Shown here: positions 1 through 62,400 of the stretch, piece after piece
Layout: each line of letters starts with the position of its first letter
How positions within the stretch are numbered: position 1 is the first letter of the stretch
Assembly: GCA_964652605.1 (NCBI GenBank)
Contig: CAZZBH010000005.1
Coordinates: 1 to 62,400 of the forward strand
DNA: 62,400 bases
From: an uncultured Planctomycetaceae bacterium
GTDB taxonomy: Bacteria > Planctomycetota > UBA8742 > UBA2392
Direction: 5' to 3'
Program-made: the position numbers and the translations under genes
Notes under the pieces: generated by a model
Database searches by the model: none
Told to the model about the DNA's origin: nothing
The model's input: the letters and a program-made list of their open reading frames with translations, nothing else

Positions 1-130
1 AAGCCGAGGGCGACATAAATGTCGCCCGTACGGGCGATGCTTGCATCGCCCTCGATTGCACCCCAAAGCCGAGGGCGACGTGAACGTCGCCCGTACGGGC
101 GATGCTTGCTTCGCCCTCGACTGCTCCCCT
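1..130. repeat. Two tandem copies of a 65-nt palindrome-rich unit (REP/BIME-like); may continue beyond the left window edge
   Basis: Unit 1 is 1-65 and unit 2 is 66-130, about 58/65 identical by hand alignment. Each unit holds two hairpins built on GGGCGA...TCGCCC: GGGCGACAT-AA-ATGTCGCCC versus GGGCGACGT-GA-ACGTCGCCC, then GGGCGATG-CTTG-CATCGCCC. Confidence 0.8.
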
Positions 131-157
131 AATGCCGTGCTCTTTCAAGATAAGGGG

Positions 158-187
158 TTGCAATGGCGCGCGTGTTTGGGGTAACAT
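158..187 (+). promoter_or_regulatory. Candidate sigma-70-type promoter upstream of the first surface-protein gene
   Basis: TTGCAA (158-163), an 18-nt spacer, then TAACAT (182-187). Pattern match only; the promoter consensus of this lineage is unknown. Confidence 0.2.
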
Positions 188-299
188 CCCGAACGCATCG
201 TGGGGATTTTATCACTCACAGCAAGAAAGCGTCGGCGACGTCCGATGTATCCCCACGCACTTTGCGGTGCCAAGCCGCGTTAATTTGTGGGGAGATTGT

Positions 300-2348
300 A
301 TGACTTCTATCAGGCTTTTTGTTCTGGCCGCTGTGCTATGCACGTTGTCTGGTTCTTTGACGGCCCAGACGTGGGATGAAACCGCGGACGGTGGCGGTGA
401 TGCAGGTGATCAAGTGGCCACCGTGCAAGCGGTGGTCGGAACTGGCGCGCTGACTGATATTACAGGTGACAACCCCGCTGTCGGCGACCGCGACCTCTAC
501 CTTATCCGTATAGCCAATCCGAGCGCATTTTCAGCCACTACGAACGTAAATCCTGGCACCAATGTGGACACACAGCTCTGGCTGTTCTCGACCACTGGCG
601 TAGGCATCGCGTTCAATGACGACATCGACATTTCGAACTATCGCTCGACGCTCCCGGTGGGCAATCCGCTGTACAATGCACTTACTCCTGGCGACTACAT
701 CCTCGGCGTTTCACCCTGGTACAACCAGGCGCAGAGTTCAGCGGGTCAAATGTTTCCGACAGCCTACGGAACCGTGGCTGGGCCCACCGGCATCGGCGGC
801 GGTACGAACACTCTGAACGGATGGGTCGTCTCACAGAGTGAGATGGGAACGTACAGGATTACATTGACCGGCTGCGAGTTCGTTTCGCCTCCAAGCGTTC
901 CCGATATGGAAGTTGAGCGGGCGACCATGCCCATTGCCGACGGCGGCAACGACGCGCTGAACGATGTCAGCGTGAATGGGCAGACTTTCACCTACACGAT
1001 CAACAACGTCGGATCCGGCGACCTCAATCTCACCGGCACGCCGCTGGTTGATGTTACGCCGGGCACTGGTGCACCGACGGTCTCCGTCACCGTACAGCCT
1101 GCCACTCCAATCATTCCGGCGGCCATGACGACCTTCGAAATCCAGGTGACCCCCGCGCTAGGCGCGTTCGATTTCACTGTGAGTATCGCCAACAATGACC
1201 CAGCCAAAGACCCATATGACTTCATGGTAACGGGTAACGGCTTCAACCCGAACTTGCCGGCAGAGGCGAGCCCAGCCCCCAGTTCGGTGTTTACGGGCCC
1301 GACGAACGGCCCCTTCACGATGGCGATCGACCCGGGCGCCACGCTTGCCAATGCTGAAATTCAGCTCACGGACGCAGAATCGGACGACGTGTCTCTACTT
1401 TCGGTAACCGAAACGTCAGCTGTGGCTGTCTCCGGCATCGTAGCCCCCACCGCACCGGTGGGCCCGGTGCCTACCCCAGCCGTGGTGATCTTCACAGGCA
1501 CCGCGGACGCGGCCAACGCTCCCGGCAGTTACACATGGGAGATCGTGTTTGAAGACTCCGGCAGTGGCTCTGACGTGACCATGACCGTTGAGATCGTGAT
1601 CAACGACCTGCCGCCTGAGCACGTCATCGAAGACGCCACCGGCGGCGACGGCACCGCGCTTGATCCGTACACGGCAACCTTCACCCAGGGTGATGACGGC
1701 TCCATGAGCATCGACCTGGCATCAGTCAGCGACCCCAACACCGGCCAGCTCATCAACCTGGTTGGCACCACACCGGGCGGCAGCAACCCAGCCGGCGGTG
1801 CCGGGCTGAGTGTCAGCCTGGGCGGTGGGTTCCTGACAGTTACCCCGGCCGGCACTCTGGTTGACGCTGACCGTGGCACGCACACGTTTGACGTTGAGGT
1901 CAGCGACGGCACCAACAGCGTCATCATTGCGCTGGAGATCGAGGTGGTCGGCATCGCGCCCACCTTCACCAGCACACCGGTGACCTCGGCAACGCCGGGC
2001 CAGACCTACACCTACACCGCGACTGCAACCGGCAACCCGGCGCCCACACTCAGTGTGACCAGCGCATTGCCGGCATGGCTGACCTTCAACGCAGGTACAG
2101 GCGTGCTTAGCGGCCAGCCAACCAAGAGCGACGAAAACTCCACCGTCAACGTCACGCTCGAGGCCAGCAACGGCGTTGCGCCGGATGCCACGCAGACCTT
2201 CACCATCAACGTCGGCTCTGCACCAAGCTCCGACAGCGACAGTGACGACGGCGGCTGTGCAACCGGCAGCGGCCTGCCGACATGGCCGATGCTGCTGATC
2301 GGTGCGGGCGTCGGTGCGGCATTGCTGTTGCGCCGCCGCACGGCCTAG
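300..2348 (+). CDS. Secreted cell-surface protein with a pre-peptidase-C-like N-module, choice-of-anchor-D-like and putative-Ig (He_PIG-like) modules, and a Cys-containing C-terminal sorting tag
   Basis: In-frame ATG at 300 within ORF 102..2348, preceded by GGGGAGA. Signal peptide MTSIRLFVLAAVLCTLSGSLTAQ. Motifs ...NNVGSGDLNLTGTPLV... and LPAWLTFNAGTGVLSGQPT. C-terminus is DDGGCATGSG followed by WPMLLIGAGVGAALLL and RRR. Confidence 0.8.
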   Translation: MTSIRLFVLAAVLCTLSGSLTAQTWDETADGGGDAGDQVATVQAVVGTGALTDITGDNPAVGDRDLYLIRIANPSAFSATTNVNPGTNVDTQLWLFSTTGVGIAFNDDIDISNYRSTLPVGNPLYNALTPGDYILGVSPWYNQAQSSAGQMFPTAYGTVAGPTGIGGGTNTLNGWVVSQSEMGTYRITLTGCEFVSPPSVPDMEVERATMPIADGGNDALNDVSVNGQTFTYTINNVGSGDLNLTGTPLVDVTPGTGAPTVSVTVQPATPIIPAAMTTFEIQVTPALGAFDFTVSIANNDPAKDPYDFMVTGNGFNPNLPAEASPAPSSVFTGPTNGPFTMAIDPGATLANAEIQLTDAESDDVSLLSVTETSAVAVSGIVAPTAPVGPVPTPAVVIFTGTADAANAPGSYTWEIVFEDSGSGSDVTMTVEIVINDLPPEHVIEDATGGDGTALDPYTATFTQGDDGSMSIDLASVSDPNTGQLINLVGTTPGGSNPAGGAGLSVSLGGGFLTVTPAGTLVDADRGTHTFDVEVSDGTNSVIIALEIEVVGIAPTFTSTPVTSATPGQTYTYTATATGNPAPTLSVTSALPAWLTFNAGTGVLSGQPTKSDENSTVNVTLEASNGVAPDATQTFTINVGSAPSSDSDSDDGGCATGSGLPTWPMLLIGAGVGAALLLRRRTA

Positions 2349-2370
2349 CTAACGCTACACATGCAAACCA

Positions 2371-2404
2371 AACCGGGGAGGCAACCAAGCCTCCCCGGTT
2401 TCAC
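2371..2404 (+). terminator. Rho-independent terminator
   Basis: Perfect 12-bp stem AACCGGGGAGGC / GCCTCCCCGGTT with loop AACCAA, followed by T-containing TTTCAC, 23 nt after the stop codon. Confidence 0.7.
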
Positions 2405-2510
2405 TATCCGCACATTGCCAACCGTTTCGACGGCTCGCCCACCGCGCTATGATGACTTGCTCGAAACCGCAAGCAGGCTGGGCAGCCCGATCTTGCAGCA
2501 GGAGTAATGA

Positions 2511-5090
2511 ATGAACCTGACCCGATTCGTGAGCATTCTGGCGTTGCTGGCAACTGTTCTGGCCGGTACCGCGTCCGCCCAGTTGACGGGCACGTTCACA
2601 TGCGCCAATGGCAACCCCGGCAGCGCATTTGATTACGGCGACATCGGCGCGTTCTTCGACGCGGTGGAAGCCCAGGGGTTGTCCGGCCCCGTCGTTCTTG
2701 AGGTCTATGATGACGGCGGCGCGTTTACCTCCACCTCAGCTTACGGGATCGGCTTGAACGCTTCGGGCGGGATGGTGGGCATCATCGGCATTTCAGCGAT
2801 CAACACTGTCACGGTTCGCGCCGCTCCTGGTGAGTTTCCGGTCATTCAGGGCTCTGGCGCGATAGCGACGTCCTTCAACCAGTCGGGAACACTGCTGGCG
2901 CAAACCAACTTCGTGACGTTCGAGGGGCTTGAATGCGTCGGTGGCGTGACTTCCGGGATCAGCTTCTATGGCAACCCCCTCAACCACGTGAATGTGATCC
3001 GCTGCAAGGTGCACGGCGTGACAGTGGGCCCCGGCATCAGCCTGTACAGCGACATTGGCGGGCCGCTGATCAACTGCACCATCGAGAACAACGTGGTGTG
3101 GAACTGTGCAGGCACGGCGGCTGGATTCGGCAGCTTCACGCGCGGTGCGCTTGCGATCCGCCGGGCGGACACGACCACGGTGGTCCGCAACAACACTGTA
3201 GTTCACAATGCCGGGCTCAGCGGCAGCGCCGCCTTTGGTTATCTGGGCGGCTCAACGGGTGTTAACACCTTCACCTTTGAAGGGAACATCTTTGTGTGCT
3301 CCACCTCCGGGCTGCCGGTTCTGGATATTGCGTCGTCCTTCGACCCTGTCGGCGCCAACTACAACGTCTATCACGCAACCGGCGGCGCGACGTTTCATTC
3401 AAACACGGCGACGTTTCCAGACTTTGCGGCTTGGCAGGCGTCGTCACGCGACGCGCAAGGCACATCGGCCGACCCGCAGCTCGTGTCGATGGCCGTTGCC
3501 ACTTTTGACTACCACCTTCAGCAGGGCTCGCCGGCCATCGACCGGGTTGTTGGCTCGACACTCAACATCGACGTGGACGGCGACCCGCGCCCCTTTGGCG
3601 CAGCCGTGGATGCAGGCGCAGACGAGATTTCCGGCCCGCCGCCCGAGATGGTGGTCGAGTACAATGCCGTTGCAGTCCCTGATGGCGGCAGCGTTGACAT
3701 CGGCACCGTGACGACCAACGGCGGCCCGTTCACGTTCGTCGCCACGAACATCGGCGCCGGCGATCTGATGCTTACCGGCAACCCGCTGGTCGGTGTCACG
3801 CCCGGCCTGAACTGCGACGCGACAACCGTACTGCAGACACCACCGGCGAACACTCTGATACCCAGCTTCGTGCTTGAACCCTTCGAGATCTTCGTTGACC
3901 CGACAGCGCCGGGGACATTCGAGCTGGTGATTGAGATCAGCAACAACGACTCCCAGCGCAACCCGTACAACTTTACGGTCACCGGCATGGCTGTGCTGCC
4001 GAACCTGCAAGCCTCAGCCTCAACACCCGGAGGCTCGGGTTTCAGCGGCCCGGTCAACGGCCCGTTCACCATGACGGTCGATCCGGGAGCCACGTTGACT
4101 ACCGCCAGTATCGAACTTACCGACCCTGAAAGCGACGACATCACGCTTGTGTCGGTCACGCTACTGACGCCAGCTCTGGCTGGTGTCACGGCACCGTCGC
4201 TGGGCACGCCTGCCCATCCGCGAACCTTGAACTGGACCGGCACGGTAAGTCCCACCAACGCCCCAGGCCCCTATGAGTGGGAGATCGTGTTTTCCGACGC
4301 CGTGAACGGCACGCAGGTGTCAGCCACCGTGTCGATCGCGGTGAACGACCTTCCGCCGACACATGCCATCGCCAGCGCCACGGGCGGCAACGGAAGCCCA
4401 GGCACCCCGTACACCGCACAGTTCATCCATGGCGATACGGCTGCCAGCAGCACCGACATGTGCGCGATCACGGATCCGAATGCATCCCAATTGCTCACAC
4501 TGGTCGCCACCACGCCCGGCGCTGGCAATCCGGCGGGCGGCGCGGGGTTCAGCGTCAGCTTTTCGGGCGGGCTGCTTTCGATTGCGCCTGCAGGCCCGCT
4601 GGTGGTGGCCGATCTCGGTTCGCACAGCTTTGAAGCCGAAATCAGCGACGGCACGCACACGATCAACATTGCGCTTGAGGTCGAGGTGATCGGAACGGCG
4701 CCGGCCTTCACCAGTGCACCAATCGAGGCCGCTACGCCCGGAAGCTTGTACAGCTACACGGTAGCCGCCAACGGAACACCCGCACCGACCGTCACCTTGA
4801 CCAGCGCTCTTCCCGGATGGCTGTCTTTCGACACGGGGACGGGCTTGCTGTCCGGCATACCAACTCGCAGCGACCAGAAGACGTCCGTGAACGTAGCCTT
4901 TCTGGCAACCAACGGCGTCGCACCGGACGCAACGCAGACGTTCACGATCACTGTCGGCGCCGCCGCCTCAACCGGCACTTCGGGCGACTCCGGCTGCTCA
5001 GCCGGCGGTGGATTTCCAGTCTGGCCGCTGCTGATTGTGGGCGCGGGCCTCGGGGTGACACTGTGGTTGCGCCGCCGGGTCCACACTTGA
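2511..5090 (+). CDS. Secreted cell-surface protein with an N-terminal right-handed beta-helix-like region, then the same choice-of-anchor-D / Ig-like / Cys-tag C-terminal half as the upstream gene
   Basis: AGGAG lies 6 nt before the ATG. Signal peptide MNLTRFVSILALLATVLAGTASAQ. Beta-helix-like repeats (NNVVWNCAG, RNNTVVHNAG). The C-terminal ~450 aa is colinear with, and clearly similar to, the 300..2348 product. Tag is GDSGCSAGGG followed by WPLLIVGAGLGVTLWL and RRR. Confidence 0.8.
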   Translation: MNLTRFVSILALLATVLAGTASAQLTGTFTCANGNPGSAFDYGDIGAFFDAVEAQGLSGPVVLEVYDDGGAFTSTSAYGIGLNASGGMVGIIGISAINTVTVRAAPGEFPVIQGSGAIATSFNQSGTLLAQTNFVTFEGLECVGGVTSGISFYGNPLNHVNVIRCKVHGVTVGPGISLYSDIGGPLINCTIENNVVWNCAGTAAGFGSFTRGALAIRRADTTTVVRNNTVVHNAGLSGSAAFGYLGGSTGVNTFTFEGNIFVCSTSGLPVLDIASSFDPVGANYNVYHATGGATFHSNTATFPDFAAWQASSRDAQGTSADPQLVSMAVATFDYHLQQGSPAIDRVVGSTLNIDVDGDPRPFGAAVDAGADEISGPPPEMVVEYNAVAVPDGGSVDIGTVTTNGGPFTFVATNIGAGDLMLTGNPLVGVTPGLNCDATTVLQTPPANTLIPSFVLEPFEIFVDPTAPGTFELVIEISNNDSQRNPYNFTVTGMAVLPNLQASASTPGGSGFSGPVNGPFTMTVDPGATLTTASIELTDPESDDITLVSVTLLTPALAGVTAPSLGTPAHPRTLNWTGTVSPTNAPGPYEWEIVFSDAVNGTQVSATVSIAVNDLPPTHAIASATGGNGSPGTPYTAQFIHGDTAASSTDMCAITDPNASQLLTLVATTPGAGNPAGGAGFSVSFSGGLLSIAPAGPLVVADLGSHSFEAEISDGTHTINIALEVEVIGTAPAFTSAPIEAATPGSLYSYTVAANGTPAPTVTLTSALPGWLSFDTGTGLLSGIPTRSDQKTSVNVAFLATNGVAPDATQTFTITVGAAASTGTSGDSGCSAGGGFPVWPLLIVGAGLGVTLWLRRRVHT

Positions 5091-5143
5091 CTGGGTGAGC
5101 GCTTGAGGCGAAAGTGAACACCTTCACCGGGCGGGAGATGCGC

Positions 5144-5674
5144 ATGAGGCTGGTCGGTCTGATTGCAGTTGTGGCGGTGCTTTGCGGCACTCTCGCCGCG
5201 CAGGAAATTGACGTTCAGCGCCCGGCAGGACAGCCGATCGCAAATGGCTCGCAGGATAATGTCGGCAGCAAGACCGGCTTGGGCGCAATGGTGCTTACGT
5301 ACACTATCATGAACACCGACGTGACTCCGTTGGATCTGATCGGCACCACGCCTGTCACCGCGACGTCGCCAAAGAACATCATCTTTACCCTGACTCAGCC
5401 GGCCTCAAACCAGTTGCAGCAGAACGAGACCACCACGTTTCCCATTGAAATTACGCCTGCAGGCGACGGATCGTTTGCCCTGAATCTGACTATCGCGAAC
5501 AACGACGCCGATGAGGGCAGCTACCTCATCCGCATTCGCGGCAATACCGGCACCGAGAAGAAGGACGATGACGATTGCTCCACGTCTGAGGGCGCACGCG
5601 GCAGCTTTCTGCTTGCTCTGGGCGCGATCTGCGCGGTCGGCGTCGGCCTGCGTCTGCGGCGCTCTCGTGCCTGA
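5144..5674 (+). CDS. Small secreted choice-of-anchor-D-like protein with a Cys-containing C-terminal sorting tag
   Basis: ORF 5114..5674; ATG at 5144 follows GGGAG. Signal peptide MRLVGLIAVVAVLCGTLAAQ. Motif LTIANNDADEGSY parallels SIANNDPAKDPY and EISNNDSQRNPY in the two upstream proteins. C-terminus is DDDDCSTSEG followed by a hydrophobic helix and RLRRSR. The start could instead be 5114 or 5138. Confidence 0.7.
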   Translation: MRLVGLIAVVAVLCGTLAAQEIDVQRPAGQPIANGSQDNVGSKTGLGAMVLTYTIMNTDVTPLDLIGTTPVTATSPKNIIFTLTQPASNQLQQNETTTFPIEITPAGDGSFALNLTIANNDADEGSYLIRIRGNTGTEKKDDDDCSTSEGARGSFLLALGAICAVGVGLRLRRSRA

Positions 5675-5704
5675 ATGCGGCGGCCGGGGCGGTGATCACG
5701 CGCG

Positions 5705-6802
5705 ATGATCGACCACCCTTACATTTCCGATCCTGACTACTCCACCAACGTTGTCGCGTGGTTCGACGGCGGCCTGCACTTTTTCAAGCGAGTGCCCGAG
5801 GGTAGTGACGGCTTTGCGCTGTTCAACGTGTTTCACCTCGCCTACACGCTGATCTTTGTGGCTGCGCTGTGGTGGTGCTATCGCTGGTGGCGGCAGGGGA
5901 CGTTTCGCGTGCGGCGCCGGCAGGTGCTGGACAGCGTGCTTGTGGCAGTGGTCGGCATCATCGTCGGCGGGCGAATTGGCGAGGCTGTGTTCTATCAGCC
6001 GGAATACTTTTTTTCACAGCCGCTGCGGCTCATCACTAATGCGTCAGGTTTCACGATCCACGGGATGATTCTTGGGGTGGTGGTAGTGTTCTGGTTCTGG
6101 GCGCGATGGATCAAACGCCCGTGGTTTCACCTTCTGGACCAGTCGGTTGTGTTTGTCGCGTTCGGTACGCCGCTGGGGCGCATTGCCAACTTCCTGTCGG
6201 GCGACCTGTGGGGACGCGCCAGCGACCTGCCATGGGCGGTGAGGTTTCCACTACGCGGGCCGCTGTTCCGGCGGGTGATGGCAGACGGCGAGGGCGACAC
6301 CTTCGTCGTCGCCAGCGATACCGAAACAGGTGTGCCCTACCTTGAGCCGTGGACGCCTGACCAAGGATACGAGCTGCTGCCTCACGCGCCGTACGAGGCA
6401 TTCCGAATGCACTCTGCCGACAGCGACACGCTGGAACTGGTGCAGATGGTCGCCACCACGCCGCGTCATCCAAGCCAGCTCTATCAGGCATTGGCCGAGG
6501 GCGTCGTATTGCTGGTGATCCTGCTGCTGGTGCGCCGGCGGGCGCGTTTTGTCGGACAGCTGTCGGCTTGGTTTCTGGTTTGCTATGGGGTCCTGCGCAT
6601 GTTCTCGGAGCTGTTTCGGCAGCCTGAACCCGGCTTGGGTTTCATGCTGGGTGCCACGCGCGGGCAACTGTTGAGCCTCGCGATGGTGGTCTGCGGAATC
6701 GTGCTCTTCGTGTGGGTGTACCACAAGAAGCAGCGCATCGATGCCATTGATACCGACGCGCCCAGCCATCGGGCGCCGGAAGCCTCACAACCGGCAGGCT
6801 GA
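5705..6802 (+). CDS. lgt: Prolipoprotein diacylglyceryl transferase (Lgt), longer than the 291-aa E. coli enzyme
   Basis: Family motifs GGRIGE, GRIANFLSGDLWGR and RHPSQLYQALAEGVVLL; the latter two correspond to E. coli GRLGNFINGELWGR and RHPSQLYELLLEGVVLF. Multiple TM helices. There is ~35-40 aa of extra sequence between the GDLWGR and HPSQLY motifs, plus a longer N-terminus. Confidence 0.9.
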   Translation: MIDHPYISDPDYSTNVVAWFDGGLHFFKRVPEGSDGFALFNVFHLAYTLIFVAALWWCYRWWRQGTFRVRRRQVLDSVLVAVVGIIVGGRIGEAVFYQPEYFFSQPLRLITNASGFTIHGMILGVVVVFWFWARWIKRPWFHLLDQSVVFVAFGTPLGRIANFLSGDLWGRASDLPWAVRFPLRGPLFRRVMADGEGDTFVVASDTETGVPYLEPWTPDQGYELLPHAPYEAFRMHSADSDTLELVQMVATTPRHPSQLYQALAEGVVLLVILLLVRRRARFVGQLSAWFLVCYGVLRMFSELFRQPEPGLGFMLGATRGQLLSLAMVVCGIVLFVWVYHKKQRIDAIDTDAPSHRAPEASQPAG

Positions 6803-6836
6803 ACAAGCCTGCCTTTCGTCTCATCGTTTTTTTTTT
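6793..6836 (+). terminator. Probable terminator after lgt
   Basis: 7-bp stem GGCAGGC / GCCTGCC spans the stop codon, followed downstream by a T10 run (6827-6836). Confidence 0.45.
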
Positions 6837-6934
6837 GAGTTCTTTTCCCGCACCGACGCTGGTCGTGTGCTATGGTTATTTTAGGTTTTATGTGTTTTTG
6901 CTGTTCTTTGACTTCGACCAACGAGAGACCTGGC

Positions 6935-9169
6935 ATGCGCGGGTTCATAGTACTGACTGCGATCGCGCTGGTCCTGTGCCTCCCGCACAGCCTTCGAGCC
7001 CATGAAGCGAACATCGCGCCAAGCCTGCTGCGGGTTGCCATGGCGGCCATGGAGAGCAAGGACTGGCGCGCAGAGGCCGACCGCTTTGCTCTTGCAGTCG
7101 ATGAACGCGGGCGAATCCAGGTCGCGCTTGACGCCAATGCCCGCTACCAGACTTGGATAGACGGCACGCAGGTGCGGCCGGCATTGGCGTTTCCGGCCGG
7201 CTTTGACGAATGGCTGGCTGCGCAGTTTTCCGACCTGCAGGTGCTGCCGGAATCCACCCAACGCTACTTCGTGCTCCGCGCGGCACCGGCTGACCTTGTC
7301 GAGCTTGCGGCGCTGTCCGTTGAAGCCGTGAAAACGTCGGCGCTGGTGCCCTACAACCCGGCCCGCACCACCTTCGGTGGCGTGGTCAGCCAGGGCGTGC
7401 CACGAACGCGGGCGACCACATTTCATGACTCCGGAGTGGCTGGGCAGGGAATGGCAATCGGCGTACTCGACCTCGGATTCCGTGGAGTTCAGGGTCGTGT
7501 TGCCGGCGAAATCGGCGCCTATCAAAGCCCTGTCGACCTGCAGCTCAGCGGCCATACACACGGCACGGCATGCGCCGAGATCGTTCGTGACGTAGCCCCA
7601 GGCGCAGAGCTGCACCTGTACCCAGTGTACGAGACAAGTGTGGAAGGGGCCGTGGCGCACGCACTGGCGAACGGCGTGAACATCATGACCGTGTCGCTTG
7701 CCTGGATGGGATACCCCGAGAATGGCCCCGAGTGCGACGCGGCGCGGATGGCCATTTCCAACGGCATGGCCTGGGTCAACTCCAGCGGCAACTGGCGAGA
7801 GCGCATGTACTGGGAGTCTGCCCCGCAGACTGACGCTGTGCGGTTCGGTGGCGATGCCACGTTGAACCAGGTCGTGGCTGTCGGCGGCTTGGTCGAGGTG
7901 GGTTTCAGTTACGAGGCACCGGACGAAAGCTACGCCCGCTATCAGCTTGTGCTGCACGAACGGCGCAACGGCATGACAGAACCGGTGGCGTACGGCAGCC
8001 CCGGCACCTTCTACCAGCTCGTCTCCTATGCATCCGTGCTCGGGGCGAGCTATTTTGTCAGCATTGAGCTGATCACCGACGGCACGCCGGGCCGGTTGCG
8101 GCTTCAGTCCTTCACCAACCGCTTTGAATACTTCACGCAGGAGGGAAGCGCGTCAAACCCCGCAACTGTCCCGGAGGTGATTGCCGTTGGCGCGGTGCAC
8201 CACACGCGCTATGGCAACGACATTGCCACGGCTGCCTACAGCTCCATGGGTGGCGGCGTGTTCAGCCTGGACATCGACGTTTGCGGGCCCACTGGCACGG
8301 ACAGCTTGACGTTCGATGGGGCCTTTCACGGCACCTCGGCAGCTGCTCCGCACGTGGCGGGGTTGCTGGCGCTGCAAGGCAGCCTGCATGGCAACTTGGA
8401 TGTGCTGGCATTGGCGCTGTTGGACGCCGGCCCGCCGGGCTGGGATCCTGCGTTCGGACACGGCCTGGCAAGGCTTTCGGGGCCAGATCTCGGACAACGA
8501 CTTGTGCTGACCCATCCGCTGGCGAGCCGTTTACCAGACGCCGCCGTTGGCCAACCTTATCTGGCCGTCGAGGCACGGGCGATTGGCGGGTCAGGCCAGC
8601 ACACCTACATGGGTGAGAATCTACCGCCGGGGATTGCGATCAACCGGGTTGGCCAAATCGAGGGTACAGCAACCGAAGCCGGCGAATGGACGGCGATCAT
8701 CGGCGCGACAGACGCCGCTTCACGCACTGTGTCACGCCAGTACCGCATTCGCGTGCTGCCCGCGGGCAGCATGCTGATCACCTCTCCAGTGGACGGACAG
8801 TTGCCGTCCGGTACCGTGCACTCGCCTTACACACCGTTGCGGTTTCTGAGCGCGGGCGGCACCGCCTCGTTCAGCCTGAGCTGGGGCGTGCTTCCTCCCG
8901 GACTAAGCCTCTCGTCTTCCGGCGAATTGGTAGGCCATCCGAATGTCGCCGGCGAGTGGGGCTTCAATGTTCGCGCCGTTGCACCTGACGGAGCTGCCCA
9001 TGAACGCGCGTACCTGCTGCGCATCGACGGCCCAAACCCACTGGGAATGCGCTCGTCCTGGAGCGCCTGCGTAGCCACACATACACGGCCGACCGGCTTG
9101 GCGCTGCTTGGCCTGGTTGCGCTGGTGCTGGCTTTGCGCCGCGCCCGCTTTTTTCGAGCATTGATATGA
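6935..9169 (+). CDS. Subtilisin-family (S8) serine peptidase with C-terminal putative-Ig repeats and a Cys-containing C-terminal sorting tag
   Basis: Asp-His-Ser triad contexts GVLDLGF, SGHTHGTACAE and HGTSAAAPHVAGLLAL. Ig-like repeats LPPGIAINRVGQIEGTATEAGEW and LPPGLSLSSSGELVGHPNVAGEW. Signal peptide MRGFIVLTAIALVLCLPHSLRA from the ATG at 6935. C-terminus is SWSACVATH followed by LALLGLVALVLAL and RRAR. Confidence 0.85.
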   Translation: MRGFIVLTAIALVLCLPHSLRAHEANIAPSLLRVAMAAMESKDWRAEADRFALAVDERGRIQVALDANARYQTWIDGTQVRPALAFPAGFDEWLAAQFSDLQVLPESTQRYFVLRAAPADLVELAALSVEAVKTSALVPYNPARTTFGGVVSQGVPRTRATTFHDSGVAGQGMAIGVLDLGFRGVQGRVAGEIGAYQSPVDLQLSGHTHGTACAEIVRDVAPGAELHLYPVYETSVEGAVAHALANGVNIMTVSLAWMGYPENGPECDAARMAISNGMAWVNSSGNWRERMYWESAPQTDAVRFGGDATLNQVVAVGGLVEVGFSYEAPDESYARYQLVLHERRNGMTEPVAYGSPGTFYQLVSYASVLGASYFVSIELITDGTPGRLRLQSFTNRFEYFTQEGSASNPATVPEVIAVGAVHHTRYGNDIATAAYSSMGGGVFSLDIDVCGPTGTDSLTFDGAFHGTSAAAPHVAGLLALQGSLHGNLDVLALALLDAGPPGWDPAFGHGLARLSGPDLGQRLVLTHPLASRLPDAAVGQPYLAVEARAIGGSGQHTYMGENLPPGIAINRVGQIEGTATEAGEWTAIIGATDAASRTVSRQYRIRVLPAGSMLITSPVDGQLPSGTVHSPYTPLRFLSAGGTASFSLSWGVLPPGLSLSSSGELVGHPNVAGEWGFNVRAVAPDGAAHERAYLLRIDGPNPLGMRSSWSACVATHTRPTGLALLGLVALVLALRRARFFRALI

Positions 9170-9208
9170 TGCCGACCGTAATAGAATGGACCCAGTGGGG
9201 ATGCCCGT

Positions 9209-11383
9209 ATGGCCGGAAGGCTGAGTCCGCTCAACCTCGCGCTGATGTTGATCACTGTTCTGGCGCTGATTTTTGGCGCGTGGGGCGTGTTTGGCAACGG
9301 CAGCGAGGCAGGTCGTGCGCCTCTGGCCCTGCCGCAGACCGATCAGATCGACGACCCGGATGCGGGTGCCGCCATGCGCACCGACGCCACCAGGCCGGAC
9401 AGGCACAACCCGCGCATTACCCGCAGCGCTGACGAGCCAGCCAGGCAGGTCTCGGGCGCGAAGGCTGAACTGCAGCCCAAGGCAGCTACAGGGCCCAGCG
9501 ACAAAGGCGACGCCGTCATCGGTGGCGTCGTTCTGCGCGTTGACGCCTCGCCGGCACCCGGCGTCGCAATCACCTGCCGCAACGCTGACCTTGAGTTGCA
9601 ACCGCCTTCGTTTCGCAATGGCGACGTCCAGCAATACGGCGAGCAGGTTCAACAGTTTCTGGACCGCACAGCCGCCGAAACCCGCCGCGCAACAACCGAC
9701 GCCGAGGGCCGGTTTCAGTTCGCCGGGCTTGACCCGACGCTTGCGTATAACCTTTACGCGCAGTCCCCGGACGGCGCGGCTGGCCAGCAGTTGCGTGTGG
9801 CCGCGGGAGACACCACACGGATCCTGCTGAGCTTCGTCGGGCGGTTTCGCGGCAAGGTCGTGAATGCAAATGGCGAGCCGGTGACTACCTTTTCGATCCG
9901 TGTCTGGGCGGCCAACCGTCGCTGGGAGGCACGCACCGAAGAGTTCAACAGCCCGGACGGAACGTTTGCCATGGAAGGCGCCGGTCGCCTGCAACTGGAA
10001 GCTGAAAGCGAAGGCCTTACGCTGCCTGCGCCGATGGACATTGACGCTTCTTCGGATGGCGACGAAATCGTGGTGAGGTTGCAGCCAGCCGCGGTGGTGT
10101 CGGGAGTGGTCACAGACGCGGACCAGAACCCGCTGGGCAATGTGTCTGTTACCCTGGGTCGGCAGAGCAACCAAGGCGGCTGGAATTACTGGAACCAGGA
10201 TCAAGGGCCGCGCGCGACCACGGACTCTCGGGGCCGCTTTCGCCTCGCGGGCCTGCCGCCCGGCGAAACAACGCTGCGCGCTACGATCGGCGACATGAGC
10301 ACCACGAGAACACTTCATCTGGCCGAAGGCAGCAACGATGTTCGCTTTGAGCTGGATGTCGGCGCAGTCGTGGCATTGCGCCTGAGCAATCCGGCCGGTC
10401 AGCCGGTGACGGCGGACTCCATCTGGTTTCATGCGGGCGGGCGCAACTGGTCACAGGGCCAAAGGCTAGCGGCGCGCGAACCGGGACTGGTCGAATTGGC
10501 GGGCCTTGAGCCGGGGACGTACACCGTGACGATCACAGCCGGCGGATATCCGCAGTTGCGATTCTCGCAAGAGTTGCAGCGCGGGCGCAATGAGCTCGCG
10601 CTGTCGCTTTCCAGCAGCGCAATCGTGAAGGGACGGGTCAGTGGCGCATCAGCCGCAGCACTTAGTAATGCTCGCGTGAGGCTTCGCCGTGAGGGCGAGC
10701 AGAACGAATGGAGCGGATGGGGAAGCGGCTTGAACGCGTCCATTGAGCGCGACGGCACATTCAAGCTGGGGCCGGTCGAGCCAGGGCAGTGGGTGTTTGA
10801 GATGACGCACCAGCAGGGCCAGAACCGCGTACTGCACAGCTCCATGCTTCAGTTGGTCGAGGGCGACAATCAGCATGAGTTTAGCGTGGACGCGGGGGCA
10901 ACGCTGATCGTTCGCGTCACGGATCGGCAGGGCAACCCGCTTTCCCGCATTGAAGTGGTAGCGCGAGGGGACCGGGCAACGACCGCACGGACCGATGCGC
11001 AGGGTGTCGCCACGATGGCATTCCTGAGCGTCGGCAGCTACACGATAACGGCATCCGGAGCTGGCATGGCTGCCCGCGACCTTGCCGCGAGCCTGGCCAA
11101 CGGCGAAAACACGTACACGATGGTGCTTCGCGAATCCGACACAGCCAGAATCTCGCGGGTGTACCCGAACTCGCAGGCGGCGCGCGCGGGCATCCAGGAA
11201 GGCGACTTGATTCTGGAGTACAACGGACAGCACGTAACGAGCTGGCAAAGCTTCGTTCAGGCGGCACGGGCAGCACGCGAGGCCGATGACGTGAGCATGG
11301 TTGTGTCGCGCAACGGCGCTCAGTTGACAATCTCTCTCAAAGGCGGCACCGTCGGCATTGAGGGCGTGGACGCGGTCCGTTAG
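9209..11383 (+). CDS. Membrane-anchored protein with repeated carboxypeptidase-regulatory-like (CarboxypepD_reg) domains and a C-terminal PDZ domain
   Basis: N-terminal [23 protein letters not shown]. Repeats such as [20 protein letters not shown]...[18 protein letters not shown]-like segment [29 protein letters not shown]. Confidence 0.7.
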
Positions 11384-11397
11384 CGCCGGAGACCGCC

Positions 11398-12063
11398 GTG
11401 CCCGACAGTTCCGCAACAACTGAATGGCAACAGAAGAAGCAGCACTACCAGCGCGACGACGTTGTCGATCACTACGATACACGACGCTTCCGGGGCGGCG
11501 TATCCGGGCCGAAGAGCGAGCGAAAGTGGCGGCTGATCCTGCGCGCACTGGGCGATGACGCCGGAATTACCAGCGTGCTGGATGTTCCGTGCGGCACAGG
11601 TCGATTCACGTCGCGCATCCTTGAGCGCGGATGGAAGCTGATCAATGGCGACATTTCCCGCCCCATGCTTGCCGCCGCCTCACAGTACGCAACCGGCGGC
11701 TATTTAGGGGGCGCGCGCATGGATGCCGAGCGACTGCCGTTCGCCGACGCCAGCATCGACGTCGTTCTAAGCATCCGGTTTCTGATGCACGTGCCGCGCG
11801 AGGCGCGCATTCGCATTTATCGTGAGTACGGACGGGTGGCACGGCGCTGCGTCATCATTGACGTGCGCCACAAGTACTGCGCCAACCTTTGGTGGAAGAA
11901 GCTGCGGCGCGCACTGGGCATGCACGTGAAGGTGCCCAGCCATCGCTACAGTCTTCGTGAGCTTGAAGCTGATCTGAGCCAAGCCGGCTTGCGCATTGTG
12001 CGCAAGGCATGGAACTACCCGCCGTTCAGTGAGAAGCTTGTTCTGCGCTGCGAGCGCAAGTGA
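11398..12063 (+). CDS. Class I SAM-dependent methyltransferase
   Basis: GTG start after GGAGA. Motif [13 protein letters not shown]. Length and downstream motifs are typical of the Methyltransf_11/25 type. Confidence 0.75.
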
Positions 12064-12064
12064 T

Positions 12065-12634
12065 CTAGGCAATTTCTTCAGCGCGCACAAAGTTGTCGCG
12101 CTCGCCGCGGCCGGTCAGCGGGTAATCCTTGCGCAACGGAAAGTGCTCGTAGTAGTCCGGAAGCAGCACGCGAGCGAGCTTCGGGTGGCCGTCAAACGTG
12201 ATGCCGAACATGTCGTACACCTCGCGCTCAATCCACGCGGCGCCCTTGTAAACGCCAGACGCCGTGGGAAGACGCGGGTCAGACTCCGACACTTCGCATT
12301 CGAAGCGAATGCGCTTGTTGTTCGGAACGCTGTACACCGTATGGATGACCGTAAACCGCCGCTCCGGGTCAAAGTCCGGCCGGCGCATGTTATCGACCGC
12401 GGTGATGTCGGTGATCATGTCAAAGCACAGTTCCGGATCGGCGCGCACGATCGCCAGAGCCTTCACCACGTTGTCGCTGGTCGTGCGGATCACCGTCTGC
12501 CTGTACTCGGTGCGGATGTCCGTGATCAGACCTGCCAGCTTGCGGCTTAGCAGTTCCTGGTCAACCTGATTCTCTTCCAGTGCGCGCGGAAATGTCGCTC
12601 CGGCCTGGGCACCGGTATCTTCCTGCTCCGTCAT
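12065..12634 (-). CDS. nuoC: NADH-quinone oxidoreductase subunit C
   Basis: The 30-kDa subunit signature region ...GAAWIEREVYDMFGITFDGHPKLARVLLPDYY..PLRKDYPL. Its start overlaps the nuoB stop (ATGA). Confidence 0.9.
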   Translation of the reverse strand: MTEQEDTGAQAGATFPRALEENQVDQELLSRKLAGLITDIRTEYRQTVIRTTSDNVVKALAIVRADPELCFDMITDITAVDNMRRPDFDPERRFTVIHTVYSVPNNKRIRFECEVSESDPRLPTASGVYKGAAWIEREVYDMFGITFDGHPKLARVLLPDYYEHFPLRKDYPLTGRGERDNFVRAEEIA

Positions 12635-13155
12635 CAGTTCGCCTCAACCGTCGGGCGGGTGAACTCGCCTCGCTCTGCTTTGCCGTCAATGATCTGCTGG
12701 ATCTTCAGTACGCCGTCAATCAGACTCTCCGGGCGCGGCGGGCATCCGGGAACGTACACATCCACCGGGATGAATTGATCCACGCCCTGAATCTGCGGGT
12801 AGGTATTGAACACGCCGCCCGTGCTGGCGCACGCACCCATGCTGATCACCCACTTCGGCTCGCCCATCTGGGTGTAGATCTCGGTGAGCACCGGCATCAT
12901 CTTCAACACAACGCGGCCCGAAACAATCAGCAGGTCGCTCTGCCGCGGGCTGAAGCGAATCACCTCGGCGCCGAAGCGCGAAAGGTCGTATCGGCTGTTC
13001 AAAGTCGCCATCATTTCAATCGCGCAACAGGCGGTGCCGAACGGGTAGGGCCACAGACTGTTCTTGCGTGCCCAGCCGATAACCTTGTTTATCTGCGTGG
13101 TGAAGAAGCCATCGCCGGCAAGCGAGGGGATCATCTGTTCAATGCCCATGGGCAA
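12634..13155 (-). CDS. nuoB: NADH-quinone oxidoreductase subunit B
   Basis: Fe-S ligand contexts [19 protein letters not shown] and VPGCPPRPE. Confidence 0.95.
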
Positions 13156-13600
13156 CCTCGGTGGTCTTCTGTTCCTCGACTGCGGTCAGGAAACGTCGGG
13201 GAACTTCGTCCGGACGGTGGCCGAGCGGCACGTTCCAGTCCAGCACACCCTTGCGCCAGGCATACAGCAACCCAAAGCCCAGCACTGCAAGGAACACGCC
13301 GACTTCAGCCAGGTATTCCACGCCTTTGCCACTCTGCACGTCGGCAATGAAAGTCGCGGCGTACGGCGCCAGCAGTACCGTCTCGATGTCGAACAACACG
13401 AATAACATCGCGAGGATAAAAAAGCGCACGTTGAACTCAGTGCGTGTCTCGCCGATCTGCGGCACACCGCACTCGTAGGGCTCTTCCTTGATGTGGCCCT
13501 TGCGGCGACGGCCAATCAGAATCGACGTCACCAGCCCGCCGGATGCCACGGCAAAAATCAGGGCGCAATAAACCAGCAAACTGAAAAAGTCAGCACTCAA
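13139..13600 (-). CDS. nuoA: NADH-quinone oxidoreductase subunit A
   Basis: TTG start 6 nt after GGAGG. Three TM helices. Motif YECG.P......F.V.F ([22 protein letters not shown]). Confidence 0.85.
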
Positions 13601-13924
13601 TGTACGCCTCCGTAACTTGTTTTACCGCTGTGGGATGCTGGTGCAAGGGAGGTCCGGGGGACGCTTAAACGCCAGGGGCGACCCATGCGGGCCGCCCCTT
13701 ATCCAGCGTATTGCCATACGCAGGGGGTGGGCTGGATCTAACCAAGCCCGTCGGTCTCAGTTAGATGAGCCCCCCACGCTTTCGATCACAGTAGGTACAC
13801 ACAGATCACCTCCTTTCAAAAGGGCCTTGGCGTCAACCGGCGTCCGAAAGCCTTGCACCGGTGAGGCCGATCTGTCCCCGCCCGCGTCCGGGCGACGGCG
13901 CGCGAGTTTCCCCGCGACAGCAGA

Positions 13925-13952
13925 AGTGTAGCGCATCGCCTGAATGCGTCAA
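13925..13952 (-). promoter_or_regulatory. Candidate promoter for nuoABC
   Basis: On the minus strand: TTGACG, a 16-nt spacer, then TACACT, about 320 nt upstream of the nuoA start. Pattern match only. Confidence 0.2.
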
Positions 13953-14019
13953 CAAAGTTACTGACAGTTCTTTTCAACATTGTTTTCACCGACTGTTTGG
14001 GCCGTCACCAGGCCAATGC

Positions 14020-15612
14020 CTACAGCACCACCTTGTCGCGCGCGCGGAACTTCAGCCGGATCGGCACTTCCTGAAACATCGATGTCTGCTGCAGCTGGTG
14101 CTTGAGGTACGTGCGCCAGTTTTCCGGAAACAGCTCCGGCTCATTCACGAACAGCACGATCTTGGGCGGGAACGTCTCCACCTGCGTGGCATAGAATATG
14201 CGCCCCAGCCGGTTCTGGCGCGGCTGCGGGTGGTGCCGGTCAAACGCCGCATACACAAGCCGGTTCAATTCGCCGGTGCCGATGCGCTGGCCTGCCTGCT
14301 GGTGCAGCTCGTTGGCCAGATTGACCAGCTCAAACACGTTGTCGCGGTCTTTGGCTGAGAGAAAAACCAGCGGCGCATACGGCAACTGGTTGAACTTCGC
14401 GCGCAGGTAGCTTTCGAATTCGTCGGTTGTGGCGTCCTTCACCAGGTCCCACTTATTGATCGCGATAATGAGCGGCTTGCATTCCTTGGCCGCCAGATCG
14501 GCCAGTTCGCGATCGATTCTCGTCACGGGCTCGCGCGCGTCGATCATCAGCACGACGACGCTCGCGCGGCGCACGGCGCGAAAGCTGCGCGACTGACTGA
14601 AGAACTCGACGCTGTGCTCAAGCGACTTCCTGCGGCGCACACCGGCTGTGTCGATGGCAACGAACGACTTGCCGCCGTACGTAAATCGCACATCGACTGA
14701 GTCACGCGTCGTGCCCTCAAGCTCGCTGGCGATCACACGCTCGTCATTTGCCAGCGCGTTGACCAGGGTCGATTTGCCGACGTTGCGGCGGCCCACAATG
14801 GCCAGAAGAAGCTCCGGCGCTTCGGCGTTCTCAGCCTGTGTCCGCGGCGGCAGCTTGCTGCAGATCACCCAGCGCAGCTGTTTCAAATTGCGGTTGCCGC
14901 GCGCGCTGACCGGCACTGGCTCGCCCAGGCCCAGCTCGTACAGCGCGGCTGCCTGCACGTCGTGGCGGGGGTCATCGGCTTTGTTCGCCACCAGAATCAC
15001 TGGCTTGCCGGACTTTCGCAGAATGGCGGCGGCTTCTTCGTCGAGTGTGAGCACGCCATCATGAATGTCTGCCACGAATAGCACTACATCGGCTGCGGCC
15101 ACGGCGTTGCGGATCTGTTCGTGGACGTGCTCATTGACGCGCTGTTCATCGACGACGCCGATGCCTGCAGTATCGAACAGATCCACCAGGCGTTGCTCGC
15201 CTTGTTCGGGTCGCATGCGCGCGTGGGCCGACACACGGTCACGCGTGGTGCCGGGGCGGGGGTCTTCAATAGCAATACGACTGCCAGCCAGGCGGTTGAA
15301 AAGGCTGCTCTTGCCGACGTTGGGGCGCCCGACGATAGCCACCACGGGCAGGCGCAGGCCATCGTCGCGGGCGCGGCTTTCGGTGCCCAGCTCCGCTGCC
15401 GACCTCTGCCTGCGCGTATAGGGCTTGCCCTGCGCGGTTTCGCGCGGCGCGCGCGGCCGCTCGGGCGCGGGTTTGGCCTCCGGCCGCTTGCGCTTGCCGA
15501 CAACCTTGGCGTTGACGCGGCGCTTGCGCGCCTCGCCGGCTTTGCCTTTGCGCCGCTGGATGGCTGAACCGCGGTGCCGCTTTGCCGCCGCTTTCTTCAA
15601 TTTCTTGGGCAT
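14020..15612 (-). CDS. der: Ribosome-associated GTPase Der (EngA) with a ~95-aa Lys/Arg-rich N-terminal extension
   Basis: Two G domains (GRPNVGKSSLFN, DTAG; GRRNVGKSTLVN, DTAGVRR) plus a KH-like C-terminus. I chose the ATG at 15612 (MPKKLKK) because the ORF region upstream of it is occupied by a terminator hairpin. Confidence 0.9.
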   Translation of the reverse strand: MPKKLKKAAAKRHRGSAIQRRKGKAGEARKRRVNAKVVGKRKRPEAKPAPERPRAPRETAQGKPYTRRQRSAAELGTESRARDDGLRLPVVAIVGRPNVGKSSLFNRLAGSRIAIEDPRPGTTRDRVSAHARMRPEQGEQRLVDLFDTAGIGVVDEQRVNEHVHEQIRNAVAAADVVLFVADIHDGVLTLDEEAAAILRKSGKPVILVANKADDPRHDVQAAALYELGLGEPVPVSARGNRNLKQLRWVICSKLPPRTQAENAEAPELLLAIVGRRNVGKSTLVNALANDERVIASELEGTTRDSVDVRFTYGGKSFVAIDTAGVRRRKSLEHSVEFFSQSRSFRAVRRASVVVLMIDAREPVTRIDRELADLAAKECKPLIIAINKWDLVKDATTDEFESYLRAKFNQLPYAPLVFLSAKDRDNVFELVNLANELHQQAGQRIGTGELNRLVYAAFDRHHPQPRQNRLGRIFYATQVETFPPKIVLFVNEPELFPENWRTYLKHQLQQTSMFQEVPIRLKFRARDKVVL

Positions 15613-15625
15613 GGGCCCGTCTCGA

Positions 15626-15653
15626 TCAAATGCCCCCGCCTTTCGGCGGGGGC
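15626..15653 (-). terminator. Terminator hairpin after the BI-1/YccA-family gene
   Basis: On the minus strand: GCCCCCGCC-GAAA-GGCGGGGGC, a 9-bp stem with a GNRA loop, followed by ATTTGAT. Confidence 0.55.
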
Positions 15654-15680
15654 GCATGTGTCCATCTTGTTGCTGCCCTG

Positions 15681-16517
15681 CTAATCCCGGCTTCCACCGA
15701 GGAAGAACAGGATGTACTTGAACATGATGAAAAAGTCGTAGAACAACATCAGCGCGGCGCCCACCGCATCGTTGGCGCGGTAGTAGGCACGAGTCACCTG
15801 CGACGTGTCGTACAGCGTGTAGCCGACAAACAGGACCAGAATGCCGGCCATCAGCAGCCGCGACATGCCGTCAGGAAACGGCACAAAAATGTTCAGCAGG
15901 ATCAGCCCGATCGCCAGAATCAGTCCCGCAAACAGGTACTTGCCCAACCCGGAAAAGTCTTTGCCCGTGGCAAGCACAAACACCGTCAACCCAAAGAACA
16001 CAGTGCTCGTGATACCGAAGGCAAACGCGATCGTCATGCCCATGCCGGATTCCGTGAAGAACGTCAGCATCGGGGCGATCATGACGCCGCAGGCCGTAGC
16101 AAAAACATACAGCAGCGCCGTCTTCAGCGGGCTGTGCGACTTGCGCGTGAAGGCCACAAATAGGAAGGCCCCAAAGAAAACAACCAGCGACCCGATGCGC
16201 ATGGCATTAAAGCCGCTGTAGTTCTCGGTCGAAAGCAACTGATTCGTCAGCGCAACGCCGCCCGCACTGGCGGCAGCGGCCGTCAGCAATGCACTGGCAA
16301 AGTACGCATAGACGCGCTTGGCAAAACCGGCGACAGCAGGATCAGCCAGATCGCCCTCAAAGGCATTGTCGGCGTACAGCGTGTGCTCGTCGCCGTAGCC
16401 GGGGTGTGGCTGGGCGTGCCCGTATCCCTGCTGGTGAGGAACGGGCGCATAGGCTGGGTACTGCCGCGGCTGTCCGCCCTGGGGCGGGTAGGAGTTGTTC
16501 GGACGGTTCTCGTACAT
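15681..16517 (-). CDS. BAX-inhibitor-1/YccA-family membrane protein with a Pro/Gln/Tyr-rich N-terminus
   Basis: Seven predicted TM helices. C-terminal ...DAVGAALMLFYDFFIMFKYILFFLG is typical of the family. GGAGAAG precedes the ATG. Confidence 0.8.
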   Translation of the reverse strand: MYENRPNNSYPPQGGQPRQYPAYAPVPHQQGYGHAQPHPGYGDEHTLYADNAFEGDLADPAVAGFAKRVYAYFASALLTAAAASAGGVALTNQLLSTENYSGFNAMRIGSLVVFFGAFLFVAFTRKSHSPLKTALLYVFATACGVMIAPMLTFFTESGMGMTIAFAFGITSTVFFGLTVFVLATGKDFSGLGKYLFAGLILAIGLILLNIFVPFPDGMSRLLMAGILVLFVGYTLYDTSQVTRAYYRANDAVGAALMLFYDFFIMFKYILFFLGGSRD

Positions 16518-16546
16518 AGGCTTCTCCAGGACTGGCGGCCAGCATT

Positions 16547-17539
16547 CTAGCGTAATCCGGTGGCGGCGCGAACACCCTGCATCACTTCTGAAGCGATTTC
16601 GCGAGCCCTTGCCGCCCCCTTGTTCAGGACTTCATAGACGTAGTCCCGGTTGTTCTGAAGCTCCTCGTACCGCTTGCGCGCCTCGCCGAACGTGCTGAAG
16701 AAGTACTCTGCAAGCCGCTTCTTGAAGTCACCGTAGCCCACACCGCCCGTCGTGTATTGATCGCGTATGGCGGCCAGTTCGCCCGGCGGGGCAAACAGCT
16801 TCAGCAGGACGTACACGTTGCAGGTGTCCGGGTTCTTGGGCGCGTCGAGCGGCGTGCTGTCGGTCTTGATCGACATGATACGCTTGCGCGTTTCCTTCTC
16901 CGGCCCGAACAGGTCAATCGTGTTGTTGTAGCTCTTGGACATCTTCTCTCCGTCAATGCCCATGACGACCGCGGTTTCGTCCAGAATGTGCGGGTTCGGC
17001 AGCTTGAGTACGCCGCCCTCGCCAGTTTGCGGGTCAAAGTCTTTGCAGAACGTCTGGTTGAACTTCACGGCGATGTCCCGCGTGATCTCCAGATGCTGCT
17101 TCTGATCTTTGCCGACCGGCACCAGGTCACTGTGATAGATCAGAATGTCTGCCGCCATCAGCACCGGGTACGTAAACAACCCGGCATCCGCGCTGATGCC
17201 CTTGGCGGTCTTGTCCTTGTAGCTGTGGGCCCGCTCCAGCAAACCCATGGGCGTGACGGTGGCGAGAATCCATTGCAGCTCGCTCACTTCCGGCACGTCG
17301 CTTTGCTTGAACAGCGTCGCCTTGGCTGGGTCCAGCCCCAGCGCCAGAAAGTTTAACGCCACGTCGAAGCACAAATCGCGCATGCGCTGGGCATCACGGA
17401 TCGTGGTCAACGCGTGCAGGTCGGCGATGAAGTACAACCCGTGGCCCTTGTGCTGCAGCTCCACGAACTGGCGGATCGCCCCGAAGTAGTTGCCGATATG
17501 CAGCTTGCCCGAAGGTTGTACGCCGCTGAGAATTCTCAT
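16547..17539 (-). CDS. trpS: Tryptophan--tRNA ligase
   Basis: HIGH motif (GKLHIGNYFGA) and KMSKS motif (GEKMSKS). The ATG at 17539 (MRILSGVQPSG) aligns with the E. coli TrpS N-terminus. The ORF extension to 17578 starts with TTG. Confidence 0.95.
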   Translation of the reverse strand: MRILSGVQPSGKLHIGNYFGAIRQFVELQHKGHGLYFIADLHALTTIRDAQRMRDLCFDVALNFLALGLDPAKATLFKQSDVPEVSELQWILATVTPMGLLERAHSYKDKTAKGISADAGLFTYPVLMAADILIYHSDLVPVGKDQKQHLEITRDIAVKFNQTFCKDFDPQTGEGGVLKLPNPHILDETAVVMGIDGEKMSKSYNNTIDLFGPEKETRKRIMSIKTDSTPLDAPKNPDTCNVYVLLKLFAPPGELAAIRDQYTTGGVGYGDFKKRLAEYFFSTFGEARKRYEELQNNRDYVYEVLNKGAARAREIASEVMQGVRAATGLR

Positions 17540-17757
17540 TGTTCTGTCCCAATGGATGGCCTGTTGTGGCTGGGACAACTAAACGACCCAGCCGTCCAAG
17601 TGCAACCGGCTGGCCTGAGTAAGCAATCAGGGTTTCCGCCGGTCTTAGCGGGCTGGCCATCGCGGGAATAAGCTGTAGTGGTCTCGCGGTGTCACTTTTG
17701 GTCCGGACCTGAAACGAATACTTCCCGACAAAAGTTGCGTAGGATAGGATTCCATTG

Positions 17758-18420
17758 ATGGGCTACTTCATCGACACTCCCGAAGGCCGCAAGGGCCCCT
17801 ATTCAGTCGAGGCAATTGTTCGCGACTTGCAAGAGGGCAAGTTGCAGCCCAACGACCGCGTGGTTGAAGAGGGCACGCATCGCCACCTCAGGGCAGGTCA
17901 GGTGGCCGCCGTCACGTCGGGCCCCGCACCGCAGCCGCGCCCCGCCCGCATGCCGGCGCCGCGCCCGCTGAGCCACGCCGGCCCGCACATGAACGCGCCC
18001 CAACCGCCCTCGTACGGGCAGTACCCGGCGCAGGCCGCGCATGGCCAGTATCCGGCGTCGCCGAACCCTTACCCAGGCAACGCCGGCGTCCCCTACCCCG
18101 GCAACCCGGCCTACCCTACGCAGTACCAGCCGTACGGTGCGCAGCAGCCGCAGTACATGTACGTCGCTGCCAGGCCGACCAGCGGTTGGGCGATTGCATC
18201 TTTGATCTGCTCGCTGGTCACGTTTGTCTTTTGCCTTCCGACATGGATCGTGGGCATCATCGGTGGCGTGATCGCGCTGAAGGAATGCGAGCCAAATGGT
18301 CCCAAGCAGGGCCGCGGGCTCGCGCTTGGCGGCCTGTGGTCCGGCATTGCGATCGGTGTGGTTTATGTGCTTGCAATTGTGGGCTGGATCGCGCTGATGG
18401 CTGAGACGGGCGGATTCTGA
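17758..18420 (+). CDS. GYF_2-domain / Pro-rich / DUF4190-type membrane protein
   Basis: N-terminus GYFIDTPEGRKGPYSVEAIVRDLQEGKL, then a Pro/Tyr/Gln-rich linker and two C-terminal TM helices. Confidence 0.6.
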   Translation: MGYFIDTPEGRKGPYSVEAIVRDLQEGKLQPNDRVVEEGTHRHLRAGQVAAVTSGPAPQPRPARMPAPRPLSHAGPHMNAPQPPSYGQYPAQAAHGQYPASPNPYPGNAGVPYPGNPAYPTQYQPYGAQQPQYMYVAARPTSGWAIASLICSLVTFVFCLPTWIVGIIGGVIALKECEPNGPKQGRGLALGGLWSGIAIGVVYVLAIVGWIALMAETGGF

Positions 18421-18505
18421 TCAGGTTGGCGGAATAGTTCCACGTTGAACGATGTTCTTCGGTCATGCGGGCCCGGTGGCCCGGTTCTGGCTTAGGAGAC
18501 ACGCC

Positions 18506-19141
18506 ATGCGAGCAGCTACCGCGCTACTCTTGTCAGGTACTTTCGTGGCCCTGATGCTTTCGGCCTGCAGCGACCCAACCGCAAATCTCACCGCGGCGAA
18601 CACCGGCGACGCCAAGGACGTAACGACCGAGCAGGGCAAGGAAGTCACGTTCAGCAACGAAGGCAGCAAGATCGGTTTTCTCGGCGCCAAGGTTACCGGC
18701 CACCATTACGGCGGGTTCAAGAAGTTCAGCGGCAAGGCTGTGCTGAGCGACGACGGCAAGGCTGTGAAGCAGGTGGAAGTTGAAATTGACATGAACTCGA
18801 TCTGGACCGACGACCCGGAAAAAGACAATGAGCGCCTGACCGGGCACCTCAAGCAAGGCGACTTCTTTCTGGTGGAAGAGCACCCGACTTCCAAGTTTAT
18901 CTCTACCAGCATTGAGCCCGCCGAAGGCGCCAACAAGTTCGAAGTCACCGGCAACCTGACGATGCGCGGCGAGACGAAGTCGATCAAGTTTCCCGCAACG
19001 ATTACCGTCAACGACGGCAAGGTAACGACCAAGGCGGAATTCAAGATCAACCGCCACGACTGGAAGGTCAGCTTTCCCGGCATGGAGGACGACCTGATCA
19101 AGGACGACGTCGGGTTGACGCTGGACATCAACGCGGGCTAG
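18506..19141 (+). CDS. YceI-family lipoprotein
   Basis: AGGAGA precedes the ATG at 18506. Lipobox LMLSAC. YceI-like body (...GHHYGGFKKFSG..., ...FEVTGNLTMRGETKSIKFPA..., INRHDW). Confidence 0.8.
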   Translation: MRAATALLLSGTFVALMLSACSDPTANLTAANTGDAKDVTTEQGKEVTFSNEGSKIGFLGAKVTGHHYGGFKKFSGKAVLSDDGKAVKQVEVEIDMNSIWTDDPEKDNERLTGHLKQGDFFLVEEHPTSKFISTSIEPAEGANKFEVTGNLTMRGETKSIKFPATITVNDGKVTTKAEFKINRHDWKVSFPGMEDDLIKDDVGLTLDINAG

Positions 19142-20352
19142 TTGTCGGTGCGCTCTTCTTCCTCGCCGCGTTCGCGGGGCAGGCGGGCGCGGATATCCGG
19201 CGCAAGGTCCTTGAAGAAAATGGGAATGTAGCGGGCAGGGTACAGGATACCCTGCCCGTTCTTGTAAAGCCGCTTGACGATCGGAATGTGGTGCACGCCC
19301 ACCTTTCCGATGTACATCAGCTCAAAGTCTTCTGGCGTGGTTTCCCAAAGCTGGCGCACCAGCTCATACCCGCTGAAGTAGATGTGGTCCTTGGTGTAGC
19401 CGCCGCCGCGAAAGGCGCGCTCGCAGATGGTGTATGCCTCGGCGCGTGTGAACTTATGTTCGCTGGCAAGTATGTTGAAGATCTCCGCGAACGGCAGCTC
19501 TTCTTTGTCCATCAGGTACACGGCTTTGGTGCGCCCGGCCAACAGACGCTTGCGGCGGTTACTGAGCACGCCCGCAAGTTCCTCGTTGAAAGTCGCCAGG
19601 CCTTCTTCGGTTGACAGGTAGCCGGAACCCGGGATGTCCACGCGCGGGAACCCGTGAAAAAACAGCGCGCGAAACGGCTGCATTTCGCCGTTGCGCGAGC
19701 GCAGTACATGAGTCTGGATTTCATGTACTGCAAGCGACGCGATGTCGTTATCGCTGTACGTCGCACCCTTGCGCAAGGCCACGCTTGCTTCGCCGGCGGC
19801 TGCGTCGCTGCTGAGGTACTTGCGCACTCGCACGGTGCAGAGAATCTTCTGTTTGCGCACGACCGCATCAAGTTTCGAGCGGGCTTCGCGCGCGTCGGCC
19901 ATCTCGGTCGGCTCGGGCTCCGGCGGCAGCTTCAGCCATTCTTCGGCTTTGTGCAATGTTCGCTTGTCCGCGGTACCAAACAGCAGTCGTGAACGGTCCA
20001 GAAACTCGGGCGTGGTGCGCGACTCAAGCATGCAGATGGTGTTGAACACTTCGTCGCGCTTGGCGCGGTAGATGCGCCCCATCTCGCTATCGACAATGGG
20101 CAGGTTGAGAAGTTCAACTTTGGTGGCCTCGGGGTCGAAGTCCAGGCTCCGGTACCGGAACTTCGGGTTTTGCTTGGGGACCTTCTCGCGCTGCACATAC
20201 GTCTTGGCGATGTCGGTGCTGTTGACAGGGTTGATGTAGCGCAGCACGCGCAGATTGGCGCTGGCCATGCTGATGTGCCGGTCTGCCTCGAGCAGCAGGA
20301 AAAAGTCCTGGCTCTCGAACGCTTCCTGAAATGCATGGTGTTCGTCGTTCAC
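19138..20352 (-). CDS. DUF1704 / MATCAP-like tyrosine-carboxypeptidase-family protein ('QEGLA-motif' protein)
   Basis: VHEIQTHVLR (HExxxH-type metal site) and STEEGLATFNE (the QEGLA-motif position). About 400 aa, typical for the family. Confidence 0.65.
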   Translation of the reverse strand: MNDEHHAFQEAFESQDFFLLLEADRHISMASANLRVLRYINPVNSTDIAKTYVQREKVPKQNPKFRYRSLDFDPEATKVELLNLPIVDSEMGRIYRAKRDEVFNTICMLESRTTPEFLDRSRLLFGTADKRTLHKAEEWLKLPPEPEPTEMADAREARSKLDAVVRKQKILCTVRVRKYLSSDAAAGEASVALRKGATYSDNDIASLAVHEIQTHVLRSRNGEMQPFRALFFHGFPRVDIPGSGYLSTEEGLATFNEELAGVLSNRRKRLLAGRTKAVYLMDKEELPFAEIFNILASEHKFTRAEAYTICERAFRGGGYTKDHIYFSGYELVRQLWETTPEDFELMYIGKVGVHHIPIVKRLYKNGQGILYPARYIPIFFKDLAPDIRARLPRERGEEEERTDN

Positions 20353-20397
20353 GATTCAGAGTGTGCAGCAGCGACACCCACAGGGGCAAGGGGCTGG

Positions 20398-20693
20398 CTA
20401 GGTTAGTCGGTCTGTCCAGACTCGTGGGTTGCGGTGCGCGTGGACAATCGCGACGATCTGGATGGATTCCGGCTCGTCCAGATAGATGACGAGATACGGA
20501 AAACGGCGAAGCCTGGCTTTTCTCGCCCCTCTTCAGTTTCGGGGTACATGGACGGGTTCTCGGAAATCATCTGCGCCGTTCGCCGAAACTCATCCAGCAA
20601 CTCGTCACCAAGGCCCGGGCTCTGCGCTTCGTACCACGCATCAGCATCTGCAAGGTCAGCCTTCGCAAATGGCTGAAGCTTGATGGCCTTCAT
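20398..20693 (-). pseudogene. Frameshifted ParE/RelE-family toxin
   Basis: Frame 0 reads MKAIKLQPFAKADLADADAWYEAQSPGLGDELLDEFRRTAQMISENPSMYPE and then becomes non-family sequence. The conserved C-terminus RGARKARLRRFPYLVIYLDEPESIQIVAIVHAHRNPRVWTDR is in a second frame ending at 20398. The shift lies between ~20505 and 20537. Confidence 0.75.
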
Positions 20694-20902
20694 TTGCGGG
20701 CAGCCCTGATTTCTTCGATCGCCTGTTCGACGGGTACTCCGGGCTAAGGGTTGCTGCGAAACTCACGGACACGAGCACGTATCAACTCGCGCTGTTGCGG
20801 CGAAAGCGGAATATCCTGTTCAGCAGCAAGGCTTTCCCAGACCGCCTCAAGCAGCGCCAGTCGGTCAGCAACGGAAAGCCGGTCAAGGAATGCAGGGCTC
20901 AT
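20690..20902 (-). pseudogene. Addiction-module antitoxin (TIGR02574-like) interrupted by an in-frame TAG
   Basis: My translation: MSPAFLDRLSVADRLALLEAVWESLAAEQDIPLSPQQRELIRARVREFRSNP-TAG(20744-20746)-PGVPVEQAIEEIRAARK-TGA. The TGA overlaps the toxin ATG (ATGA). Confidence 0.65.
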
Positions 20903-20956
20903 GACGTCAGTATAAGGCGAAAGGCACGGCCCGTCGATTCCAAGCCCAATCGACCT

Positions 20957-22441
20957 CTACAGACTTGATCCAAAATCCCGCCGAAAACTGGCCATGTCCC
21001 GCGCCGCGCGCCGCACGTTGGCCTTGGCGCGCTTCTTGCCCGACTTCATCGCGCCCTGTTGCTGCTTCAGCATCTTCTTTTTGTCGCGGCCCAGCTTCCA
21101 CGCCGCGGCTTTGCCCATCATGCCCTGGTTCTTGAGGCCCTGAACCATCTCGCGCATCTGCTCAAACGACTTCAGCAGGCGATTGAGCTCTTCGGGCGTG
21201 CGGCCCGCGCCAGCCGCTATGCGCCGCTTGCGTGAGAGATTCAGTTGCTCCGGCAGGCGCCTCTCCTTGGGCGTCATCGACAGGATCAGCGCTTCTACGT
21301 GATCCAGGCCGCGCTCGTTGATCTGGTCCAGAGGCAACTCCGAGCCGCCGGGTATCATCTTGAGCAGCTCCCCCATCGGGCCCATCTTGCGGATCGCTTT
21401 GATCTGCGTGAGGAAGTCCTCCAGCGTGAATTCATCTGTCAGCAGCTTCTGCTCAAGCTCCAGTGCCTCTTCTTCGTTGATCGCGCTTTGCGCCTTTTCG
21501 ACCAGACTGACCACGTCGCCCATGCCCAGAATGCGGCTGGCAATCCGGTCGGCGTGGAAGACTTCCAGCCCGTCCATCTTTTCGCTGATGCCGATGAAGC
21601 GGATCGGCTTGCCGGTCACCGCCCGCACGGTCATCACCGCGCCGCCGCGGGAGTCGCCGTCCAGCTTGGTAAGAATCGCGCCTGTCAGCGGCAGTTGTTC
21701 GTCAAAGGCCTTGGCGGATTTGACGGCGTCCTGGCCGGTCATGCCGTCGCAGACGAAAAAGACTTCGTCCGGCTTGGTGCGCTTGGCGATCTCCTGCACC
21801 TCGCGCATCAGCACGTCGTCCACGTGCAGGCGGCCGGCTGTGTCTAGGATGATCACGTCGCACGAGCGCTTCTTGGCTTCGGCGATGGCGCGTTCACACA
21901 CGTCGGGGGGCGTAGATGAGCGGTCAGCAAACACCGGCACGCCGATGCCCTTGCCGACGACTTCCAACTGGTCCACAGCCGCGGGGCGCTGCAAGTCAGC
22001 CGCTACCAGCATGGGGCTCTTGCGGAACTTCTGCTTGAGGTACAGCGCCAGCTTGCCGCAGGTGGTGGTTTTGCCCGCGCCTTGCAAGCCCGCCATCAGG
22101 ATAATGGTCGGGCGGTCGCCGCGGAAACTCATCTTGGCGCGGCCCTGGTCGTCGACGACGCCGGGCTCCTGCATCATGCTGATCAGCTCATCGTTGACAA
22201 TCTTGATGAATTGCTCGCCCGGCCGCACGCCCTTAAGAACCTCGGCGCCCAGCGCCTTTTCGCGCACGCGCTCAGTGAAGTTCTTGGCGACCTGCAGGCT
22301 GACGTCGGCCTCCAGCAGCGCAGTACGGATCGCGCGCGCAGCCTCTTTGATGTTGTCTTCGGAAATCGTGTCAGAGCCGCTAAGCTTCCGCCAAAGATCG
22401 GTAAAGCGGCTGGAAATGTTGTCGAACATGCGCAATTCCAA
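20957..22441 (-). CDS. ffh: Signal recognition particle protein Ffh
   Basis: NG domain (GLQGAGKTTTCGKLA, DTAGR, TKLDGD), M domain (FTLEDFLTQIKAIRKMGPMGELLKMIPG ... SRKRRIAAGAGRTPEELNRLLKSFEQM) and a basic tail. Confidence 0.95.
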   Translation of the reverse strand: MELRMFDNISSRFTDLWRKLSGSDTISEDNIKEAARAIRTALLEADVSLQVAKNFTERVREKALGAEVLKGVRPGEQFIKIVNDELISMMQEPGVVDDQGRAKMSFRGDRPTIILMAGLQGAGKTTTCGKLALYLKQKFRKSPMLVAADLQRPAAVDQLEVVGKGIGVPVFADRSSTPPDVCERAIAEAKKRSCDVIILDTAGRLHVDDVLMREVQEIAKRTKPDEVFFVCDGMTGQDAVKSAKAFDEQLPLTGAILTKLDGDSRGGAVMTVRAVTGKPIRFIGISEKMDGLEVFHADRIASRILGMGDVVSLVEKAQSAINEEEALELEQKLLTDEFTLEDFLTQIKAIRKMGPMGELLKMIPGGSELPLDQINERGLDHVEALILSMTPKERRLPEQLNLSRKRRIAAGAGRTPEELNRLLKSFEQMREMVQGLKNQGMMGKAAAWKLGRDKKKMLKQQQGAMKSGKKRAKANVRRAARDMASFRRDFGSSL

Positions 22442-22643
22442 AGCAGCGGCGGCCCCAACCGGCCGCGCGCCAAGCGCGGCAGTCTAGCAACGACCGCAGA
22501 GGTGAGTAGGCGGGCGCGCGTGCGCCGACTTGTGAGTGCATCGGCTACCGCTACACTTGCTGCCAAAAGCCTTCTAGCTGGAAGGCGGTCCAGCGGGTGT
22601 CGGAAACGCCGGCAATTCCGCTATAGATGCCGAAGAGGCTGAG

Positions 22644-25244
22644 ATGACAGACGCCCCGCGCCTGCACGCGCAGTTGCAACCCGCCGCCGGCGACCATTCA
22701 CCCGACAGCTACCGCAAACGCAAGGGCGAGATCCTCGACCGCTTCGAACGCGGCAGCCACGTGGACAAGCTCGACCTGCTCACCGGCAAGCTGACACCCG
22801 ACGGCAAAGCCGTTCCGTCAGGCCAGCGCACGCGCCAGGCCGAGCTCAACCGCCAGTGGCTGACAGAAGAACGCGAACGCCTGCAAGCCGCGCGAGGCAA
22901 CCCGGTCGCCTACGCGCAGCAGCACAGCGATACCGGGTTCAACACGCCCCACGACGCGGTGGACCGCTTCCTGCGCACGCAGGGGGCCAAAGGCAGCGCG
23001 AACGAAGCCGATCTCGCGGCCAAGGCAGCCAAGGCGCAGGAGTACGCGGCGAAGCTGGCAAGTGAGTTTTATAGTTCCGAGTTCCGGGTTCCGAGTTCAA
23101 CCGCAGAGCAACCCGGAACGCAGAACCCGGAACGCAGAACCTTTGACAGAACTGCCTTCCTGCCCACCTCCCGCGCCGACATGACCGCCCGCGGCTGGGA
23201 ACAATGCGATTTCATCCTCGTCACCGGCGACGCCTACGTGGATCACCCCAGCTTCGCCAACGCCGTCATCGGCCGCGTGCTGGAGTGGGCTGGGTTCAAG
23301 GTCGGCATCCTGGCACAGCCGGATTACACCAGCCCCGAGGCCTTCAAGGCGCTGGGCGCGCCGCGGCTGGCATTTCTGGTCAGCGCGGGCAACCTCGACA
23401 GCAACCTCAACGCCTACACCGCGCACAAGCTGCCGCGCAGCGACGACCCCTACTCGCCCGGCGGCAAGCCCGGCAAGCGCCCCGTGCGCGCGACCATCGT
23501 CTACTGCAACATGATCCGCCGCGCGTTCGGCAAGTCGCCCATCATCGTCGGTGGCATCGAAGCCAGCCAGCGCCGCTTTTCTCACTACGACTACTGGGAC
23601 GACCGCGTGCGCCGCAGCGTGCTGCTGGATTCCAACGCCGACATGCTCGTATTCGGCATGGGCGAGCAGCAGATCGTAGAGCTGGCGCACCGCCTGAACG
23701 CTGGCGAAGCCATCAACGAAATCTCCGACGTGCGCGGGACTGCCTACGTGAAGAAGGACATCACGTTTCTTGACACGACGGCTTTCACCGACCGCTTCGG
23801 CGCGCCTGTACACACGCTCGCGCACGAGGACCTGCTACCGCCACGCGAGGTAGGAGGTGAGAGGTTGGAGGTGGGGAACGGCGATGTGCAGACCGCGCAA
23901 TCTCGCTCCTCCCCCCTCCCACCTCCCACCACCACAGTCCCCGACCGCGTCCAGGAACACCAGGACACCAGCCCCGAAAACGTCCCCGAGTACCGGCGCA
24001 ATTACGCGCAGGCATTCAAAACCATCTTCGACCAGCAGGACCCCGTGCGCGGCCGCCCCGTCGTGCAGCGCACGGGCAAGCTTCACGTGATCCAGCTTCC
24101 GCCGTCGCGACTGCAATCGCAGGAGGAACTCGACCGCTGGTACGACCTGCCCTACACGCGCCTGCCGCACCCGGACTACGCCAAGGAAGGCGTGCCCGCT
24201 TGGCTGACCACGCAGCACAGCATCATTACTCACCGCGGGTGCATGGGCTCGTGCACCTTCTGCGCAATCTGGATGCACCAGGGACGCACCATTCAGAGCC
24301 GCAGCGTCGAAAGCATCGAAGCGGAAGCCAAGTCGATCACCCGCATGCCCACCTTCAAGGGCTACATCAGTGACGTGGGCGGGCCGACCGCGAACATGTA
24401 CGGCAACTATTGCAGCGTCCAGCAGAACCTCGGCGCGTGCAAGAACCGCGACTGCCTGCTGCCCGACCCCTGCCCCGCGCTGCGCCAGCACCTCGACGCA
24501 CAGCTCGAAATGCTGCGCCGCGTGCGCGCCGTGCCCGGCGTTAAGAAGGCGTTCATCGCCAGCGGCATCCGCCATGACATGCTGATCGACGACAAAACCG
24601 CGGGCGAGCACGGCGAGAAGTACATCGAAAACCTGGCTGCCCACCACACCTCGGGCCACCTGAAAGTTGCGCCGGAGCACCTCTCCGACAGCGTGCTTGC
24701 CAAGATGCGCAAGCCGGGCCTGCACAAGTACGAAATCTTCAAGAAGCGCTTCGTCGAAGCCAGCAAGCGCGTTGGCAAGGAGCAGTACCTTGTCGCTTAT
24801 TTCGTCAGCAGCCACCCTGGGTGCACGATGGACGAGCAGATCCGGCTTGCGGAATACTTCAAGAAGAACAACTGGTCGCCGGAGCAGGTGCAGGACTTCA
24901 TCCCGACCCCGATGACGCCCGCGACCGCCATGTTCTACAGCGGCCACGATCCCGAGACGCTGGAGTTCGTCTATACCCCCACCACCATGCGCGAGAAGCG
25001 CCGCCAGCGCGCGCTGATGCAATACTCAAGGCCCGAGTTCCAGGGCCGAGTCCGCAAGGCACTAAGGGAAGCCGGCCGCACCGACCTGATCGGTCGCAAC
25101 GCCGAAGCGCTGGTCCCACCCGGCAACGAAGAAGACTGGGAGGACGACAACCCGGCAAGGCCAGCCGGAATAGGCAGCGGCCCAGCCACACTAAAGCGCC
25201 GCAACAACCCCTACCGAGGAAAGCGCCGCATACGGCGACGCTAG
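22644..25244 (+). CDS. ygiQ: YgiQ-family (UPF0313) radical SAM protein with a long N-terminal extension and an internal insertion
   Basis: FLPTSRADMTARGWEQCDFILVTGDAYVDHPSFANAVIGRVLE matches the family N-terminus. Radical-SAM cluster site HRGCMGSCTFCA. The true start is uncertain: no canonical start codon lies in frame between the GTG near 22957 and the conserved FLPTS segment. Confidence 0.85.
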   Translation: MTDAPRLHAQLQPAAGDHSPDSYRKRKGEILDRFERGSHVDKLDLLTGKLTPDGKAVPSGQRTRQAELNRQWLTEERERLQAARGNPVAYAQQHSDTGFNTPHDAVDRFLRTQGAKGSANEADLAAKAAKAQEYAAKLASEFYSSEFRVPSSTAEQPGTQNPERRTFDRTAFLPTSRADMTARGWEQCDFILVTGDAYVDHPSFANAVIGRVLEWAGFKVGILAQPDYTSPEAFKALGAPRLAFLVSAGNLDSNLNAYTAHKLPRSDDPYSPGGKPGKRPVRATIVYCNMIRRAFGKSPIIVGGIEASQRRFSHYDYWDDRVRRSVLLDSNADMLVFGMGEQQIVELAHRLNAGEAINEISDVRGTAYVKKDITFLDTTAFTDRFGAPVHTLAHEDLLPPREVGGERLEVGNGDVQTAQSRSSPLPPPTTTVPDRVQEHQDTSPENVPEYRRNYAQAFKTIFDQQDPVRGRPVVQRTGKLHVIQLPPSRLQSQEELDRWYDLPYTRLPHPDYAKEGVPAWLTTQHSIITHRGCMGSCTFCAIWMHQGRTIQSRSVESIEAEAKSITRMPTFKGYISDVGGPTANMYGNYCSVQQNLGACKNRDCLLPDPCPALRQHLDAQLEMLRRVRAVPGVKKAFIASGIRHDMLIDDKTAGEHGEKYIENLAAHHTSGHLKVAPEHLSDSVLAKMRKPGLHKYEIFKKRFVEASKRVGKEQYLVAYFVSSHPGCTMDEQIRLAEYFKKNNWSPEQVQDFIPTPMTPATAMFYSGHDPETLEFVYTPTTMREKRRQRALMQYSRPEFQGRVRKALREAGRTDLIGRNAEALVPPGNEEDWEDDNPARPAGIGSGPATLKRRNNPYRGKRRIRRR

Positions 25245-25487
25245 AGCACTGCTGTGCGAAGACGCGAACGACTCGCGAAGTCGCGGAGAACTACAAGAGC
25301 AAACACGAAAACACAAAAGCGCCAAAGAACCTTCTGGTGTTTTCGTACTTCAGTGCTTTCCGCAGTTCCCTTTCTTCGCGGCTTCGCGTGTCCTCCGCGC
25401 CTTTGCGTAACTTGGCTACTCAACGACTGAGGCCATTGCAGAATCGTAGGCGGTGGCCCTTTACCCGTGTGGATCGCAAGCCAAGGT

Positions 25488-26219
25488 ATGCGCATGCTTG
25501 AAGCGCGATCACTTTTTGTGCGGTTCGGCGACACGGTTGCCCTGGACGGAGTTTCCGTGAAACCGCCGGTTGGGCGCACGACTGTGCTGATCGGGCCTTC
25601 CGGGTGCGGCAAGTCCACGCTGCTGCGCGCTTTCATTAGCTTGATCCCGCCAACCTCCGGCGAGGTGCTCTTTGACGGCGAAGGGGTCGTGCCGGGTCGC
25701 ACGCGCGACCTGCGCATTCGCACCGGGTACGTGATCCAGGAGGGCGGACTGTTCCCCCACCTGACGGCACGCGCCAACGTGACGCTGATGGCGCGCCGGG
25801 TCGGCCGCGACGATCCCGCGCGTGTGAGTGAACTTGCGGGGTTGGTGCGGCTTGAACAGGCGCTGCTGGACCGCTACCCGAGCGAGCTTTCCGGCGGCCA
25901 GCGCCAGCGCGTCAGCCTGATGCGCGCGCTGATGCTGGACCCAGCCGTGCTGCTGTTGGACGAGCCGCTGGGCGCGCTCGACCCGATGGTGCGCGCGGAC
26001 CTGCAGCGCGACCTGCGCGAGATTTTCCGCGACCTGAAGAAGACGGTGGTGATGGTGACGCACGACCTCGCGGAAGCGGCGCACTTCGCCGACCACGTGG
26101 CACTGATGCGCGACGGGCGAATTGAGCAGCAGGGCGAGTTCAAGGCGCTGATTGACGCGCCAGCCACCAACTTCGTGCGCGACTTCGTGAATGCTCAGCG
26201 GGAGTTGCATTCGGTATGA
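25488..26219 (+). CDS. ABC transporter ATP-binding protein (osmoprotectant/quaternary-amine Opu type)
   Basis: Walker A GPSGCGKSTLLR, signature LSGGQRQRVSL, Walker B LLLDEP. Its stop overlaps the start of the fused binding-protein/permease gene. The start could be 25467, 25488 or 25494. Confidence 0.85.
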   Translation: MRMLEARSLFVRFGDTVALDGVSVKPPVGRTTVLIGPSGCGKSTLLRAFISLIPPTSGEVLFDGEGVVPGRTRDLRIRTGYVIQEGGLFPHLTARANVTLMARRVGRDDPARVSELAGLVRLEQALLDRYPSELSGGQRQRVSLMRALMLDPAVLLLDEPLGALDPMVRADLQRDLREIFRDLKKTVVMVTHDLAEAAHFADHVALMRDGRIEQQGEFKALIDAPATNFVRDFVNAQRELHSV

Positions 26220-27814
26220 GTTGCGCCTTGGACAACGCAAACAAGAACCGCCTGCGTAAGCTGGCGGCTGGCAGCCAATGCTGGCTAGCCACGCGCTTAC
26301 GCACGTGGTTCTTGTTTGTGGTTGCGGTTGCGTCGGCAGGGCTAGCGGCACAGGAAGTTCGAGTTGGCAGCAAGGCTTTCAATGAGGGCGTTATCCTTGG
26401 CGAGATTCTTGCGCACCTGGCGCGCGAGTCGGGCGCGCAGGTCTTGCACAAATCTGGCATGGGCGGTACCGGCGTGCTGTGGGCTGCGCTGAGAGTTGGC
26501 GAGATCGACGCCTACGTTGACTACACCGGCACGCTGCTCAAAGAAGCCTACGCCACCGAAGCACCCGCCGATCTGGATGCGTTGCACGCACTGATGAAAC
26601 GGGACGGCCTCGTGCTCGGGCCAGCCGTCGGTTTTGAGAACACATACGCGATCGGAATGCGCGAGGCGCACGCGCAACGCCTTGGCATAGTGACCATCAG
26701 CGACCTTGCGAAGCACCCGGAACTGAAGCTGGGGTTCAGTAACGAGTTCAAGGAGCGCGCTGACGGTTGGCCCGCTGTGCAGGCCGCCTACAAGTTGCCG
26801 CACACAGACGTAACCGGGCTTGAACACTCGCTCGCCTACGAAGCAATGGAAGCCGGTCGCATTGACATCACCGACCTGTACTCAACCGACGCCGAGATCG
26901 AGCAGTACAACCTGCGCGTGCTCCGTGACGACCGCAAGGTCTTCCCCGAATACCAAGCCGTGGTCGTTTACCGCGCGGGCCTCGCGCCGTCGGTGGTGGC
27001 CGCCTTCACGCGACTGCAAGGGCGTATATCTGAGCCGCTGATGATCGGAATGAACGCGGCGGTGAAGATTGACAAGCAGACAGAAGCCGCAGTGGCCGAG
27101 CGCTTTATGCGCGAGGCGCTGCCGCGGCTGGAAGCGGGCGCGGAAGTTGACGCCGCCGAAACGCGCACCGGCGTGCGATCGATGGGCGAGCGCGTGCAAG
27201 ACGCGCTGGCGGAGCTGCCGCGGCTGACACTGGAGCACCTGCTGCTCGTCGGCGTCAGCCTGCTTGCCGGCGTGATTGTCGCCTTGCCGCTGGGTGTGTT
27301 CGCGCAGCGCCGTCGGCGGTTGGGGCAGGTGGTGCTGGGCGTGACGGGCGTGTTGCAGACCATCCCGTCGATCGCGCTGCTGGTGCTGCTGATCCCGCTG
27401 GTGGGGATCGGTTGGTGGCCGGCTGTGATCGCGCTGTTTTTCTATTCGCTGCTGCCGATTGTGCGCAACACGCATGCGGGGCTGTCCGACATCGACGCGC
27501 GCCTGATCGAAAGCGCCAACGCGCTGGGGCTAACAAGCGGCGAGAGGCTGCGGCTGATCGAACTGCCGCTGGCGGCGCGGCCGATTCTCGCGGGCATCAA
27601 GACAGCAGCGGTAATCAACGTAGGCACAGCCACACTGGGCGGCTTCATCGGCGCCGGCGGTTACGGAGAAGCCATCTTCGCCGGCATCCGTCGCCAGGAC
27701 AACGTGCAGATTCTCGAGGGAGCAATCCCAGCCGCACTGCTCGCCATCCTCCTACAACTCGCCTTTGAGCTACTCGAACGCAAAGCCGTCCCGCGGGGCA
27801 TGCAAGCTACTTGA
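26216..27814 (+). CDS. Fused substrate-binding domain + permease of an Opu-type (glycine betaine/choline-like) ABC transporter
   Basis: The N-terminal ~300 aa is OpuAC/OpuBC-like (VRVGSKAFNEGVILGEILA..., DAYVDYTGT, ITDLYSTD). The C-terminal ~220 aa is permease-like (IPSIALLVLLIPL..., EAIFAGI). Confidence 0.8.
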   Translation: MSCALDNANKNRLRKLAAGSQCWLATRLRTWFLFVVAVASAGLAAQEVRVGSKAFNEGVILGEILAHLARESGAQVLHKSGMGGTGVLWAALRVGEIDAYVDYTGTLLKEAYATEAPADLDALHALMKRDGLVLGPAVGFENTYAIGMREAHAQRLGIVTISDLAKHPELKLGFSNEFKERADGWPAVQAAYKLPHTDVTGLEHSLAYEAMEAGRIDITDLYSTDAEIEQYNLRVLRDDRKVFPEYQAVVVYRAGLAPSVVAAFTRLQGRISEPLMIGMNAAVKIDKQTEAAVAERFMREALPRLEAGAEVDAAETRTGVRSMGERVQDALAELPRLTLEHLLLVGVSLLAGVIVALPLGVFAQRRRRLGQVVLGVTGVLQTIPSIALLVLLIPLVGIGWWPAVIALFFYSLLPIVRNTHAGLSDIDARLIESANALGLTSGERLRLIELPLAARPILAGIKTAAVINVGTATLGGFIGAGGYGEAIFAGIRRQDNVQILEGAIPAALLAILLQLAFELLERKAVPRGMQAT

Positions 27815-27828
27815 GCGCACACGGCGCG

Positions 27829-29373
27829 CTACCACCGAACGGGCGTCGCAACTGCTATACGGCCGTTGCGCCATGCGTTTTCCGCCTCGTCACCGAATGC
27901 AGCCAGGTTGTCGCCAGACACCGTGAAACGGCCGCTATCCTTAGCTTGCGCAATCAGGGTCGCGGCTGACAGGTCAATATGCGAAAAGGCTATGTCCACG
28001 CCTTCAAGCTTCATACTCTGCAACACCTGCACCATTCCCAAGGTGATGCGGTCGGTACGACGCAAACTGACCCAGAGCAGACTCTTCGACCCCGCGAGTT
28101 TCCTTAAGCCCGACTCCTGTACCACTTTTCCAACCACGTCGCTGCTCATTTCGGCCAACTCGTGTGCTCGCACACGCCCGATCGCCAGTTGCCGCAACTT
28201 CGTAAAGGCGGCCACTGCTTCCAGGTCTTCATCCGTTATGTTGGCGCAGCCTGACATATCCAGGTATTCAAGATCGGGAAGCTGCCGAAGGTGGTCCATA
28301 GTCGCCAGCCCCCCTCCCCCGAGGGTGGGATGTCCTGCGAGAGACAATCTCCTCAAACCCTTGAGCTCCGGCAATTTGGTCAGATCTCCCAGGCGGTGCC
28401 CGCCCCATTTCATGTTGCCGCCTGTTTCATAGTCGTCGCGCTGAATTCGCCCCTGCCAGAACAACTCCTTCAGGTCTTTCAACTTTGCAAGGCTTTCCAA
28501 CGCCACGAATCCAACTTGGGTGATAAAGGAAAGGTCAAGCGCCACCAACCCAGGCATTCGTTTTACAAGATCCGCTATGCCACGATCATTGACATTGTCG
28601 CTACCTGAAATGTCCAAGCACTCCAACTCGAAATACTCAGCAACGTACTGCAGTTGCTCGTTGCTCTCGAGCCTCACCTTCAAAGCCTTGAGCCCTTTCG
28701 CGCGACTAAGGCACCCTAACACCAAGTTCGTATATTTCGCTTGAGTTTGACACTCGATGCGCTCGACTCCATACTCCTCAAACAACGCGGCGTACTGGGC
28801 CAGCCCTTCGCCTGGGAACGTCATGCTTAGCGCCGTCAGGCGCCCGGTGGACAGGATCTTCCTCAATGCCTCTATAGGAATGGTATGGCCAAAGACTGAC
28901 AGCGAATGCAGGCGTGGGAGCTGCGGAATCTCGTCCAACACCTCGGCATACAGATTACCCATCATCCGTAAAGTCTCGAGCCGCCGCAGCTTTCTCACGG
29001 CCGCCGCAACCTTCTTCAACTCCGTTGCTGTATAAGGTGAACTGTCAGCGTGCGAGTTAGTTCGACTAATCCATAGGTGAGTAACAGTGTCGGCAATGGA
29101 GTCCAATGCTTGAACGAGTTCTGCTGCGCCACTCTCACCGACGAAAACCCACGATCCCGCGGGAACATACTTCTTGCCGTCGCTAGCTGTTGGTAGAACG
29201 CGCTGATCAACCCACCCCTCCGCCGCCTGAGGACTCGCTATACAAAACGGCAGATAATCTACAGCCGGTAGCTCTTCAACCCAAAGCATCGCCGTCAGAA
29301 ATAGAATCACCGGTGAAACCTTCAGCCACTCCACTACTCCGCAACTTCGAACAGCAAACATTCTACATTTCAT
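27829..29373 (-). CDS. Leucine-rich-repeat protein of the cysteine-containing (FBXL/RNI-like) type with an N-terminal hydrophobic anchor; last gene of the low-G+C island
   Basis: Repeats such as LECLDISGSDNVNDRGIADLVKRMPGLVALDLSF, LPDLEYLDMSGCANITDEDLEAVAAFTKLRQLAI and LKGLRRLSLAGHPTL. The ATG at 29373 follows AGGAGAAGG. About 48% G+C in sampled lines. Confidence 0.7.
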   Translation of the reverse strand: MKCRMFAVRSCGVVEWLKVSPVILFLTAMLWVEELPAVDYLPFCIASPQAAEGWVDQRVLPTASDGKKYVPAGSWVFVGESGAAELVQALDSIADTVTHLWISRTNSHADSSPYTATELKKVAAAVRKLRRLETLRMMGNLYAEVLDEIPQLPRLHSLSVFGHTIPIEALRKILSTGRLTALSMTFPGEGLAQYAALFEEYGVERIECQTQAKYTNLVLGCLSRAKGLKALKVRLESNEQLQYVAEYFELECLDISGSDNVNDRGIADLVKRMPGLVALDLSFITQVGFVALESLAKLKDLKELFWQGRIQRDDYETGGNMKWGGHRLGDLTKLPELKGLRRLSLAGHPTLGGGGLATMDHLRQLPDLEYLDMSGCANITDEDLEAVAAFTKLRQLAIGRVRAHELAEMSSDVVGKVVQESGLRKLAGSKSLLWVSLRRTDRITLGMVQVLQSMKLEGVDIAFSHIDLSAATLIAQAKDSGRFTVSGDNLAAFGDEAENAWRNGRIAVATPVRW

Positions 29374-30499
29374 TTTCCTTCTCCTGCGCAAACTTAATCA
29401 GCTTCTCATTGTCCCACTCCAAAATAATACCGGTGAAATCGTCCTTCTTCTTCCACAGCGCATGCCTTCCCAACGCATCCTCATGACTAAACTGAACCGC
29501 AAATGAAGCATACGGAATCATCCCTCCCTCAATTTCCCAATCTCTTGTCTGCGGGCTCCTGAATGCCCTAGACCATACACGGGCAGTAGACCACGCCATG
29601 CTGTACTGCTTGTCCGGGTGCTTGGCTATACACTCCTCACTGGTCTCCTCCACAAGACCAATTCCGCGAATAATGATATCCGTCCGACCCTGACGCATTT
29701 CGTCCCAATATCTGCCTGGTGAGTCGCACCGCGCCATGAACTTCTGATGTTGGGATTCCCGTATGCCGCTCCAATAATAGCGCTCGTTGTTGAGTGGCCC
29801 TTCATCTGGGTAATTGTCGTTGGTCCACGTCGTCCTTCGTGGCACGCGCCGATTCTGGGTGGCCTCGCTCTTCTCTATCTGTAAACCCATTTCATAGGCC
29901 TGATGATCGCCCTGATGAATTCGTGCATGACAGTACGTGAGAAACTTACAATTCCTGTGAAACTCCAAAATAAAAACCATGCCCTCAGCATAGCCCGCCA
30001 AACCACGCTGATCCTTCCGCCATAGCCCCCAAGCCCCCAGCCTAGGCGCGTCGTTGGGAAGTTGAGGGTTCTGAACCCAATTACGCGCCTCAAACCCTTT
30101 CGTACCATACCACTCCCAACGCTTCGTGATGGCATGAATAATAACTTGATCAATAACTCCTATGTTTGGCGCCTCCACGCCCATAACGCGACCACCGACA
30201 TTACGCGAAAACATCGTAGCGTAACACTTGCAAGGCCCTCCAGGAACTTTTAGAAGAATGCCGCCGATCGGACGGTCGTAGGCCGTAGGTTGATGCTGGT
30301 CCACAGCTTTGATCTCAGCAGCCTCGGGGGAAGGCGTTGTGGGATCCTGCGTTGGCACTTCGGGTTCCGACTCGTCTTCCCTTTCGGGCGAAGCAGCCGG
30401 TCCCCGAATCTCTCCTCCCGGCACAGGAAGACCGGGGCGGCCCGGAGGCGTGACACTATCCAAAAACTTCGAGTTCGAGGACCTAGTTCTCTTCGGCAT
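29363..30499 (-). CDS. Hypothetical protein with a ~80-aa Pro/Glu/Ser/Thr-rich disordered N-terminus and a Cys/His-rich core; island gene 3
   Basis: Strong SD (GGAGGGGAGG) precedes the ATG. The start lies 4 nt after the upstream stop. I recognise no family. Cys/His cluster EFHRNCKFLTYCHARIHQGDH and GGPCKCY. Confidence 0.55.
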   Translation of the reverse strand: MPKRTRSSNSKFLDSVTPPGRPGLPVPGGEIRGPAASPEREDESEPEVPTQDPTTPSPEAAEIKAVDQHQPTAYDRPIGGILLKVPGGPCKCYATMFSRNVGGRVMGVEAPNIGVIDQVIIHAITKRWEWYGTKGFEARNWVQNPQLPNDAPRLGAWGLWRKDQRGLAGYAEGMVFILEFHRNCKFLTYCHARIHQGDHQAYEMGLQIEKSEATQNRRVPRRTTWTNDNYPDEGPLNNERYYWSGIRESQHQKFMARCDSPGRYWDEMRQGRTDIIIRGIGLVEETSEECIAKHPDKQYSMAWSTARVWSRAFRSPQTRDWEIEGGMIPYASFAVQFSHEDALGRHALWKKKDDFTGIILEWDNEKLIKFAQEKENEM

Positions 30500-30502
30500 G
30501 TC

Positions 30503-31165
30503 CTACCTCCCCTCCACAACCAATGGTGGAAGCAAGGTTTTCCCAAGCTGGCGCCCGCCGGGTTCCAAATGTCCGGGAGGTTCAATCTCTCGCAAAAAGA
30601 TCGAAGGGTTCCCAGCGCGATGGTCTCCTACGTGGTCCTGGTTCCCACCCACTAAGTTCGCGCGCAAAGACCAATCATTTGGATCAGCACTCATAAACGG
30701 AAATGACAGCTCTTCGCTGACCTTGAATGAGCTATGCATCGACGATGAAACAGGATGGTCAGGTGTTGGTGTTGGTGTTGGTCTTGGTGTTGGTGTCGGT
30801 GTTGGTCTTGGTGTTGGTGTCGGTGTTGGTGTCGGTGTTGGTGTCGGTGTTACTGCCGACAACGAACTAGTCTCGGCTGGAATGGTTTCGCCCTCGGCGG
30901 CAGCATTAGGTTCGGCTGCAGCAAGTCCTCTCGATCCGCCAGGTGAACCATCACCGGCCCCCGACCATTGACCTCCCGGACACCCTAGCGGCACAGGTAC
31001 AGCTTGATTGGGATATAACTGATTCCACAGCCCCTGAGGATACGTGACCTCATTCAGGTGGGCGGGAATAGTTCCATGTGGAGTGTATATAGAACTACCG
31101 GTTTTCGGCAACCGGGACAACAGCACCGTGCACATCTGTGGGTAGCTTTGAGTTAGATACGGCAC
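30503..31165 (-). CDS. Hypothetical low-complexity protein with a (Thr-Pro)n linker; island gene 2
   Basis: ORF with GTG at 31165 (alternative ATG at 31135). Central TPTPTPTPTPTPRPTPTPTPRPTPTPTP. Largely Pro/Gly/Ser/Ala-rich. No recognisable domain. Confidence 0.45.
   Translation of the reverse strand: MPYLTQSYPQMCTVLLSRLPKTGSSIYTPHGTIPAHLNEVTYPQGLWNQLYPNQAVPVPLGCPGGQWSGAGDGSPGGSRGLAAAEPNAAAEGETIPAETSSLSAVTPTPTPTPTPTPTPRPTPTPTPRPTPTPTPDHPVSSSMHSSFKVSEELSFPFMSADPNDWSLRANLVGGNQDHVGDHRAGNPSIFLREIEPPGHLEPGGRQLGKTLLPPLVVEGR
30762..30851. repeat. Hexanucleotide microsatellite (GGTGTY/GGTCTT) x15 encoding (Thr-Pro)n on the minus strand
   Basis: 15 contiguous hexamers: GGTGTT x9, GGTGTC x4, GGTCTT x2. 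Confidence 0.9.
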
Positions 31166-31529
31166 GTCAAACCCCAGTTACCATGTGGCGTCGGTTCCAA
31201 GCTTCAATCGACTATCCTGGCACTGGCACACCGGCGCAACACAAATACACACATCGACTACTTGTAGTACGGACATTCGTCGACCGATTTTCATTGGCAC
31301 TTCGAACCGCCGAAGTTGCTATGTTGCTGTAAGCGCCACGCCCCCTATCCCCTTTATCGAGCTGCTGCGGGGCGTGTATGCTTGGCATCGTAGTAAAGTT
31401 GGGTTTTGGTACATTGGAATAGGCATCCGGCGAAACGACGATCTCTACGCCGCGATCGGGACATCTACCCCCGTTGTTCAACTCCATCTGGCACCCCCAA
31501 CGATTCGATTTGCTGTCTACCTAACAACT

Positions 31530-32492
31530 CTACTGCGGTACACTGAAGTTGTGAATCAAGCTAATCGCACCCTGCGATCCAATTGCGAAACCTGCCGGCC
31601 AACTAACCCAAGTGACCTGAGCCGTGTTCAAGTTGCCACCAGCGAAGTCTGGGCTACCCATCGTAGTGCGCTTGACAAACATCGTTTCTCTCATCGGCTC
31701 TGGTACAATCCCCGTCACTCCACGAGTTGGGCCTGCCTTGCCATCATCCCCGAGAACCATAAAGTATATTCGTTGAATTGCAGGATTCACTTCATTTGGA
31801 TTCAGCTGCCCCTGCATCATATCGTTTATCAGAAATGGTGTTCCATTAAACGATGGAACATAACTCGGTACTGCTTGACCGAGCGCGGGGTCGTACCAAA
31901 AGTATGGCACATAAGGAACGTCGTAACCTGCGGCGCGACACAGCGATTGATACTGTAGCAGGCATCGAGTGCTTCCCATTATTATCGTAGGGCGGCCATC
32001 GTTGGACACAACTCTTTGGTATGCAAGGTCCATTGCGTCTAATGTTAGTGCTCCACTCGCGTCCACTTTACGATCATCGTCCATAAGGTTGTGTAGCGCT
32101 GGTGATCCGTCATCTATGTCCAGCTGCTCAAAGTATCGATATAGAAGCCGCCTTAAAGCCAGCGCGTACTCGACCGCATCAATGTCGCTTGGGTTCTGAT
32201 AACGGTCTTGGTCTGCGTAATTCACCGTGTAACTGGTGATGAACTCGTTGAACGAGAATGTTTGCAAATTCGGATCGACATCAACCACGTCGGAGTTATC
32301 GCTGGCGGCGGCACCGTCGTTGACAATTTGTGCACCGCCGATTGTCGAGTTCTCGCGCGGATAGGTGATACTTCCGCCAGCAATTCCGAGAAACGGCCAA
32401 ACGCGGGCTATCTGCAGCTTAACAGGTGAGTTCTCGATGAGCCATTGTGCTGTTGGACTGCTCGCCAACAGGTTTGCGTTGCCCACAGCCAT
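31530..32492 (-). CDS. HK97-fold major-capsid-protein-like / encapsulin-like shell protein (putative); first gene of the low-G+C island
   Basis: 320 aa; GAGGAGGG lies 8 nt before the ATG. By-eye colinearity with HK97 gp5 covers three elements. E-loop region: ITYPRENSTIGGAQIVNDG...TFSFNEFITSYTV against LEYVREEVFTNNADVVAE...TFSKQTANVKTIA. Spine helix ending in DG: IDAVEYALALRRLLYRYFEQLDIDDG against LQSYINNRLMYGLALKEEGQLLNGDG. A-domain strand: RPTIIMGSTRCLLQYQSL against ASGIVLNPRDWHNIALL. No delta/scaffold domain is present. Confidence 0.5.
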   Translation of the reverse strand: MAVGNANLLASSPTAQWLIENSPVKLQIARVWPFLGIAGGSITYPRENSTIGGAQIVNDGAAASDNSDVVDVDPNLQTFSFNEFITSYTVNYADQDRYQNPSDIDAVEYALALRRLLYRYFEQLDIDDGSPALHNLMDDDRKVDASGALTLDAMDLAYQRVVSNDGRPTIIMGSTRCLLQYQSLCRAAGYDVPYVPYFWYDPALGQAVPSYVPSFNGTPFLINDMMQGQLNPNEVNPAIQRIYFMVLGDDGKAGPTRGVTGIVPEPMRETMFVKRTTMGSPDFAGGNLNTAQVTWVSWPAGFAIGSQGAISLIHNFSVPQ

Positions 32493-32655
32493 GGTAGCGC
32501 CCTCCTCGCACAGTTGCGTTACAAGATACCTAATTTCACCCCGTCAGCCATCACGTCGCCGTCACACTTTTGTCATATTTGCCGGCAAACGATGACATCC
32601 TACAAGGTGTCGCGGGATGACAGGTCATTCTTGTTATCTGCAGGTTAGTCGGCCG

Positions 32656-33588
32656 TTAATGCGCTGCTGCCATGGCTTCCTGCACCGCCTTGGCGAGGTC
32701 GGCTGGGCTTTCTGCTACTGTGATTCCGGCGGCCCTTAGCGCTTTCATCTTGTCTTCGGCTGTGCCTTTGCCGCCTGAGATGATGGCTCCGGCGTGGCCC
32801 ATGCGCTTGCCGGGGGGCGCGGTGCGGCCGGCTATGAACGCGGCTACCGGCTTGTGCATGTGGTCGCCGATCCAGCGGGCAGCCATTTCCTCGGCGTTGC
32901 CGCCGATTTCACCGATCAGGATTACGGCGTCAGTCTCAGGGTCGTTGTTGAACGCCTCGAGGCAATCGATGAAGTTGGTGCCGTTGACCGGGTCGCCGCC
33001 GATGCCGACGCAGGTGCTCTGGCCCAGGCCGGCTTGCGTCACCTGGTGCACTGCCTCGTACGTCAGTGTGCCGCTGCGGCTTACGATTCCGATGCGCCCC
33101 GCGCGATGAATGTGGCCGGGCATGATGCCGATCTTGCACTCGCCGGGCGTGATTACGCCCGGGCAGTTGGGGCCGATCAGCCGGGTGTTCGGGTAGCGCT
33201 CGGTCAGCACCTTCTTCACGCGCACCATGTCGAGCACCGGGATGCCCTCGGTGATGCAGCACACCAGGCGCACACCCGCGTCGGCGGCTTCGAGAATCGC
33301 GTCTGCCGCCAAAGCCGGCGGCACAAACACCATGGAGGCGTCAACGCCCACCTTGTCCATGGCGTCGGCGACGGTGTTGAAGACAGGGATCTCGGCTTTG
33401 CTGCCGTCGGGGCGCAGGATGTCGTTGCCCGCGGGGTCTTTGTCGAACACCTGGCCGCCCTTGCCGGGCGTTACGCCGCCGACAAAGTTGGTGCCGTACT
33501 CGATGCAGCGCGCGGAGTGAAACGCGCCGTGCGTGCCGGTGATGCCCTGGCAGATGACTCGCGTGGCCCTGGAAACGAAGATCGACAT
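32656..33588 (-). CDS. sucD: Succinate--CoA ligase [ADP-forming] subunit alpha
   Basis: [25 protein letters not shown]..., [23 protein letters not shown] and MGHAGAII are near-colinear with E. coli SucD. The ATG at 33588 matches the family N-terminus. Confidence 0.95.
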
Positions 33589-33698
33589 GCTTCCCCCCTT
33601 TGTGCGGGGCGCGTTGTAGCGCATAGGCGCGGATAGGACAATTGGGGTGTCGCAAGCCAGGCTATCGTGCGGGACTTCGTGACTGACGAGGAGGTTTC

Positions 33699-34223
33699 AT
33701 GCGCAGGATTCGTTACCAGGTCGCGTGCTCGTTGGATGGCTACCTGGCCGGGCCGAACGGCGAGGTTGACTGGATCGTTGAGGACCAAGCCGTCAATCCC
33801 GATCTCGAAGCCATGTTCAACCAGGTTGACACGCTGCTGATGGGCCGACTGACGTATGAAGACGCGCTCAAGCGCGGCTCAGCCGGCTTCTGGGGCAAGC
33901 GGGTTATCGTTTTCTCGCGCACACTGCGGCAGGATGAGCACTCCGAGGTCACCGTCGTTTCCGGCGACCCGGCACCCGTGATTCGCGAACTGCGCGAGGC
34001 GCCGGGCAAGGACATCTGGCTATTTGGCGGTGGAGCGCTCGCCGCCAGCCTCCTGGCACAGGATTGCGTGGACACGATCGAGCCCGCAATCATGCCGGTC
34101 ATGCTGGGCGGCGGAGTGCCGATGCTGCCCGTTCCGACACCACGCCGGCGCTTGAAACTGACAAGGCGCCGCGAGTACCCCAGCGGAATCCTGTGGCTTG
34201 AATACCTGGTACTGCCGGGATAG
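33699..34223 (+). CDS. Dihydrofolate-reductase-family (RibD C-terminal domain) protein
   Basis: MRRIRYQVACSLDGYLAGPNGEVDWI..., LLMGRLTYE, IWLFGGGALA; ~175 aa. Confidence 0.75.
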   Translation: MRRIRYQVACSLDGYLAGPNGEVDWIVEDQAVNPDLEAMFNQVDTLLMGRLTYEDALKRGSAGFWGKRVIVFSRTLRQDEHSEVTVVSGDPAPVIRELREAPGKDIWLFGGGALAASLLAQDCVDTIEPAIMPVMLGGGVPMLPVPTPRRRLKLTRRREYPSGILWLEYLVLPG

Positions 34224-35030
34224 CTACTTGGCTTTGGCCTTCTTCTTGCGCGCCTTGCCGATGTCCTTGCTGATGCGGGGCCAGTTGTTCTCAGCGTGCA
34301 GAATGCTGTAAAAGGCGAAAAGATCACGCTCCTTTTCCGGCGCGATCTGGCGCATGCGCGCCAGCGCCTCCGGCCCTTCAATGCCCGGCTCGATGAACTT
34401 CTCAGCCTGCGCCACGCGCAGCATGATCGCAAACGGAGCGCGTTCGGCGTCGTCCCAGGCAATACTGCAGATGGAAGGGCTGTTCTTTTCGGTAATCAAC
34501 TTGGCGTCCAGCGGCATCGGCTGGTCGAGAATCTTGACCATATCGACGTAGCCCGGCACTTCAGGGTGATCTGGAAGACCCGATTCTCGGGTGACCATGC
34601 CGTCGTCGTCGTCGTCGTCGTCGCTTGACGAGACCTCGGGCTTGTCGCCCGGTACTGGCTCGGGAATGACCTCCGGGATTTCCATCAGGTCAAAGTAGAG
34701 GTTGGTCTTGGTAAACTTGCCGAACAGATCGCGCAGAAAGCGGCGCAGCGCGTAGGCCTTCTGCTCGGCGTGCGGCGTGCCTGCATCCTCGAGTACCTCT
34801 TGAACTTCGGCAACCGGGCTGACGCGGATCTCGTTCCAGTCGATGAACCTGGCGCGCAGTGCCTGCTCTGCCTTCTGCGCATTGGTGATGCTGTTGTTAC
34901 GCATCAAGATGGTCATGCACAAGTGTGACGCGGGGCTGCGCCGGTCTTTATCAAAGACCTTGGCGTAGTCCTTCTTCCACTTCATGTGCAGCTTGCGGGC
35001 TTTGCCCTGAAGTTCTCTAAGCGTCGGCAT
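34224..35030 (-). CDS. Hypothetical protein with weak HhH-GPD/EndoIII-like N-terminal resemblance and a poly-Asp tract
   Basis: Clean 268-aa ORF convergent with the previous gene. LCMTILMRNNSITNAQKAEQALRARFIDWNEIRVSPVAEVQEVL resembles the helix-hairpin-helix glycosylase superfamily pattern. Contains SSSDDDDDDDG. Confidence 0.4.
   Translation of the reverse strand: MPTLRELQGKARKLHMKWKKDYAKVFDKDRRSPASHLCMTILMRNNSITNAQKAEQALRARFIDWNEIRVSPVAEVQEVLEDAGTPHAEQKAYALRRFLRDLFGKFTKTNLYFDLMEIPEVIPEPVPGDKPEVSSSDDDDDDDGMVTRESGLPDHPEVPGYVDMVKILDQPMPLDAKLITEKNSPSICSIAWDDAERAPFAIMLRVAQAEKFIEPGIEGPEALARMRQIAPEKERDLFAFYSILHAENNWPRISKDIGKARKKKAKAK
34602..34622. repeat. (GTC)7 trinucleotide repeat encoding Asp7 on the minus strand
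   Basis: Seven perfect GTC units. Confidence 0.9.
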
Positions 35031-35047
35031 GCGGCTCTCTTTCTCTG

Positions 35048-35968
35048 TCAGTTCTGAAGGCTGTTGCTCCAGTCAGTCCACTGCGCCACTGCGTTCAACT
35101 GCTCTGCGGCCGGAGCGTATGGGTCATAGACAATCGGCTTCAAGGTCGGTGTCAGCTTTCCGTGAATCCAGTTCAACAGCTTGACGACGTCGGCGCGAAC
35201 CGCCGATGGCTTGCCGGTTGTCCATTCCCTCAGCGTGATGCTGCCGTCCTGATCGGCGTCGATTTCGCTGAATTCGTCGTCGTTGCCGGAGTACTCTTCA
35301 CGCGTCAGCTTGTCGTCCCGGTTGGCATCTGACAGCTCAAAGTCGGCGCGTGAACGCACGCGAAGCAGACCGATCAGCAATTCGCGTTGTGCACGCTCTA
35401 GTTCATTGTGTTGCTCGCCGAAGCGCCGTACAACCGCCCATCGCACGTCCCGGTCGGGGTCAGCGATCGCCTGTAAGAAACGCGTGCGCTGTCCGCCCGG
35501 GCCATGAATCTGCAGCGTTCGCGCGGCGCGTATGCGCACGCGGGCATCCGGATCCGATAACCGGGCAGCAACCTGCGCTCTTACTGCTTCAGCGACTTCC
35601 GTGTCAACGGCACCTAGGTCCACGTACTCAAGAAACCGAATGGCCTCGACTATTGCGGCTTCGTCGCCTGCCTCAGTGCTGTCTTCCAGAAAGCGGGCAA
35701 TGGCCATAGCGCCGCGCCCACCAGCCGCGCGCAACCGGTTGTTGGCCTGTACGCGCTGAAGGGGATCTTCAGACGAAAGCAACCTGACATCTCCGTCCAG
35801 CAGCGGCGGGGCGGGATCGTCGGGCTGTGCCTTGCGAGCCTCGACGGGGCCGCGCAACGGCGGCTGCAGCTCGCGGGTGCTGATTTGAACGATGCGGTCC
35901 AGTTCCTGGTTGCGGTTGGGCGGCGCGAAGCAGCCTGACAACAAGAATGCCATGGTCGCGGCGATCAA
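35048..35968 (-). CDS. Lipoprotein with HEAT-like repeats and two EF-hand Ca-binding loops
   Basis: Lipobox FLLSGC. HEAT-like helices (ARLSDPDARVRIRAARTL, IADPDRDVRWAVVRRF). EF-hand loops DANRDDKLTREE and DADQDGSITLRE. Start is ambiguous: TTG 35968, ATG 35953, or an ATG overlapping rpsP. The upstream part of ORF 35048..36604 overlaps rpsP and is not credited. Confidence 0.6.
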   Translation of the reverse strand: MIAATMAFLLSGCFAPPNRNQELDRIVQISTRELQPPLRGPVEARKAQPDDPAPPLLDGDVRLLSSEDPLQRVQANNRLRAAGGRGAMAIARFLEDSTEAGDEAAIVEAIRFLEYVDLGAVDTEVAEAVRAQVAARLSDPDARVRIRAARTLQIHGPGGQRTRFLQAIADPDRDVRWAVVRRFGEQHNELERAQRELLIGLLRVRSRADFELSDANRDDKLTREEYSGNDDEFSEIDADQDGSITLREWTTGKPSAVRADVVKLLNWIHGKLTPTLKPIVYDPYAPAAEQLNAVAQWTDWSNSLQN

Positions 35969-36255
35969 GCCGACGCGAATGCCTTCTTGCGCATTTCGCG
36001 CGCGGTGGCCTTGTTGATGCCTTGCTTGCGAAACAGGCTCCATACGGTCGGGGTTGGCTGCGCACCCTTGGAAAGCCAGCTCTCGACCTTGGCGCGGTCG
36101 ATGGTGACCTTGTCGGCTTCGGTCGCGATATTGGGGTTGTAGCTTCCCACCACCTCGATAAATCGACCGTCGCGCGGGCTCTTGCTGTCTGCCGCGACAA
36201 TCCGGAACGTGTGGTAGTGCTTGCGCCCCGTCCTTGAGAGACGAATCTTTACCAT
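35965..36255 (-). CDS. rpsP: 30S ribosomal protein S16
   Basis: MVKIRLSRTGRKHYHTFRIVAADSKSPRDGRFIEVVGSYNP is the canonical S16 N-terminus. Confidence 0.95.
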   Translation of the reverse strand: MVKIRLSRTGRKHYHTFRIVAADSKSPRDGRFIEVVGSYNPNIATEADKVTIDRAKVESWLSKGAQPTPTVWSLFRKQGINKATAREMRKKAFASA

Positions 36256-36431
36256 TAACCAAGCCTCCAGCGCTGCTCATCAGTTCCTGCCAGCCGGCCG
36301 GACCCAATTGCCCCGCAACCGGTACTCCCCGGCGTGCAGGGCGCGAAAGGGTAGCGGGTGCAAGGAGTTGTTGCAAGGGGATGGGAGGCGTCAACCACCC
36401 TGCAGCGTGTGCGCGACGGGCAGCATGCCAT

Positions 36432-37022
36432 TCAGGGCTTCCAGTCGCGCGGCAGGCGGTTCTTTGGCGCAGCTGTGCGGGTGAGGTCAAGCTGTGAGTC
36501 AAGGTCTTCGGGGCGCACCACGACGTCGTCGATCGTGGAATCTTCACGCTGTAACGTTCCCTCAAGGATGCCACGCAGAATCTGCGCAGGCCCGTCGCCC
36601 TCAAACTGCATGCCAGACAAGCCCGGCAGATTGCTGAACAGCAGCTTCACGTCCACTAGTCCGCCGCCCTTCTGCTTCAGTCCGGCAAGAATTTCGCGCG
36701 CGCGAGAGAATGCTTCGCACAGGCTTTCGACCTCTTCCAGATCGCACCCGGACTTAAAGGCTACTTCACGGCGCCGCAGCTCGTCCATCAGCTCGGGGTT
36801 TGCCTGCTCATCGTCTGCCATCACGGCTTTCATGCGTTCAAGCCGTTCAATGTGCTCTTCGATGTCGCTTTCGATCTCGCGAATCAGGTCCGACAGCGAG
36901 CCGGCATCAAGGCCGAGCTTGGAACCCTCTAGGGCCTGCTTGACCTGGTCGCCCAACTGCATGGTGCGCAGGTCCTTCATGCTGCGGATCAGAGTTTCCA
37001 GAGTAAAGTTGTCCGCGTCCAC
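36432..37022 (-). CDS. Stand-alone, acidic SRP54 M-domain-like protein (no NG GTPase domain)
   Basis: GTG at 37022 lies 6 nt after GGAGA. [31 protein letters not shown] parallels Ffh [84 protein letters not shown] aligns without gaps to Ffh MTPKERRLPEQLNLSRKRRIAAGAGRTPEELNRLLKSFEQMREMVQGLKNQG, with about 19/52 identical by hand count. Confidence 0.5.
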   Translation of the reverse strand: [196 protein letters not shown]

Positions 37023-37181
37023 GTGATGTCTCCGGCTGACATTATAACGGAGTCTCTGCCGCAATGCCAATTGCCCACCGGCAATCAAACGCCTGATCGG
37101 GCGCCATTGTTTCATGCCTCGAGATTGCGCCAACCCGCACGTCAGCGGAGCGTACCAACAGCGGGCCACCCGGAGACTGTC

Positions 37182-38087
37182 ATGATTCGCTCAATTGCCG
37201 CGCTTTTGCTGGTTCTTGCCGCCTTCACTATTGCAGGGGCACAATCCGACGACAGCCCTGTGCGCCTGCCCATCGGCGGCGGTCGCAGCTACATTCCGTT
37301 TGAGGTCCAGCAACAGGACGGCAAGATCGCATGGAAAGTCACCGGCCGCGGCACTGTCAAGGTTGAAGATGTCGTCGGTGCACTTTCAACTGCGCTTGGG
37401 CGTCGCATTTCGCTCACGCCCGAAGCATCGGGCAAGATGCGCAACGTCGTGCCGTTCGTCGCGCCCGAGGGCGGGGTGGTCGTCGCGAATGACGAGTTGC
37501 TCGACTTCGCCAATGAGCTGCTGGCGTCGGGCCATCTGGCGGTGGTCGGGATGACGCGCGGCAACGGCAAGTTGGCGACGCTAGGCGAGGCAAGATCAGC
37601 CGCCCTGCTGGTCAGCGCTGAAGAAGTCGGCGGCATGCAGCAGACTGAGTGGGCGACCGTTACACGAACCCTCATTCATGCAGACGCCGACGTAGTGCGG
37701 AGCGCGTTCAATGCCAGCATTTCGGCGCCCGAAATGAGCTTCTCGGCCCGCGCGAACCAGGTCGTGCTTACGGGGCCCGTCGCGCAGGTACGCAAGATGC
37801 TGGCAGTGATCGACGCAGTTGACGCGCCCGGCGCGGGCGACTACCAAGAAATCGTTCGCAGCTACACTCTGCCTGCCAATGTACAGCCGCAACAGGCCGT
37901 TGCTGCGCTTCGGGAACTGTTTGACTCGCCCACCACTACCGTCACAGACTTCGAAGGCAAGGTCCGCGTCACTGGCAAAGATAGCCGCCGCGCAACCATC
38001 GTCCCGCTGGGAAACAACCGGATTCTGGTGCGGGCAAGCGCATCCGCCCAGGGGCTGGTTGCTGATGCCGTTGACGCCATGAAGTAG
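37182..38087 (+). CDS. Secreted protein with secretin-N/GspD-N1-like repeats
   Basis: GGAGA precedes the ATG at 37182. Signal peptide MIRSIAALLLVLAAFTIAGAQ. Segments such as NQVVLTGPVAQVRKMLAVIDAVDAP and NNRILVRASASAQGLVADAVDAM resemble secretin N-domain ends. Confidence 0.45.
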   Translation: MIRSIAALLLVLAAFTIAGAQSDDSPVRLPIGGGRSYIPFEVQQQDGKIAWKVTGRGTVKVEDVVGALSTALGRRISLTPEASGKMRNVVPFVAPEGGVVVANDELLDFANELLASGHLAVVGMTRGNGKLATLGEARSAALLVSAEEVGGMQQTEWATVTRTLIHADADVVRSAFNASISAPEMSFSARANQVVLTGPVAQVRKMLAVIDAVDAPGAGDYQEIVRSYTLPANVQPQQAVAALRELFDSPTTTVTDFEGKVRVTGKDSRRATIVPLGNNRILVRASASAQGLVADAVDAMK

Positions 38088-38434
38088 CCACGCGCCGTTT
38101 ATCCAACGCCAATGACGCCACGTGTAGCGGTGGCGATCTGGTCGATTTCTACCATGCCAATCGTAAGCCGCTTCACATGCACGATTTGTGCCTATGTGCT
38201 GAAATGTCTTAATCTTCAGGCCAATTCAGCCGATCATAAAATAGGTGAAATCTGACTGACGATGCCAATTCTTAGCTTGTACCGGACAATGGCCTGACAG
38301 CGACGTTTGCAAGCCTCGATCCTCTGGAACCAGCTTCACGCTTGGATTTCACTGGAATCCATCCCCGCAAGGCCCCATTATAAAGGCGGGGGAAGCGCTC
38401 ATCGGTCCCGGACCGGCGAGCAGGAGGTTGCAGA

Positions 38435-39868
38435 ATGTCATATTCCCCCACTGTCTTCCTGACATTGTTGATGACGCTTGCCAGCGCCCCACTGGTCGCT
38501 CAGGAGCGCGAGCTTTCACGACAGGTTCAGCGCCTGTCTGCTCCGGCAGCATGGGAGCGCGCAGACGCGGTGCAGCGTATCGCCGCAATGCCAGGCGATA
38601 TCGGTCCAGACCTGCGAGTTGCCTACCGCGTCGCCCACGGACTTGAGCGAGCGGGGATGCTGCAAGCCGCCCTCAAGCGTAACGACCCAGCGCTGGTGGC
38701 TCACGCCGCCGCCGCGTTGTCTGGTGATGATGAGCGCATCGCCGCAAGCGCACGCGCCTACTTGTTGGCACTTGCCGCAGAGAACCTCAGCGACCAGCAG
38801 CCGGAACTTGACGAGACGCAACTGTCCGCCTGGCAGAACTTTCTTAACTTCCGCCTGCGCCGCGACATCGTGAGCGCGCTGCTGGAGGATTACCTCAAGC
38901 CGGGCGGCGTGGCCGATGCTACGGATGCCTTGCGCCAGCGCGACAGCGCAGGGTTGGACCGCGAGCTTCTGGCGCTGATTGGCGCCGACATTGCATTCCG
39001 TGACCCTCTGCAACTTGCCGTCGAGGAAAGAATCGCTCGCGGCACTGAGGCTTCGCGCATGTTCGCGCCCAACTGGCGCCAGTTGAACGAAAGTGCAGCC
39101 GCCCTGCCAACGGCGCTTTCTTTCTTTGCCGAAGGTGGCATGACCGAAGACCTTGAGCTTGAGCTAAGTCGCGCGGGCACTGCCCGGCTTGCAGCCGGCC
39201 TGGTTGTGGTGATCGACCTGCGGGCTGCAGCGACCCGCGCGCTTGCGGACAGCCCGCAAGCCGGTACGTACACCGATCAGTTGCAGGTCGTGTACGATGG
39301 GGCTTCGGATCTTGAGCCCCCGCGAGCGTTGCGCAATTCTCTCGACACCGAAACGCTGAAGACCGAGATCGAAGTGGTTATGGCTCGCCTCGGCAAGCCG
39401 GAGATGCTGAAGGCGCGCATCGAAGGGCTTCGTGCGCACATCCAGCGGGCACGCATGGCGTCAGGCAACCTGAACGCCGCCGGCGGCAACCGGCCGGACC
39501 TGCTGGCGCGGCACCGGATTGCGCAGTTATTGCTGCGCGCCGGTGACCACCAGGGCGCCGAGGCGGAGTGGGCTGTCGCGGTCGAAGACGCGCTGGAATT
39601 GCTGCGCGACAACGGCAAGCGCTCACGCAGTGCACTGGTTTCCTACATAGGCGCGTGCTTGTACAATCTGGCTTGCGCGCAGGGGCTTCAGCTCAGGCTG
39701 TCGCGCAGTCTGGAGAGCCTGAAGGCGGCGGTTGATCATGGCTACAAAGACTTCGCCTGGATGCTCGAAGACGCCGACCTGGCGCACGTGCGCCGCATGC
39801 CTGAGTTTGACGAGTGGTTTCGTCGCGCTGCTCCTCCTGCTGTCGTTGACACCATGGCCATCGACTAG
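38435..39868 (+). CDS. Secreted HEAT/TPR-like repeat protein
   Basis: AGGAGG precedes the ATG. Signal peptide ...LTLLMTLASAPLVAQ. All-alpha repeat character. C-terminal ...DFAWMLEDADLAHVRRMPEFDEWF is typical of TPR-protein ends. Confidence 0.55.
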   Translation: MSYSPTVFLTLLMTLASAPLVAQERELSRQVQRLSAPAAWERADAVQRIAAMPGDIGPDLRVAYRVAHGLERAGMLQAALKRNDPALVAHAAAALSGDDERIAASARAYLLALAAENLSDQQPELDETQLSAWQNFLNFRLRRDIVSALLEDYLKPGGVADATDALRQRDSAGLDRELLALIGADIAFRDPLQLAVEERIARGTEASRMFAPNWRQLNESAAALPTALSFFAEGGMTEDLELELSRAGTARLAAGLVVVIDLRAAATRALADSPQAGTYTDQLQVVYDGASDLEPPRALRNSLDTETLKTEIEVVMARLGKPEMLKARIEGLRAHIQRARMASGNLNAAGGNRPDLLARHRIAQLLLRAGDHQGAEAEWAVAVEDALELLRDNGKRSRSALVSYIGACLYNLACAQGLQLRLSRSLESLKAAVDHGYKDFAWMLEDADLAHVRRMPEFDEWFRRAAPPAVVDTMAID

Positions 39869-41033
39869 CGTGCACGCACAAGACGGCCTGAATTCGCCCG
39901 TCGCGTGGGAGCGTGCGGCCGCAGAGGCTGCTCTGTCCGAAGCAGAGTTGCTGCAACTGTGTCGTGACCGCCTTGACAACGGCGCGGGCACCCCGGCAAC
40001 CGTTCGTGCCCTGTCGGTGCTGGAGGGCAAGAACGATAAAGCCGATCTGCCGCGAATCCTGAAGTACATTGACGATCTGGATCCCGCGGTGTCAGCCGCT
40101 GCCATGGGTGCATTGCGGGCCTACGGCACCCAGGGGTTGAAGTCCTTGCGCGAATTGAACGACCGCGTGGTCGATATCGGCACACGCAAACGGGTAGTGG
40201 AGAGGCTGCTGCTGGATCACATCATGCGGTGCTGTCGCCGCGACAACGCGATCAACCCGTTCCGGCTTGGGTTTCAGTCCCGGTTTGATGAGCTCTACTC
40301 GGTTGAAGAAGACGTTGATTCGCTGATGCTCAAGCTGTTGCGTGAGGCGCGTTCGGATATCCGCGACGACATTTCCGGCCGGCGCTACTACAACTACCGG
40401 GGCTACAGCGATGGGCCGCCCTTTGTGGATTACGGCGGTCTGGCCGTTGCCGCCCTGGCAAAGAACATGCCCGAAGTGCTGCTGCAGGAGTTCGGCGAGC
40501 TGGGCACCGTGGAGCAGGACAACGACTACTACTATTACAGTTACAGTGCACGCTCGCCGGTGGTCGGAGAATTGGCAATCTTCTTTGCCCGCAACGAAAA
40601 GCCGGCGCTGGCCGACAAGCTGATCAGTAATCTTGAATCCAGCATGCGCTGGTCCAACGCCGAGCAGTTCGGCTTCACGCACATCCAGATTGCCGCTCTG
40701 CAGGCTGTTGCCTTACAAGAAGTATCGCCCGCACTGGAGCGCATCAACGAAAACATCAAGAACATCGCCACCGACACCACGATTACAAGCCGCGCCCACT
40801 ACCTGCGAGCGCGCCTGCTGATGGAGCTGGGCGAGGAGGGCGCAGCACTGCGCGCGCTGGAAGACTCCATGGAGTCCAGCGACCAGGCAATGGTGATGGC
40901 ACTTGTGGACGACTCGTTCAAGCCGCTGGAGGCGGACCGGCGCTTTCAGGCCGTGCGCCGCTACTGCGAGCTGGCGGTTCGCCGCGTTCCCGCTGATGCT
41001 CGTCCCTGGCGGCCTGACGTTGCCGCGGAGTAA
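39732..41033 (+). CDS. Secreted HEAT/TPR-like repeat protein, paralog-like to the upstream gene
   Basis: Shares the N-terminal motif (LNSPVAWERAAAEAAL against LSAPAAWERADAVQRI) and the C-terminal motif (DDSFKPLEADRRFQAV). The start is uncertain: ATG 39732 overlaps the upstream gene by 137 nt, and a TTG nearer the hydrophobic signal segment is possible. Confidence 0.5.
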   Translation: MIMATKTSPGCSKTPTWRTCAACLSLTSGFVALLLLLSLTPWPSTSVHAQDGLNSPVAWERAAAEAALSEAELLQLCRDRLDNGAGTPATVRALSVLEGKNDKADLPRILKYIDDLDPAVSAAAMGALRAYGTQGLKSLRELNDRVVDIGTRKRVVERLLLDHIMRCCRRDNAINPFRLGFQSRFDELYSVEEDVDSLMLKLLREARSDIRDDISGRRYYNYRGYSDGPPFVDYGGLAVAALAKNMPEVLLQEFGELGTVEQDNDYYYYSYSARSPVVGELAIFFARNEKPALADKLISNLESSMRWSNAEQFGFTHIQIAALQAVALQEVSPALERINENIKNIATDTTITSRAHYLRARLLMELGEEGAALRALEDSMESSDQAMVMALVDDSFKPLEADRRFQAVRRYCELAVRRVPADARPWRPDVAAE

Positions 41034-41038
41034 GCCTG

Positions 41039-43924
41039 GTGCCGGACGTGCTTATCGAGTCGCCATGGCTGATGCTGACAGCGCTTCCGTTGCTTGGTGT
41101 CGCAGTCTGGGTTCTTGTTCGCACCGGCTCGCCTCTGTCGCGTTCACGGAGATTGTTCGGCGGCATCGCGCTGGCGCTGGCCGTAATCGCCCTGGTGGCC
41201 GCTGCTGCAGAAGTCGCCTGGCAGCAAGCCGGAAGCGGGCGAACGATCTGGGTGCTGGTTGACCGCTCGCTTTCCGCGGGCGACAACGCAGAGCGCCGCC
41301 TTCAGGGCGTACTGGAAGAGCTGGCACACAGCATCCCCGAAGGCGACTATGTTGGCGTAATCGGCTACGGTGGGCGCGCCGAGTTGACCCTTTCACCCAC
41401 TCCGGCGGCGCAACTTGACCCCTCACTGAAGCTCCCACCGTCAATGCCGTCAGACGAAACCCTGCTTGGGGCAGCGTTGGAGCTGGCAGTGCGCAGCACC
41501 GTGCCGGGCACGGCACCCGTGGCCTTGACCATCGGCGATGGCTACGACAGCGCCGATCGCTACGGCGGCGACGTGGTGATGGACGCCCGCACACGCGCCA
41601 CGCCGGTGTTTGCGATACCTGTTGACTCCGCGCCGCTGCCTGAGGTCGCATTGGCAGATCTGCGCGCCCGCCTGATGGGCAACGAGAAGCAGGTGATTGC
41701 GCTGGAACTGGTGATTCACAGCAGCGTGCCGCAATACGTGATACCTGAGATTCGGCTGGATGGGCAGTCGGCCGCTGGTCTGATCCAGGGCGAGCGCCTG
41801 AATGCTGATGGCGGTTTTCAGGTCGGCTCCGGTCGCACGCCGTTGCTGCTGACGCTTGAGCCTGAGCAGCAACGGGCGGTACACACCATCGAGGTTGCAC
41901 TCGCCGCCGACAATGACACGCATCCCGGCAACAACACCGGGCACGCGACCGTACAGGGCGGCGGAGATTCACACGTATTGCTGATTTATGGCAGCGATGG
42001 GCCCGAACTTGCGCTGACCCGCGCACTGCGGCGCGCCGGCATGCGCGTGACCAGCGGCGACCCAACGCTGCTGCCCTCGCGGTCCGAGGAGTTGCAGCGC
42101 TTTCAGGCAGTCTTGCTTTGCAGTGTGGCGGCGTCTGACATCAGCGTCGGGCAGCAGTCCATGATCGAGTCATTCGTGCGCGGCGGTGGCGGACTGGCGA
42201 TGATCGGCGGCCCGGACGCCTACGCCCCCGGCGGCTGGTATGAAACGGCCGTTGAACGGGTCTTGCCTGTTACCAGCGACGTCACTGAGAAGGGTCGGAA
42301 GCAGACACCGGCCATGGTCATCGCAGTGGACCGTAGCGGGAGCATGAGCGGCCAGGTCGGCACGTCAACCAAGATGGATCTCGCCAACGAAGGGGCCGTG
42401 CGCGCCGCGAAACTTTTGCCGCCTGCCAGCCTGTTCGGCCTTGTCAGCGTCAATACGCAGGCCAGCTGGATTGTTCCGTTCACGGAGTTGGAGGACCGCC
42501 GACTGACGGAGTCTCTGCTGCGCAGCAACTCCTGGGGCGGCGCGGGTATCTTCGTCGATGTCGCGATGCGTGCCGCACTACCTACTCTGCAAAACGCCAC
42601 AGCCACAAGCCGCCATCTGGTTCTGTTCTCGGACGGCAGTGACACCGAGTTCAGTCGCAACGGCAGCCCCCAGTCGGTAGTCGAAGAAGTCGCACAGGCA
42701 AATGAAAAGCACGATGTGACACTGTCCGTAATCTGCCTGGGTGACGGCAAGGACCGCCCGTTTCTTGAGCAACTGGCAGCAGCCGGCAAAGGCCGGTTTT
42801 TTCTCGTCACCGATGCAACGGCGCTGCCGGCTGTGTTCAGCCGCGAAGCGGCGCAGACGGCCGGCGCGTTTTTGAGGGAAGAGCCCTTTCGCCCGTGGCC
42901 CGGCTTGCAGGGACGCATGGTAGAGGGGGTGGACTTTCGATCCGAGCAGTCGCCGCCGCTGCTCGGCTACGTCGCCACCACGGCACGGCCGGAAGCCAGC
43001 GTCTGGCTGTGGGCCGACGAAGACCGCGAGCGCCCCTTGCTGGCAACCTGGCATGTCGGCGTCGGCAAGGCACTGGCCTTTACCAGCGATGCGCGCGACC
43101 GCTGGGCGGAGCAGTGGCTTGGTTGGAGCGCGTACGACGAGATGTGGCAGCGATGGATCGAGTGGCTGCTGCCGCAACCCGAGAACACGGCAGGCCTAGA
43201 ATCCGAATGGACGATGACCGCCGGCGGGCCCGAGCTGTTGCTGTGGTTTTTTGACCCGGACGGAAACCCCCGCGACCTCCGATCACCGGACGCAGAAATC
43301 ATCCTGCCCGATGGTACGACCAGGAGCACACGGGTGCTGCCCGCCGCTCCGGGATCGTACCGGGTACAGTTCCCTGCCGGCGGCCCGGGCGCATACTCGG
43401 CGATTGTGAGCGAGACGGCTGACTCGGGCGAGAGGCGCAGCGCGGCCCGCTTGCGCCGCATGCTGGTGCCGGTGCAGGAGCTGATTTCACGACCGGCGGA
43501 CACTGCAACCCTTCGCGCTATCGGCGACGCCACCGGCGGCAAAGTTGTTGCAACTGCTCGCGAAGTCGCGGAGGCCCGCGTCGCCGGCGGCCTCGAAACC
43601 GTGCGGCCGAACCAGCTTCCAATCTGGCTGGGCCTGGCTGGGCTGCTGCTCGGCCTGGGTGCAAGACGCCTGCCCTCGGTCTGGAGGCGACGCGACGGCA
43701 AACAGGTGACTGCCGAAGACTCGGAGCAGCTGACGAATGTTGCATTTGACCGCGTCCGCAAGCGGATGGAACAGGCACGCAAGCCGCGGCGCAACATCCC
43801 GCCTCCGGGCGTCGTGCCGCCAGTGGCGCATACCCGCAATGCGCCAGCCGCTTCAAGCGCGGAATCGGCCTTGTCAGCCATGCGCAAGGTACGTAATGAA
43901 CTGAAGGAGAAAGATTCGTCGTGA
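41039..43924 (+). CDS. BatA-like N-terminal double-TM / von Willebrand factor A domain protein
   Basis: N-terminus SPWLMLTALPLLGVAVWVLVRTG plus a second TM. VWA MIDAS VIAVDRSGSMSG. C-terminal TM and a basic tail. Confidence 0.7.
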   Translation: MPDVLIESPWLMLTALPLLGVAVWVLVRTGSPLSRSRRLFGGIALALAVIALVAAAAEVAWQQAGSGRTIWVLVDRSLSAGDNAERRLQGVLEELAHSIPEGDYVGVIGYGGRAELTLSPTPAAQLDPSLKLPPSMPSDETLLGAALELAVRSTVPGTAPVALTIGDGYDSADRYGGDVVMDARTRATPVFAIPVDSAPLPEVALADLRARLMGNEKQVIALELVIHSSVPQYVIPEIRLDGQSAAGLIQGERLNADGGFQVGSGRTPLLLTLEPEQQRAVHTIEVALAADNDTHPGNNTGHATVQGGGDSHVLLIYGSDGPELALTRALRRAGMRVTSGDPTLLPSRSEELQRFQAVLLCSVAASDISVGQQSMIESFVRGGGGLAMIGGPDAYAPGGWYETAVERVLPVTSDVTEKGRKQTPAMVIAVDRSGSMSGQVGTSTKMDLANEGAVRAAKLLPPASLFGLVSVNTQASWIVPFTELEDRRLTESLLRSNSWGGAGIFVDVAMRAALPTLQNATATSRHLVLFSDGSDTEFSRNGSPQSVVEEVAQANEKHDVTLSVICLGDGKDRPFLEQLAAAGKGRFFLVTDATALPAVFSREAAQTAGAFLREEPFRPWPGLQGRMVEGVDFRSEQSPPLLGYVATTARPEASVWLWADEDRERPLLATWHVGVGKALAFTSDARDRWAEQWLGWSAYDEMWQRWIEWLLPQPENTAGLESEWTMTAGGPELLLWFFDPDGNPRDLRSPDAEIILPDGTTRSTRVLPAAPGSYRVQFPAGGPGAYSAIVSETADSGERRSAARLRRMLVPVQELISRPADTATLRAIGDATGGKVVATAREVAEARVAGGLETVRPNQLPIWLGLAGLLLGLGARRLPSVWRRRDGKQVTAEDSEQLTNVAFDRVRKRMEQARKPRRNIPPPGVVPPVAHTRNAPAASSAESALSAMRKVRNELKEKDSS

Positions 43925-44532
43925 GAACTACGCTGCTGGCATTGCTGGCCTGCTGGCTGGCTGGGTGCACGCTGGGGTCCACCACCACGGCGCGGCCGGC
44001 GCTTTCGCTGCCGCCAGTCAGCCCCGAAGGCACGTTGTGGAGCGCGATTGAGGTCTCCCGCGCCGAAAAACCGGCCAGCCTGCTGCATGTTCTCAGTCCC
44101 GGCTTTCTGCACTCATCATTCATTCCGCTGCGACGTTTTGACGAGCCCTCTACGCAGGCCGAGCTTGAACGTTTGCGCGTAGAGGTTGACGCGGCGCTGG
44201 AACGTGCAGCAATGGCAAACGGCCACAACCTTGAGCTTGAGAAGCTTCGGCTTGCCACTGGCTACGCGACATTCCTGCGTGAGCTGGCGAGAGACAGGCT
44301 GATCGAGGTCGGGCCGCCCAGCTACGACGACATTCGCTTCCGTGACGAGTACAACCGCGCCTGGGGCCCGAACGTCGTCCGCCTGCAAGTGCAAATGTAC
44401 CCGAAGGAGCCGTTGCCCGAGGATTTCGTGCCCGAAGTTCTGACCGTCATCTTCATCCAGGACGGCAATCGCTGGCTGATCGAAGGCTTCGACCCGGATC
44501 CGCAGAAGGGCACTTACGTCTGGACACAGTAG
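43921..44532 (+). CDS. Lipoprotein, function unknown
   Basis: The start overlaps the upstream stop (GTGA). Lipobox LLACWLAGC. Confidence 0.55.
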   Translation: MRTTLLALLACWLAGCTLGSTTTARPALSLPPVSPEGTLWSAIEVSRAEKPASLLHVLSPGFLHSSFIPLRRFDEPSTQAELERLRVEVDAALERAAMANGHNLELEKLRLATGYATFLRELARDRLIEVGPPSYDDIRFRDEYNRAWGPNVVRLQVQMYPKEPLPEDFVPEVLTVIFIQDGNRWLIEGFDPDPQKGTYVWTQ

Positions 44533-44590
44533 CCATCCGCAAGTTTTTGAATTGGCCGGAGCCGCTGGCAGTGCGGCGACCACCGCGCCG

Positions 44591-45832
44591 CTAGAATGTC
44601 GCCTTGCCCATCATCCGCATTGGCTGCATGGCAATGTTGGCGACCAAGCCGACCGAAATAAACGCCGACAGCAGGCTAGATCCGCCATAGCTCACCAGCG
44701 GCAGCGTAATGCCCGTGACAGGCAGGACACCGCTGACCACTCCGACGTTGATCGCGGCTTGTGCGAAGAACATTGATGCGACACCGACAACTACAAGCCG
44801 TGAAAAGGGCTCGCGCGTTCCATGTCCAACACGAAGCATGCGCGTGACCATAAAGAAGAAGAGGCCAAGAAACACCGCCACGCCGAGCAAGCCAGTCTCC
44901 TGCGAAATCACAGCGAAAATGAAGTCGTTGTGCCGCTCTGGTAGAAATGCAAGCTGGCTTTGCGATCCCATCCCAAAGCCTTCACCCGACAAGCCACCAC
45001 TGCCGACAGCGGTCATCGAGGTCATGATGTGGTAGCCGTCGCCGCTTCGGTCCGCAATTTCCCCCGTCAATCCACCGAGGTAGATCTCGATGCGCTTCAT
45101 CTGGTGGTCTTTCAGCATGCCGGCAAGGAACGCTGCAGGAATCACCGAAATACCCAGCACAGCCATGCCAGCCAGGTAAATGCGGTTGCCGCCGGCTGTC
45201 CAAACCATTGCCGCCGCCACGGGAATGAATACCAGCGCCGTCCCCAGATCAGGCTGCATCAGGATTGGCAGAAGAAACGCGCCGACAATGCCGACGCACC
45301 AAAGAAAGGCACGCGGGCTGTCCACGCTCTGATGAAAGCGCAGGTATCCTGCCAGCGCCAGAACAAGCAGTGGCTTGCACAGCTCGCTCGGTTGCAGGCC
45401 GAGGGGGCCGAACATGATCCAGCTTCGTGCGCCGTTTACCGTGCGCCCGAACACCAGCACAGCCGCAAGCAACACCAGCCCAAGCGCCAGGAAGGCGTAC
45501 CAGTGCGTGGCCAGCAATCGTGGTGGCATCAGCGCGACAACAAGCATCAGCAGCAGGCCAAGACACCCAAATGCCGCCTGGCGGACATGAAAATCGCGCG
45601 GCTGCGCCAGGCCCTCGGCAAGAAGTTCAAAGTCGGTCGAAGCGGAGTAGATGAAGGCAATGCCCAGCACCGCCAGCAGCACAGCCGGAATAACGACCGC
45701 CAGCGGCAGCGCGCGCAGCAGACTGACCTTCTGTCGAATGCGATTTCTGATTCGCACAGGTTGTCCCCATTCGACTATCGTCGCGCGGGTGCTAGAACCT
45801 TGAGGCGCAGACGCGCCGTTGCGGCTTGCCAC
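44591..45832 (-). CDS. FtsW/RodA/SpoVE-family peptidoglycan glycosyltransferase
   Basis: About 10 TM helices. Motifs ...QPSELCKP..., ...PDLGTALV..., ...HNDFIFAVI...E.G..G and ...LPLVSYGGSS. An alternative GTG start lies at 45757. Confidence 0.85.
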   Translation of the reverse strand: MASRNGASAPQGSSTRATIVEWGQPVRIRNRIRQKVSLLRALPLAVVIPAVLLAVLGIAFIYSASTDFELLAEGLAQPRDFHVRQAAFGCLGLLLMLVVALMPPRLLATHWYAFLALGLVLLAAVLVFGRTVNGARSWIMFGPLGLQPSELCKPLLVLALAGYLRFHQSVDSPRAFLWCVGIVGAFLLPILMQPDLGTALVFIPVAAAMVWTAGGNRIYLAGMAVLGISVIPAAFLAGMLKDHQMKRIEIYLGGLTGEIADRSGDGYHIMTSMTAVGSGGLSGEGFGMGSQSQLAFLPERHNDFIFAVISQETGLLGVAVFLGLFFFMVTRMLRVGHGTREPFSRLVVVGVASMFFAQAAINVGVVSGVLPVTGITLPLVSYGGSSLLSAFISVGLVANIAMQPMRMMGKATF

Positions 45833-45875
45833 GGGCGCTCAGTTGCGTTTAATCCGGTACTCTGGGGGTCGGGGA

Positions 45876-46715
45876 ATGCCTCGAATCAATGACGCGAACT
45901 TCGAACAGTACTTGAAGGAGATTCGCGAAACACCACTGCTTACCGCTGAGCAGGAACTCACACTGTCACGACGCATCCGCGGCGGCGACGAAGCCGCGCG
46001 TGAACAGATGATCAAGGCCAACCTGCGCCTCGTGGTCTCGGTCGCCAAGGAGTTCCTGAACCGCGGCCTGCCGTTCATGGACCTGATCGCGGAAGGCAAC
46101 ATCGGCTTGATGCGAGGTATCGAAAAGTTTGACCCTGAGCAGGGCAACCGCTTTTCGACCTACGGCGTGCACTGGATCAAGCAGGCAATCCGGCGCGCGC
46201 TGGTCAACTCCAGCAAGACGGTGCGCATCCCCAGCTACATGGTCGAGATCATCAGCCAGTTCAAGCAGAAAAGCAGCGAAATGACGATGAAGGCCGGCGG
46301 CAAGAAGCCGGACACCAGGCTGATTGCCAAAGAAATCGGCTTGACCGACGACCAGCTGGACATGATGCGGGCCGCGTTGAACTCGACCACGCAAAGCTCC
46401 GACTTTCGCTCTGCCGACGGCGAAGCCAGCCTGACCGACATGATTGCCGATGAGCGGAGCCCGGACCCGGCCGAGGAGGTGATGACGGCCAACGAAGTGC
46501 TGATGCTGCAGGAAATGCTGGAAGGCATCAGCGAGCGCGAGGCGAAAATCCTGAAGATGCGCTACGGCATCGACCACGACCACCCGATGACACTGTCGGA
46601 GATCGGCGAAGAACTGGGGTTGACGCGCGAGCGCATCCGGCAGATCGAAAACAACGCGATCCGCACGCTGCAGACGATCCTGTCCCGCAAGCGGGGCTAC
46701 CAGGACGAGAACTGA
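45876..46715 (+). CDS. RNA polymerase sigma factor, sigma-70 family (RpoD/RpoS-like, regions 1.2-4)
   Basis: Region 2 ANLRLVVSVAKEFLNRGLPFMDLIAEGNIGLMRGIEKFDPEQGNRFSTYGVHWIKQAIRRAL. Region 4 MTLSEIGEELGLTRERIRQIENNAIRTL. Confidence 0.85.
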   Translation: MPRINDANFEQYLKEIRETPLLTAEQELTLSRRIRGGDEAAREQMIKANLRLVVSVAKEFLNRGLPFMDLIAEGNIGLMRGIEKFDPEQGNRFSTYGVHWIKQAIRRALVNSSKTVRIPSYMVEIISQFKQKSSEMTMKAGGKKPDTRLIAKEIGLTDDQLDMMRAALNSTTQSSDFRSADGEASLTDMIADERSPDPAEEVMTANEVLMLQEMLEGISEREAKILKMRYGIDHDHPMTLSEIGEELGLTRERIRQIENNAIRTLQTILSRKRGYQDEN

Positions 46716-46717
46716 TC

Positions 46718-49201
46718 ATGCCGCACCAGGCCATCCTGGACCTGCCTATCATCGAGTTCGAGGCATTTCGCGACTCGCCCTCTTCGCTGCACGCTCGTTG
46801 TATTCAGCACTACGGCATCAGTGGCCTGGCGCCTCATGCGGACGCTGTCTTTCACCTGGGCGCGAGCCTGTGGCGCTACCGTGAGTCCGAATCTCCCAAG
46901 CAGGTTGCGGGCCTGGCGGCTTGCTACCTGGTCGCGCTTTCCGACCTTGTCTCGGCGCGCCGTCGTCTGGACGCCGCGCGAAAGAGCACCCGCAGCCTGA
47001 AGCGCATCCGCGACGCCGAGATTACGCACGAGGACGCAACGCACCATTTGTCTGAAGTGACGCGAGTGTTGATCGACTTCGTCGCCGACATGATTGGTGC
47101 CACATCGCTGGAGCCGGCCCGCGCACGTCGTCGCCTGGAATCGAACATCGAAGCCATGGGTGAGCGTGACTGGACCGCCGAGCTTGAGCGCGCCGCACAA
47201 GGATTTGTCGAAGGCAAACCCCGCGTACGCTGGACCGACACGCTGATCGATGTGCTCGACGCGCTCGAAGCCGCACCGCTGCCCACCCGCGCAGCGAACG
47301 GCCGCGGCCGCAGCACAGAGGTTGAAGAGCGCGTGCTGCGTCGCCTGGAGGACGAACTCGACGAGTACCGCCGCCTGGCCAACAGTGCCAGCCTTCGACT
47401 GCAGCAGGTGGACAGCGAGCGCCGCGAGCTTGAGCAGGAACTTACCCAGACTCGCAGCGCCTACAGCCACCGCACACTTGAGTTGCAGGAGGCCCGCAAC
47501 GCGCTGGAGGAATCGCTGCTGCAGGCACGGTCGCGCCTTGAGAGGCTGGAGAGCGACGTCGGCCCGCAACTGCGCGACGAGCTTCGCCAGGCCCGGGAGG
47601 AGCGTGACCGACTGGCCGATGAGCTGTTGCAGGCCCTGAGCAGCGCCACTGACAGCGAGGCCGCGCGCGAAGAATTGCTTGAACAGATTGAGCTTGCAGC
47701 CGTTGACCGCACACAGGCCGCTGACGCAATCGGCTCGCTGAGTTCCCGCCTGGACGCGGTGCAAAAAGACGCCGAGACAACTGCCGAGCGCGCCGAGGCA
47801 TATCGCCAGCGCATGGGCGAGCTTGAAGATGACCGCAACGCTCTGCGCGCCGAGCTGGCCGAGCTAAGCCGCAGACTCGACCAGGCCCGCGCAACGATCA
47901 CAGCGCTTGAAAGGGCGCAGGGCCACAGCGTCGAGACCGAGCAGCAATTGAAGGAGGCACTGGCAGCGGTCGCTGATCACGACAAGCAACTCGCGCAAGC
48001 CGCCGACAGGCAAGCAGCCATCACCGCCGAGCTGGAGGATACCCTCGCCGAGCTTGAGCGCACGCGCGACCAGCTTGCCCGGCTTGGCAATGAGCACGGC
48101 GTGCTGGCAACGCGGCTTGCCGAAATTGAGTCGGTTGCAGCGCAGCGCCAGCGCAACCTCGCAACAATTGAAGGCGAGCGCACCGAGTTGCGGGCACAGC
48201 TTGAACAAACGCAGAAAGACAAGGCCCGTGCGGAGAAGTCAGTCGATAACGTGCGCGGTGAACTGGACGCGCTGCGCGAATCCCGCAGCCTGCTGGCGCA
48301 GCAATTGCAGGCGCTGGAAGGAAAGGCAGCAGAAGCCACGCGCAAACTGACAATGCGCGAGAAGGACACGGGCCGCCTGGAAAGCGAGCTGGAGGCAACA
48401 CAGAAACGAGTAGCGGAGTTGCAGGAGGCGCTTGCAAGGGCACAGCAGGCGGCGGGGGACCAGCAAGGCAGGCAGGCCGCCCTGGCAAGTTTGGAGGCAG
48501 AACTGGCAGACGCACGCAGCCGCGTTGCAGAGCTTGGGGCGCAGGCCGAAGTCGCGCGTAAGGAGACGCTTGAGCTGCGCGAGCAACTTGCGGCTGCCAA
48601 CGACCTGACGGCTGAGCGCAAACGCAACCAGGAAGAGAAGCTCACTCTGCTCAACGAGCGCCTGCACCGCCTGGAATCCGAAAACCGGCAGTTGACGGAA
48701 ATGCTGTCGCGCCACGAGGATGCTCGCACCGAAGAAAGGCGTGAACTGGAGGAAGTAGCCGCTCGCGCGGGTACGGACTCAGTCTCACTGCGTGAGAAAC
48801 TCAATGGCGCGACCCAGGAATACCGCCGGTTGCAGGATGCACTGAAGGAAGCGGAGTCGTTCTTGATCACGCGGCAGAGAGAGGCCGAGCGCGCCGCACA
48901 ACGCAGTGACTTTTTCGTTTCGCAGATCGCCGCCATGGCCGACCTGCGCGCAAAGTACGAATCGACCACCGACGAAGACACGCGGGCCGCAATTGCTTCG
49001 CAGATCAGCCGCAAGCTGGACAACCTGTTTGCCGAAGCCGGCCGACCGGTGCACGCTGATCGCAAGACAGAGAAGATTCTCATCCTCCACGTGAAGAAAG
49101 ACGCCAGTGATTTGAACGAAGAAGAAGCAGAAGATGTGGTTGCCGCGCCGCGCCGACGCAAGGCTAAGGGCGGATCCGCTTCCGGTGCGCGCGATGATTA
49201 G
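46718..49201 (+). CDS. Giant coiled-coil protein (~600 aa Glu/Arg/Ala/Leu-rich rod) with a ~130-aa non-coil N-terminal domain
   Basis: The ATG lies 2 nt after the sigma-factor stop. Heptad-like ELxxLRxELE composition runs through most of the 827 aa. Basic C-terminus. Confidence 0.65.
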   Translation: MPHQAILDLPIIEFEAFRDSPSSLHARCIQHYGISGLAPHADAVFHLGASLWRYRESESPKQVAGLAACYLVALSDLVSARRRLDAARKSTRSLKRIRDAEITHEDATHHLSEVTRVLIDFVADMIGATSLEPARARRRLESNIEAMGERDWTAELERAAQGFVEGKPRVRWTDTLIDVLDALEAAPLPTRAANGRGRSTEVEERVLRRLEDELDEYRRLANSASLRLQQVDSERRELEQELTQTRSAYSHRTLELQEARNALEESLLQARSRLERLESDVGPQLRDELRQAREERDRLADELLQALSSATDSEAAREELLEQIELAAVDRTQAADAIGSLSSRLDAVQKDAETTAERAEAYRQRMGELEDDRNALRAELAELSRRLDQARATITALERAQGHSVETEQQLKEALAAVADHDKQLAQAADRQAAITAELEDTLAELERTRDQLARLGNEHGVLATRLAEIESVAAQRQRNLATIEGERTELRAQLEQTQKDKARAEKSVDNVRGELDALRESRSLLAQQLQALEGKAAEATRKLTMREKDTGRLESELEATQKRVAELQEALARAQQAAGDQQGRQAALASLEAELADARSRVAELGAQAEVARKETLELREQLAAANDLTAERKRNQEEKLTLLNERLHRLESENRQLTEMLSRHEDARTEERRELEEVAARAGTDSVSLREKLNGATQEYRRLQDALKEAESFLITRQREAERAAQRSDFFVSQIAAMADLRAKYESTTDEDTRAAIASQISRKLDNLFAEAGRPVHADRKTEKILILHVKKDASDLNEEEAEDVVAAPRRRKAKGGSASGARDD

Positions 49202-49246
49202 GCACAATCACCCTTGGATTGAAGCCCGCATGCAAAGAGGCACGCC

Positions 49247-50146
49247 TTGGCATTGATGGACAACATTCCGGGATGGAAGGTCTTCTCGGCGGGCATCGGT
49301 ATTGCCGGCCTGGCCGTCGTCGGTTACTTCGCCTACCAGTGGTTTTTTGCAACACCGCAGGATCTCAAGCCGCTGCAACAGCAGGCAGTTGAGCACGCGC
49401 TGGGGCAACTGGCGGAGCGCTACCAGCAGAAGGTGCAGCGCGAGGGCCCGCAGAACGTCGTTGTCATGGCGGTGCAGGGCGACACGACAAACGCGCAGAT
49501 TCGCGCCATGACGGTCAGCCGCCTGGCGGGGGTGGAAGGTGTCAAGCCAAGCGACGCGCCAACTCCGGGACTGGAACGGCGCGCCGGCGCTCTGGTACGA
49601 AGCCTGATTCGCGAAGAGCCGGAAGAGGACCTCGATGCAAGTGAAGTGTTTGAGGACGCGGGCGAAGCGGACGAAGTGCTGACGCTGAAGGTAGAGCAGA
49701 TCTGGTCCGGCGCCGACAGCGGCATTTTTGAAGTGGACGTGTTTCGCATCGCACGCGACGACAGCGAGCAGCGCAAACCCATCATGCTGAAGCCCGAGCG
49801 AATCAAAGGCCTCAGCGGCACGGGTTTGCCGGCAGAGGTACGACCCGACGAAGGGCCGGGCTTCTGGTACCACGCCTGGCAGTTCATCTGGAAAACGCTG
49901 GTGGTGCTGGCCGCTGCCGCGATCATGCCGTTTCTGTCATGGCCGCTGGCTAAAGTCGCCTTCAGGCAGGACAGCAACGCCATGAACGCCGGGCTGCTGT
50001 TCGGCCTTACTGCCCTTGACCTGTTGGTGCTTTTCGCCCTGGCATCGTTCCAATTCACGACTGCGGCGGTGATCGGCGCGGGCCTGCTGCTGCCCGTCGC
50101 CCTGATCTACAATCTGCGCATCCTGAACCTGATAGAAGAAGGCTAG
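49247..50146 (+). CDS. Membrane protein, function unknown
   Basis: N-terminal TM (VFSAGIGIAGLAVVGYFAYQWFF) and 3-4 C-terminal TM helices. No recognised domain. Confidence 0.5.
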   Translation: MALMDNIPGWKVFSAGIGIAGLAVVGYFAYQWFFATPQDLKPLQQQAVEHALGQLAERYQQKVQREGPQNVVVMAVQGDTTNAQIRAMTVSRLAGVEGVKPSDAPTPGLERRAGALVRSLIREEPEEDLDASEVFEDAGEADEVLTLKVEQIWSGADSGIFEVDVFRIARDDSEQRKPIMLKPERIKGLSGTGLPAEVRPDEGPGFWYHAWQFIWKTLVVLAAAAIMPFLSWPLAKVAFRQDSNAMNAGLLFGLTALDLLVLFALASFQFTTAAVIGAGLLLPVALIYNLRILNLIEEG

Positions 50147-50155
50147 GAACAGGCG

Positions 50156-50743
50156 CTACTCGATGACCCTCCAGCCAGAATCCTGCTGCTCCCACACCTC
50201 GCCGGTCTCAATCGCGTACACCCAGCCGTGAAGGGCCAGCCTGCCCTCAGCCATCGCCGTCTTCACACACGGGTACTCGCGCAAATGCATGAGCTGAAAC
50301 ATCACGTTTTCGCGCGTGACCTCAAGCTGCATGTGGCTGTCCTCGCATGGCATCGTCACTGGCGCGTAGCTAAGCCACTCTTTGACTGCCGGCAGGTGAT
50401 CGACCGCTCGGGGCTGCAGCAAAGCAGACATCGCGCCGCAGCCTGTATGCCCCGCCACAATCACATCACGAATCGGCAGTGTGCTTACCGCATATTCAAT
50501 GCTTGCCGCGACGCCAGAAGGATGCATCCCCCACGGCGGCACGATGTTGCCGGCATTGCGCACGATGAACAGGTCCCCCGGGTCGGCCTGCGTGAAGTCG
50601 CCGATCTTGACACGAGAATCGCTGCACGCGATCACGAGGATCTCCGGCTTCTGCCCCTCCCGCATCAAACGCTCCAGTTGCGGGCGGATCTGCGGAAACA
50701 CTTCGGCGCGGTACTTTCGAATTCCTTCGCGAAGTTTATCCAT
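50156..50743 (-). CDS. Beta-class carbonic anhydrase
   Basis: Zn-ligand contexts VIACSDSRV and VAGHTGCGAM. Confidence 0.9.
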   Translation of the reverse strand: MDKLREGIRKYRAEVFPQIRPQLERLMREGQKPEILVIACSDSRVKIGDFTQADPGDLFIVRNAGNIVPPWGMHPSGVAASIEYAVSTLPIRDVIVAGHTGCGAMSALLQPRAVDHLPAVKEWLSYAPVTMPCEDSHMQLEVTRENVMFQLMHLREYPCVKTAMAEGRLALHGWVYAIETGEVWEQQDSGWRVIE

Positions 50744-50928
50744 GGCTCCAGTCGGTTAGTCGCCTGACGGTTCAGCGCAAGTATGCACACAGCCCCGCCG
50801 GGTACGCCACCACGGGCAGGGCGATTTTGCGGATTTGTTGTTTGCTTGCGTAGCTTCGTCACTTGCGACTGTCGCAATCGCCCGCGCGTTCAATACAATG
50901 CCCCCGCGTTGATTCGACCGGAGTAACG

Positions 50929-53391
50929 ATGCGCTACCTGATCATGCTGATGATGCTCGTCTCGCCCGCGCTGGCTGGGCAGGATGCGCGCCACACGGAT
51001 ATCGCCATCGCCTACCCGTCCACGACCATGCTGTTCGCGGCTGTGGATCACACGAAGCTCACGCAGGACCAGGAACTTGAAGAACTGATGCAGGGCCTGA
51101 ACTCGGAAGCAGGTCTGCCAAGCATCAACGACGTGCTGACCGAGAAACTGCAGCTTGAGCTCAGCGAAGACGAGATCCGCGCGCTGACATCGGGGCTTCA
51201 GCGGTCGTCCGCAGCGCTACTGGACGTGACAATACGCGGGCCCAGCCTGCAACTGGTTTTCGAGCATCCTGATCTCTCTGCGGTCACCCGCGCGCTGGCC
51301 AAGGCTCATAAAGACGGCAAGCACACTGTCCCGGAAGTCAAAGATCACTACGGCTCGAACGTCTATACGCTGTACTTCCCGCCCGATGCCGCGGACGTAC
51401 AGCCGGGAATGGATTTCCGCATTAATCCGCTCAGGGGATGGTTGGAAAACCAGGACTTCTGGGTCGCCATTCACCAGAATCGCTACCTGATCGTCAGCAA
51501 CACGGCGACAGCCGTGACCGACGCCCTGGACTTTCTTGCGTTTCCGGACGACCCAGCCGACACCCTGATTGCCAGCAGCCGCTACCGCGAGGCGACGGGC
51601 GAGTACAAAGACCCGCATGCCATCTTTTACCTGAGCATTGAGTCGGTGATCACAGCCGTCGAGCGCCTTGCCGGCGACAAGGGTAGCAGCCCGATCATGG
51701 GAGCCATGCCGTTCTGGTTCAACATGGACCCGGAGGAATGGGGCTTCTGGGGCCGCCTTCTGCAGTACGAGCAGTTCAAGAGCTGCGCTGCTGCGATGTG
51801 GATGGATTCCGAGGCGCGGACGCTGCGTACCGACTTCGGCATTTCGTTTCACAATGCGCCCGGCTGGTTTGAAGCCCTGCGAATTGAGCCGAAGGCCCGG
51901 CCTTTCGCGGACATGATCCCTGCCGACACCACCATCTCGATCACTGACTGCGTTGAAGACCCGCTGGCGCTGTACGAGCGATTCAAGGACTTCGTGCTGA
52001 CGCGCGCCCGCACAGCCGGTCGCACGGAGATTGTCGAAGGCTGGGAGGGATGGGAAAAAGAGCTGTTGGAAGACGGTACCGACCTGAAAGAACTGCTGTC
52101 GCACCTGTCCGGCGAGCAGGCCTTTCTGACGCTGCCCATCCGCGAACGCCGAACCCGGTGGTCGTCGCCGGTCGTGTCAGCCGGAATGCTGAGCGTCCGG
52201 GATGTCGAGAAGGCAGAGCACTACCTGTTTGAAACATTCCTGCCGTCAAAGTTGGGCCGATTCTTGCAGCCGTCGGAAGGCAATCTCTCGGCACTGGAAG
52301 TTTATCACGGAGTTGAAATCCATGTTCCTCACGAGGGTGAGGACGTTGGTTTCGCGCTGGCCCCCCGCCCGGACGGCAGCGGCGTGTTCTTGATCGGCGA
52401 GCTGGAGGCGATCAAGCGCATCCTCGACGCCCGCGCCAATGACGGAAGTGTAACGTCATCCGATGCGTGGCTCGCTGCTGACGGCCTGCTGCCCCCCACT
52501 TCAAGCCTGGGCATCTACATGAACGCTGGCGCAGTGCTGCAGACCATGAGCGGTGCGTTCTTAATTGCACGATCCTGGTTTGACGACGAAGACAGCGCTG
52601 AAGATGGATTCCACCGCGACGACACCGAGAAGGATGCTGACCCGATCGACTACCTGTCCGACTTCTTTTCCACCACAGTGATTGCCGGCGGCATGCAAAC
52701 CCACCAGACGGGCGTGCGCATGCGGGCGGTCGCGGCAGGCTGGCCCACTGACGAGCAGATGCGCGGCATGGTGCGGCACTTTCGTGACGTGCGCCGCAAC
52801 ACCGAAGTCAGGGACGACCTGATCAAGATTCGCGAAGCCGCGTTTGCGCACTTCGCGATCGCCGGCACCCCACCCGCCGACCTGGCAGGCTTGATCGATA
52901 GCGGATACATCCGAGACAGCGAAACGGTCGAGGACCCGTTCGGCGAAGACCAGCCACGACATTACTTGCTTGCGGCTGTGCCGGCTGATCTCGATTCACG
53001 GCAGGCAGTTCTGCTCGCCTATCAGCCCCATCCCGGTCTTCGGGGCAGCCACTTGGCGGTGCTGTGGAACGCGCACATCGTTGAGCTCAAGCCGGACGAA
53101 CTGGCAGACGCGGTCAAGTTGGCAGCGGAAGGCAAGCCGCTGGCCCAGGACCGCTATCGCGAGCCGGCGAAGGCATTGTTTACACTGAATCTGGACCCCG
53201 CCGTGCATGAAGAAGAGTGGGTATTGAACGTTGTAAGGGTCGTCGTGATCGACGACGAAGGCAACGAAGAGGCGGTCGAAGTGCAGGAAGAAAACGTGAT
53301 TCGCGAGACCGAACGAATCCTGGATGCGCAGAGGGCCGACGAGAACGAAGACGAAATGGAAATCGGCGAAGATCCGCCGCCAAAGGATTGA
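50929..53391 (+). CDS. Large secreted protein (DUF3352-like architecture), acidic C-terminal tail
   Basis: GGAG precedes the ATG at 50929. Signal peptide MRYLIMLMMLVSPALAGQ. Tail DENEDEMEIGEDPPPKD. Paralogous to the next gene. The family assignment is tentative. Confidence 0.55.
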   Translation: MRYLIMLMMLVSPALAGQDARHTDIAIAYPSTTMLFAAVDHTKLTQDQELEELMQGLNSEAGLPSINDVLTEKLQLELSEDEIRALTSGLQRSSAALLDVTIRGPSLQLVFEHPDLSAVTRALAKAHKDGKHTVPEVKDHYGSNVYTLYFPPDAADVQPGMDFRINPLRGWLENQDFWVAIHQNRYLIVSNTATAVTDALDFLAFPDDPADTLIASSRYREATGEYKDPHAIFYLSIESVITAVERLAGDKGSSPIMGAMPFWFNMDPEEWGFWGRLLQYEQFKSCAAAMWMDSEARTLRTDFGISFHNAPGWFEALRIEPKARPFADMIPADTTISITDCVEDPLALYERFKDFVLTRARTAGRTEIVEGWEGWEKELLEDGTDLKELLSHLSGEQAFLTLPIRERRTRWSSPVVSAGMLSVRDVEKAEHYLFETFLPSKLGRFLQPSEGNLSALEVYHGVEIHVPHEGEDVGFALAPRPDGSGVFLIGELEAIKRILDARANDGSVTSSDAWLAADGLLPPTSSLGIYMNAGAVLQTMSGAFLIARSWFDDEDSAEDGFHRDDTEKDADPIDYLSDFFSTTVIAGGMQTHQTGVRMRAVAAGWPTDEQMRGMVRHFRDVRRNTEVRDDLIKIREAAFAHFAIAGTPPADLAGLIDSGYIRDSETVEDPFGEDQPRHYLLAAVPADLDSRQAVLLAYQPHPGLRGSHLAVLWNAHIVELKPDELADAVKLAAEGKPLAQDRYREPAKALFTLNLDPAVHEEEWVLNVVRVVVIDDEGNEEAVEVQEENVIRETERILDAQRADENEDEMEIGEDPPPKD

Positions 53392-53419
53392 CCCAAGAGA
53401 CATTGACCAAGGAGAAGAT

Positions 53420-55960
53420 ATGAGAAGCACGCTAGCCTGTGTGTTCGCGGCACTGCTGTTTGCACCCCTCGTGACAGCCCAGAAGGCACCCCCGGCCGAG
53501 GGTGACCTGATCCCTCGCGCCGGGACGCTGGCCTACATCACCAGCGACCGCCCCCAGGTGATCTACCGCCTTTTCGGTACAGACCCGAACGGCGGCTGGA
53601 AGCTTCGCACGTTCATCGAGGCCAAGCTGGACGAGGAGTTCGCGGAAAGGGCAGACAGTGAAGAAGCGGAACAGGCCCGCACGGTGATTGAATACGTCTT
53701 CAACACGTACGAATCCGTCTCGCGCGCCGAGTTCGCGGTCCTTGACGTCACCGTTGATGGCCCCAAGTATCTGATGCTGCTGCATGCCGCCGACGGCAAG
53801 GCAATCAACATCGCCCCGGAGTTTCTGCAGCTTTATGTGACCGCCGAACATTCGTTCATGGAAGTGAAGTACATCGAGTACCGGGTGCCGGCGCCCGAGC
53901 CTGTGTTCCCTGATGACGAAGAAGACGGGATGCGCAGGCCGCCGCCAAAACCCGCGATGTTCGGATTTGATCGCTATTACGTGGCGAGCATTCCCAGCGG
54001 CGTGATTATCTCGAACTTCGAAAGCTCCATTCGTGACGCCATTGAGCGCCTTGCCAGCGGCAACTACTCCGAGAGCCTTTCGGGTCGCGAAGAATTCAAA
54101 GAGTGGACGACAACTCGCTCCAAGCACGACCTGTCGATCTTCCTGATCGGCCGCGAACTGCAGAACGCCATTGAGCGAGTCCTGCCCAGCGAAGAGCAAG
54201 CCGGCATCGACGCGCCGGGCATCTACCGCACGCTGGACAGCTGGGTGCAACTGCGCGAGTACCGCTACATCGTCCTGGACCTTGACTACGACGAAAAGGC
54301 TCGCGGGGCCACCGTCGCGGCAACCTTTAAAACTCGCCGCCAGACCCGCCTGCTTGAAAAGCTGGCCATTGCGCCAGCCGAGTTCAAGCTGCTGCGGTAC
54401 ATGCCGCAGGACGCAATGGCTGTCGCGGGCATGCAGATTGGCGACGCCAACACCACCTTCAACAACTTTCGTGAACTTGGCTACGACATAGAGAAGTGGC
54501 TGGGTGAGTTCATGGGTGGAGGGCGCGACGGTGGATCAGCACCGGATGCCTTCCCGATGCCACCAGAGGAAGAGGCGCCAACACCCCTGCCGCCGGAGGA
54601 CAGCCGCCACAAATCGCAGGAAGCAGAAGACCCCGACGCTGAAGCCGGTAGCGAGCTGCAAAGCGAAATCGATCGCGCGCTGGCCGAACTGGACGAAATG
54701 CTCGCCGGTTACGGCACCAGCCTGCAAGCAATCCTCGATGTTCTCGGGACGGAAGTGGTCCTGGGCATCACGCCCGACGTTGAGCGCGCCAAGGCGGCAG
54801 CCAAGAGTTTTCCGGGCTTCAATGACGCTTTCGAGCACAGCAACGTTCTGGTCGCCATCGCGCTGAAAGACGTCGAAAAGGCACGCGCGATCCTGGCCTC
54901 CGCTAGAGAAAAGGACACCAAAGGCGCCTTCCGCGGGTTCGAAGAAAAGGATGCCGGCGGTGGCCGCATAAACGTCAGCCCTGAACACCCCTTCGGCTGG
55001 GCGTTCACGTCGGATGCATTGCTGATTGCCGTCGTAAACGGTTTAGACGATCAAGACGCCGAGCCGCAGGTGACCGCGGCACTTTCGGCCATGTTGCAAT
55101 CCGCGCGCTCCACCGGCGCCGGTCGCTCGTTCTCGCGCAACAGCTCCAAGTTCTTCGAAATGGACTTTGGCGTCATCGCGCGGATTGAGCAAGAACTCGT
55201 GAATCACCAAAGCCGACGGCTCGATCGCTACGCGATGCCCCCGATGGACAGCTCACCGACGCAGCTCTTACAGGACATGGTGATGGCAATGCGGACGCGA
55301 GAAGCCAAGGACGGCGTCGAAGTCGCCTTGCGAGTCACCGGCTTGCCCGACTTTGGCGCGCTGCTTGAAAGCGGAGGCGCCATGTTCGGCGGTTCGTCGC
55401 CTGATCGCAACGCCTACAGCTATGGCGAGTCGAATCTTCGAACACTGGGCGAAGTGCTGCAGGCCCGGGCGGGCTCCGACAAGGCGCTGAACCTGGATGA
55501 CATGATCAAAGAGCGCGAGTTACGCGCAGGCGCGCTGCAATTGCCGTTCGATGAACGCTGGCAGGGCGATCGTGCAAAACTCTCGTGGACAACCCTTGAC
55601 CAGGTTACGCGCGATGAGGCTGGCGAGTTGCCACCGTGGGTCGATCAGAGTGCAGCAGCCATGATCGAGGCCAACGAAAAGGCCGGCTTCCGGTCGATCG
55701 TGCTGGTTGAGGGCGACATTGCGAGCTGGATGAAAGAGTGGAAGTCCGGCTTCATCGTGGCTTATCAGGGGAAAGCCGAGACACTCGGTGGCCACATGGT
55801 GCTCTATGCCGACGGCCAGACCGGCTGGCTGCACGCTGCCGTGCTCAAGGATGCCCTGAAGCTGAATGCCGAGGGCAAACCGGTGCCGGTCATGGAATCA
55901 GACTGGTTGGAAGAAGAGGCGCCCTCCATGCCTGAACCGATGCCGCCCGAAGAGGAATAG
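53420..55960 (+). CDS. Large secreted protein, divergent tandem paralog of 50929..53391, with an acidic tail
   Basis: AGGAG precedes the ATG at 53420. Signal peptide MRSTLACVFAALLFAPLVTAQ. Shared blocks: FAVLDVTVDGPKYLMLL against AALLDVTIRGPSLQLVF, RYYVASIPSGVII against RYLIVSNTATAV, and SIFLIGRELQNAIERVL against IFYLSIESVITAVERL. Confidence 0.55.
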   Translation: MRSTLACVFAALLFAPLVTAQKAPPAEGDLIPRAGTLAYITSDRPQVIYRLFGTDPNGGWKLRTFIEAKLDEEFAERADSEEAEQARTVIEYVFNTYESVSRAEFAVLDVTVDGPKYLMLLHAADGKAINIAPEFLQLYVTAEHSFMEVKYIEYRVPAPEPVFPDDEEDGMRRPPPKPAMFGFDRYYVASIPSGVIISNFESSIRDAIERLASGNYSESLSGREEFKEWTTTRSKHDLSIFLIGRELQNAIERVLPSEEQAGIDAPGIYRTLDSWVQLREYRYIVLDLDYDEKARGATVAATFKTRRQTRLLEKLAIAPAEFKLLRYMPQDAMAVAGMQIGDANTTFNNFRELGYDIEKWLGEFMGGGRDGGSAPDAFPMPPEEEAPTPLPPEDSRHKSQEAEDPDAEAGSELQSEIDRALAELDEMLAGYGTSLQAILDVLGTEVVLGITPDVERAKAAAKSFPGFNDAFEHSNVLVAIALKDVEKARAILASAREKDTKGAFRGFEEKDAGGGRINVSPEHPFGWAFTSDALLIAVVNGLDDQDAEPQVTAALSAMLQSARSTGAGRSFSRNSSKFFEMDFGVIARIEQELVNHQSRRLDRYAMPPMDSSPTQLLQDMVMAMRTREAKDGVEVALRVTGLPDFGALLESGGAMFGGSSPDRNAYSYGESNLRTLGEVLQARAGSDKALNLDDMIKERELRAGALQLPFDERWQGDRAKLSWTTLDQVTRDEAGELPPWVDQSAAAMIEANEKAGFRSIVLVEGDIASWMKEWKSGFIVAYQGKAETLGGHMVLYADGQTGWLHAAVLKDALKLNAEGKPVPVMESDWLEEEAPSMPEPMPPEEE

Positions 55961-55986
55961 GCGGACGAAAACCGCTCATCAACGCA

Positions 55987-56014
55987 CCGGGGACAGGCAG
56001 GCGCCTGTCCCCGG
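55987..56014. terminator. Bidirectional terminator hairpin between convergent genes
   Basis: Perfect 12-bp stem CCGGGGACAGGC / GCCTGTCCCCGG with a 4-nt loop, followed by TCTTGTTG on the plus strand. Confidence 0.65.
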
Positions 56015-56039
56015 TCTTGTTGCTGCCCCCGTTGCGACT

Positions 56040-56531
56040 TCATGCCGCCATGGCTGTGGCGACTTCAACTTCAACCCGGCGGAAGTAGGCGACGTCCTCG
56101 GGCGATACGCCCTCTTCCGTCAGCTCACGCACCAGCGCCTCGGCCCGCTTGCGTGACTCGAACGACTGGCTGTGCACTACTCCGTCATCGTTGCGATACA
56201 CGACCAGGTGGCTGGCAAACTCGCGCAGCGTGATCTTGTCGCGATCGATATCGCGCCGGCCCTTGATCTGCAGCTTGCGCCTGCGTTCGCCGCGAGACTT
56301 CTTCAGGCGCTTCAACCCGTGCTCACTTTGCTCGACATCCTGCTCGTCCGCGAACAGCTCGTCCCACACGCGATCAAACTTTCCAGCCGCATGCGCCTCC
56401 TGAAGCCTGCGCACGTCCATCAGGTTGAGACCCTTGCCGAAGGCCTCGCGCACAGCCCTCGACAGCGTACCTGCGTTGATGCCCGCGTCGTACGCGATCA
56501 TGCGTTCGACGAAATCCTTCTTGTCGTCCAT
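56040..56531 (-). CDS. Hypothetical charged protein (163 aa)
   Basis: Clean ORF with an ATG start. No recognisable motif. Confidence 0.4.
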   Translation of the reverse strand: MDDKKDFVERMIAYDAGINAGTLSRAVREAFGKGLNLMDVRRLQEAHAAGKFDRVWDELFADEQDVEQSEHGLKRLKKSRGERRRKLQIKGRRDIDRDKITLREFASHLVVYRNDDGVVHSQSFESRKRAEALVRELTEEGVSPEDVAYFRRVEVEVATAMAA

Positions 56532-56839
56532 AGGTGTATCCTCCCGGCGGTGTCCCGCCTCAGTGGTGAATGCCCAGTATCGGGCGTACCTATGTTCGGC
56601 TGCCTGGGTGGCAGGGCTTTAGCCAAGGTGCCGTCCGCTGATTGGCAAGAAAATCGCAAAGCGACGAATGCCGGGCGCGGCAGTTGCGTTAAGGCGTGTC
56701 TCCGGTGTGACTTGCTCCAACCTGCCGCCAGTACTTTCCCCAATTATTGACCTGTTTACTTCCGATAACACGCTATGATGTCAGCCTTGGATTCCACAAC
56801 TTGAACAGACGATCCACAAACTTCTCAACGAGGTAACCC

Positions 56840-58633
56840 ATGGTACAGCAAGCACCTGCGCACGAATCGAGCGGCTCAACGCAGCGCAAACGGCGCATTG
56901 CAATGGTGCACCCCAAGTTCCCGCCTTCATTCTGGAGCTTCGGGTTCATCAAGGAAATCGGTGGCTTCAAGACTGTCATGCCGCCGCTGGGCCTTGCGAC
57001 GCTCGCTGCCCTGACCCCGGACACTTGGGACGTCGTCATCGTTGACGAGAACATCGAAGAGATCGACTTCGACATCGATGCCGACATCATCGCGCTGTCG
57101 GCCATGGCCATCCAGGAGAAGCGCCTGTTCGAGGTGGCGGACGAGTTCCGCCGTCGCGGCTACCTGGTGTGCATGGGCGGGCCGATCTGCAACGTGCTGC
57201 CCGGCCGCTGCCGCCCGCACTGCGACGTGCTGTTTGAGGGCGAAGGCGAATACAACTGGAAGATCTTCCTCGAGCAGTACGAGACCGGCAACTACAAGGA
57301 CAACTACGTCCAGGAAGAGAAGATCGACATGCGCGACACACCCGCGCCCCGCGTCGATCTGCTGAAGACCGGGTCGTACCGCCTTGGGTGCATCCAGACC
57401 ACCCGCGGTTGCCCGTTCAACTGCGAGTTCTGCGACATCATCGTCACCTACGGCCGCAAGGTGCGCCAGAAGCCGATCGAGAACGTGATCGCCGAGCTTG
57501 AAAAGTGGGCCAAAGCCGGCGTTGATTTTGTGACCATTGCCGACGACAACCTGGTCGGTGACCGCGTCTATGCCAAAAAGATGCTCAAGGCGGTCGGCGA
57601 CTGGAACCGCGCACGCAAGGTGCCAATCAGCTTCTACATCGAGATGTCGGTGGACGCGTGCCGTGATGTCGAGCTGCTTGAGCTGTTGCGCTGGGCGAAC
57701 GTCACCGAGGCATTCCTCGGCATTGAAACGCCGCGCGAGTCGTCCCTGAAAGAGACGAAGAAGTTCCAGAACGCTGCCACGCCTCTCGTGGACGCCATCA
57801 AGATCATTCAAAGCTACGGCATGGTGACCGTGGCCGGCATGATTGTCGGCTTCGACAACGACGACCCGCTGATTTTTGAAGACCAGTACAAGTTCCTGCA
57901 GAAGTCCGGCATTCCGATCGTCATGCTCGGCATCCTGCAGGCTATTCCACGCACACCGCTTTATGAACGGCTTGAAAAGGCTGGACGTTTGCGCAGCGCC
58001 GCGCAGGGCAACAACACGCTCAGCTTCACGAACGTGGAGCCTCTGCAGATGAGCTACGAGCAGCTCATCAACGGCTACCGCGAACTGTTCGCGCGAATCT
58101 ACACCTGGGATGCCGTCGGCGACCGTTGGCTTTCCAACGTGAAGCAATGGGGCCGCAAGCGCGACGTCGTCAAGAACGTCGGTAGGGCAGACGAGAAGAG
58201 CCCAGCCGACGACCCAACACGCAAGTGGATTCAGAAGCCGCTGGGACGGCCGAAGTTCCACTTGATTCTGGCAACGTTGATGATCCTGAAGTACTACTTC
58301 GGAGGTGGCAAAGACAAGCGGCGCTTCGCCTGGCGCATGTTCTGGGGCACAATGAAATACGCCCCCAGCGCGATACTGCAGACGCTGAACTATCTAGCCT
58401 ACTTCATCCACCTGCGCGAGTACGCTGACCGCGTTGTCGCAAAGGAGTACCGCTTCGACTACGTGATGACCGAGCAAAACCTCGCCGACAGCAACAAATT
58501 TGGCGAGGGCGGCCACATCAACATGGTCAAGCAGGAGAAGAAGAAGGCTACCAAAATCAACGTAAACGACGCCTACGACGGTGCAGAAGTCACCGCCGAC
58601 GTCGCACAGGACCTGGAAACCGCCGCCAAGTAG
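56840..58633 (+). CDS. B12-binding-domain radical SAM protein (class B; DUF4070-type C-terminus)
   Basis: N-terminal cobalamin-binding-like Rossmann segment (DIIALSAMAIQ..., VCMGGP). Radical-SAM cluster TTRGCPFNCEFCDI (CX3CX2C). Long helical C-terminal region. Confidence 0.8.
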   Translation: MVQQAPAHESSGSTQRKRRIAMVHPKFPPSFWSFGFIKEIGGFKTVMPPLGLATLAALTPDTWDVVIVDENIEEIDFDIDADIIALSAMAIQEKRLFEVADEFRRRGYLVCMGGPICNVLPGRCRPHCDVLFEGEGEYNWKIFLEQYETGNYKDNYVQEEKIDMRDTPAPRVDLLKTGSYRLGCIQTTRGCPFNCEFCDIIVTYGRKVRQKPIENVIAELEKWAKAGVDFVTIADDNLVGDRVYAKKMLKAVGDWNRARKVPISFYIEMSVDACRDVELLELLRWANVTEAFLGIETPRESSLKETKKFQNAATPLVDAIKIIQSYGMVTVAGMIVGFDNDDPLIFEDQYKFLQKSGIPIVMLGILQAIPRTPLYERLEKAGRLRSAAQGNNTLSFTNVEPLQMSYEQLINGYRELFARIYTWDAVGDRWLSNVKQWGRKRDVVKNVGRADEKSPADDPTRKWIQKPLGRPKFHLILATLMILKYYFGGGKDKRRFAWRMFWGTMKYAPSAILQTLNYLAYFIHLREYADRVVAKEYRFDYVMTEQNLADSNKFGEGGHINMVKQEKKKATKINVNDAYDGAEVTADVAQDLETAAK

Positions 58634-58754
58634 CTCTGCGGCTTCTGCACATCCATGACTGCAAGTGAAACCTGCCACGGGCCCCAAGCTCGTGGCAGGT
58701 TCAGGTTGCGGAGCAAGCTGCCGATAACCACAATGGCCCGCACAGGAGCGTCCA

Positions 58755-60911
58755 TTGTCGCAGTCGCGCATACTTCTTGTCTTGCTTGCACTCGTCGCAC
58801 TGGCTGGTGTCGGCGGATGGCTGATCCTCAATGATTCCGGCGCCGCAGCACCAACCCAGCCGCTAAGCCACGCACTTGCACATGAGCAGCCGGTACGCAA
58901 CCCGATCACAAGCCACGAGAACCCACAACCTGCACAGCCCGCTGGCCGCGCAACCGATCCCGTCGATCAGCCGGAAGCTCCAACAGTAGAGGCGCAGCAA
59001 CCCACCCGACGCACTGAATCGCCGGATAGCGCGCAACAGGAAGAAATCACTGACACTGACCGTCGGCGCGCCGAGCAGGCGAGGGCACAGCAGTTGACGG
59101 CCGCCCAGCGCGAAGAGCTGCGGCGCGAACAGCATGGCCGACCAGCGTTGACCGTGCGCATGGGGCGAACACCGTCCGCTTCGCGCACGGCAGGCACGCA
59201 ACGCAAGTCGGTGACGCAAAAGGAATGGGACGAGCAGTGGTCGCGCGAAGGCTTCAAGCCGCCGCCCATGGTCCCGACGCCGGTGCAGGGCAAGGTCATG
59301 AGCGAGCAGGCCCGAGAAGGCCTGGCCAAGGCCATCGTGCACCTGATGACCTTCTTTCCAATTGACGGCGTGGCGGGCGGGCCGCTGCTGCCCGTAATTA
59401 CTGACCTGACCGCGGACGGCGGCGGCAACTTCAAGGGCGAAGTTCCAGTCTCGCCGCAGGCTCCGCTCAACTTCCCGCTGGGCGCAATCGGAGTTAGCTG
59501 GCAGGGCAAGCGTGTCCTGACGGGCAGGCCGCTGGCAATCCTCGAGCCCGGCAAGCAGAATGGGTTGGGGGTGTTCTGGGCGCCGGATGCACCCTTTACC
59601 TTGACATGCGACGCGGCACAGTTCACCGGCAACTTGCGCGTGGCGTCAACCGGCTTGATCAATCCGCAGCGCATTCACCGGGCCAAACAGATAGGGTTTA
59701 TCAATTCGTTTCCAATCGCAGCAGTTGTGCCGCGCGAGGCCGAGGTTATGCAGGGCGCACCAGTGCCAGGAACCGCCGAGCTGTCCGGAACGTGGGACCT
59801 GGTCCTCGCGAACCTGCCCTACGTCAGCCTTTTCGACCAGTCGTCACTGATCCAGACTCGGCGAACGGCGATGCGCCAGACAATGAGCAAAGCCGGTTGG
59901 CAGGCTGAGCCGTCGCCATTTCAGACACTTGTGTTTGAGCAGAGCTCGCTACTTCCGATCGGCGGGCAGGTTGTGGACAGCAGCGGTGCGCCAGTCAGCG
60001 GCGCTGTTCTCACAACCATAGGGGGCGACATTGCCCACACAGCCGTGACTGACTTCAGCGGCTGGTTCACGATCGACGAGCCGCACGAAGCAACAACGAC
60101 ACTGCGGGTGCAGCACGACGAGTTTGCCGAGTCGCTGACTCCGGCCAAGCCTGGCGACACCGACCTCATGATCACGATGGCAAAGCGACGCCCGCGAATC
60201 CGCTTTGTTGTCACGGATAAGTACACGTTCGGGCCTATCACAGAATTGAGCTTCAAGGTCGTGGGCATCCACCCGCACGGCAAGAACAAGGGAAAGAACA
60301 TGCCGCCGCAGGTCGTGTCGCTGAACGCAGTCGACGGTCGCTACACGCTGGAGTGGGAAACCGACATCCGAAACGTCACGCTGGAAAAGCTGGGCTATTT
60401 TCCGCGGCTGTTCAACAACCCGGTCAAGGTTGCCGGGCAGAGTGACGGCGAGATCAGCGTCAAGCTTGCCCCAAGCCGCAACCTTGAGGTCACTCCGAGA
60501 GATTACACATCTGTGCAGGACACGTCGCGCTGGTTCAAGGACCCGCAGAACGGGCCGGGCATATACACGGCTTGGTCACACCACTGGATCGAGTGGGAAG
60601 TTGATTTCGGCGAAGAGCCGGAAGAGGGCGAGCAAGGCGGTTTCTTTGACATGGTGCTCGGCTGTACGAACCACGGCATCGTAGATAACGAATACAGGTT
60701 CAACGTGGACGTGTACGTGGACGAGAAGCGGCGCGGTGCACTGAGCATCCAGGCCGACAGCCTGACCATCCGCGAGGGCCGGCTTCGTCTTGGGGCGCTG
60801 AGCGGGTTGCACCGCATTCGGCTGGTGTGGACCAACGACAAGTGGATTCCGAACCAGCTCGACGCCAACATCCGCTACGCCACACTGAAGTTCATCGAAC
60901 AACCGAAGTAG
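58755..60911 (+). CDS. Membrane-anchored/secreted protein with a charged Gln/Arg/Glu-rich linker, a CarboxypepD_reg-like domain and a beta-sandwich-like C-terminus
   Basis: TTG start 7 nt after AGGAG. Anchor ILLVLLALVALAGVGGWLIL. IGGQVVDSSGAPVSGAVLTT...FSGWFTIDE resembles a carboxypeptidase-regulatory fold. Confidence 0.5.
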   Translation: MSQSRILLVLLALVALAGVGGWLILNDSGAAAPTQPLSHALAHEQPVRNPITSHENPQPAQPAGRATDPVDQPEAPTVEAQQPTRRTESPDSAQQEEITDTDRRRAEQARAQQLTAAQREELRREQHGRPALTVRMGRTPSASRTAGTQRKSVTQKEWDEQWSREGFKPPPMVPTPVQGKVMSEQAREGLAKAIVHLMTFFPIDGVAGGPLLPVITDLTADGGGNFKGEVPVSPQAPLNFPLGAIGVSWQGKRVLTGRPLAILEPGKQNGLGVFWAPDAPFTLTCDAAQFTGNLRVASTGLINPQRIHRAKQIGFINSFPIAAVVPREAEVMQGAPVPGTAELSGTWDLVLANLPYVSLFDQSSLIQTRRTAMRQTMSKAGWQAEPSPFQTLVFEQSSLLPIGGQVVDSSGAPVSGAVLTTIGGDIAHTAVTDFSGWFTIDEPHEATTTLRVQHDEFAESLTPAKPGDTDLMITMAKRRPRIRFVVTDKYTFGPITELSFKVVGIHPHGKNKGKNMPPQVVSLNAVDGRYTLEWETDIRNVTLEKLGYFPRLFNNPVKVAGQSDGEISVKLAPSRNLEVTPRDYTSVQDTSRWFKDPQNGPGIYTAWSHHWIEWEVDFGEEPEEGEQGGFFDMVLGCTNHGIVDNEYRFNVDVYVDEKRRGALSIQADSLTIREGRLRLGALSGLHRIRLVWTNDKWIPNQLDANIRYATLKFIEQPK

Positions 60912-61021
60912 CGGCATGCGCCGTGTGGCACACGCTTCCAGTCGCCGACGCGCAATAGCCGCTATGGCGACGGCGCGCACGTGAGTAGTGCCATGAGCTT
61001 CAAGCAAATGGGAAGAACAAG

Positions 61022-61112
<91 letters not shown>

Positions 61113-61218
61113 GCTGGCTGAAGTGTAACGATGAACAGCTGCATCGTGTAGGGGCAACGCTGGCGTCGCCCCTACTCAGCGGGAATAATCCCGCGGGCTC
61201 CCGCGGTTATGGCCCTGA

Positions 61219-62280
61219 ATGGGGCCTCTTGCCGACATTCTGGCCACCTTTGACGTCCTTCCGCGCACCGCGCGCACGCTGATGCTTGCGGGCTTTGCGG
61301 GCTCTGCGGCGCTAGCGCTGAAGCTTCTGGTGTTCGCGCTGGTGCGCCGCTGGCGCAACGGCGACGACCCACGCCTGATTGATCGCGTGCTGCACCGCAT
61401 CACCTGGCCCGCCAACCTGCTGGCGCCGCTGATCGGCATCGTCGACGTGCTTGAGCTGGTGGAGCTGCGCACGGCGCTCTCCGGCACGATCTCGATGATT
61501 TTGCGCCTTAAGGTGATCGGCGCGGCAACCTGGATCGCGATCGGCGTGCTGCGTGGCCTTGATGACCACGTCACCGAACGCTTCACCGGCGACAGCGCGC
61601 GTGAGCGTCGCTTTCGCACCCAGTCGCGCATCGTCCGCCGCTTTGCATCCGTGCTGTTGCTCTTTCTCGCGGGCGTCGGGCTGTTGATGACCATTCCGCA
61701 GGTGCGCAACTTCGGCGTCAGCCTTGCGGCGTCTGCCGGCATCGCGGGCATTATCGTCGCGGTCGTTGCGCGCCCCGTTCTGTCGAACGTGATCGCGGGC
61801 GTGCAGCTTGCGTTTCAGGGGCCGTTTGAGATTGGTGACATGATCAAGGTGGAGGACGAAGTCGGTTGGATCGAAGACATTCATTGGACATACGTGATTG
61901 TTCGCCGCTGGGATGAACGCCGCTCGGTTATCCCGCTGACACGCTTTGTTGACGAAAGCTACGAGAACTGGTCGTTCACCAACCGCAAGCTGATCGCGCT
62001 CGCGTCGGTTTATGCGGACTACGCCGTTCCGCTGGATGAGCTGCGAGGCGAGTTTCAGAACGCGCTAAAAGACTGCGAGCCGTACACCGGCGGCGAGTGG
62101 GGCATCGACATGATCGAAGCCGGCGAAGCAAGCGTGCAGATCCGGGCCAAGGCCGAAATTGATGACCCCACCAAAGTATGGACGGCTGAGTTCTTCATGC
62201 GCGAAACGCTGGTGAAGATGCTGTTCGCGCGAGGCATCGAAGTGCTACCGCGCCAACGCGAGCAACATGTTGATAAGTAG
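61219..62280 (+). CDS. Mechanosensitive ion channel family protein (MscS-like)
   Basis: TM helices followed by VIAGVQLAFQGPFEIGDMIKVEDEVGWIEDIHWTYVIVRRWDERRSVIPLTRF, the MscS beta-domain signature. Confidence 0.85.
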   Translation: MGPLADILATFDVLPRTARTLMLAGFAGSAALALKLLVFALVRRWRNGDDPRLIDRVLHRITWPANLLAPLIGIVDVLELVELRTALSGTISMILRLKVIGAATWIAIGVLRGLDDHVTERFTGDSARERRFRTQSRIVRRFASVLLLFLAGVGLLMTIPQVRNFGVSLAASAGIAGIIVAVVARPVLSNVIAGVQLAFQGPFEIGDMIKVEDEVGWIEDIHWTYVIVRRWDERRSVIPLTRFVDESYENWSFTNRKLIALASVYADYAVPLDELRGEFQNALKDCEPYTGGEWGIDMIEAGEASVQIRAKAEIDDPTKVWTAEFFMRETLVKMLFARGIEVLPRQREQHVDK

Positions 62281-62400
62281 CAATACGGATGTCATGGCCG
62301 GAGGCCTTACACTGGGGACTCAGGGTCTATGCGCGGTCTCTTCGCGCGCCTACACTCCGCCCCGCATGTTCGCAGATCAAAGGAAGCCACCCGTACAGGG

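Follow-up and report, generated by a model that had tools for sequence, protein, structure and literature searches.

Organization of the tagged-gene cluster

The DNA analysed, a stretch of 62.4 kb called the window hereafter, belongs to an uncultured Planctomycetota lineage and carries four plus-strand ORFs (300-2348, 2511-5090, 5114-5674 and 6872-9169, proteins 1 to 4) whose products all present a signal peptide at the N-terminus and a tail composed of a spacer, a Cys, small residues, a hydrophobic helix and an Arg cluster. The coordinates, strand and C-termini given by the first-pass annotation, which had recognized these shared Cys-containing tripartite ends, match exactly; the tag Cys codons lie at 2256-2258, 4995-4997, 5576-5578 and 9068-9070, respectively. 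The signal peptides that it had assigned to all four proteins also hold on reading of the sequence, each being a signal-peptide-like segment with an AxA-type site, predicted at MTSIRLFVLAAVLCTLSGSLTA followed by Q in protein 1, MNLTRFVSILALLATVLAGTASA followed by Q in protein 2, MRLVGLIAVVAVLCGTLAA followed by Q in protein 3 and MRGFIVLTAIALVLCLPHSLRA followed by H in protein 4; the same reading revealed no lipobox in these four N-terminal segments.

Protein 1 (682 aa, tail ending in RRRTA) has an N-domain of the DVUA0089/FDP family (NF038127, 30 bits for a cutoff of 29) and Ig-like repeats including He_PIG (1.6e-10), followed by an acidic/Ser spacer, the tag Cys and the hydrophobic helix. The N-region of protein 2 (859 aa, C-terminal end RRRVHT) is beta-helix-like with a choice-of-anchor Q domain (NF041518, 31.4 bits for a cutoff of 25). 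Proteins 1 and 2 are paralogues, their 490 C-terminal residues, tail included, being 52% identical, and thus their tails are not independent. The small protein 3 (about 176-186 aa) consists of one VesB/HYDIN-like Ig beta-sandwich, whose closest PDB fold is VesB 4lk4, a Lys/Asp-rich disordered linker, the tag Cys155 and a helix followed by RLRRSRA; its AF2 model places the Cys in the disordered linker, between the confident beta-sandwich and the terminal helix. Protein 4 is an S8 subtilase (likely start at 6935, 744 aa, ending in RRARFFRALI) with the catalytic triad D179/H209/S468 (Peptidase_S8, 1.4e-11) and two He_PIG domains (2e-13). It has no homologue in the related loci L001-L022, a tagged S8 protease beside lgt being unique to the window. 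The GC3 of the tagged ORFs (0.71-0.76 versus an overall GC of 0.62), together with their Pfam/NCBIfam domains, indicates that they are real genes.

Between proteins 3 and 4, the plus-strand gene at 5705-6802, overlooked earlier, encodes a long-form phosphatidylglycerol:prolipoprotein diacylglyceryl transferase (Lgt) of 365 aa. It matches TIGR00544 at 151.8 bits (equivalog, cutoff 118.9) and PF01790 at 2e-47, and keeps the catalytic residues of E. coli Lgt (D129, R143, N146, G154, H196, Y235, R239, E243 and R246), which are invariant across 41 homologues. The predicted structure (pLDDT 90.5) has 5azb as its sole PDB match and shows an inserted, ordered beta-domain of ~65 residues in the periplasmic head region. 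Since the score exceeds the equivalog cutoff, the catalytic residues are kept and the predicted fold is that of Lgt, the product appears to be a bona fide Lgt and is probably active. Most likely, this gene is the ordinary housekeeping copy of the genome rather than a dedicated paralogue.

Specificity and affiliation of the tails

A simple detector, which looks for an uncharged hydrophobic window close to the C-terminus with two or more R/K after it, was applied to ORFs of at least 60 aa and matched, among the 344 ORFs of the window, only the four tagged ORFs and FtsW/RodA, the latter lacking the Cys. All four tails lie within 9 kb. An unrelated metagenomic control of 619 kb gave 4 of 1,163 ORFs (0.3%) with the detector and none with a family HMM at E < 0.7. 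A lineage HMM trained on the tails of relatives only, then run against the 344 ORFs, placed proteins 3, 1 and 2 at the top three ranks (56.9, 22.0 and 16.8 bits; E of 3e-17, 2.4e-6 and 1e-4) and did not recover the S8 protease among these ORFs; the S8 tail has the layout in common without detectable homology to the lineage tag, and is an outlier.

The tails are conserved in orthologues of about 20 genomes, and the window and related loci together supplied a set of 38 non-redundant tails. The tag Cys is invariant (38/38) in a core D-x-G-C-S-T, with S or A at +1 in 37 tails, T or A at +2 in 34 and G at -1 in 24. The Cys sits on a flexible Gly/Asp/Lys-rich linker, with a polar spacer of 6-10 residues between it and the helix, and the distances from the Cys to the Arg cluster (23-26 residues) and to the C-terminus (29-33) are confined to narrow ranges. 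TIGR03901 (MYXO-CTERM, version TIGR03901.2) is by far the commonest curated match (26/38) and, among CTERM-type models, ranks first for three of the four tails of the window, those of proteins 1, 2 and 4 (15.4, 16.5 and 16.2 bits), although all four remain under its 20-bit cutoff. Four of 10 related tails exceed this cutoff (24.6, 25.2, 22.5 and 21.1 bits), and one such Planctomycetota protein is named 'MYXO-CTERM sorting domain-containing protein' by NCBI. The MYXO-CTERM-like character claimed by the first-pass annotation thus stands for the family, whereas the window's own tails are sub-cutoff with TIGR03901 and are recovered by the lineage HMM in three cases, the S8 tail excepted. PEP-CTERM, GlyGly-CTERM and LPXTG signatures are absent from the window tails and from the 38-tail set, several members of which match LPXTG-anchor models weakly owing to their helix and Arg composition; the JDVT model gives weak matches, all under cutoff, for 4/38 tails.

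The passenger domains are choice-of-anchor Q and D (D under cutoff), He_PIG and VesB-like Ig. Such domains typically go with C-terminal anchors, and they support the reading of the tails as sorting signals. The genome had been presumed non-myxobacterial, in agreement with its nearest relatives, which are all Planctomycetota MAGs.

Conserved linkage of the tag with lgt

That lgt separates the genes of tagged proteins 3 and 4, in a linkage that is conserved, is the most informative feature of the locus. The distance between lgt and a tagged gene is at most 2 kb in the window, at 13/13 main-clade loci (only loci having the upstream flank being counted), at all sister-clade loci (4/4) and in a lineage whose Lgt is 36% identical, against a background of 0/7 non-planctomycete Lgt loci with a tagged neighbour. 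In the window, lgt has tagged genes on both flanks, with upstream gaps of 23 nt and 30 nt, the latter between protein 3 and lgt. At the 13 main-clade loci, the tagged gene directly 5' of lgt is the orthologue of protein 3. In the sister clade (Lgt 45-53% identical), tagged genes occur upstream and/or downstream of lgt, and in the 36%-identity lineage (L026/L027) a tagged He_PIG protein of 1239 aa stops 62 bp short of lgt, with DsbH, CysNC, radical SAM and SHMT as neighbours and the rest of the context mostly unlike that of the main clade. The tag-lgt pairs are immediate and on the same strand, with gaps of 30-100 nt, and no other transferase recurs in the neighbourhoods. Since the number and identity of the tagged genes differ from locus to locus and the tagged S8 is unique, tagged genes keep accumulating at the lgt locus.

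The main-clade neighbourhood is collinear over the whole 20 kb (nuoCBA, der, trpS), so that common descent accounts for much of the linkage count; as L026/L027 and the sister clade also have a 506-525-aa HTH protein in common, the truly independent observations number about two or three. The same long-form Lgt also occurs without a tagged neighbour in two lineages (L016 and L028), and the 7 kb downstream of P0121, a tagged protein that was detected without reference to Lgt, contain no lgt. Beyond the cluster, a plus-strand gene (9209-11383) encodes a protein with an N-terminal membrane anchor, five CarboxypepD_reg beta-sandwich repeats and a C-terminal PDZ, without any protease domain in the Pfam/NCBIfam annotation. 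Homologues follow lgt at 13 main-clade loci and, as a single copy or a pair, in sister-clade loci, and are absent around L026/L027; the relation of this protein to the tag system is uncertain. A search for CPBP, rhomboid and exosortase genes returned none in the window, as already noticed at first pass, nor in about 27 related loci.

A putative Lgt-dependent sorting pathway

Tags of the MYXO-CTERM type, with a myxosortase (MrtX/MrtC/MrtP), are described in Myxococcota and Bradymonadales (Haft preprint 10.1101/2023.06.07.544157; PMC11980579). Cleavage of the tag by MrtX requires the conserved cysteines, and Lgt is the leading, unproven candidate of the authors for the unidentified acyltransferase of the tag Cys (PMC11980579). 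The tagged genes described here cluster around the gene of this very candidate. We propose, with a probability of roughly 0.5, that the tagged proteins, a subtilase and adhesin-like Ig/He_PIG proteins, are exported to the envelope or the cell surface and bear a lineage-specific planctomycete Cys-type sorting signal, with MYXO-CTERM as the prototype, that is lipidated by the Lgt of the cluster. We infer a processing in five steps. The protein would be exported by Sec via its predicted type I signal peptide; the C-terminal helix, its Arg cluster being cytoplasmic, would keep it in the cytoplasmic membrane and thereby hold the invariant Cys, on its flexible linker, at the periplasmic face; Lgt would diacylglycerylate the Cys thiol, as the conserved gene linkage and the published hypothesis suggest; by analogy, the tail would then be cut distal to the lipidated Cys, and the helix removed, by an intramembrane protease whose gene lies elsewhere and which is most plausibly CPBP-type and myxosortase-like; and the C-terminally lipid-anchored protein could be brought to the surface of the cell, perhaps along a type II secretion-like route. 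The absence of a lipobox in the tag and its membrane topology, inverted relative to known Lgt substrates, speak against the Lgt step.

The lipobox and opposite topology of known Lgt substrates (PMC11980579) would fit a tag that is a genuine cleaved sorting signal in which Lgt has no part, the Cys being modified by another enzyme such as a prenyl- or acyltransferase, or the tail handled by a one-step sortase-like enzyme encoded elsewhere. The adjacency of lgt would then be an evolutionary accident or a matter of envelope-gene co-expression. The use of prenylation by CAAX-type systems, the tag of P0121 away from lgt and the few effectively independent linkage observations all agree with this alternative, which we regard as a serious one, although unlikely: the linkage persists in L026/L027 where most other synteny is lost, it is tight and co-directional, no rival transferase recurs beside it, PEP-CTERM, GlyGly-CTERM and LPXTG signatures are absent, and MrtX processing functions in E. 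coli, where Lgt is present and a dedicated partner is not (PMC11980579).

The tails could also be plain membrane anchors, neither cleaved nor lipidated, retaining the helix and tethering the proteins to the cytoplasmic membrane facing the periplasm, with another role for the Cys (disulfide, metal contact) and an inherited gene order around lgt. The collinearity of the main clade, the untagged L016 and L028 loci, the lack of a lipobox and the failure to find a processing enzyme near the clusters fit such anchors. However, these would have no need for an invariant Cys, a fixed spacing and small +1/+2 residues maintained where Lgt is only 36% identical; the tails match a model built on tags known to be cleaved, the adhesin, protease and choice-of-anchor passengers are expected at the cell surface and not in the periplasm, and the tagged genes vary in number yet keep adjoining lgt, so that we find this explanation quite improbable. 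A compositional artefact of high-GC ORFs with hydrophobic and Arg-rich ends, to which the weak HMM scores of short low-complexity tails and the LPXTG-anchor matches might point, is effectively refuted by the restriction to 4/344 ORFs within 9 kb, the 0.3% control rate, the leave-out HMM E-values and the conservation of the tails.

Comparison with known systems

The proposed planctomycete tag resembles MYXO-CTERM by its tripartite extreme C-terminal architecture with an invariant Cys in a Gly-rich context, by its best curated HMM match, by the occurrence of several tagged proteins in one genome, with adhesins and proteases as passengers, and by a Cys presumed lipidated before cleavage. It differs by its host, the literature terming MYXO-CTERM myxobacteria-specific, by a single Cys in place of the frequent GCGC, by the polar spacer, by a Pro at the helix start in two window tails, by the sub-cutoff scores of the window tails with no myxosortase found in the window or about 27 related loci, and by the clustering with lgt, no such linkage being mentioned for Myxococcota in 10.1101/2023.06.07.544157 or PMC11980579. 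With GlyGly-CTERM/rhombosortase, exemplified by VesB of Vibrio cholerae, it shares secreted serine protease and Ig-domain proteins ending in a tripartite tag, the beta-sandwich of protein 3 best matching the Ig domain found in VesB ahead of the tag; the outcome of that system is surface retention through lipid. Here, in contrast, the GlyGly motif and model match are lacking, the Cys is invariant and no rhomboid gene was found nearby. The JDVT, Synerg and CGP tags are likewise Cys-containing and tripartite, with a predicted CPBP-type cleavage after Cys modification, and enzyme and target are neighbours in the JDVT system. Their DP motif (JDVT), in-helix Pro (Synerg) and GP motif (CGP) are all absent here, where the conserved neighbour is Lgt and not a CPBP protease.

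The Lgt-LspA lipoprotein pathway involves the same enzyme family, apparently catalytically intact in the cluster, and a target Cys that would likewise sit at the periplasmic face beside a membrane helix; the small [SA][TA] residues on the membrane-proximal side of the tag Cys may parallel the -1/-2 positions ([GAS], [ASTVI]) of the lipobox. Unlike in lipoproteins, the tag helix is C-terminal to the Cys, hence the inverted topology, there is no Leu-rich lipobox and the polar spacer parts Cys and helix. As LspA cuts on the N-terminal side of the Cys, it could not yield a C-terminal lipid anchor.

A terminator-like hairpin on the plus strand (6793-6813; 8-bp stem, 6 G-C pairs, T-rich tail) overlaps the lgt stop codon and is only suggestive of the end of a possible protein 2-protein 3-lgt transcription unit: it is the top-ranked site, yet the region as a whole has no more such sites than expected from shuffling. 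Elsewhere in the window, an ordinary lipoprotein with a LAGC lipobox is encoded at 43921-44532.

Four ORFs with a tripartite C-terminal tail

Four forward-strand ORFs of the window carry the tail: protein 1 (300-2348; DVUA0089/FDP and He_PIG domains), protein 2 (2511-5090; choice-of-anchor Q and He_PIG domains), the small 186-aa protein 3 (5114-5674; weak choice-of-anchor D / VesB-like Ig match) and protein 4 (6872-9169, likely start 6935; Peptidase_S8 and two He_PIG domains). The first-pass annotation had placed four tagged ORFs here and quoted their C-termini, and both the coordinates and the tails were recovered exactly from the sequence. Its assignment of one tagged protein as an S8 protease is likewise upheld by the domain and by an intact D/H/S catalytic triad. 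The signal peptides that it described are in agreement with our reading of the sequence, made without a predictor, in which all four N-termini show a signal-peptide-like segment with an AxA-type site and no lipobox. In every tail a spacer leads to a single Cys (codons beginning at 2256, 4995, 5576 and 9068), after which come some small residues, a hydrophobic segment without charges and a cluster of Arg. Since the GC3 of the tagged genes is 0.71-0.76 and their domains are recognisable, we consider them real genes.

Among the 344 ORFs of the window, the tail detector flagged only these four and one FtsW/RodA protein lacking the Cys. Its background, measured on 619 kb of unrelated metagenomic DNA as negative control, was 4 of 1,163 ORFs, and the family HMM flagged none of the same 1,163. 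When a lineage tail HMM was built from the tails of relatives, the window's own being left out, proteins 1-3 held the first to third ranks among the 344 ORFs. The proposal of a common tag thus stands for the layout, found in all four, but the tail of the S8 protease was missed by this HMM. The tails of proteins 1 and 2 are not independent, since the two proteins are paralogous across their last 490 residues.

In the AF2 model of protein 3, a signal helix is followed by a beta-sandwich modelled with confidence, then by a disordered linker bearing the Cys and finally by a terminal helix. The best structural match of the sandwich is the Ig domain of V. cholerae VesB, which stands just before the GlyGly-CTERM tag of that protein. 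Homology searches with protein 3 returned five close orthologues, none of them named.

The tail family in related loci

Related loci were gathered through Lgt homology, and the window together with 20 of them provided 38 non-redundant tails. The tag family put forward by the first-pass annotation therefore has further carriers among the relatives, but none beyond the four among the 344 ORFs of the window. The Cys is invariant (38/38, the window's four included); Asp occupies position -3 in 23 tails and Gly position -1 in 24, while Ser or Ala fills position +1 in 37 and Thr or Ala position +2 in 34. The hydrophobic stretch, 14-19 residues long and free of charged residues, begins 6-10 residues past the Cys, the Arg cluster starts at 23-26 and the C-terminus lies at 29-33, so that the tripartite layout of signature, hydrophobic helix and Arg-rich cluster is found at the extreme C-terminus. 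A Pro stands at the helix start of window tails 1 and 2 (LPTWPMLL, FPVWPLL).

Two subtypes were distinguished: large adhesin-like proteins, in which poly-Gly precedes (D/S)(D/G)GCST, and a small protein, in which a Lys/Asp/Glu-rich run precedes DDCST. The large tagged paralogues of four related loci (L001, L005, L010, L015) have tails identical or nearly so within one genome and differing passenger domains; L015 and L001, for instance, have CSTDSGNSSWLVLFAALAGLGFALRLRKSRA in common. Near-identical tails on differing passengers suggest that the paralogues were duplicated recently, underwent gene conversion or were selected to fit one processing machinery.

Searches from the tag side were also carried out. 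The 46-residue tail profile gave one match below 1e-3 against 5.8 billion proteins; since so short a profile cannot reach significance in a database of such size, this search is uninformative on family size. With a tighter tail alignment, a metagenome search produced 600 pattern matches, none of which was confirmed by tblastn. On a control contig met by chance (L069), a 616-aa protein (1900-3750, +) ends in GGCSTSGSTGG, a helix and RRRR. This high-GC contig is probably of myxobacterial origin, and the G-C-S-T core may not be limited to planctomycetes.

Relation to known sorting signals

MYXO-CTERM (TIGR03901) is the dominant curated match, with 26 of the 38 tails and a best E value of 1.2e-6. 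The likeness to this tag noted in the first-pass annotation is supported. The window's four tails, at 15.4, 16.5, 6.9 and 16.2 bits, all remain under the curated cutoff of 20 bits. Four of ten related tails exceed it (24.6, 25.2, 22.5 and 21.1 bits) and another reaches 19.6, so that the family straddles the cutoff. One Planctomycetota protein with such a tail is already annotated as MYXO-CTERM by NCBI, and Haft has noted the need for lineage-specific models and curator review (10.1101/2023.06.07.544157). The planctomycete tails share with MYXO-CTERM the tripartite layout and the invariant Cys. They differ in their host phylum, since MYXO-CTERM has been described as restricted to Myxococcota and Bradymonadales and 'myxobacteria-specific' (PMC11980579; 10.1101/2023.06.07.544157). 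In the finer traits of that tag, a helix with neither charged residues nor Pro and a frequent second Cys (GCGC), the picture is mixed: charged residues are absent, Pro stands at the helix start of window tails 1 and 2, and a second Cys is found in one related tail only (L026 553-2961, GCTMGC).

Other sorting signals fit less well. For JDVT-CTERM, weak matches were obtained in 4/38 tails, but the best NF033191 score is 15.6 bits for a threshold of 27, the near-invariant DP motif of that tag is absent and no CPBP gene adjoins, as MrtJ would. TIGR01167 gave weak compositional matches in 11/38 tails, but the LPXTG motif occurs in none. PEP-CTERM is represented by a match of window tail 1 under the cutoff and by one weak TIGR02595 match among the 38 tails (E 0.059); unlike genuine members, the tails have no PEP motif and no exosortase gene lies nearby. 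GlyGly-CTERM is dismissed, no tail matching its model at E <= 1 and no rhomboid gene, as expected for a rhombosortase, being present in the window or the related loci.

Taken together, these data lead us to propose that the tails are genuine sorting or anchor signals of the MYXO-CTERM type, with a probability of about 0.85, and we regard the family as a planctomycete form of an already known type of sorting signal. The locus thereby adds to Planctomycetota a Cys-type tag family clearly related to MYXO-CTERM; no paper in the literature searched mentions such a family or links MYXO-CTERM with this phylum.

An lgt gene inside the tagged cluster

The first-pass annotation overlooked that the gene between tagged proteins 3 and 4 (5705-6802, +), which begins 30 nt past protein 3, is lgt. 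The identity of its product is established by TIGR00544 (151.8 bits for an equivalog cutoff of 118.9), by PF01790 (2e-47) and by an AF2 model (pLDDT 90.5) whose sole PDB match is E. coli Lgt (5azb). Alignment to 5azb shows that the counterparts of nine residues (D129, R143, N146, G154, H196, Y235, R239, E243 and R246) are kept; these catalytic positions are also invariant over 41 homologues, and the enzyme appears from them to be intact. The closest relatives of this Lgt come from uncultured Planctomycetota MAGs (58-73% identity) and the next from MAGs labelled Planctomycetaceae (36-45%). All close relatives being Planctomycetota, the non-myxobacterial origin supposed in the first-pass annotation is confirmed.

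Residues about 185-251 form an insertion of ~65 residues, for which an ordered beta-domain of six strands, located in the periplasmic head region, is predicted. The alignment to E. coli Lgt starts at query residue 38 and does not cover a further addition, the N-terminal beta extension WFDGGLHFF. Of the terminator-like hairpins in the region, the strongest overlaps the stop codon of lgt, which is weak evidence for a transcription unit made of protein 2, protein 3 and lgt.

The gene could be a paralogue dedicated to the tagged proteins, or the housekeeping lgt. At two related loci, L016 and L028, Lgt is 39% identical, has the same long form and has no tagged neighbour, so that the insertion is rejected as an adaptation specific to the linkage. 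The window also encodes a classical lipoprotein precursor (43921-44532, +), MRTTLLALLACWLAGC..., with the lipobox LAGC, and the organism therefore has ordinary Lgt substrates too. These two observations, though indirect, favour a housekeeping role.

Conservation of the linkage between tagged genes and lgt

In the main clade, that of the window, an orthologue of protein 3 lies directly upstream of lgt on the same strand at 13 of the 13 loci with upstream DNA, and one to four large tagged proteins are encoded farther upstream. This linkage mostly reflects descent, since the members of the clade share their gene order along about 20 kb (PDZ protein, methyltransferase, nuoCBA, der, trpS). The sister clade of four loci (L023, L024, L025, L029), with Lgt 45-53% identical, has a tagged He_PIG protein directly upstream of lgt and/or a tagged downstream gene, a GEVED / VesB-like-Ig protein 1.7 kb from lgt. 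At the distant loci L026/L027, where Lgt is 36% identical, a tagged 1239-aa He_PIG protein stops 62 bp before lgt and the genes downstream differ (DsbH, CysNC, radical SAM, SHMT). This third lineage is not fully independent, because it has in common with the sister clade an HTH protein of 506-525 aa.

The adjacency of lgt and tag is conserved, and the content in tagged genes varies among genomes, the lgt-adjoining tagged S8 gene having no counterpart in the other loci. No tagged neighbour of lgt was found on the short L017 contig or at the seven non-planctomycete Lgt loci (0/7). The tag is also in use outside the lgt locus, since P0121, a protein found through its tail, adjoins a Gld-like ABC transporter and has no lgt within 7 kb downstream.

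Both the sister clade and L026/L027, but not the window's clade, have next to lgt and the tagged genes a protein of 503-525 aa with an N-terminal HTH (weak HTH_3 / CI-repressor matches) and no other family. Its gene is on the reverse strand (L023 11065-12576, L024 11077-12648, L025 2789-4309, L029 5996-7516, L026 4497-6074). Thiol-redox genes adjoin lgt in two distant planctomycete lineages, namely a DsbD-type membrane protein (L017 3357-4691, -) and a DsbH-like thioredoxin (L026 11744-13768, +); they could keep a periplasmic Cys reduced, or be there by coincidence.

Search for a sorting protease

The multi-TM and the unannotated proteins of the window were all scanned against Pfam and NCBIfam, and a CPBP motif scan and a census of multi-TM ORFs over about 27 related loci were added. 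Only Lgt, Bax1-I, ABC permeases, MscS, NuoA, FtsW/RodA and DsbD were obtained: neither CPBP, rhomboid or exosortase genes nor a myxosortase (CPBP core, NF040914) occur within the 62.4-kb window or these loci, in accordance with the first-pass annotation, which had seen no sorting protease in the window.

Downstream of the cluster, at 9209-11383 (+), lies a protein with an N-terminal membrane anchor, five CarboxypepD_reg beta-sandwich repeats and a C-terminal PDZ domain. It is conserved in this position, as a single copy or as two, and also occurs downstream of lgt at L023-L025 and L029 of the sister clade. Having no protease domain, it is rejected as the sorting protease. PDZ domains bind C-terminal peptides, and a role in handling the tagged proteins is therefore conceivable.

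Proposed mechanism

Published work on the MYXO-CTERM system serves as comparison. Myxosortase MrtX is a CPBP intramembrane protease, cleavage of MYXO-CTERM is Cys-dependent, and after cleavage the protein is displayed by the T2SS (PMC11980579). Lipidation of the Cys is presumed to come first, through an enzyme that 'remains unidentified'. Lgt is named as the 'leading candidate', a hypothesis drawn from the activity of MrtX in the heterologous host E. coli and upheld although a lipobox is missing and the topology is inverted (PMC11980579). Within the literature searched, myxosortase and Lgt are linked only by the mBio paper. Co-occurrence profiling is weak for implicating Lgt, since this enzyme is nearly universal; the present locus adds a conserved gene-neighbourhood link between Cys-type tags and lgt.

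On this basis, the tagged proteins would be exported by Sec and retained by their C-terminal helix, the neighbouring Lgt would diacylglycerylate the tag Cys, an unlinked intramembrane protease would remove the helix, and the proteins would finally be displayed at the surface. The analysis itself establishes the tag architecture with its conservation, the identity and apparent integrity of Lgt and the conserved adjacency, and from these the enzymatic steps are inferred. We give this complete five-step pathway an even chance at best. Taken on its own, modification of the tag Cys by Lgt has odds slightly under even. The small +1/+2 residues on the helix side of the Cys appear to mirror the -1/-2 preference of the classical lipobox. 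A tentative reading, against which the odds run, is that Lgt serves two purposes, diacylglycerylating lipoboxes and also the inverted C-terminal tag Cys through a mirrored C-[SA]-[TA] on a flexible spacer, the substrate genes having been recruited in these planctomycetes to the side of lgt and perhaps into one operon with it. In a bolder version of the dual-purpose reading, the additional beta-domain on the periplasmic side of the long-form planctomycete Lgt would help to dock the tagged substrates.

A dual-purpose Lgt, if true, would supply the missing first enzyme of a MYXO-CTERM-type pathway, which would then reach a second phylum. Should the link prove functional, it would reveal the opening step of a widespread route of surface anchoring and broaden the substrate range known for Lgt, an essential and drug-targeted enzyme. 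The conserved association with lgt makes an open question on Cys-type sorting tags simple to test, and the small 186-aa tagged protein and the adjacent lgt form a compact pair for direct biochemical work.

Other features of the window

The only T2SS-related feature seen in the window is a weak GspD-N-like protein of 354 aa (37023-38087, +), with Secretin_N / GspD N-terminal domains and no secretin C-domain. Its gene is followed by those of two 'TPR end-of-group' domain proteins, and the whole set (37023-41033, +) may belong to a module for secretion or related to pili. The sole RNA gene detected is a tRNA-Ser (anticodon TGA; 61023-61112, -). Finally, the region at about 27800-32500, which codes for an LRR protein (27829-29391, -) and several family-less ORFs, has a GC content of 0.53-0.54 against about 0.62 and a strongly negative GC skew, and looks like acquired DNA.

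Follow-up and report, generated by a model that had tools for sequence, protein, structure and literature searches.

The question raised by this locus is whether a capsid-like gene that lies apart from any phage packaging machinery is the remnant of a prophage or the shell gene of a capsid-derived compartment. Encapsulins, which are defined in PMC8346489 (Andreas & Giessen, 2021), have a shell with the viral HK97 fold. The initial annotation of the window, i.e. the whole 62,400-nucleotide stretch of DNA from an uncultured Planctomycetaceae bacterium that was analyzed here, had proposed that a 320-aa ORF with this fold heads an undescribed encapsulin-like system. This ORF was confirmed on the minus strand, where it spans exactly 31530-32492 and starts with ATG.

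The structure of the 320-aa protein was predicted as a monomer with AF2 from an alignment of 30 sequences (mean pLDDT 80.5, pTM 0.79), and the model was compared with the PDB using Foldseek. At E<=1e-3, 323 matches were obtained, and the best 50 of these 323 were all HK97-fold shells, in agreement with the fold that had been read from the sequence. The best seven were Family 2A/2B encapsulins (8t6r, 6x8m, 8wol, 9bje, 8won, 9bix and 9bhu; E 1e-15 to 1e-13), including 8t6r with E 1.1e-15 and TM 0.69/0.73 and SrpI 6x8m with E 2.7e-15, and HK97 gp5 ranked after them (E 8e-9). When the model was searched against BFVD, every named match among the 50 listed was phage capsid-related. The elements previously recognized by eye as colinear with HK97 gp5 all recur in the model, which shows helices in the N-arm, E-loop strands (residues 34-44 and 77-91) flanking a tip that is disordered at 45-75, a spine helix that covers residues 104-123 and leads into DDG, the A-domain and the C-terminal strands. 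Since the fold begins at residue ~10, the protein is predicted to be devoid of a delta or scaffolding domain, as had been claimed.

At the sequence level, the sole match of the shell protein was PHROG 212 'major head protein' (E 1.9e-6). Pfam returned nothing at E<=1, NCBIfam nothing significant apart from a weak phage-capsid match, and a PDB sequence search with the protein and its profile did not find a capsid or an encapsulin, so that the link of the modeled shell to capsids and encapsulins in the PDB is detectable by fold only. The suggested comparison with Pfam and encapsulin models was extended to 30 family members: none matched PF04454 Linocin_M18, PF05065 was absent from these members as well as from the window protein, and PF19307 SrpI-like was touched by a single member (E 1.3e-4), with no other Pfam signal. 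The shell family is without curated Pfam membership, and no description of it was found in the literature searched. With curated encapsulin and capsid models unmatched and Family 2 shells as the closest solved structures, the designation as a candidate undescribed encapsulin-like system is supported.

Searches with the shell protein identified 39 close homologs at 34-58% identity, of which the named ones were nearly all from Planctomycetota MAGs, and the alignment of 30 homologs contained 12 invariant residues. As a whole, the family amounts to 243 representative clusters. Across 13 GTDB genomes, 32 loci of the family were found; eight of these genomes carried two to five copies, each in a different chromosomal neighborhood. 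Some copies contained internal stop codons (L022, L029, L023, L028 and L033). Among the distant profile matches of the family, 48 of 53 were PHROG 212, and judged by sequence similarity phage head proteins are its nearest recognizable relatives. In IMG/VR (2.9 million viral contigs) only three relatives at 24-26% identity and no close homologs were present. One viral relative (L125, 26% identity), in which terminase, portal, scaffold and capsid genes follow the canonical order, served as phage control.

In the window, the shell gene is the head of a low-GC operon flanked by sucD on one side and an ABC transporter gene on the other (Table 1). The initial annotation was right about this position in the operon; it counted four genes instead of five, having missed the 91-aa ORF at 31212-31487. 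That the family is multi-copy, that the partners behave as polymorphic cassettes and that the LRR gene is conserved had likewise been overlooked. GC content is 0.51-0.57 in the island versus 0.60-0.65 in the flanks, and GC3 is 0.47-0.62 versus 0.70-0.84. The flanking genes in the window are housekeeping genes (SucD, OpuAC-permease, Ffh, radical SAM, RibD_C). No portal, terminase, tail, head or integrase PHROGs were detected at E<=1e-5 among the other 41 window ORFs, which bears out the claimed absence of packaging, tail and integrase genes. Homologs confined to complete prophages had been named as the pattern that would identify a prophage remnant; in five annotated homolog contexts, no phage Pfams were present within 10 kb and no morphogenesis genes adjoined. 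Neither direct repeats nor an adjacent tRNA were found at the island ends, and promoter-like and terminator-like sites in the island were not in excess over the shuffled expectation. For an empty-site test, the genome of a close relative was sought with SucD; no match exceeded 65% identity. As the whole island is foreign in composition, it could be a decaying import. It holds a single cassette. The window copy departs from the family consensus in having lost the Cys pair, in its orphan cargo and in its foreign composition.

Table 1. Features of the low-GC island (window coordinates; strand given where assigned).
Feature	Coordinates	Strand	Basis or description
Compositional island, five genes	27815..32655		GC and GC3; between OpuAC-permease gene and sucD
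LRR protein with N-terminal hydrophobic segment	27829..29391	-	LRR_4 E 1.6e-7, LRR_14 E 1.6e-6
378-aa candidate cargo/effector	29363..30499	-	~80-aa Pro/Glu-rich N-terminus, then globular orphan domain
Short linear motif copy 2, KFLDSVTPP, N-terminus of 378-aa protein	30443..30469	-	Regex
220-aa protein	30503..31165	-	Conserved 63-aa N-terminal domain, (Thr-Pro)n linker, C-terminal tail with IFLREIEPPG
Short linear motif copy 1, C-terminus of 220-aa protein	30575..30601	-	Regex
12-nt-period tandem repeat encoding (Thr-Pro)n linker	30750..30863		7 copies
Small 91-aa protein	31212..31487	-	ORF between shell gene and (Thr-Pro)n gene
Shell gene, 320-aa HK97-fold encapsulin-like protein	31530..32492	-	ORF, AF2, Foldseek, PHROG 212, homologs

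The 91-aa protein probably corresponds to the 73-78-aa 'CGCGG' proteins found in L008, L009 and L001, an assignment made from position, size and two local motifs only. The small ORFs of these loci, located in the cassette or directly behind the shell gene, match it in position and size; the aligned motifs are SNVPKPNFTTMP versus SDVPLPDISTMP and, at the C-terminus, CVYL..GVPVPG versus CTYI..APIPG. BLAST did not link the 91-aa protein to the CGCGG proteins. Over its N-terminal 63 aa, the 220-aa protein shared 71-73% identity with ORFs in L008 (2208-2816) and L009 (3738-4373), and it belongs to no Pfam family. In the subclade of the window, three different co-encoded proteins share a short terminal motif, phi-[FY]-[LI]-x-x-phi-x-P-P. 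In the six-frame translation of the window (124,796 residues), its regex matched only twice, each time within the island, in a count that is circular as the motif was defined from the same sequences. Motifs of the KFLDSVTPP type were also found at the N-termini of L009_712 and L009_144, the latter of which resembles motif copy 1 (phmmer E 0.006 in a small database); overall these phmmer values were weak, at 0.006-0.02 in a tiny database.

The 378-aa gene occupies the polymorphic 'gene 2' position of related loci. A homolog search of 5.8 billion proteins returned only the protein itself, no Pfam, PADLOC or PDB match was obtained, and an AF2 prediction made without an alignment was unusable (pLDDT 33). 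The LRR protein probably starts at Met7 (29373) or Met11 (29361). None of the five window proteins matched PADLOC.

The suggested search for synteny revealed a conserved block in the relatives, which consists of the shell gene, a gene for a protein with a disordered, motif-bearing N-terminus and a swappable C-terminal domain, and a gene for an LRR protein. When the ORF that begins no more than 450 nt from the stop codon of the shell gene was inspected, CxC or CxxC was present in the first 45 aa in 28 of 35 loci versus 8.9% of control ORFs; the window, where the Cys pair is missing from the 91-aa protein, is one of the misses. In most related loci the cargo carries a disordered leader of ~100-160 aa with an acidic-CxxC motif and 'FTLAE' or 'APW' motifs. 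The N-terminal ~160 aa of the cargo are conserved (84% between L019 and L032) and the C-termini are unrelated. The motif class of the cargo follows the sequence class of the shell N-arm, a co-variation that could be plain co-inheritance. A pairing of the shell C-terminal Cys with the cargo CxxC was also considered and was dropped because the correlation is imperfect, being broken by L008, L009 and L034. A profile built from 23 cargo N-termini proved too diffuse, with two proteins as its only matches.

Pfam domains of the known Family 2 cargo classes were detected neither in the window partners nor in 10 related gene-2 proteins. Apart from an HExxH motif in L009_712, no enzymatic or toxin domain was recognizable in the payloads, and phmmer searches of three payloads against the PDB gave nothing below E 0.04. 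The third gene encoded an LRR protein in 10 of 10 loci tested and also in L003 and L121, so the LRR protein is a conserved third component of the system and not an oddity. An N-terminal hydrophobic segment was found in 17 of 24 gene-3 products versus 4 of 40 gene-2 products, which suggests that the LRR proteins are exported.

In two loci, L004 and L007, orphan cassettes are preceded by direct repeats of the junction between the shell and cargo genes. These repeats are 249 nt and 358 nt long with 90% identity and cover the 3' end of the shell gene and the 5' end of the cargo gene. The class of gene 3 co-varies with the class of the cargo C-terminus, and in most loci cassette GC lies below that of both the shell gene and the flanks. 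From the orphan cassettes behind junction repeats in L004 and L007, and by analogy with polymorphic effector systems, we infer that cassettes are swapped by junction recombination; no such replacement is seen in the window. L121 and L122 seemed at first to differ in their cassettes at strain level; this was discarded, as only the start-codon calls differ and the DNA is 99.99% identical.

The explanation that we prefer, at a probability of about 0.55, is a candidate system of a new encapsulin-like family, in which polymorphic cargo is loaded via short terminal motifs and an LRR protein is the cognate partner. A domesticated HK97-fold capsid protein would have founded this undescribed family, which so far is almost restricted to Planctomycetota. 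Judged from its fold, the 320-aa protein would self-assemble in the cytoplasm into a small closed shell, probably with T=1 by analogy with Family 2A. During assembly, short linear motifs in disordered termini would capture the co-encoded proteins, a step suggested by the sharing of motifs and their co-variation with the shell N-arm. In the window, loading may involve the tail at the C-terminus of both the 91-aa and the 220-aa protein and, in the 378-aa protein, the KFLDSVTPPG region at the N-terminus; candidate loading peptides are KFLDSVTPPGRPGLPVPGG and the C-terminal 40 aa of the 220-aa protein, and in other loci leaders with CxxC/FTLAE or APW. The payload would then be the globular domain at the variable C-terminus. 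Because payload class co-varies with partner class, the downstream LRR protein, which is predicted to be exported or membrane-anchored, may be the cognate binding partner of the payload in an immunity-like or receptor-like role. The window copy would be a recently acquired, low-GC version with one cassette. Several points count against this explanation: by sequence the nearest recognizable relatives are phage head proteins, the window copy departs from the family consensus, the payloads are almost without recognizable domains, and it is hard to see topologically how a partner that is exported would meet a payload enclosed in the cytoplasm.

A more tentative proposal, which extends the encapsulin-like explanation and is compatible with it, is a capsid-based polymorphic toxin/effector system, whose shell would package variable toxins directed at the cell envelopes of competitors, with particles released through lysis or in some other way, and exported LRR (or small secreted) proteins would provide the matching immunity. 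The conserved N-terminus and variable C-terminus of the cargo are consistent with it, as are the orphan cassettes behind junction repeats, the downstream partner with its export-type N-terminus that co-varies with the C-terminal class, the several copies per genome, the low-GC cassettes and the zincin HExxH motif of the one payload. It is weakened by the 14 proteins scanned, which contained no known toxin, immunity or trafficking domains, and by payloads without PADLOC or PDB matches; furthermore, partners with a length of 400-700 aa, LRR proteins in almost every case, are atypical for immunity, no lysis or secretion genes were seen in the cassettes, and no precedent was found in the literature searched. 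Similarly tentative is a reading in which the capsid-derived particle serves a free-living bacterium as container for polymorphic effectors, with exported LRR proteins as matched immunity factors or receptors. Toxin-like or recognition proteins that diversify rapidly would be packaged by the shell via loading signals at their N-termini. If so, it would represent a new, encapsulin-based form of intercellular antagonism or kin discrimination, with several differently loaded versions per genome.

A role in anti-phage defense is improbable. Here the domesticated capsid would act as a decoy that disturbs phage assembly, or the pair of gene 2 and the LRR gene would form a sensor-effector module, and the hypervariable, multi-copy, island-like locus and the common use of LRRs as sensor scaffolds would fit; yet the five window proteins are without PADLOC match, the export-type N-termini of the LRR proteins are unlike a cytosolic sensor architecture, nuclease, NTPase or other effector domains were not detected, and the neighbors are housekeeping and not defense genes. 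Very unlikely, and largely refuted, is a prophage remnant or satellite-like element, with a capsid gene from an SU10/epsilon15-like phage and unrelated 'moron' genes as neighbors. The similarity to PHROG 212, the phage head proteins among the distant relatives, the low-GC island and the internal stop codons of some copies point in this direction. Against this, portal, terminase, scaffold, protease-type head, tail and integrase genes are absent from the window and the five annotated contexts, and att-like repeats and a tRNA are absent from the island ends. Moreover, the three-part synteny and the 12 residues invariant in 30 homologs are conserved, genomes hold 2-5 copies, and 2.9 million viral contigs contain no close homolog, while the true phage relative has a full head module.

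Four encapsulin families are recognized, all of which were found via membership in Pfam clan CL0373 (PMC8346489). Since it has no curated Pfam match, the family described here would have escaped such surveys. If confirmed, it would be a fifth shell lineage, placed between SU10/epsilon15-type phage capsids and Family 2, and would bear on capsid domestication; it would also be the first encapsulin-like system with polymorphic, cassette-exchanged cargo instead of one conserved enzyme. It would then offer short portable loading motifs for engineering (CxxC leader, FTLAE, APW, FLxxVxPPG) and would open dozens of 'dark' Planctomycetota proteins to testing, together with a recurrent bacterial class of LRR proteins whose N-termini are of the export type.

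Compared with known systems, the window protein is predicted to possess the HK97-fold shell of encapsulins in general, and its neighborhood is, as theirs, free of phage morphogenesis genes. It differs from the classical Family 1 in having no PF04454 Linocin_M18 match, and from the natural product-associated Family 3 in lacking PF05065 and in neighbors that are not biosynthetic genes. Unlike Family 4, whose truncated shell consists of the A-domain only (PF08967), the window model comprises N-arm, E-loop, P- and A-domains and PF08967 is not matched. The PHROG 212 major head proteins of SU10/epsilon15-type tailed phages (Pfam SU10_MCP PF17236 and GP7 PF20911) have the same fold and are the nearest detectable sequence relatives; in these phages the capsid gene follows terminase, portal and scaffold genes, as in L125, whereas the window locus is without them.

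Orphan cassettes, a conserved N-terminal region, unrelated C-terminal domains and a downstream cognate gene are typical of polymorphic toxin loci such as CDI (CdiA-CT/CdiI) and Rhs. The shell family shares a conserved cargo N-terminus, unrelated cargo C-termini, a putative cognate downstream gene and displaced cassettes behind a junction repeat with them. In contrast to CDI/Rhs, its conserved upstream partner is a capsid-fold protein and not a component of a secretion apparatus, known toxin, immunity and secretion domains were not found in the proteins scanned, and the co-variation of payload and downstream gene is only suggestive. The literature searched contained no paper that brings 'encapsulin' and 'polymorphic toxin' together for a system of this kind.

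Encapsulin-like capsid proteins have also been described for tailless, portal-less 'mini' HK97-fold viral entities (bioRxiv 10.1101/2025.06.18.659913). As in these, the window locus encodes an encapsulin-like HK97-fold protein without portal or tail genes; in that preprint, which does not mention Planctomycetes, the 'mini' entities are described as viral genomes with lysogeny-associated genes, whereas the window holds a 4.8-kb chromosomal island without integrase.

Family 2A, represented by SrpI of Synechococcus elongatus, Mmp1 of Mycobacterium smegmatis and the 2A shell of Acinetobacter baumannii, provides the closest solved structures (TM 0.65-0.73). The window shell differs from it in its low sequence identity of 14-17% and in failing the Pfam SrpI-like model PF19307, and its family in the conserved LRR partner with an export-type N-terminus and in the 2-5 copies per genome. 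Known Family 2 cargo classes are cysteine desulfurase, terpene cyclase, polyprenyl transferase and xylulose kinase (PMC8346489); the window family has none of these, its cargo being polymorphic and cassette-like. On the other hand, the window shell resembles Family 2A in its size of ~300 aa, the absence of a cNMP-binding insert and the absence of phage neighbors. Family 2A cargo is loaded via a disordered N-terminal region with several short motifs (PMC11659603), in line with the likeness noted in the initial annotation. Conserved terminal motifs on adjacent proteins, which track the shell N-arm, may correspond in the window family to encapsulin cargo-loading peptides; like Family 2A cargo, these adjacent proteins begin with an extended disordered leader in which several short motifs are conserved.

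The ORF of the shell gene was confirmed, with its coordinates, length and start codon. It opens a compact run of minus-strand genes, with intergenic distances of ~46 nt at most, down to overlaps. The initial annotation had described an operon of four genes headed by a capsid-like gene; the capsid-like gene kept its leading position, but the gene count had to be revised, since an additional 91-aa ORF is present. The five genes form a compositional island, in which GC was 0.51-0.57 compared to 0.60-0.65 outside and GC3 0.47-0.62 compared to 0.70-0.84. It is bordered by an OpuAC-permease fusion gene on one side and by sucD on the other; neither flanking direct repeats nor an adjoining tRNA were found. 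The sole RNA gene detected in the window, a tRNA-Ser(TGA), lies 28 kb from the island.

Table. Positions of the island genes and of further features in the window and in related loci (L numbers, loci carrying shell-gene homologs).
Sequence	Feature	Position	Strand	Remarks
Window	Shell gene	31530-32492	-	320 aa, ATG start
Window	91-aa ORF	31212-31487	-	
Window	220-aa protein	30503-31165	-	(Thr-Pro)n linker
Window	12-nt-period repeat	30750-30863		encodes the (Thr-Pro)n linker
Window	378-aa protein	29363-30499	-	
Window	LRR protein	27829-29391	-	520 aa; LRR_4, E 1.6e-7
Window	tRNA-Ser(TGA)	61023-61112	-	
Window	MATCAP-family (PF08014) carboxypeptidase homolog	19138-20352	-	E 1.6e-65; 11 kb from shell gene
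Window	Full Ffh	20957-22441		
Window	SRP54 M-domain protein	36432-37169	-	245 aa; PF02978 SRP_SPB, E 2.8e-9
Window	518-aa ORF	35048-36604	-	
Window	Ribosomal protein S16-like ORF	35965-36255	-	MVKIRLSRTGRKHYH...
Window	GC dip	12580-13931		GC 0.585; two ORFs, GC3 0.51 and 0.64
L021	184-aa membrane protein	2404-2958		
L024	184-aa membrane protein	9287-9841		
L121	IS200-type Y1 transposase (PF01797)	11150-11662	-	~2 kb downstream of the LRR gene
L011 (JADLGZ010000245.1)	Shell gene	3045-4064		long Lys/Ser-rich C-terminal extension
L011	211-nt repeat of shell 3' end	59-267		73% identity; upstream of shell gene

Elsewhere in the window, a GC dip with two ORFs of atypical GC3, surrounded by normal genes, may represent either another small insert of foreign origin or non-coding DNA. 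The 245-aa protein, which matches the SRP54 M-domain only and is separate from the full Ffh, is an unusual stand-alone signal-peptide-binding domain protein. Because a clear ribosomal protein S16-like ORF lies within the 518-aa ORF, the N-terminal third of the latter is probably spurious, and it is likely that only the C-terminal HEAT-repeat part is real.

With the shell protein, a Pfam search gave zero matches at E ≤ 1 and a PDB sequence search nothing relevant; PHROG 212 ('major head protein') was matched with E 1.9e-6 and the epsilon15 gp7 model weakly. The AlphaFold model, built from a 30-sequence alignment, was confident (pLDDT 80.5, pTM 0.79) and comprises N-terminal helices, a pair of long E-loop strands whose tip (residues 45-75) is disordered, a spine helix of 20 residues (104-123), and strands of the A-domain and the C-terminus. 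When this model was compared with the PDB by Foldseek, 323 matches at E ≤ 1e-3 were obtained. Ranks 1-7 were Family 2A/2B encapsulin shells (TM 0.57-0.80), E values being 1.1e-15 for 8t6r, 2.7e-15 for SrpI (6x8m) and 3.7e-15 for Mmp1 (8wol). HK97 gp5 and other phage capsids ranked after these, from 8e-9, and a siphovirus capsid protein was the top match among predicted viral structures (1.6e-12). Model and ranking indicate that the HK97 fold, assigned by eye in the initial annotation, was right and that, on modelled structure, encapsulins are the nearest solved relatives.

None of the 39 homologs of the shell protein (34-58% identity) has a precomputed Pfam domain listed, and each is either without a name or labelled 'hypothetical'. 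An exhaustive profile search with the family yielded 243 representative clusters at E ≤ 1e-3, of which 48 remained at E ≤ 1e-30. When 53 of the distant clusters were scanned against PHROG and Pfam, 48 were PHROG 212 head proteins; Pfam matches were to SU10_MCP, GP7 and Phage_capsid, and in eight to SrpI-like, which was also the sole Pfam match among 30 core members (one member, E 1.3e-4). The family is therefore intermediate: sequence places it near SU10/epsilon15-type capsids and modelled structure near Family 2 encapsulins; by curated criteria it is neither. Among GTDB species representatives it occurred at 32 loci in 13 genomes, 12 from Planctomycetota and one a Fimbriimonadaceae MAG. Eight genomes carried 5, 4, 4, 4, 3, 3, 2 and 2 copies, and in five annotated contexts the surrounding housekeeping genes differed from copy to copy. 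Internal stops or frameshifts in shell genes of multi-copy genomes (L022, L029, L023, L028, L033, L035, L037, L038) reflect either pseudogenised paralogs or long-read MAG assembly errors. In L011, the Fimbriimonadaceae locus and only carrier outside Planctomycetota, the repeat upstream of the shell gene suggests tandem loci and cross-phylum transfer.

What a genuine phage context of this sequence lineage looks like is seen in IMG/VR, where a scan of 2.9 million contigs recovered only three relatives (24-26% identity), one of them with terminase, portal and scaffolding protein genes followed directly by the capsid gene (PHROG 212, E 2.7e-90). Around the window shell gene, as had been noted initially, no such genes were detected: portal, terminase, head, tail and integrase PHROGs were matched by none of the other 41 window ORFs at E ≤ 1e-5, and phage Pfam families were absent ≤10 kb either side in five related loci with precomputed annotation. 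On these scans the window shell locus is not a phage. One PHROG annotated 'protease' was matched in the ORF scan; our guess is that this match comes from the MATCAP-family carboxypeptidase. Near the shell-gene copies, no mobile-element gene was seen other than the Y1 transposase gene of L121, a shell/cargo/LRR locus.

The ORF starting ≤450 nt from the shell stop codon contained CxC/CxxC in its first 45 residues at 28 of 35 loci, compared to 8.9% of control ORFs. The leader consensus is an acidic stretch, then CxxC, often then 'GRGRVEVPEDF'; beyond CxxC lies a long low-complexity region with 'FTLAE(T)' or '(T/S)APW(F/W)' motifs. In an all-against-all comparison of these candidate cargo proteins the N-terminal ~160 residues were conserved (e.g. 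L019 and L032, 84%), and the C-terminal, putative payload domains were unrelated or reshuffled. No Pfam family was found in the ten of these second-gene proteins that were scanned, one of which (L009_712, from L009) carries a zincin-type HExxH motif. A variant architecture occurs in L021 and L024, with an extra membrane protein, 96% identical in the two genomes, between shell gene and CxxC cargo gene.

In the subclade of the window, L001, L008 and L009, the arrangement differs slightly in that the Cys motif is carried by a small protein of its own, which has 73-78 aa and starts with 'CGCGG' in the three related loci; its probable window counterpart is the 91-aa protein, in which the Cys pair is lost. 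Both L008 and L009 encode clear orthologs of the 220-aa protein (71-73% identity, first 63 residues), all with the C-terminal motif phi-[FY]-[LI]-x-x-phi-x-P-P-G. This motif recurs at the N-terminus of the 378-aa protein, L009_712 and L009_144, and the small proteins carry a looser form of it, outside the regex, C-terminally. The motif-bearing termini were connected weakly by phmmer (E 3e-4 to 0.02, small database), and in six frames of the window the regex, built from the same sequences, matched only twice, both times in the island and 132 nt apart. For the 378-aa protein, neither homologs among 5.8 billion proteins nor a PDB sequence match were found, and its AlphaFold model was unusable (pLDDT 33).

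An LRR protein is encoded by the third gene in 10 of 10 loci tested, and also in L003 and L121; shell gene, candidate cargo gene and LRR gene make up a conserved neighbourhood. N-terminal hydrophobic segments were present in 17 of 24 third-gene products compared to 4 of 40 second-gene products. Judged from sequence, payload class appears to track partner class: downstream of the C-termini of L004_b and L007_b, which share 35% identity, lie small membrane/secreted proteins that are homologous to each other, those of L012, L025, L033 and L027 are paired with a homologous ~190-aa secreted protein, and the L003 and L016 payloads with related LRR proteins. L004 and L007 each harbor a second, orphan cassette, preceded by a direct repeat (249 nt or 358 nt, 90% identity) that copies the junction from shell gene 3' end to cargo gene 5' end. 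In most loci the cassettes had lower GC than either the flanking DNA or the shell gene.

In shells of the HK97 fold, the N-arm lies along the inner side. N-arm sequence classes tracked the class of motif found in the neighbouring protein, 'LQIARVWPF' being paired with FLxxVxPP or LxQLGI, 'IPFFQAW' with FTLAE, and 'IQIHG' and 'VQVWG' with APW; the C-terminal domains of the adjacent proteins move independently of these classes. The most economical reading is an encapsulin-like shell that would take up co-encoded proteins through their short terminal motifs. Family 2A cargo is loaded by way of a disordered N-terminal stretch that bears several short motifs, no single one of which suffices (PMC11659603). 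Judged from sequence, the payloads may be toxins, recognition determinants or enzymes. The predicted export of the partner argues for action or interaction outside the cytoplasm. We rate the system as a new encapsulin-like family whose cargo would follow a new logic; less likely, it would form a category of its own, a polymorphic effector system based on a capsid.

The 2021 encapsulin census rested on Pfam clan CL0373 (PMC8346489) and would have missed a shell family that lacks a Pfam match. No description of such a system was found in the literature on encapsulins and domesticated HK97-fold proteins, of which coverage was incomplete, so that the negative result amounts to no more than absence of evidence. 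The defining sequence and operon features of encapsulin Families 1 to 4 are not seen in the window locus, which agrees with the general definition of encapsulins in fold, as modelled, and in gene context. Unprecedented is a cargo that would act like a polymorphic effector and whose putative cognate partner is, by prediction, either exported or anchored in the membrane.
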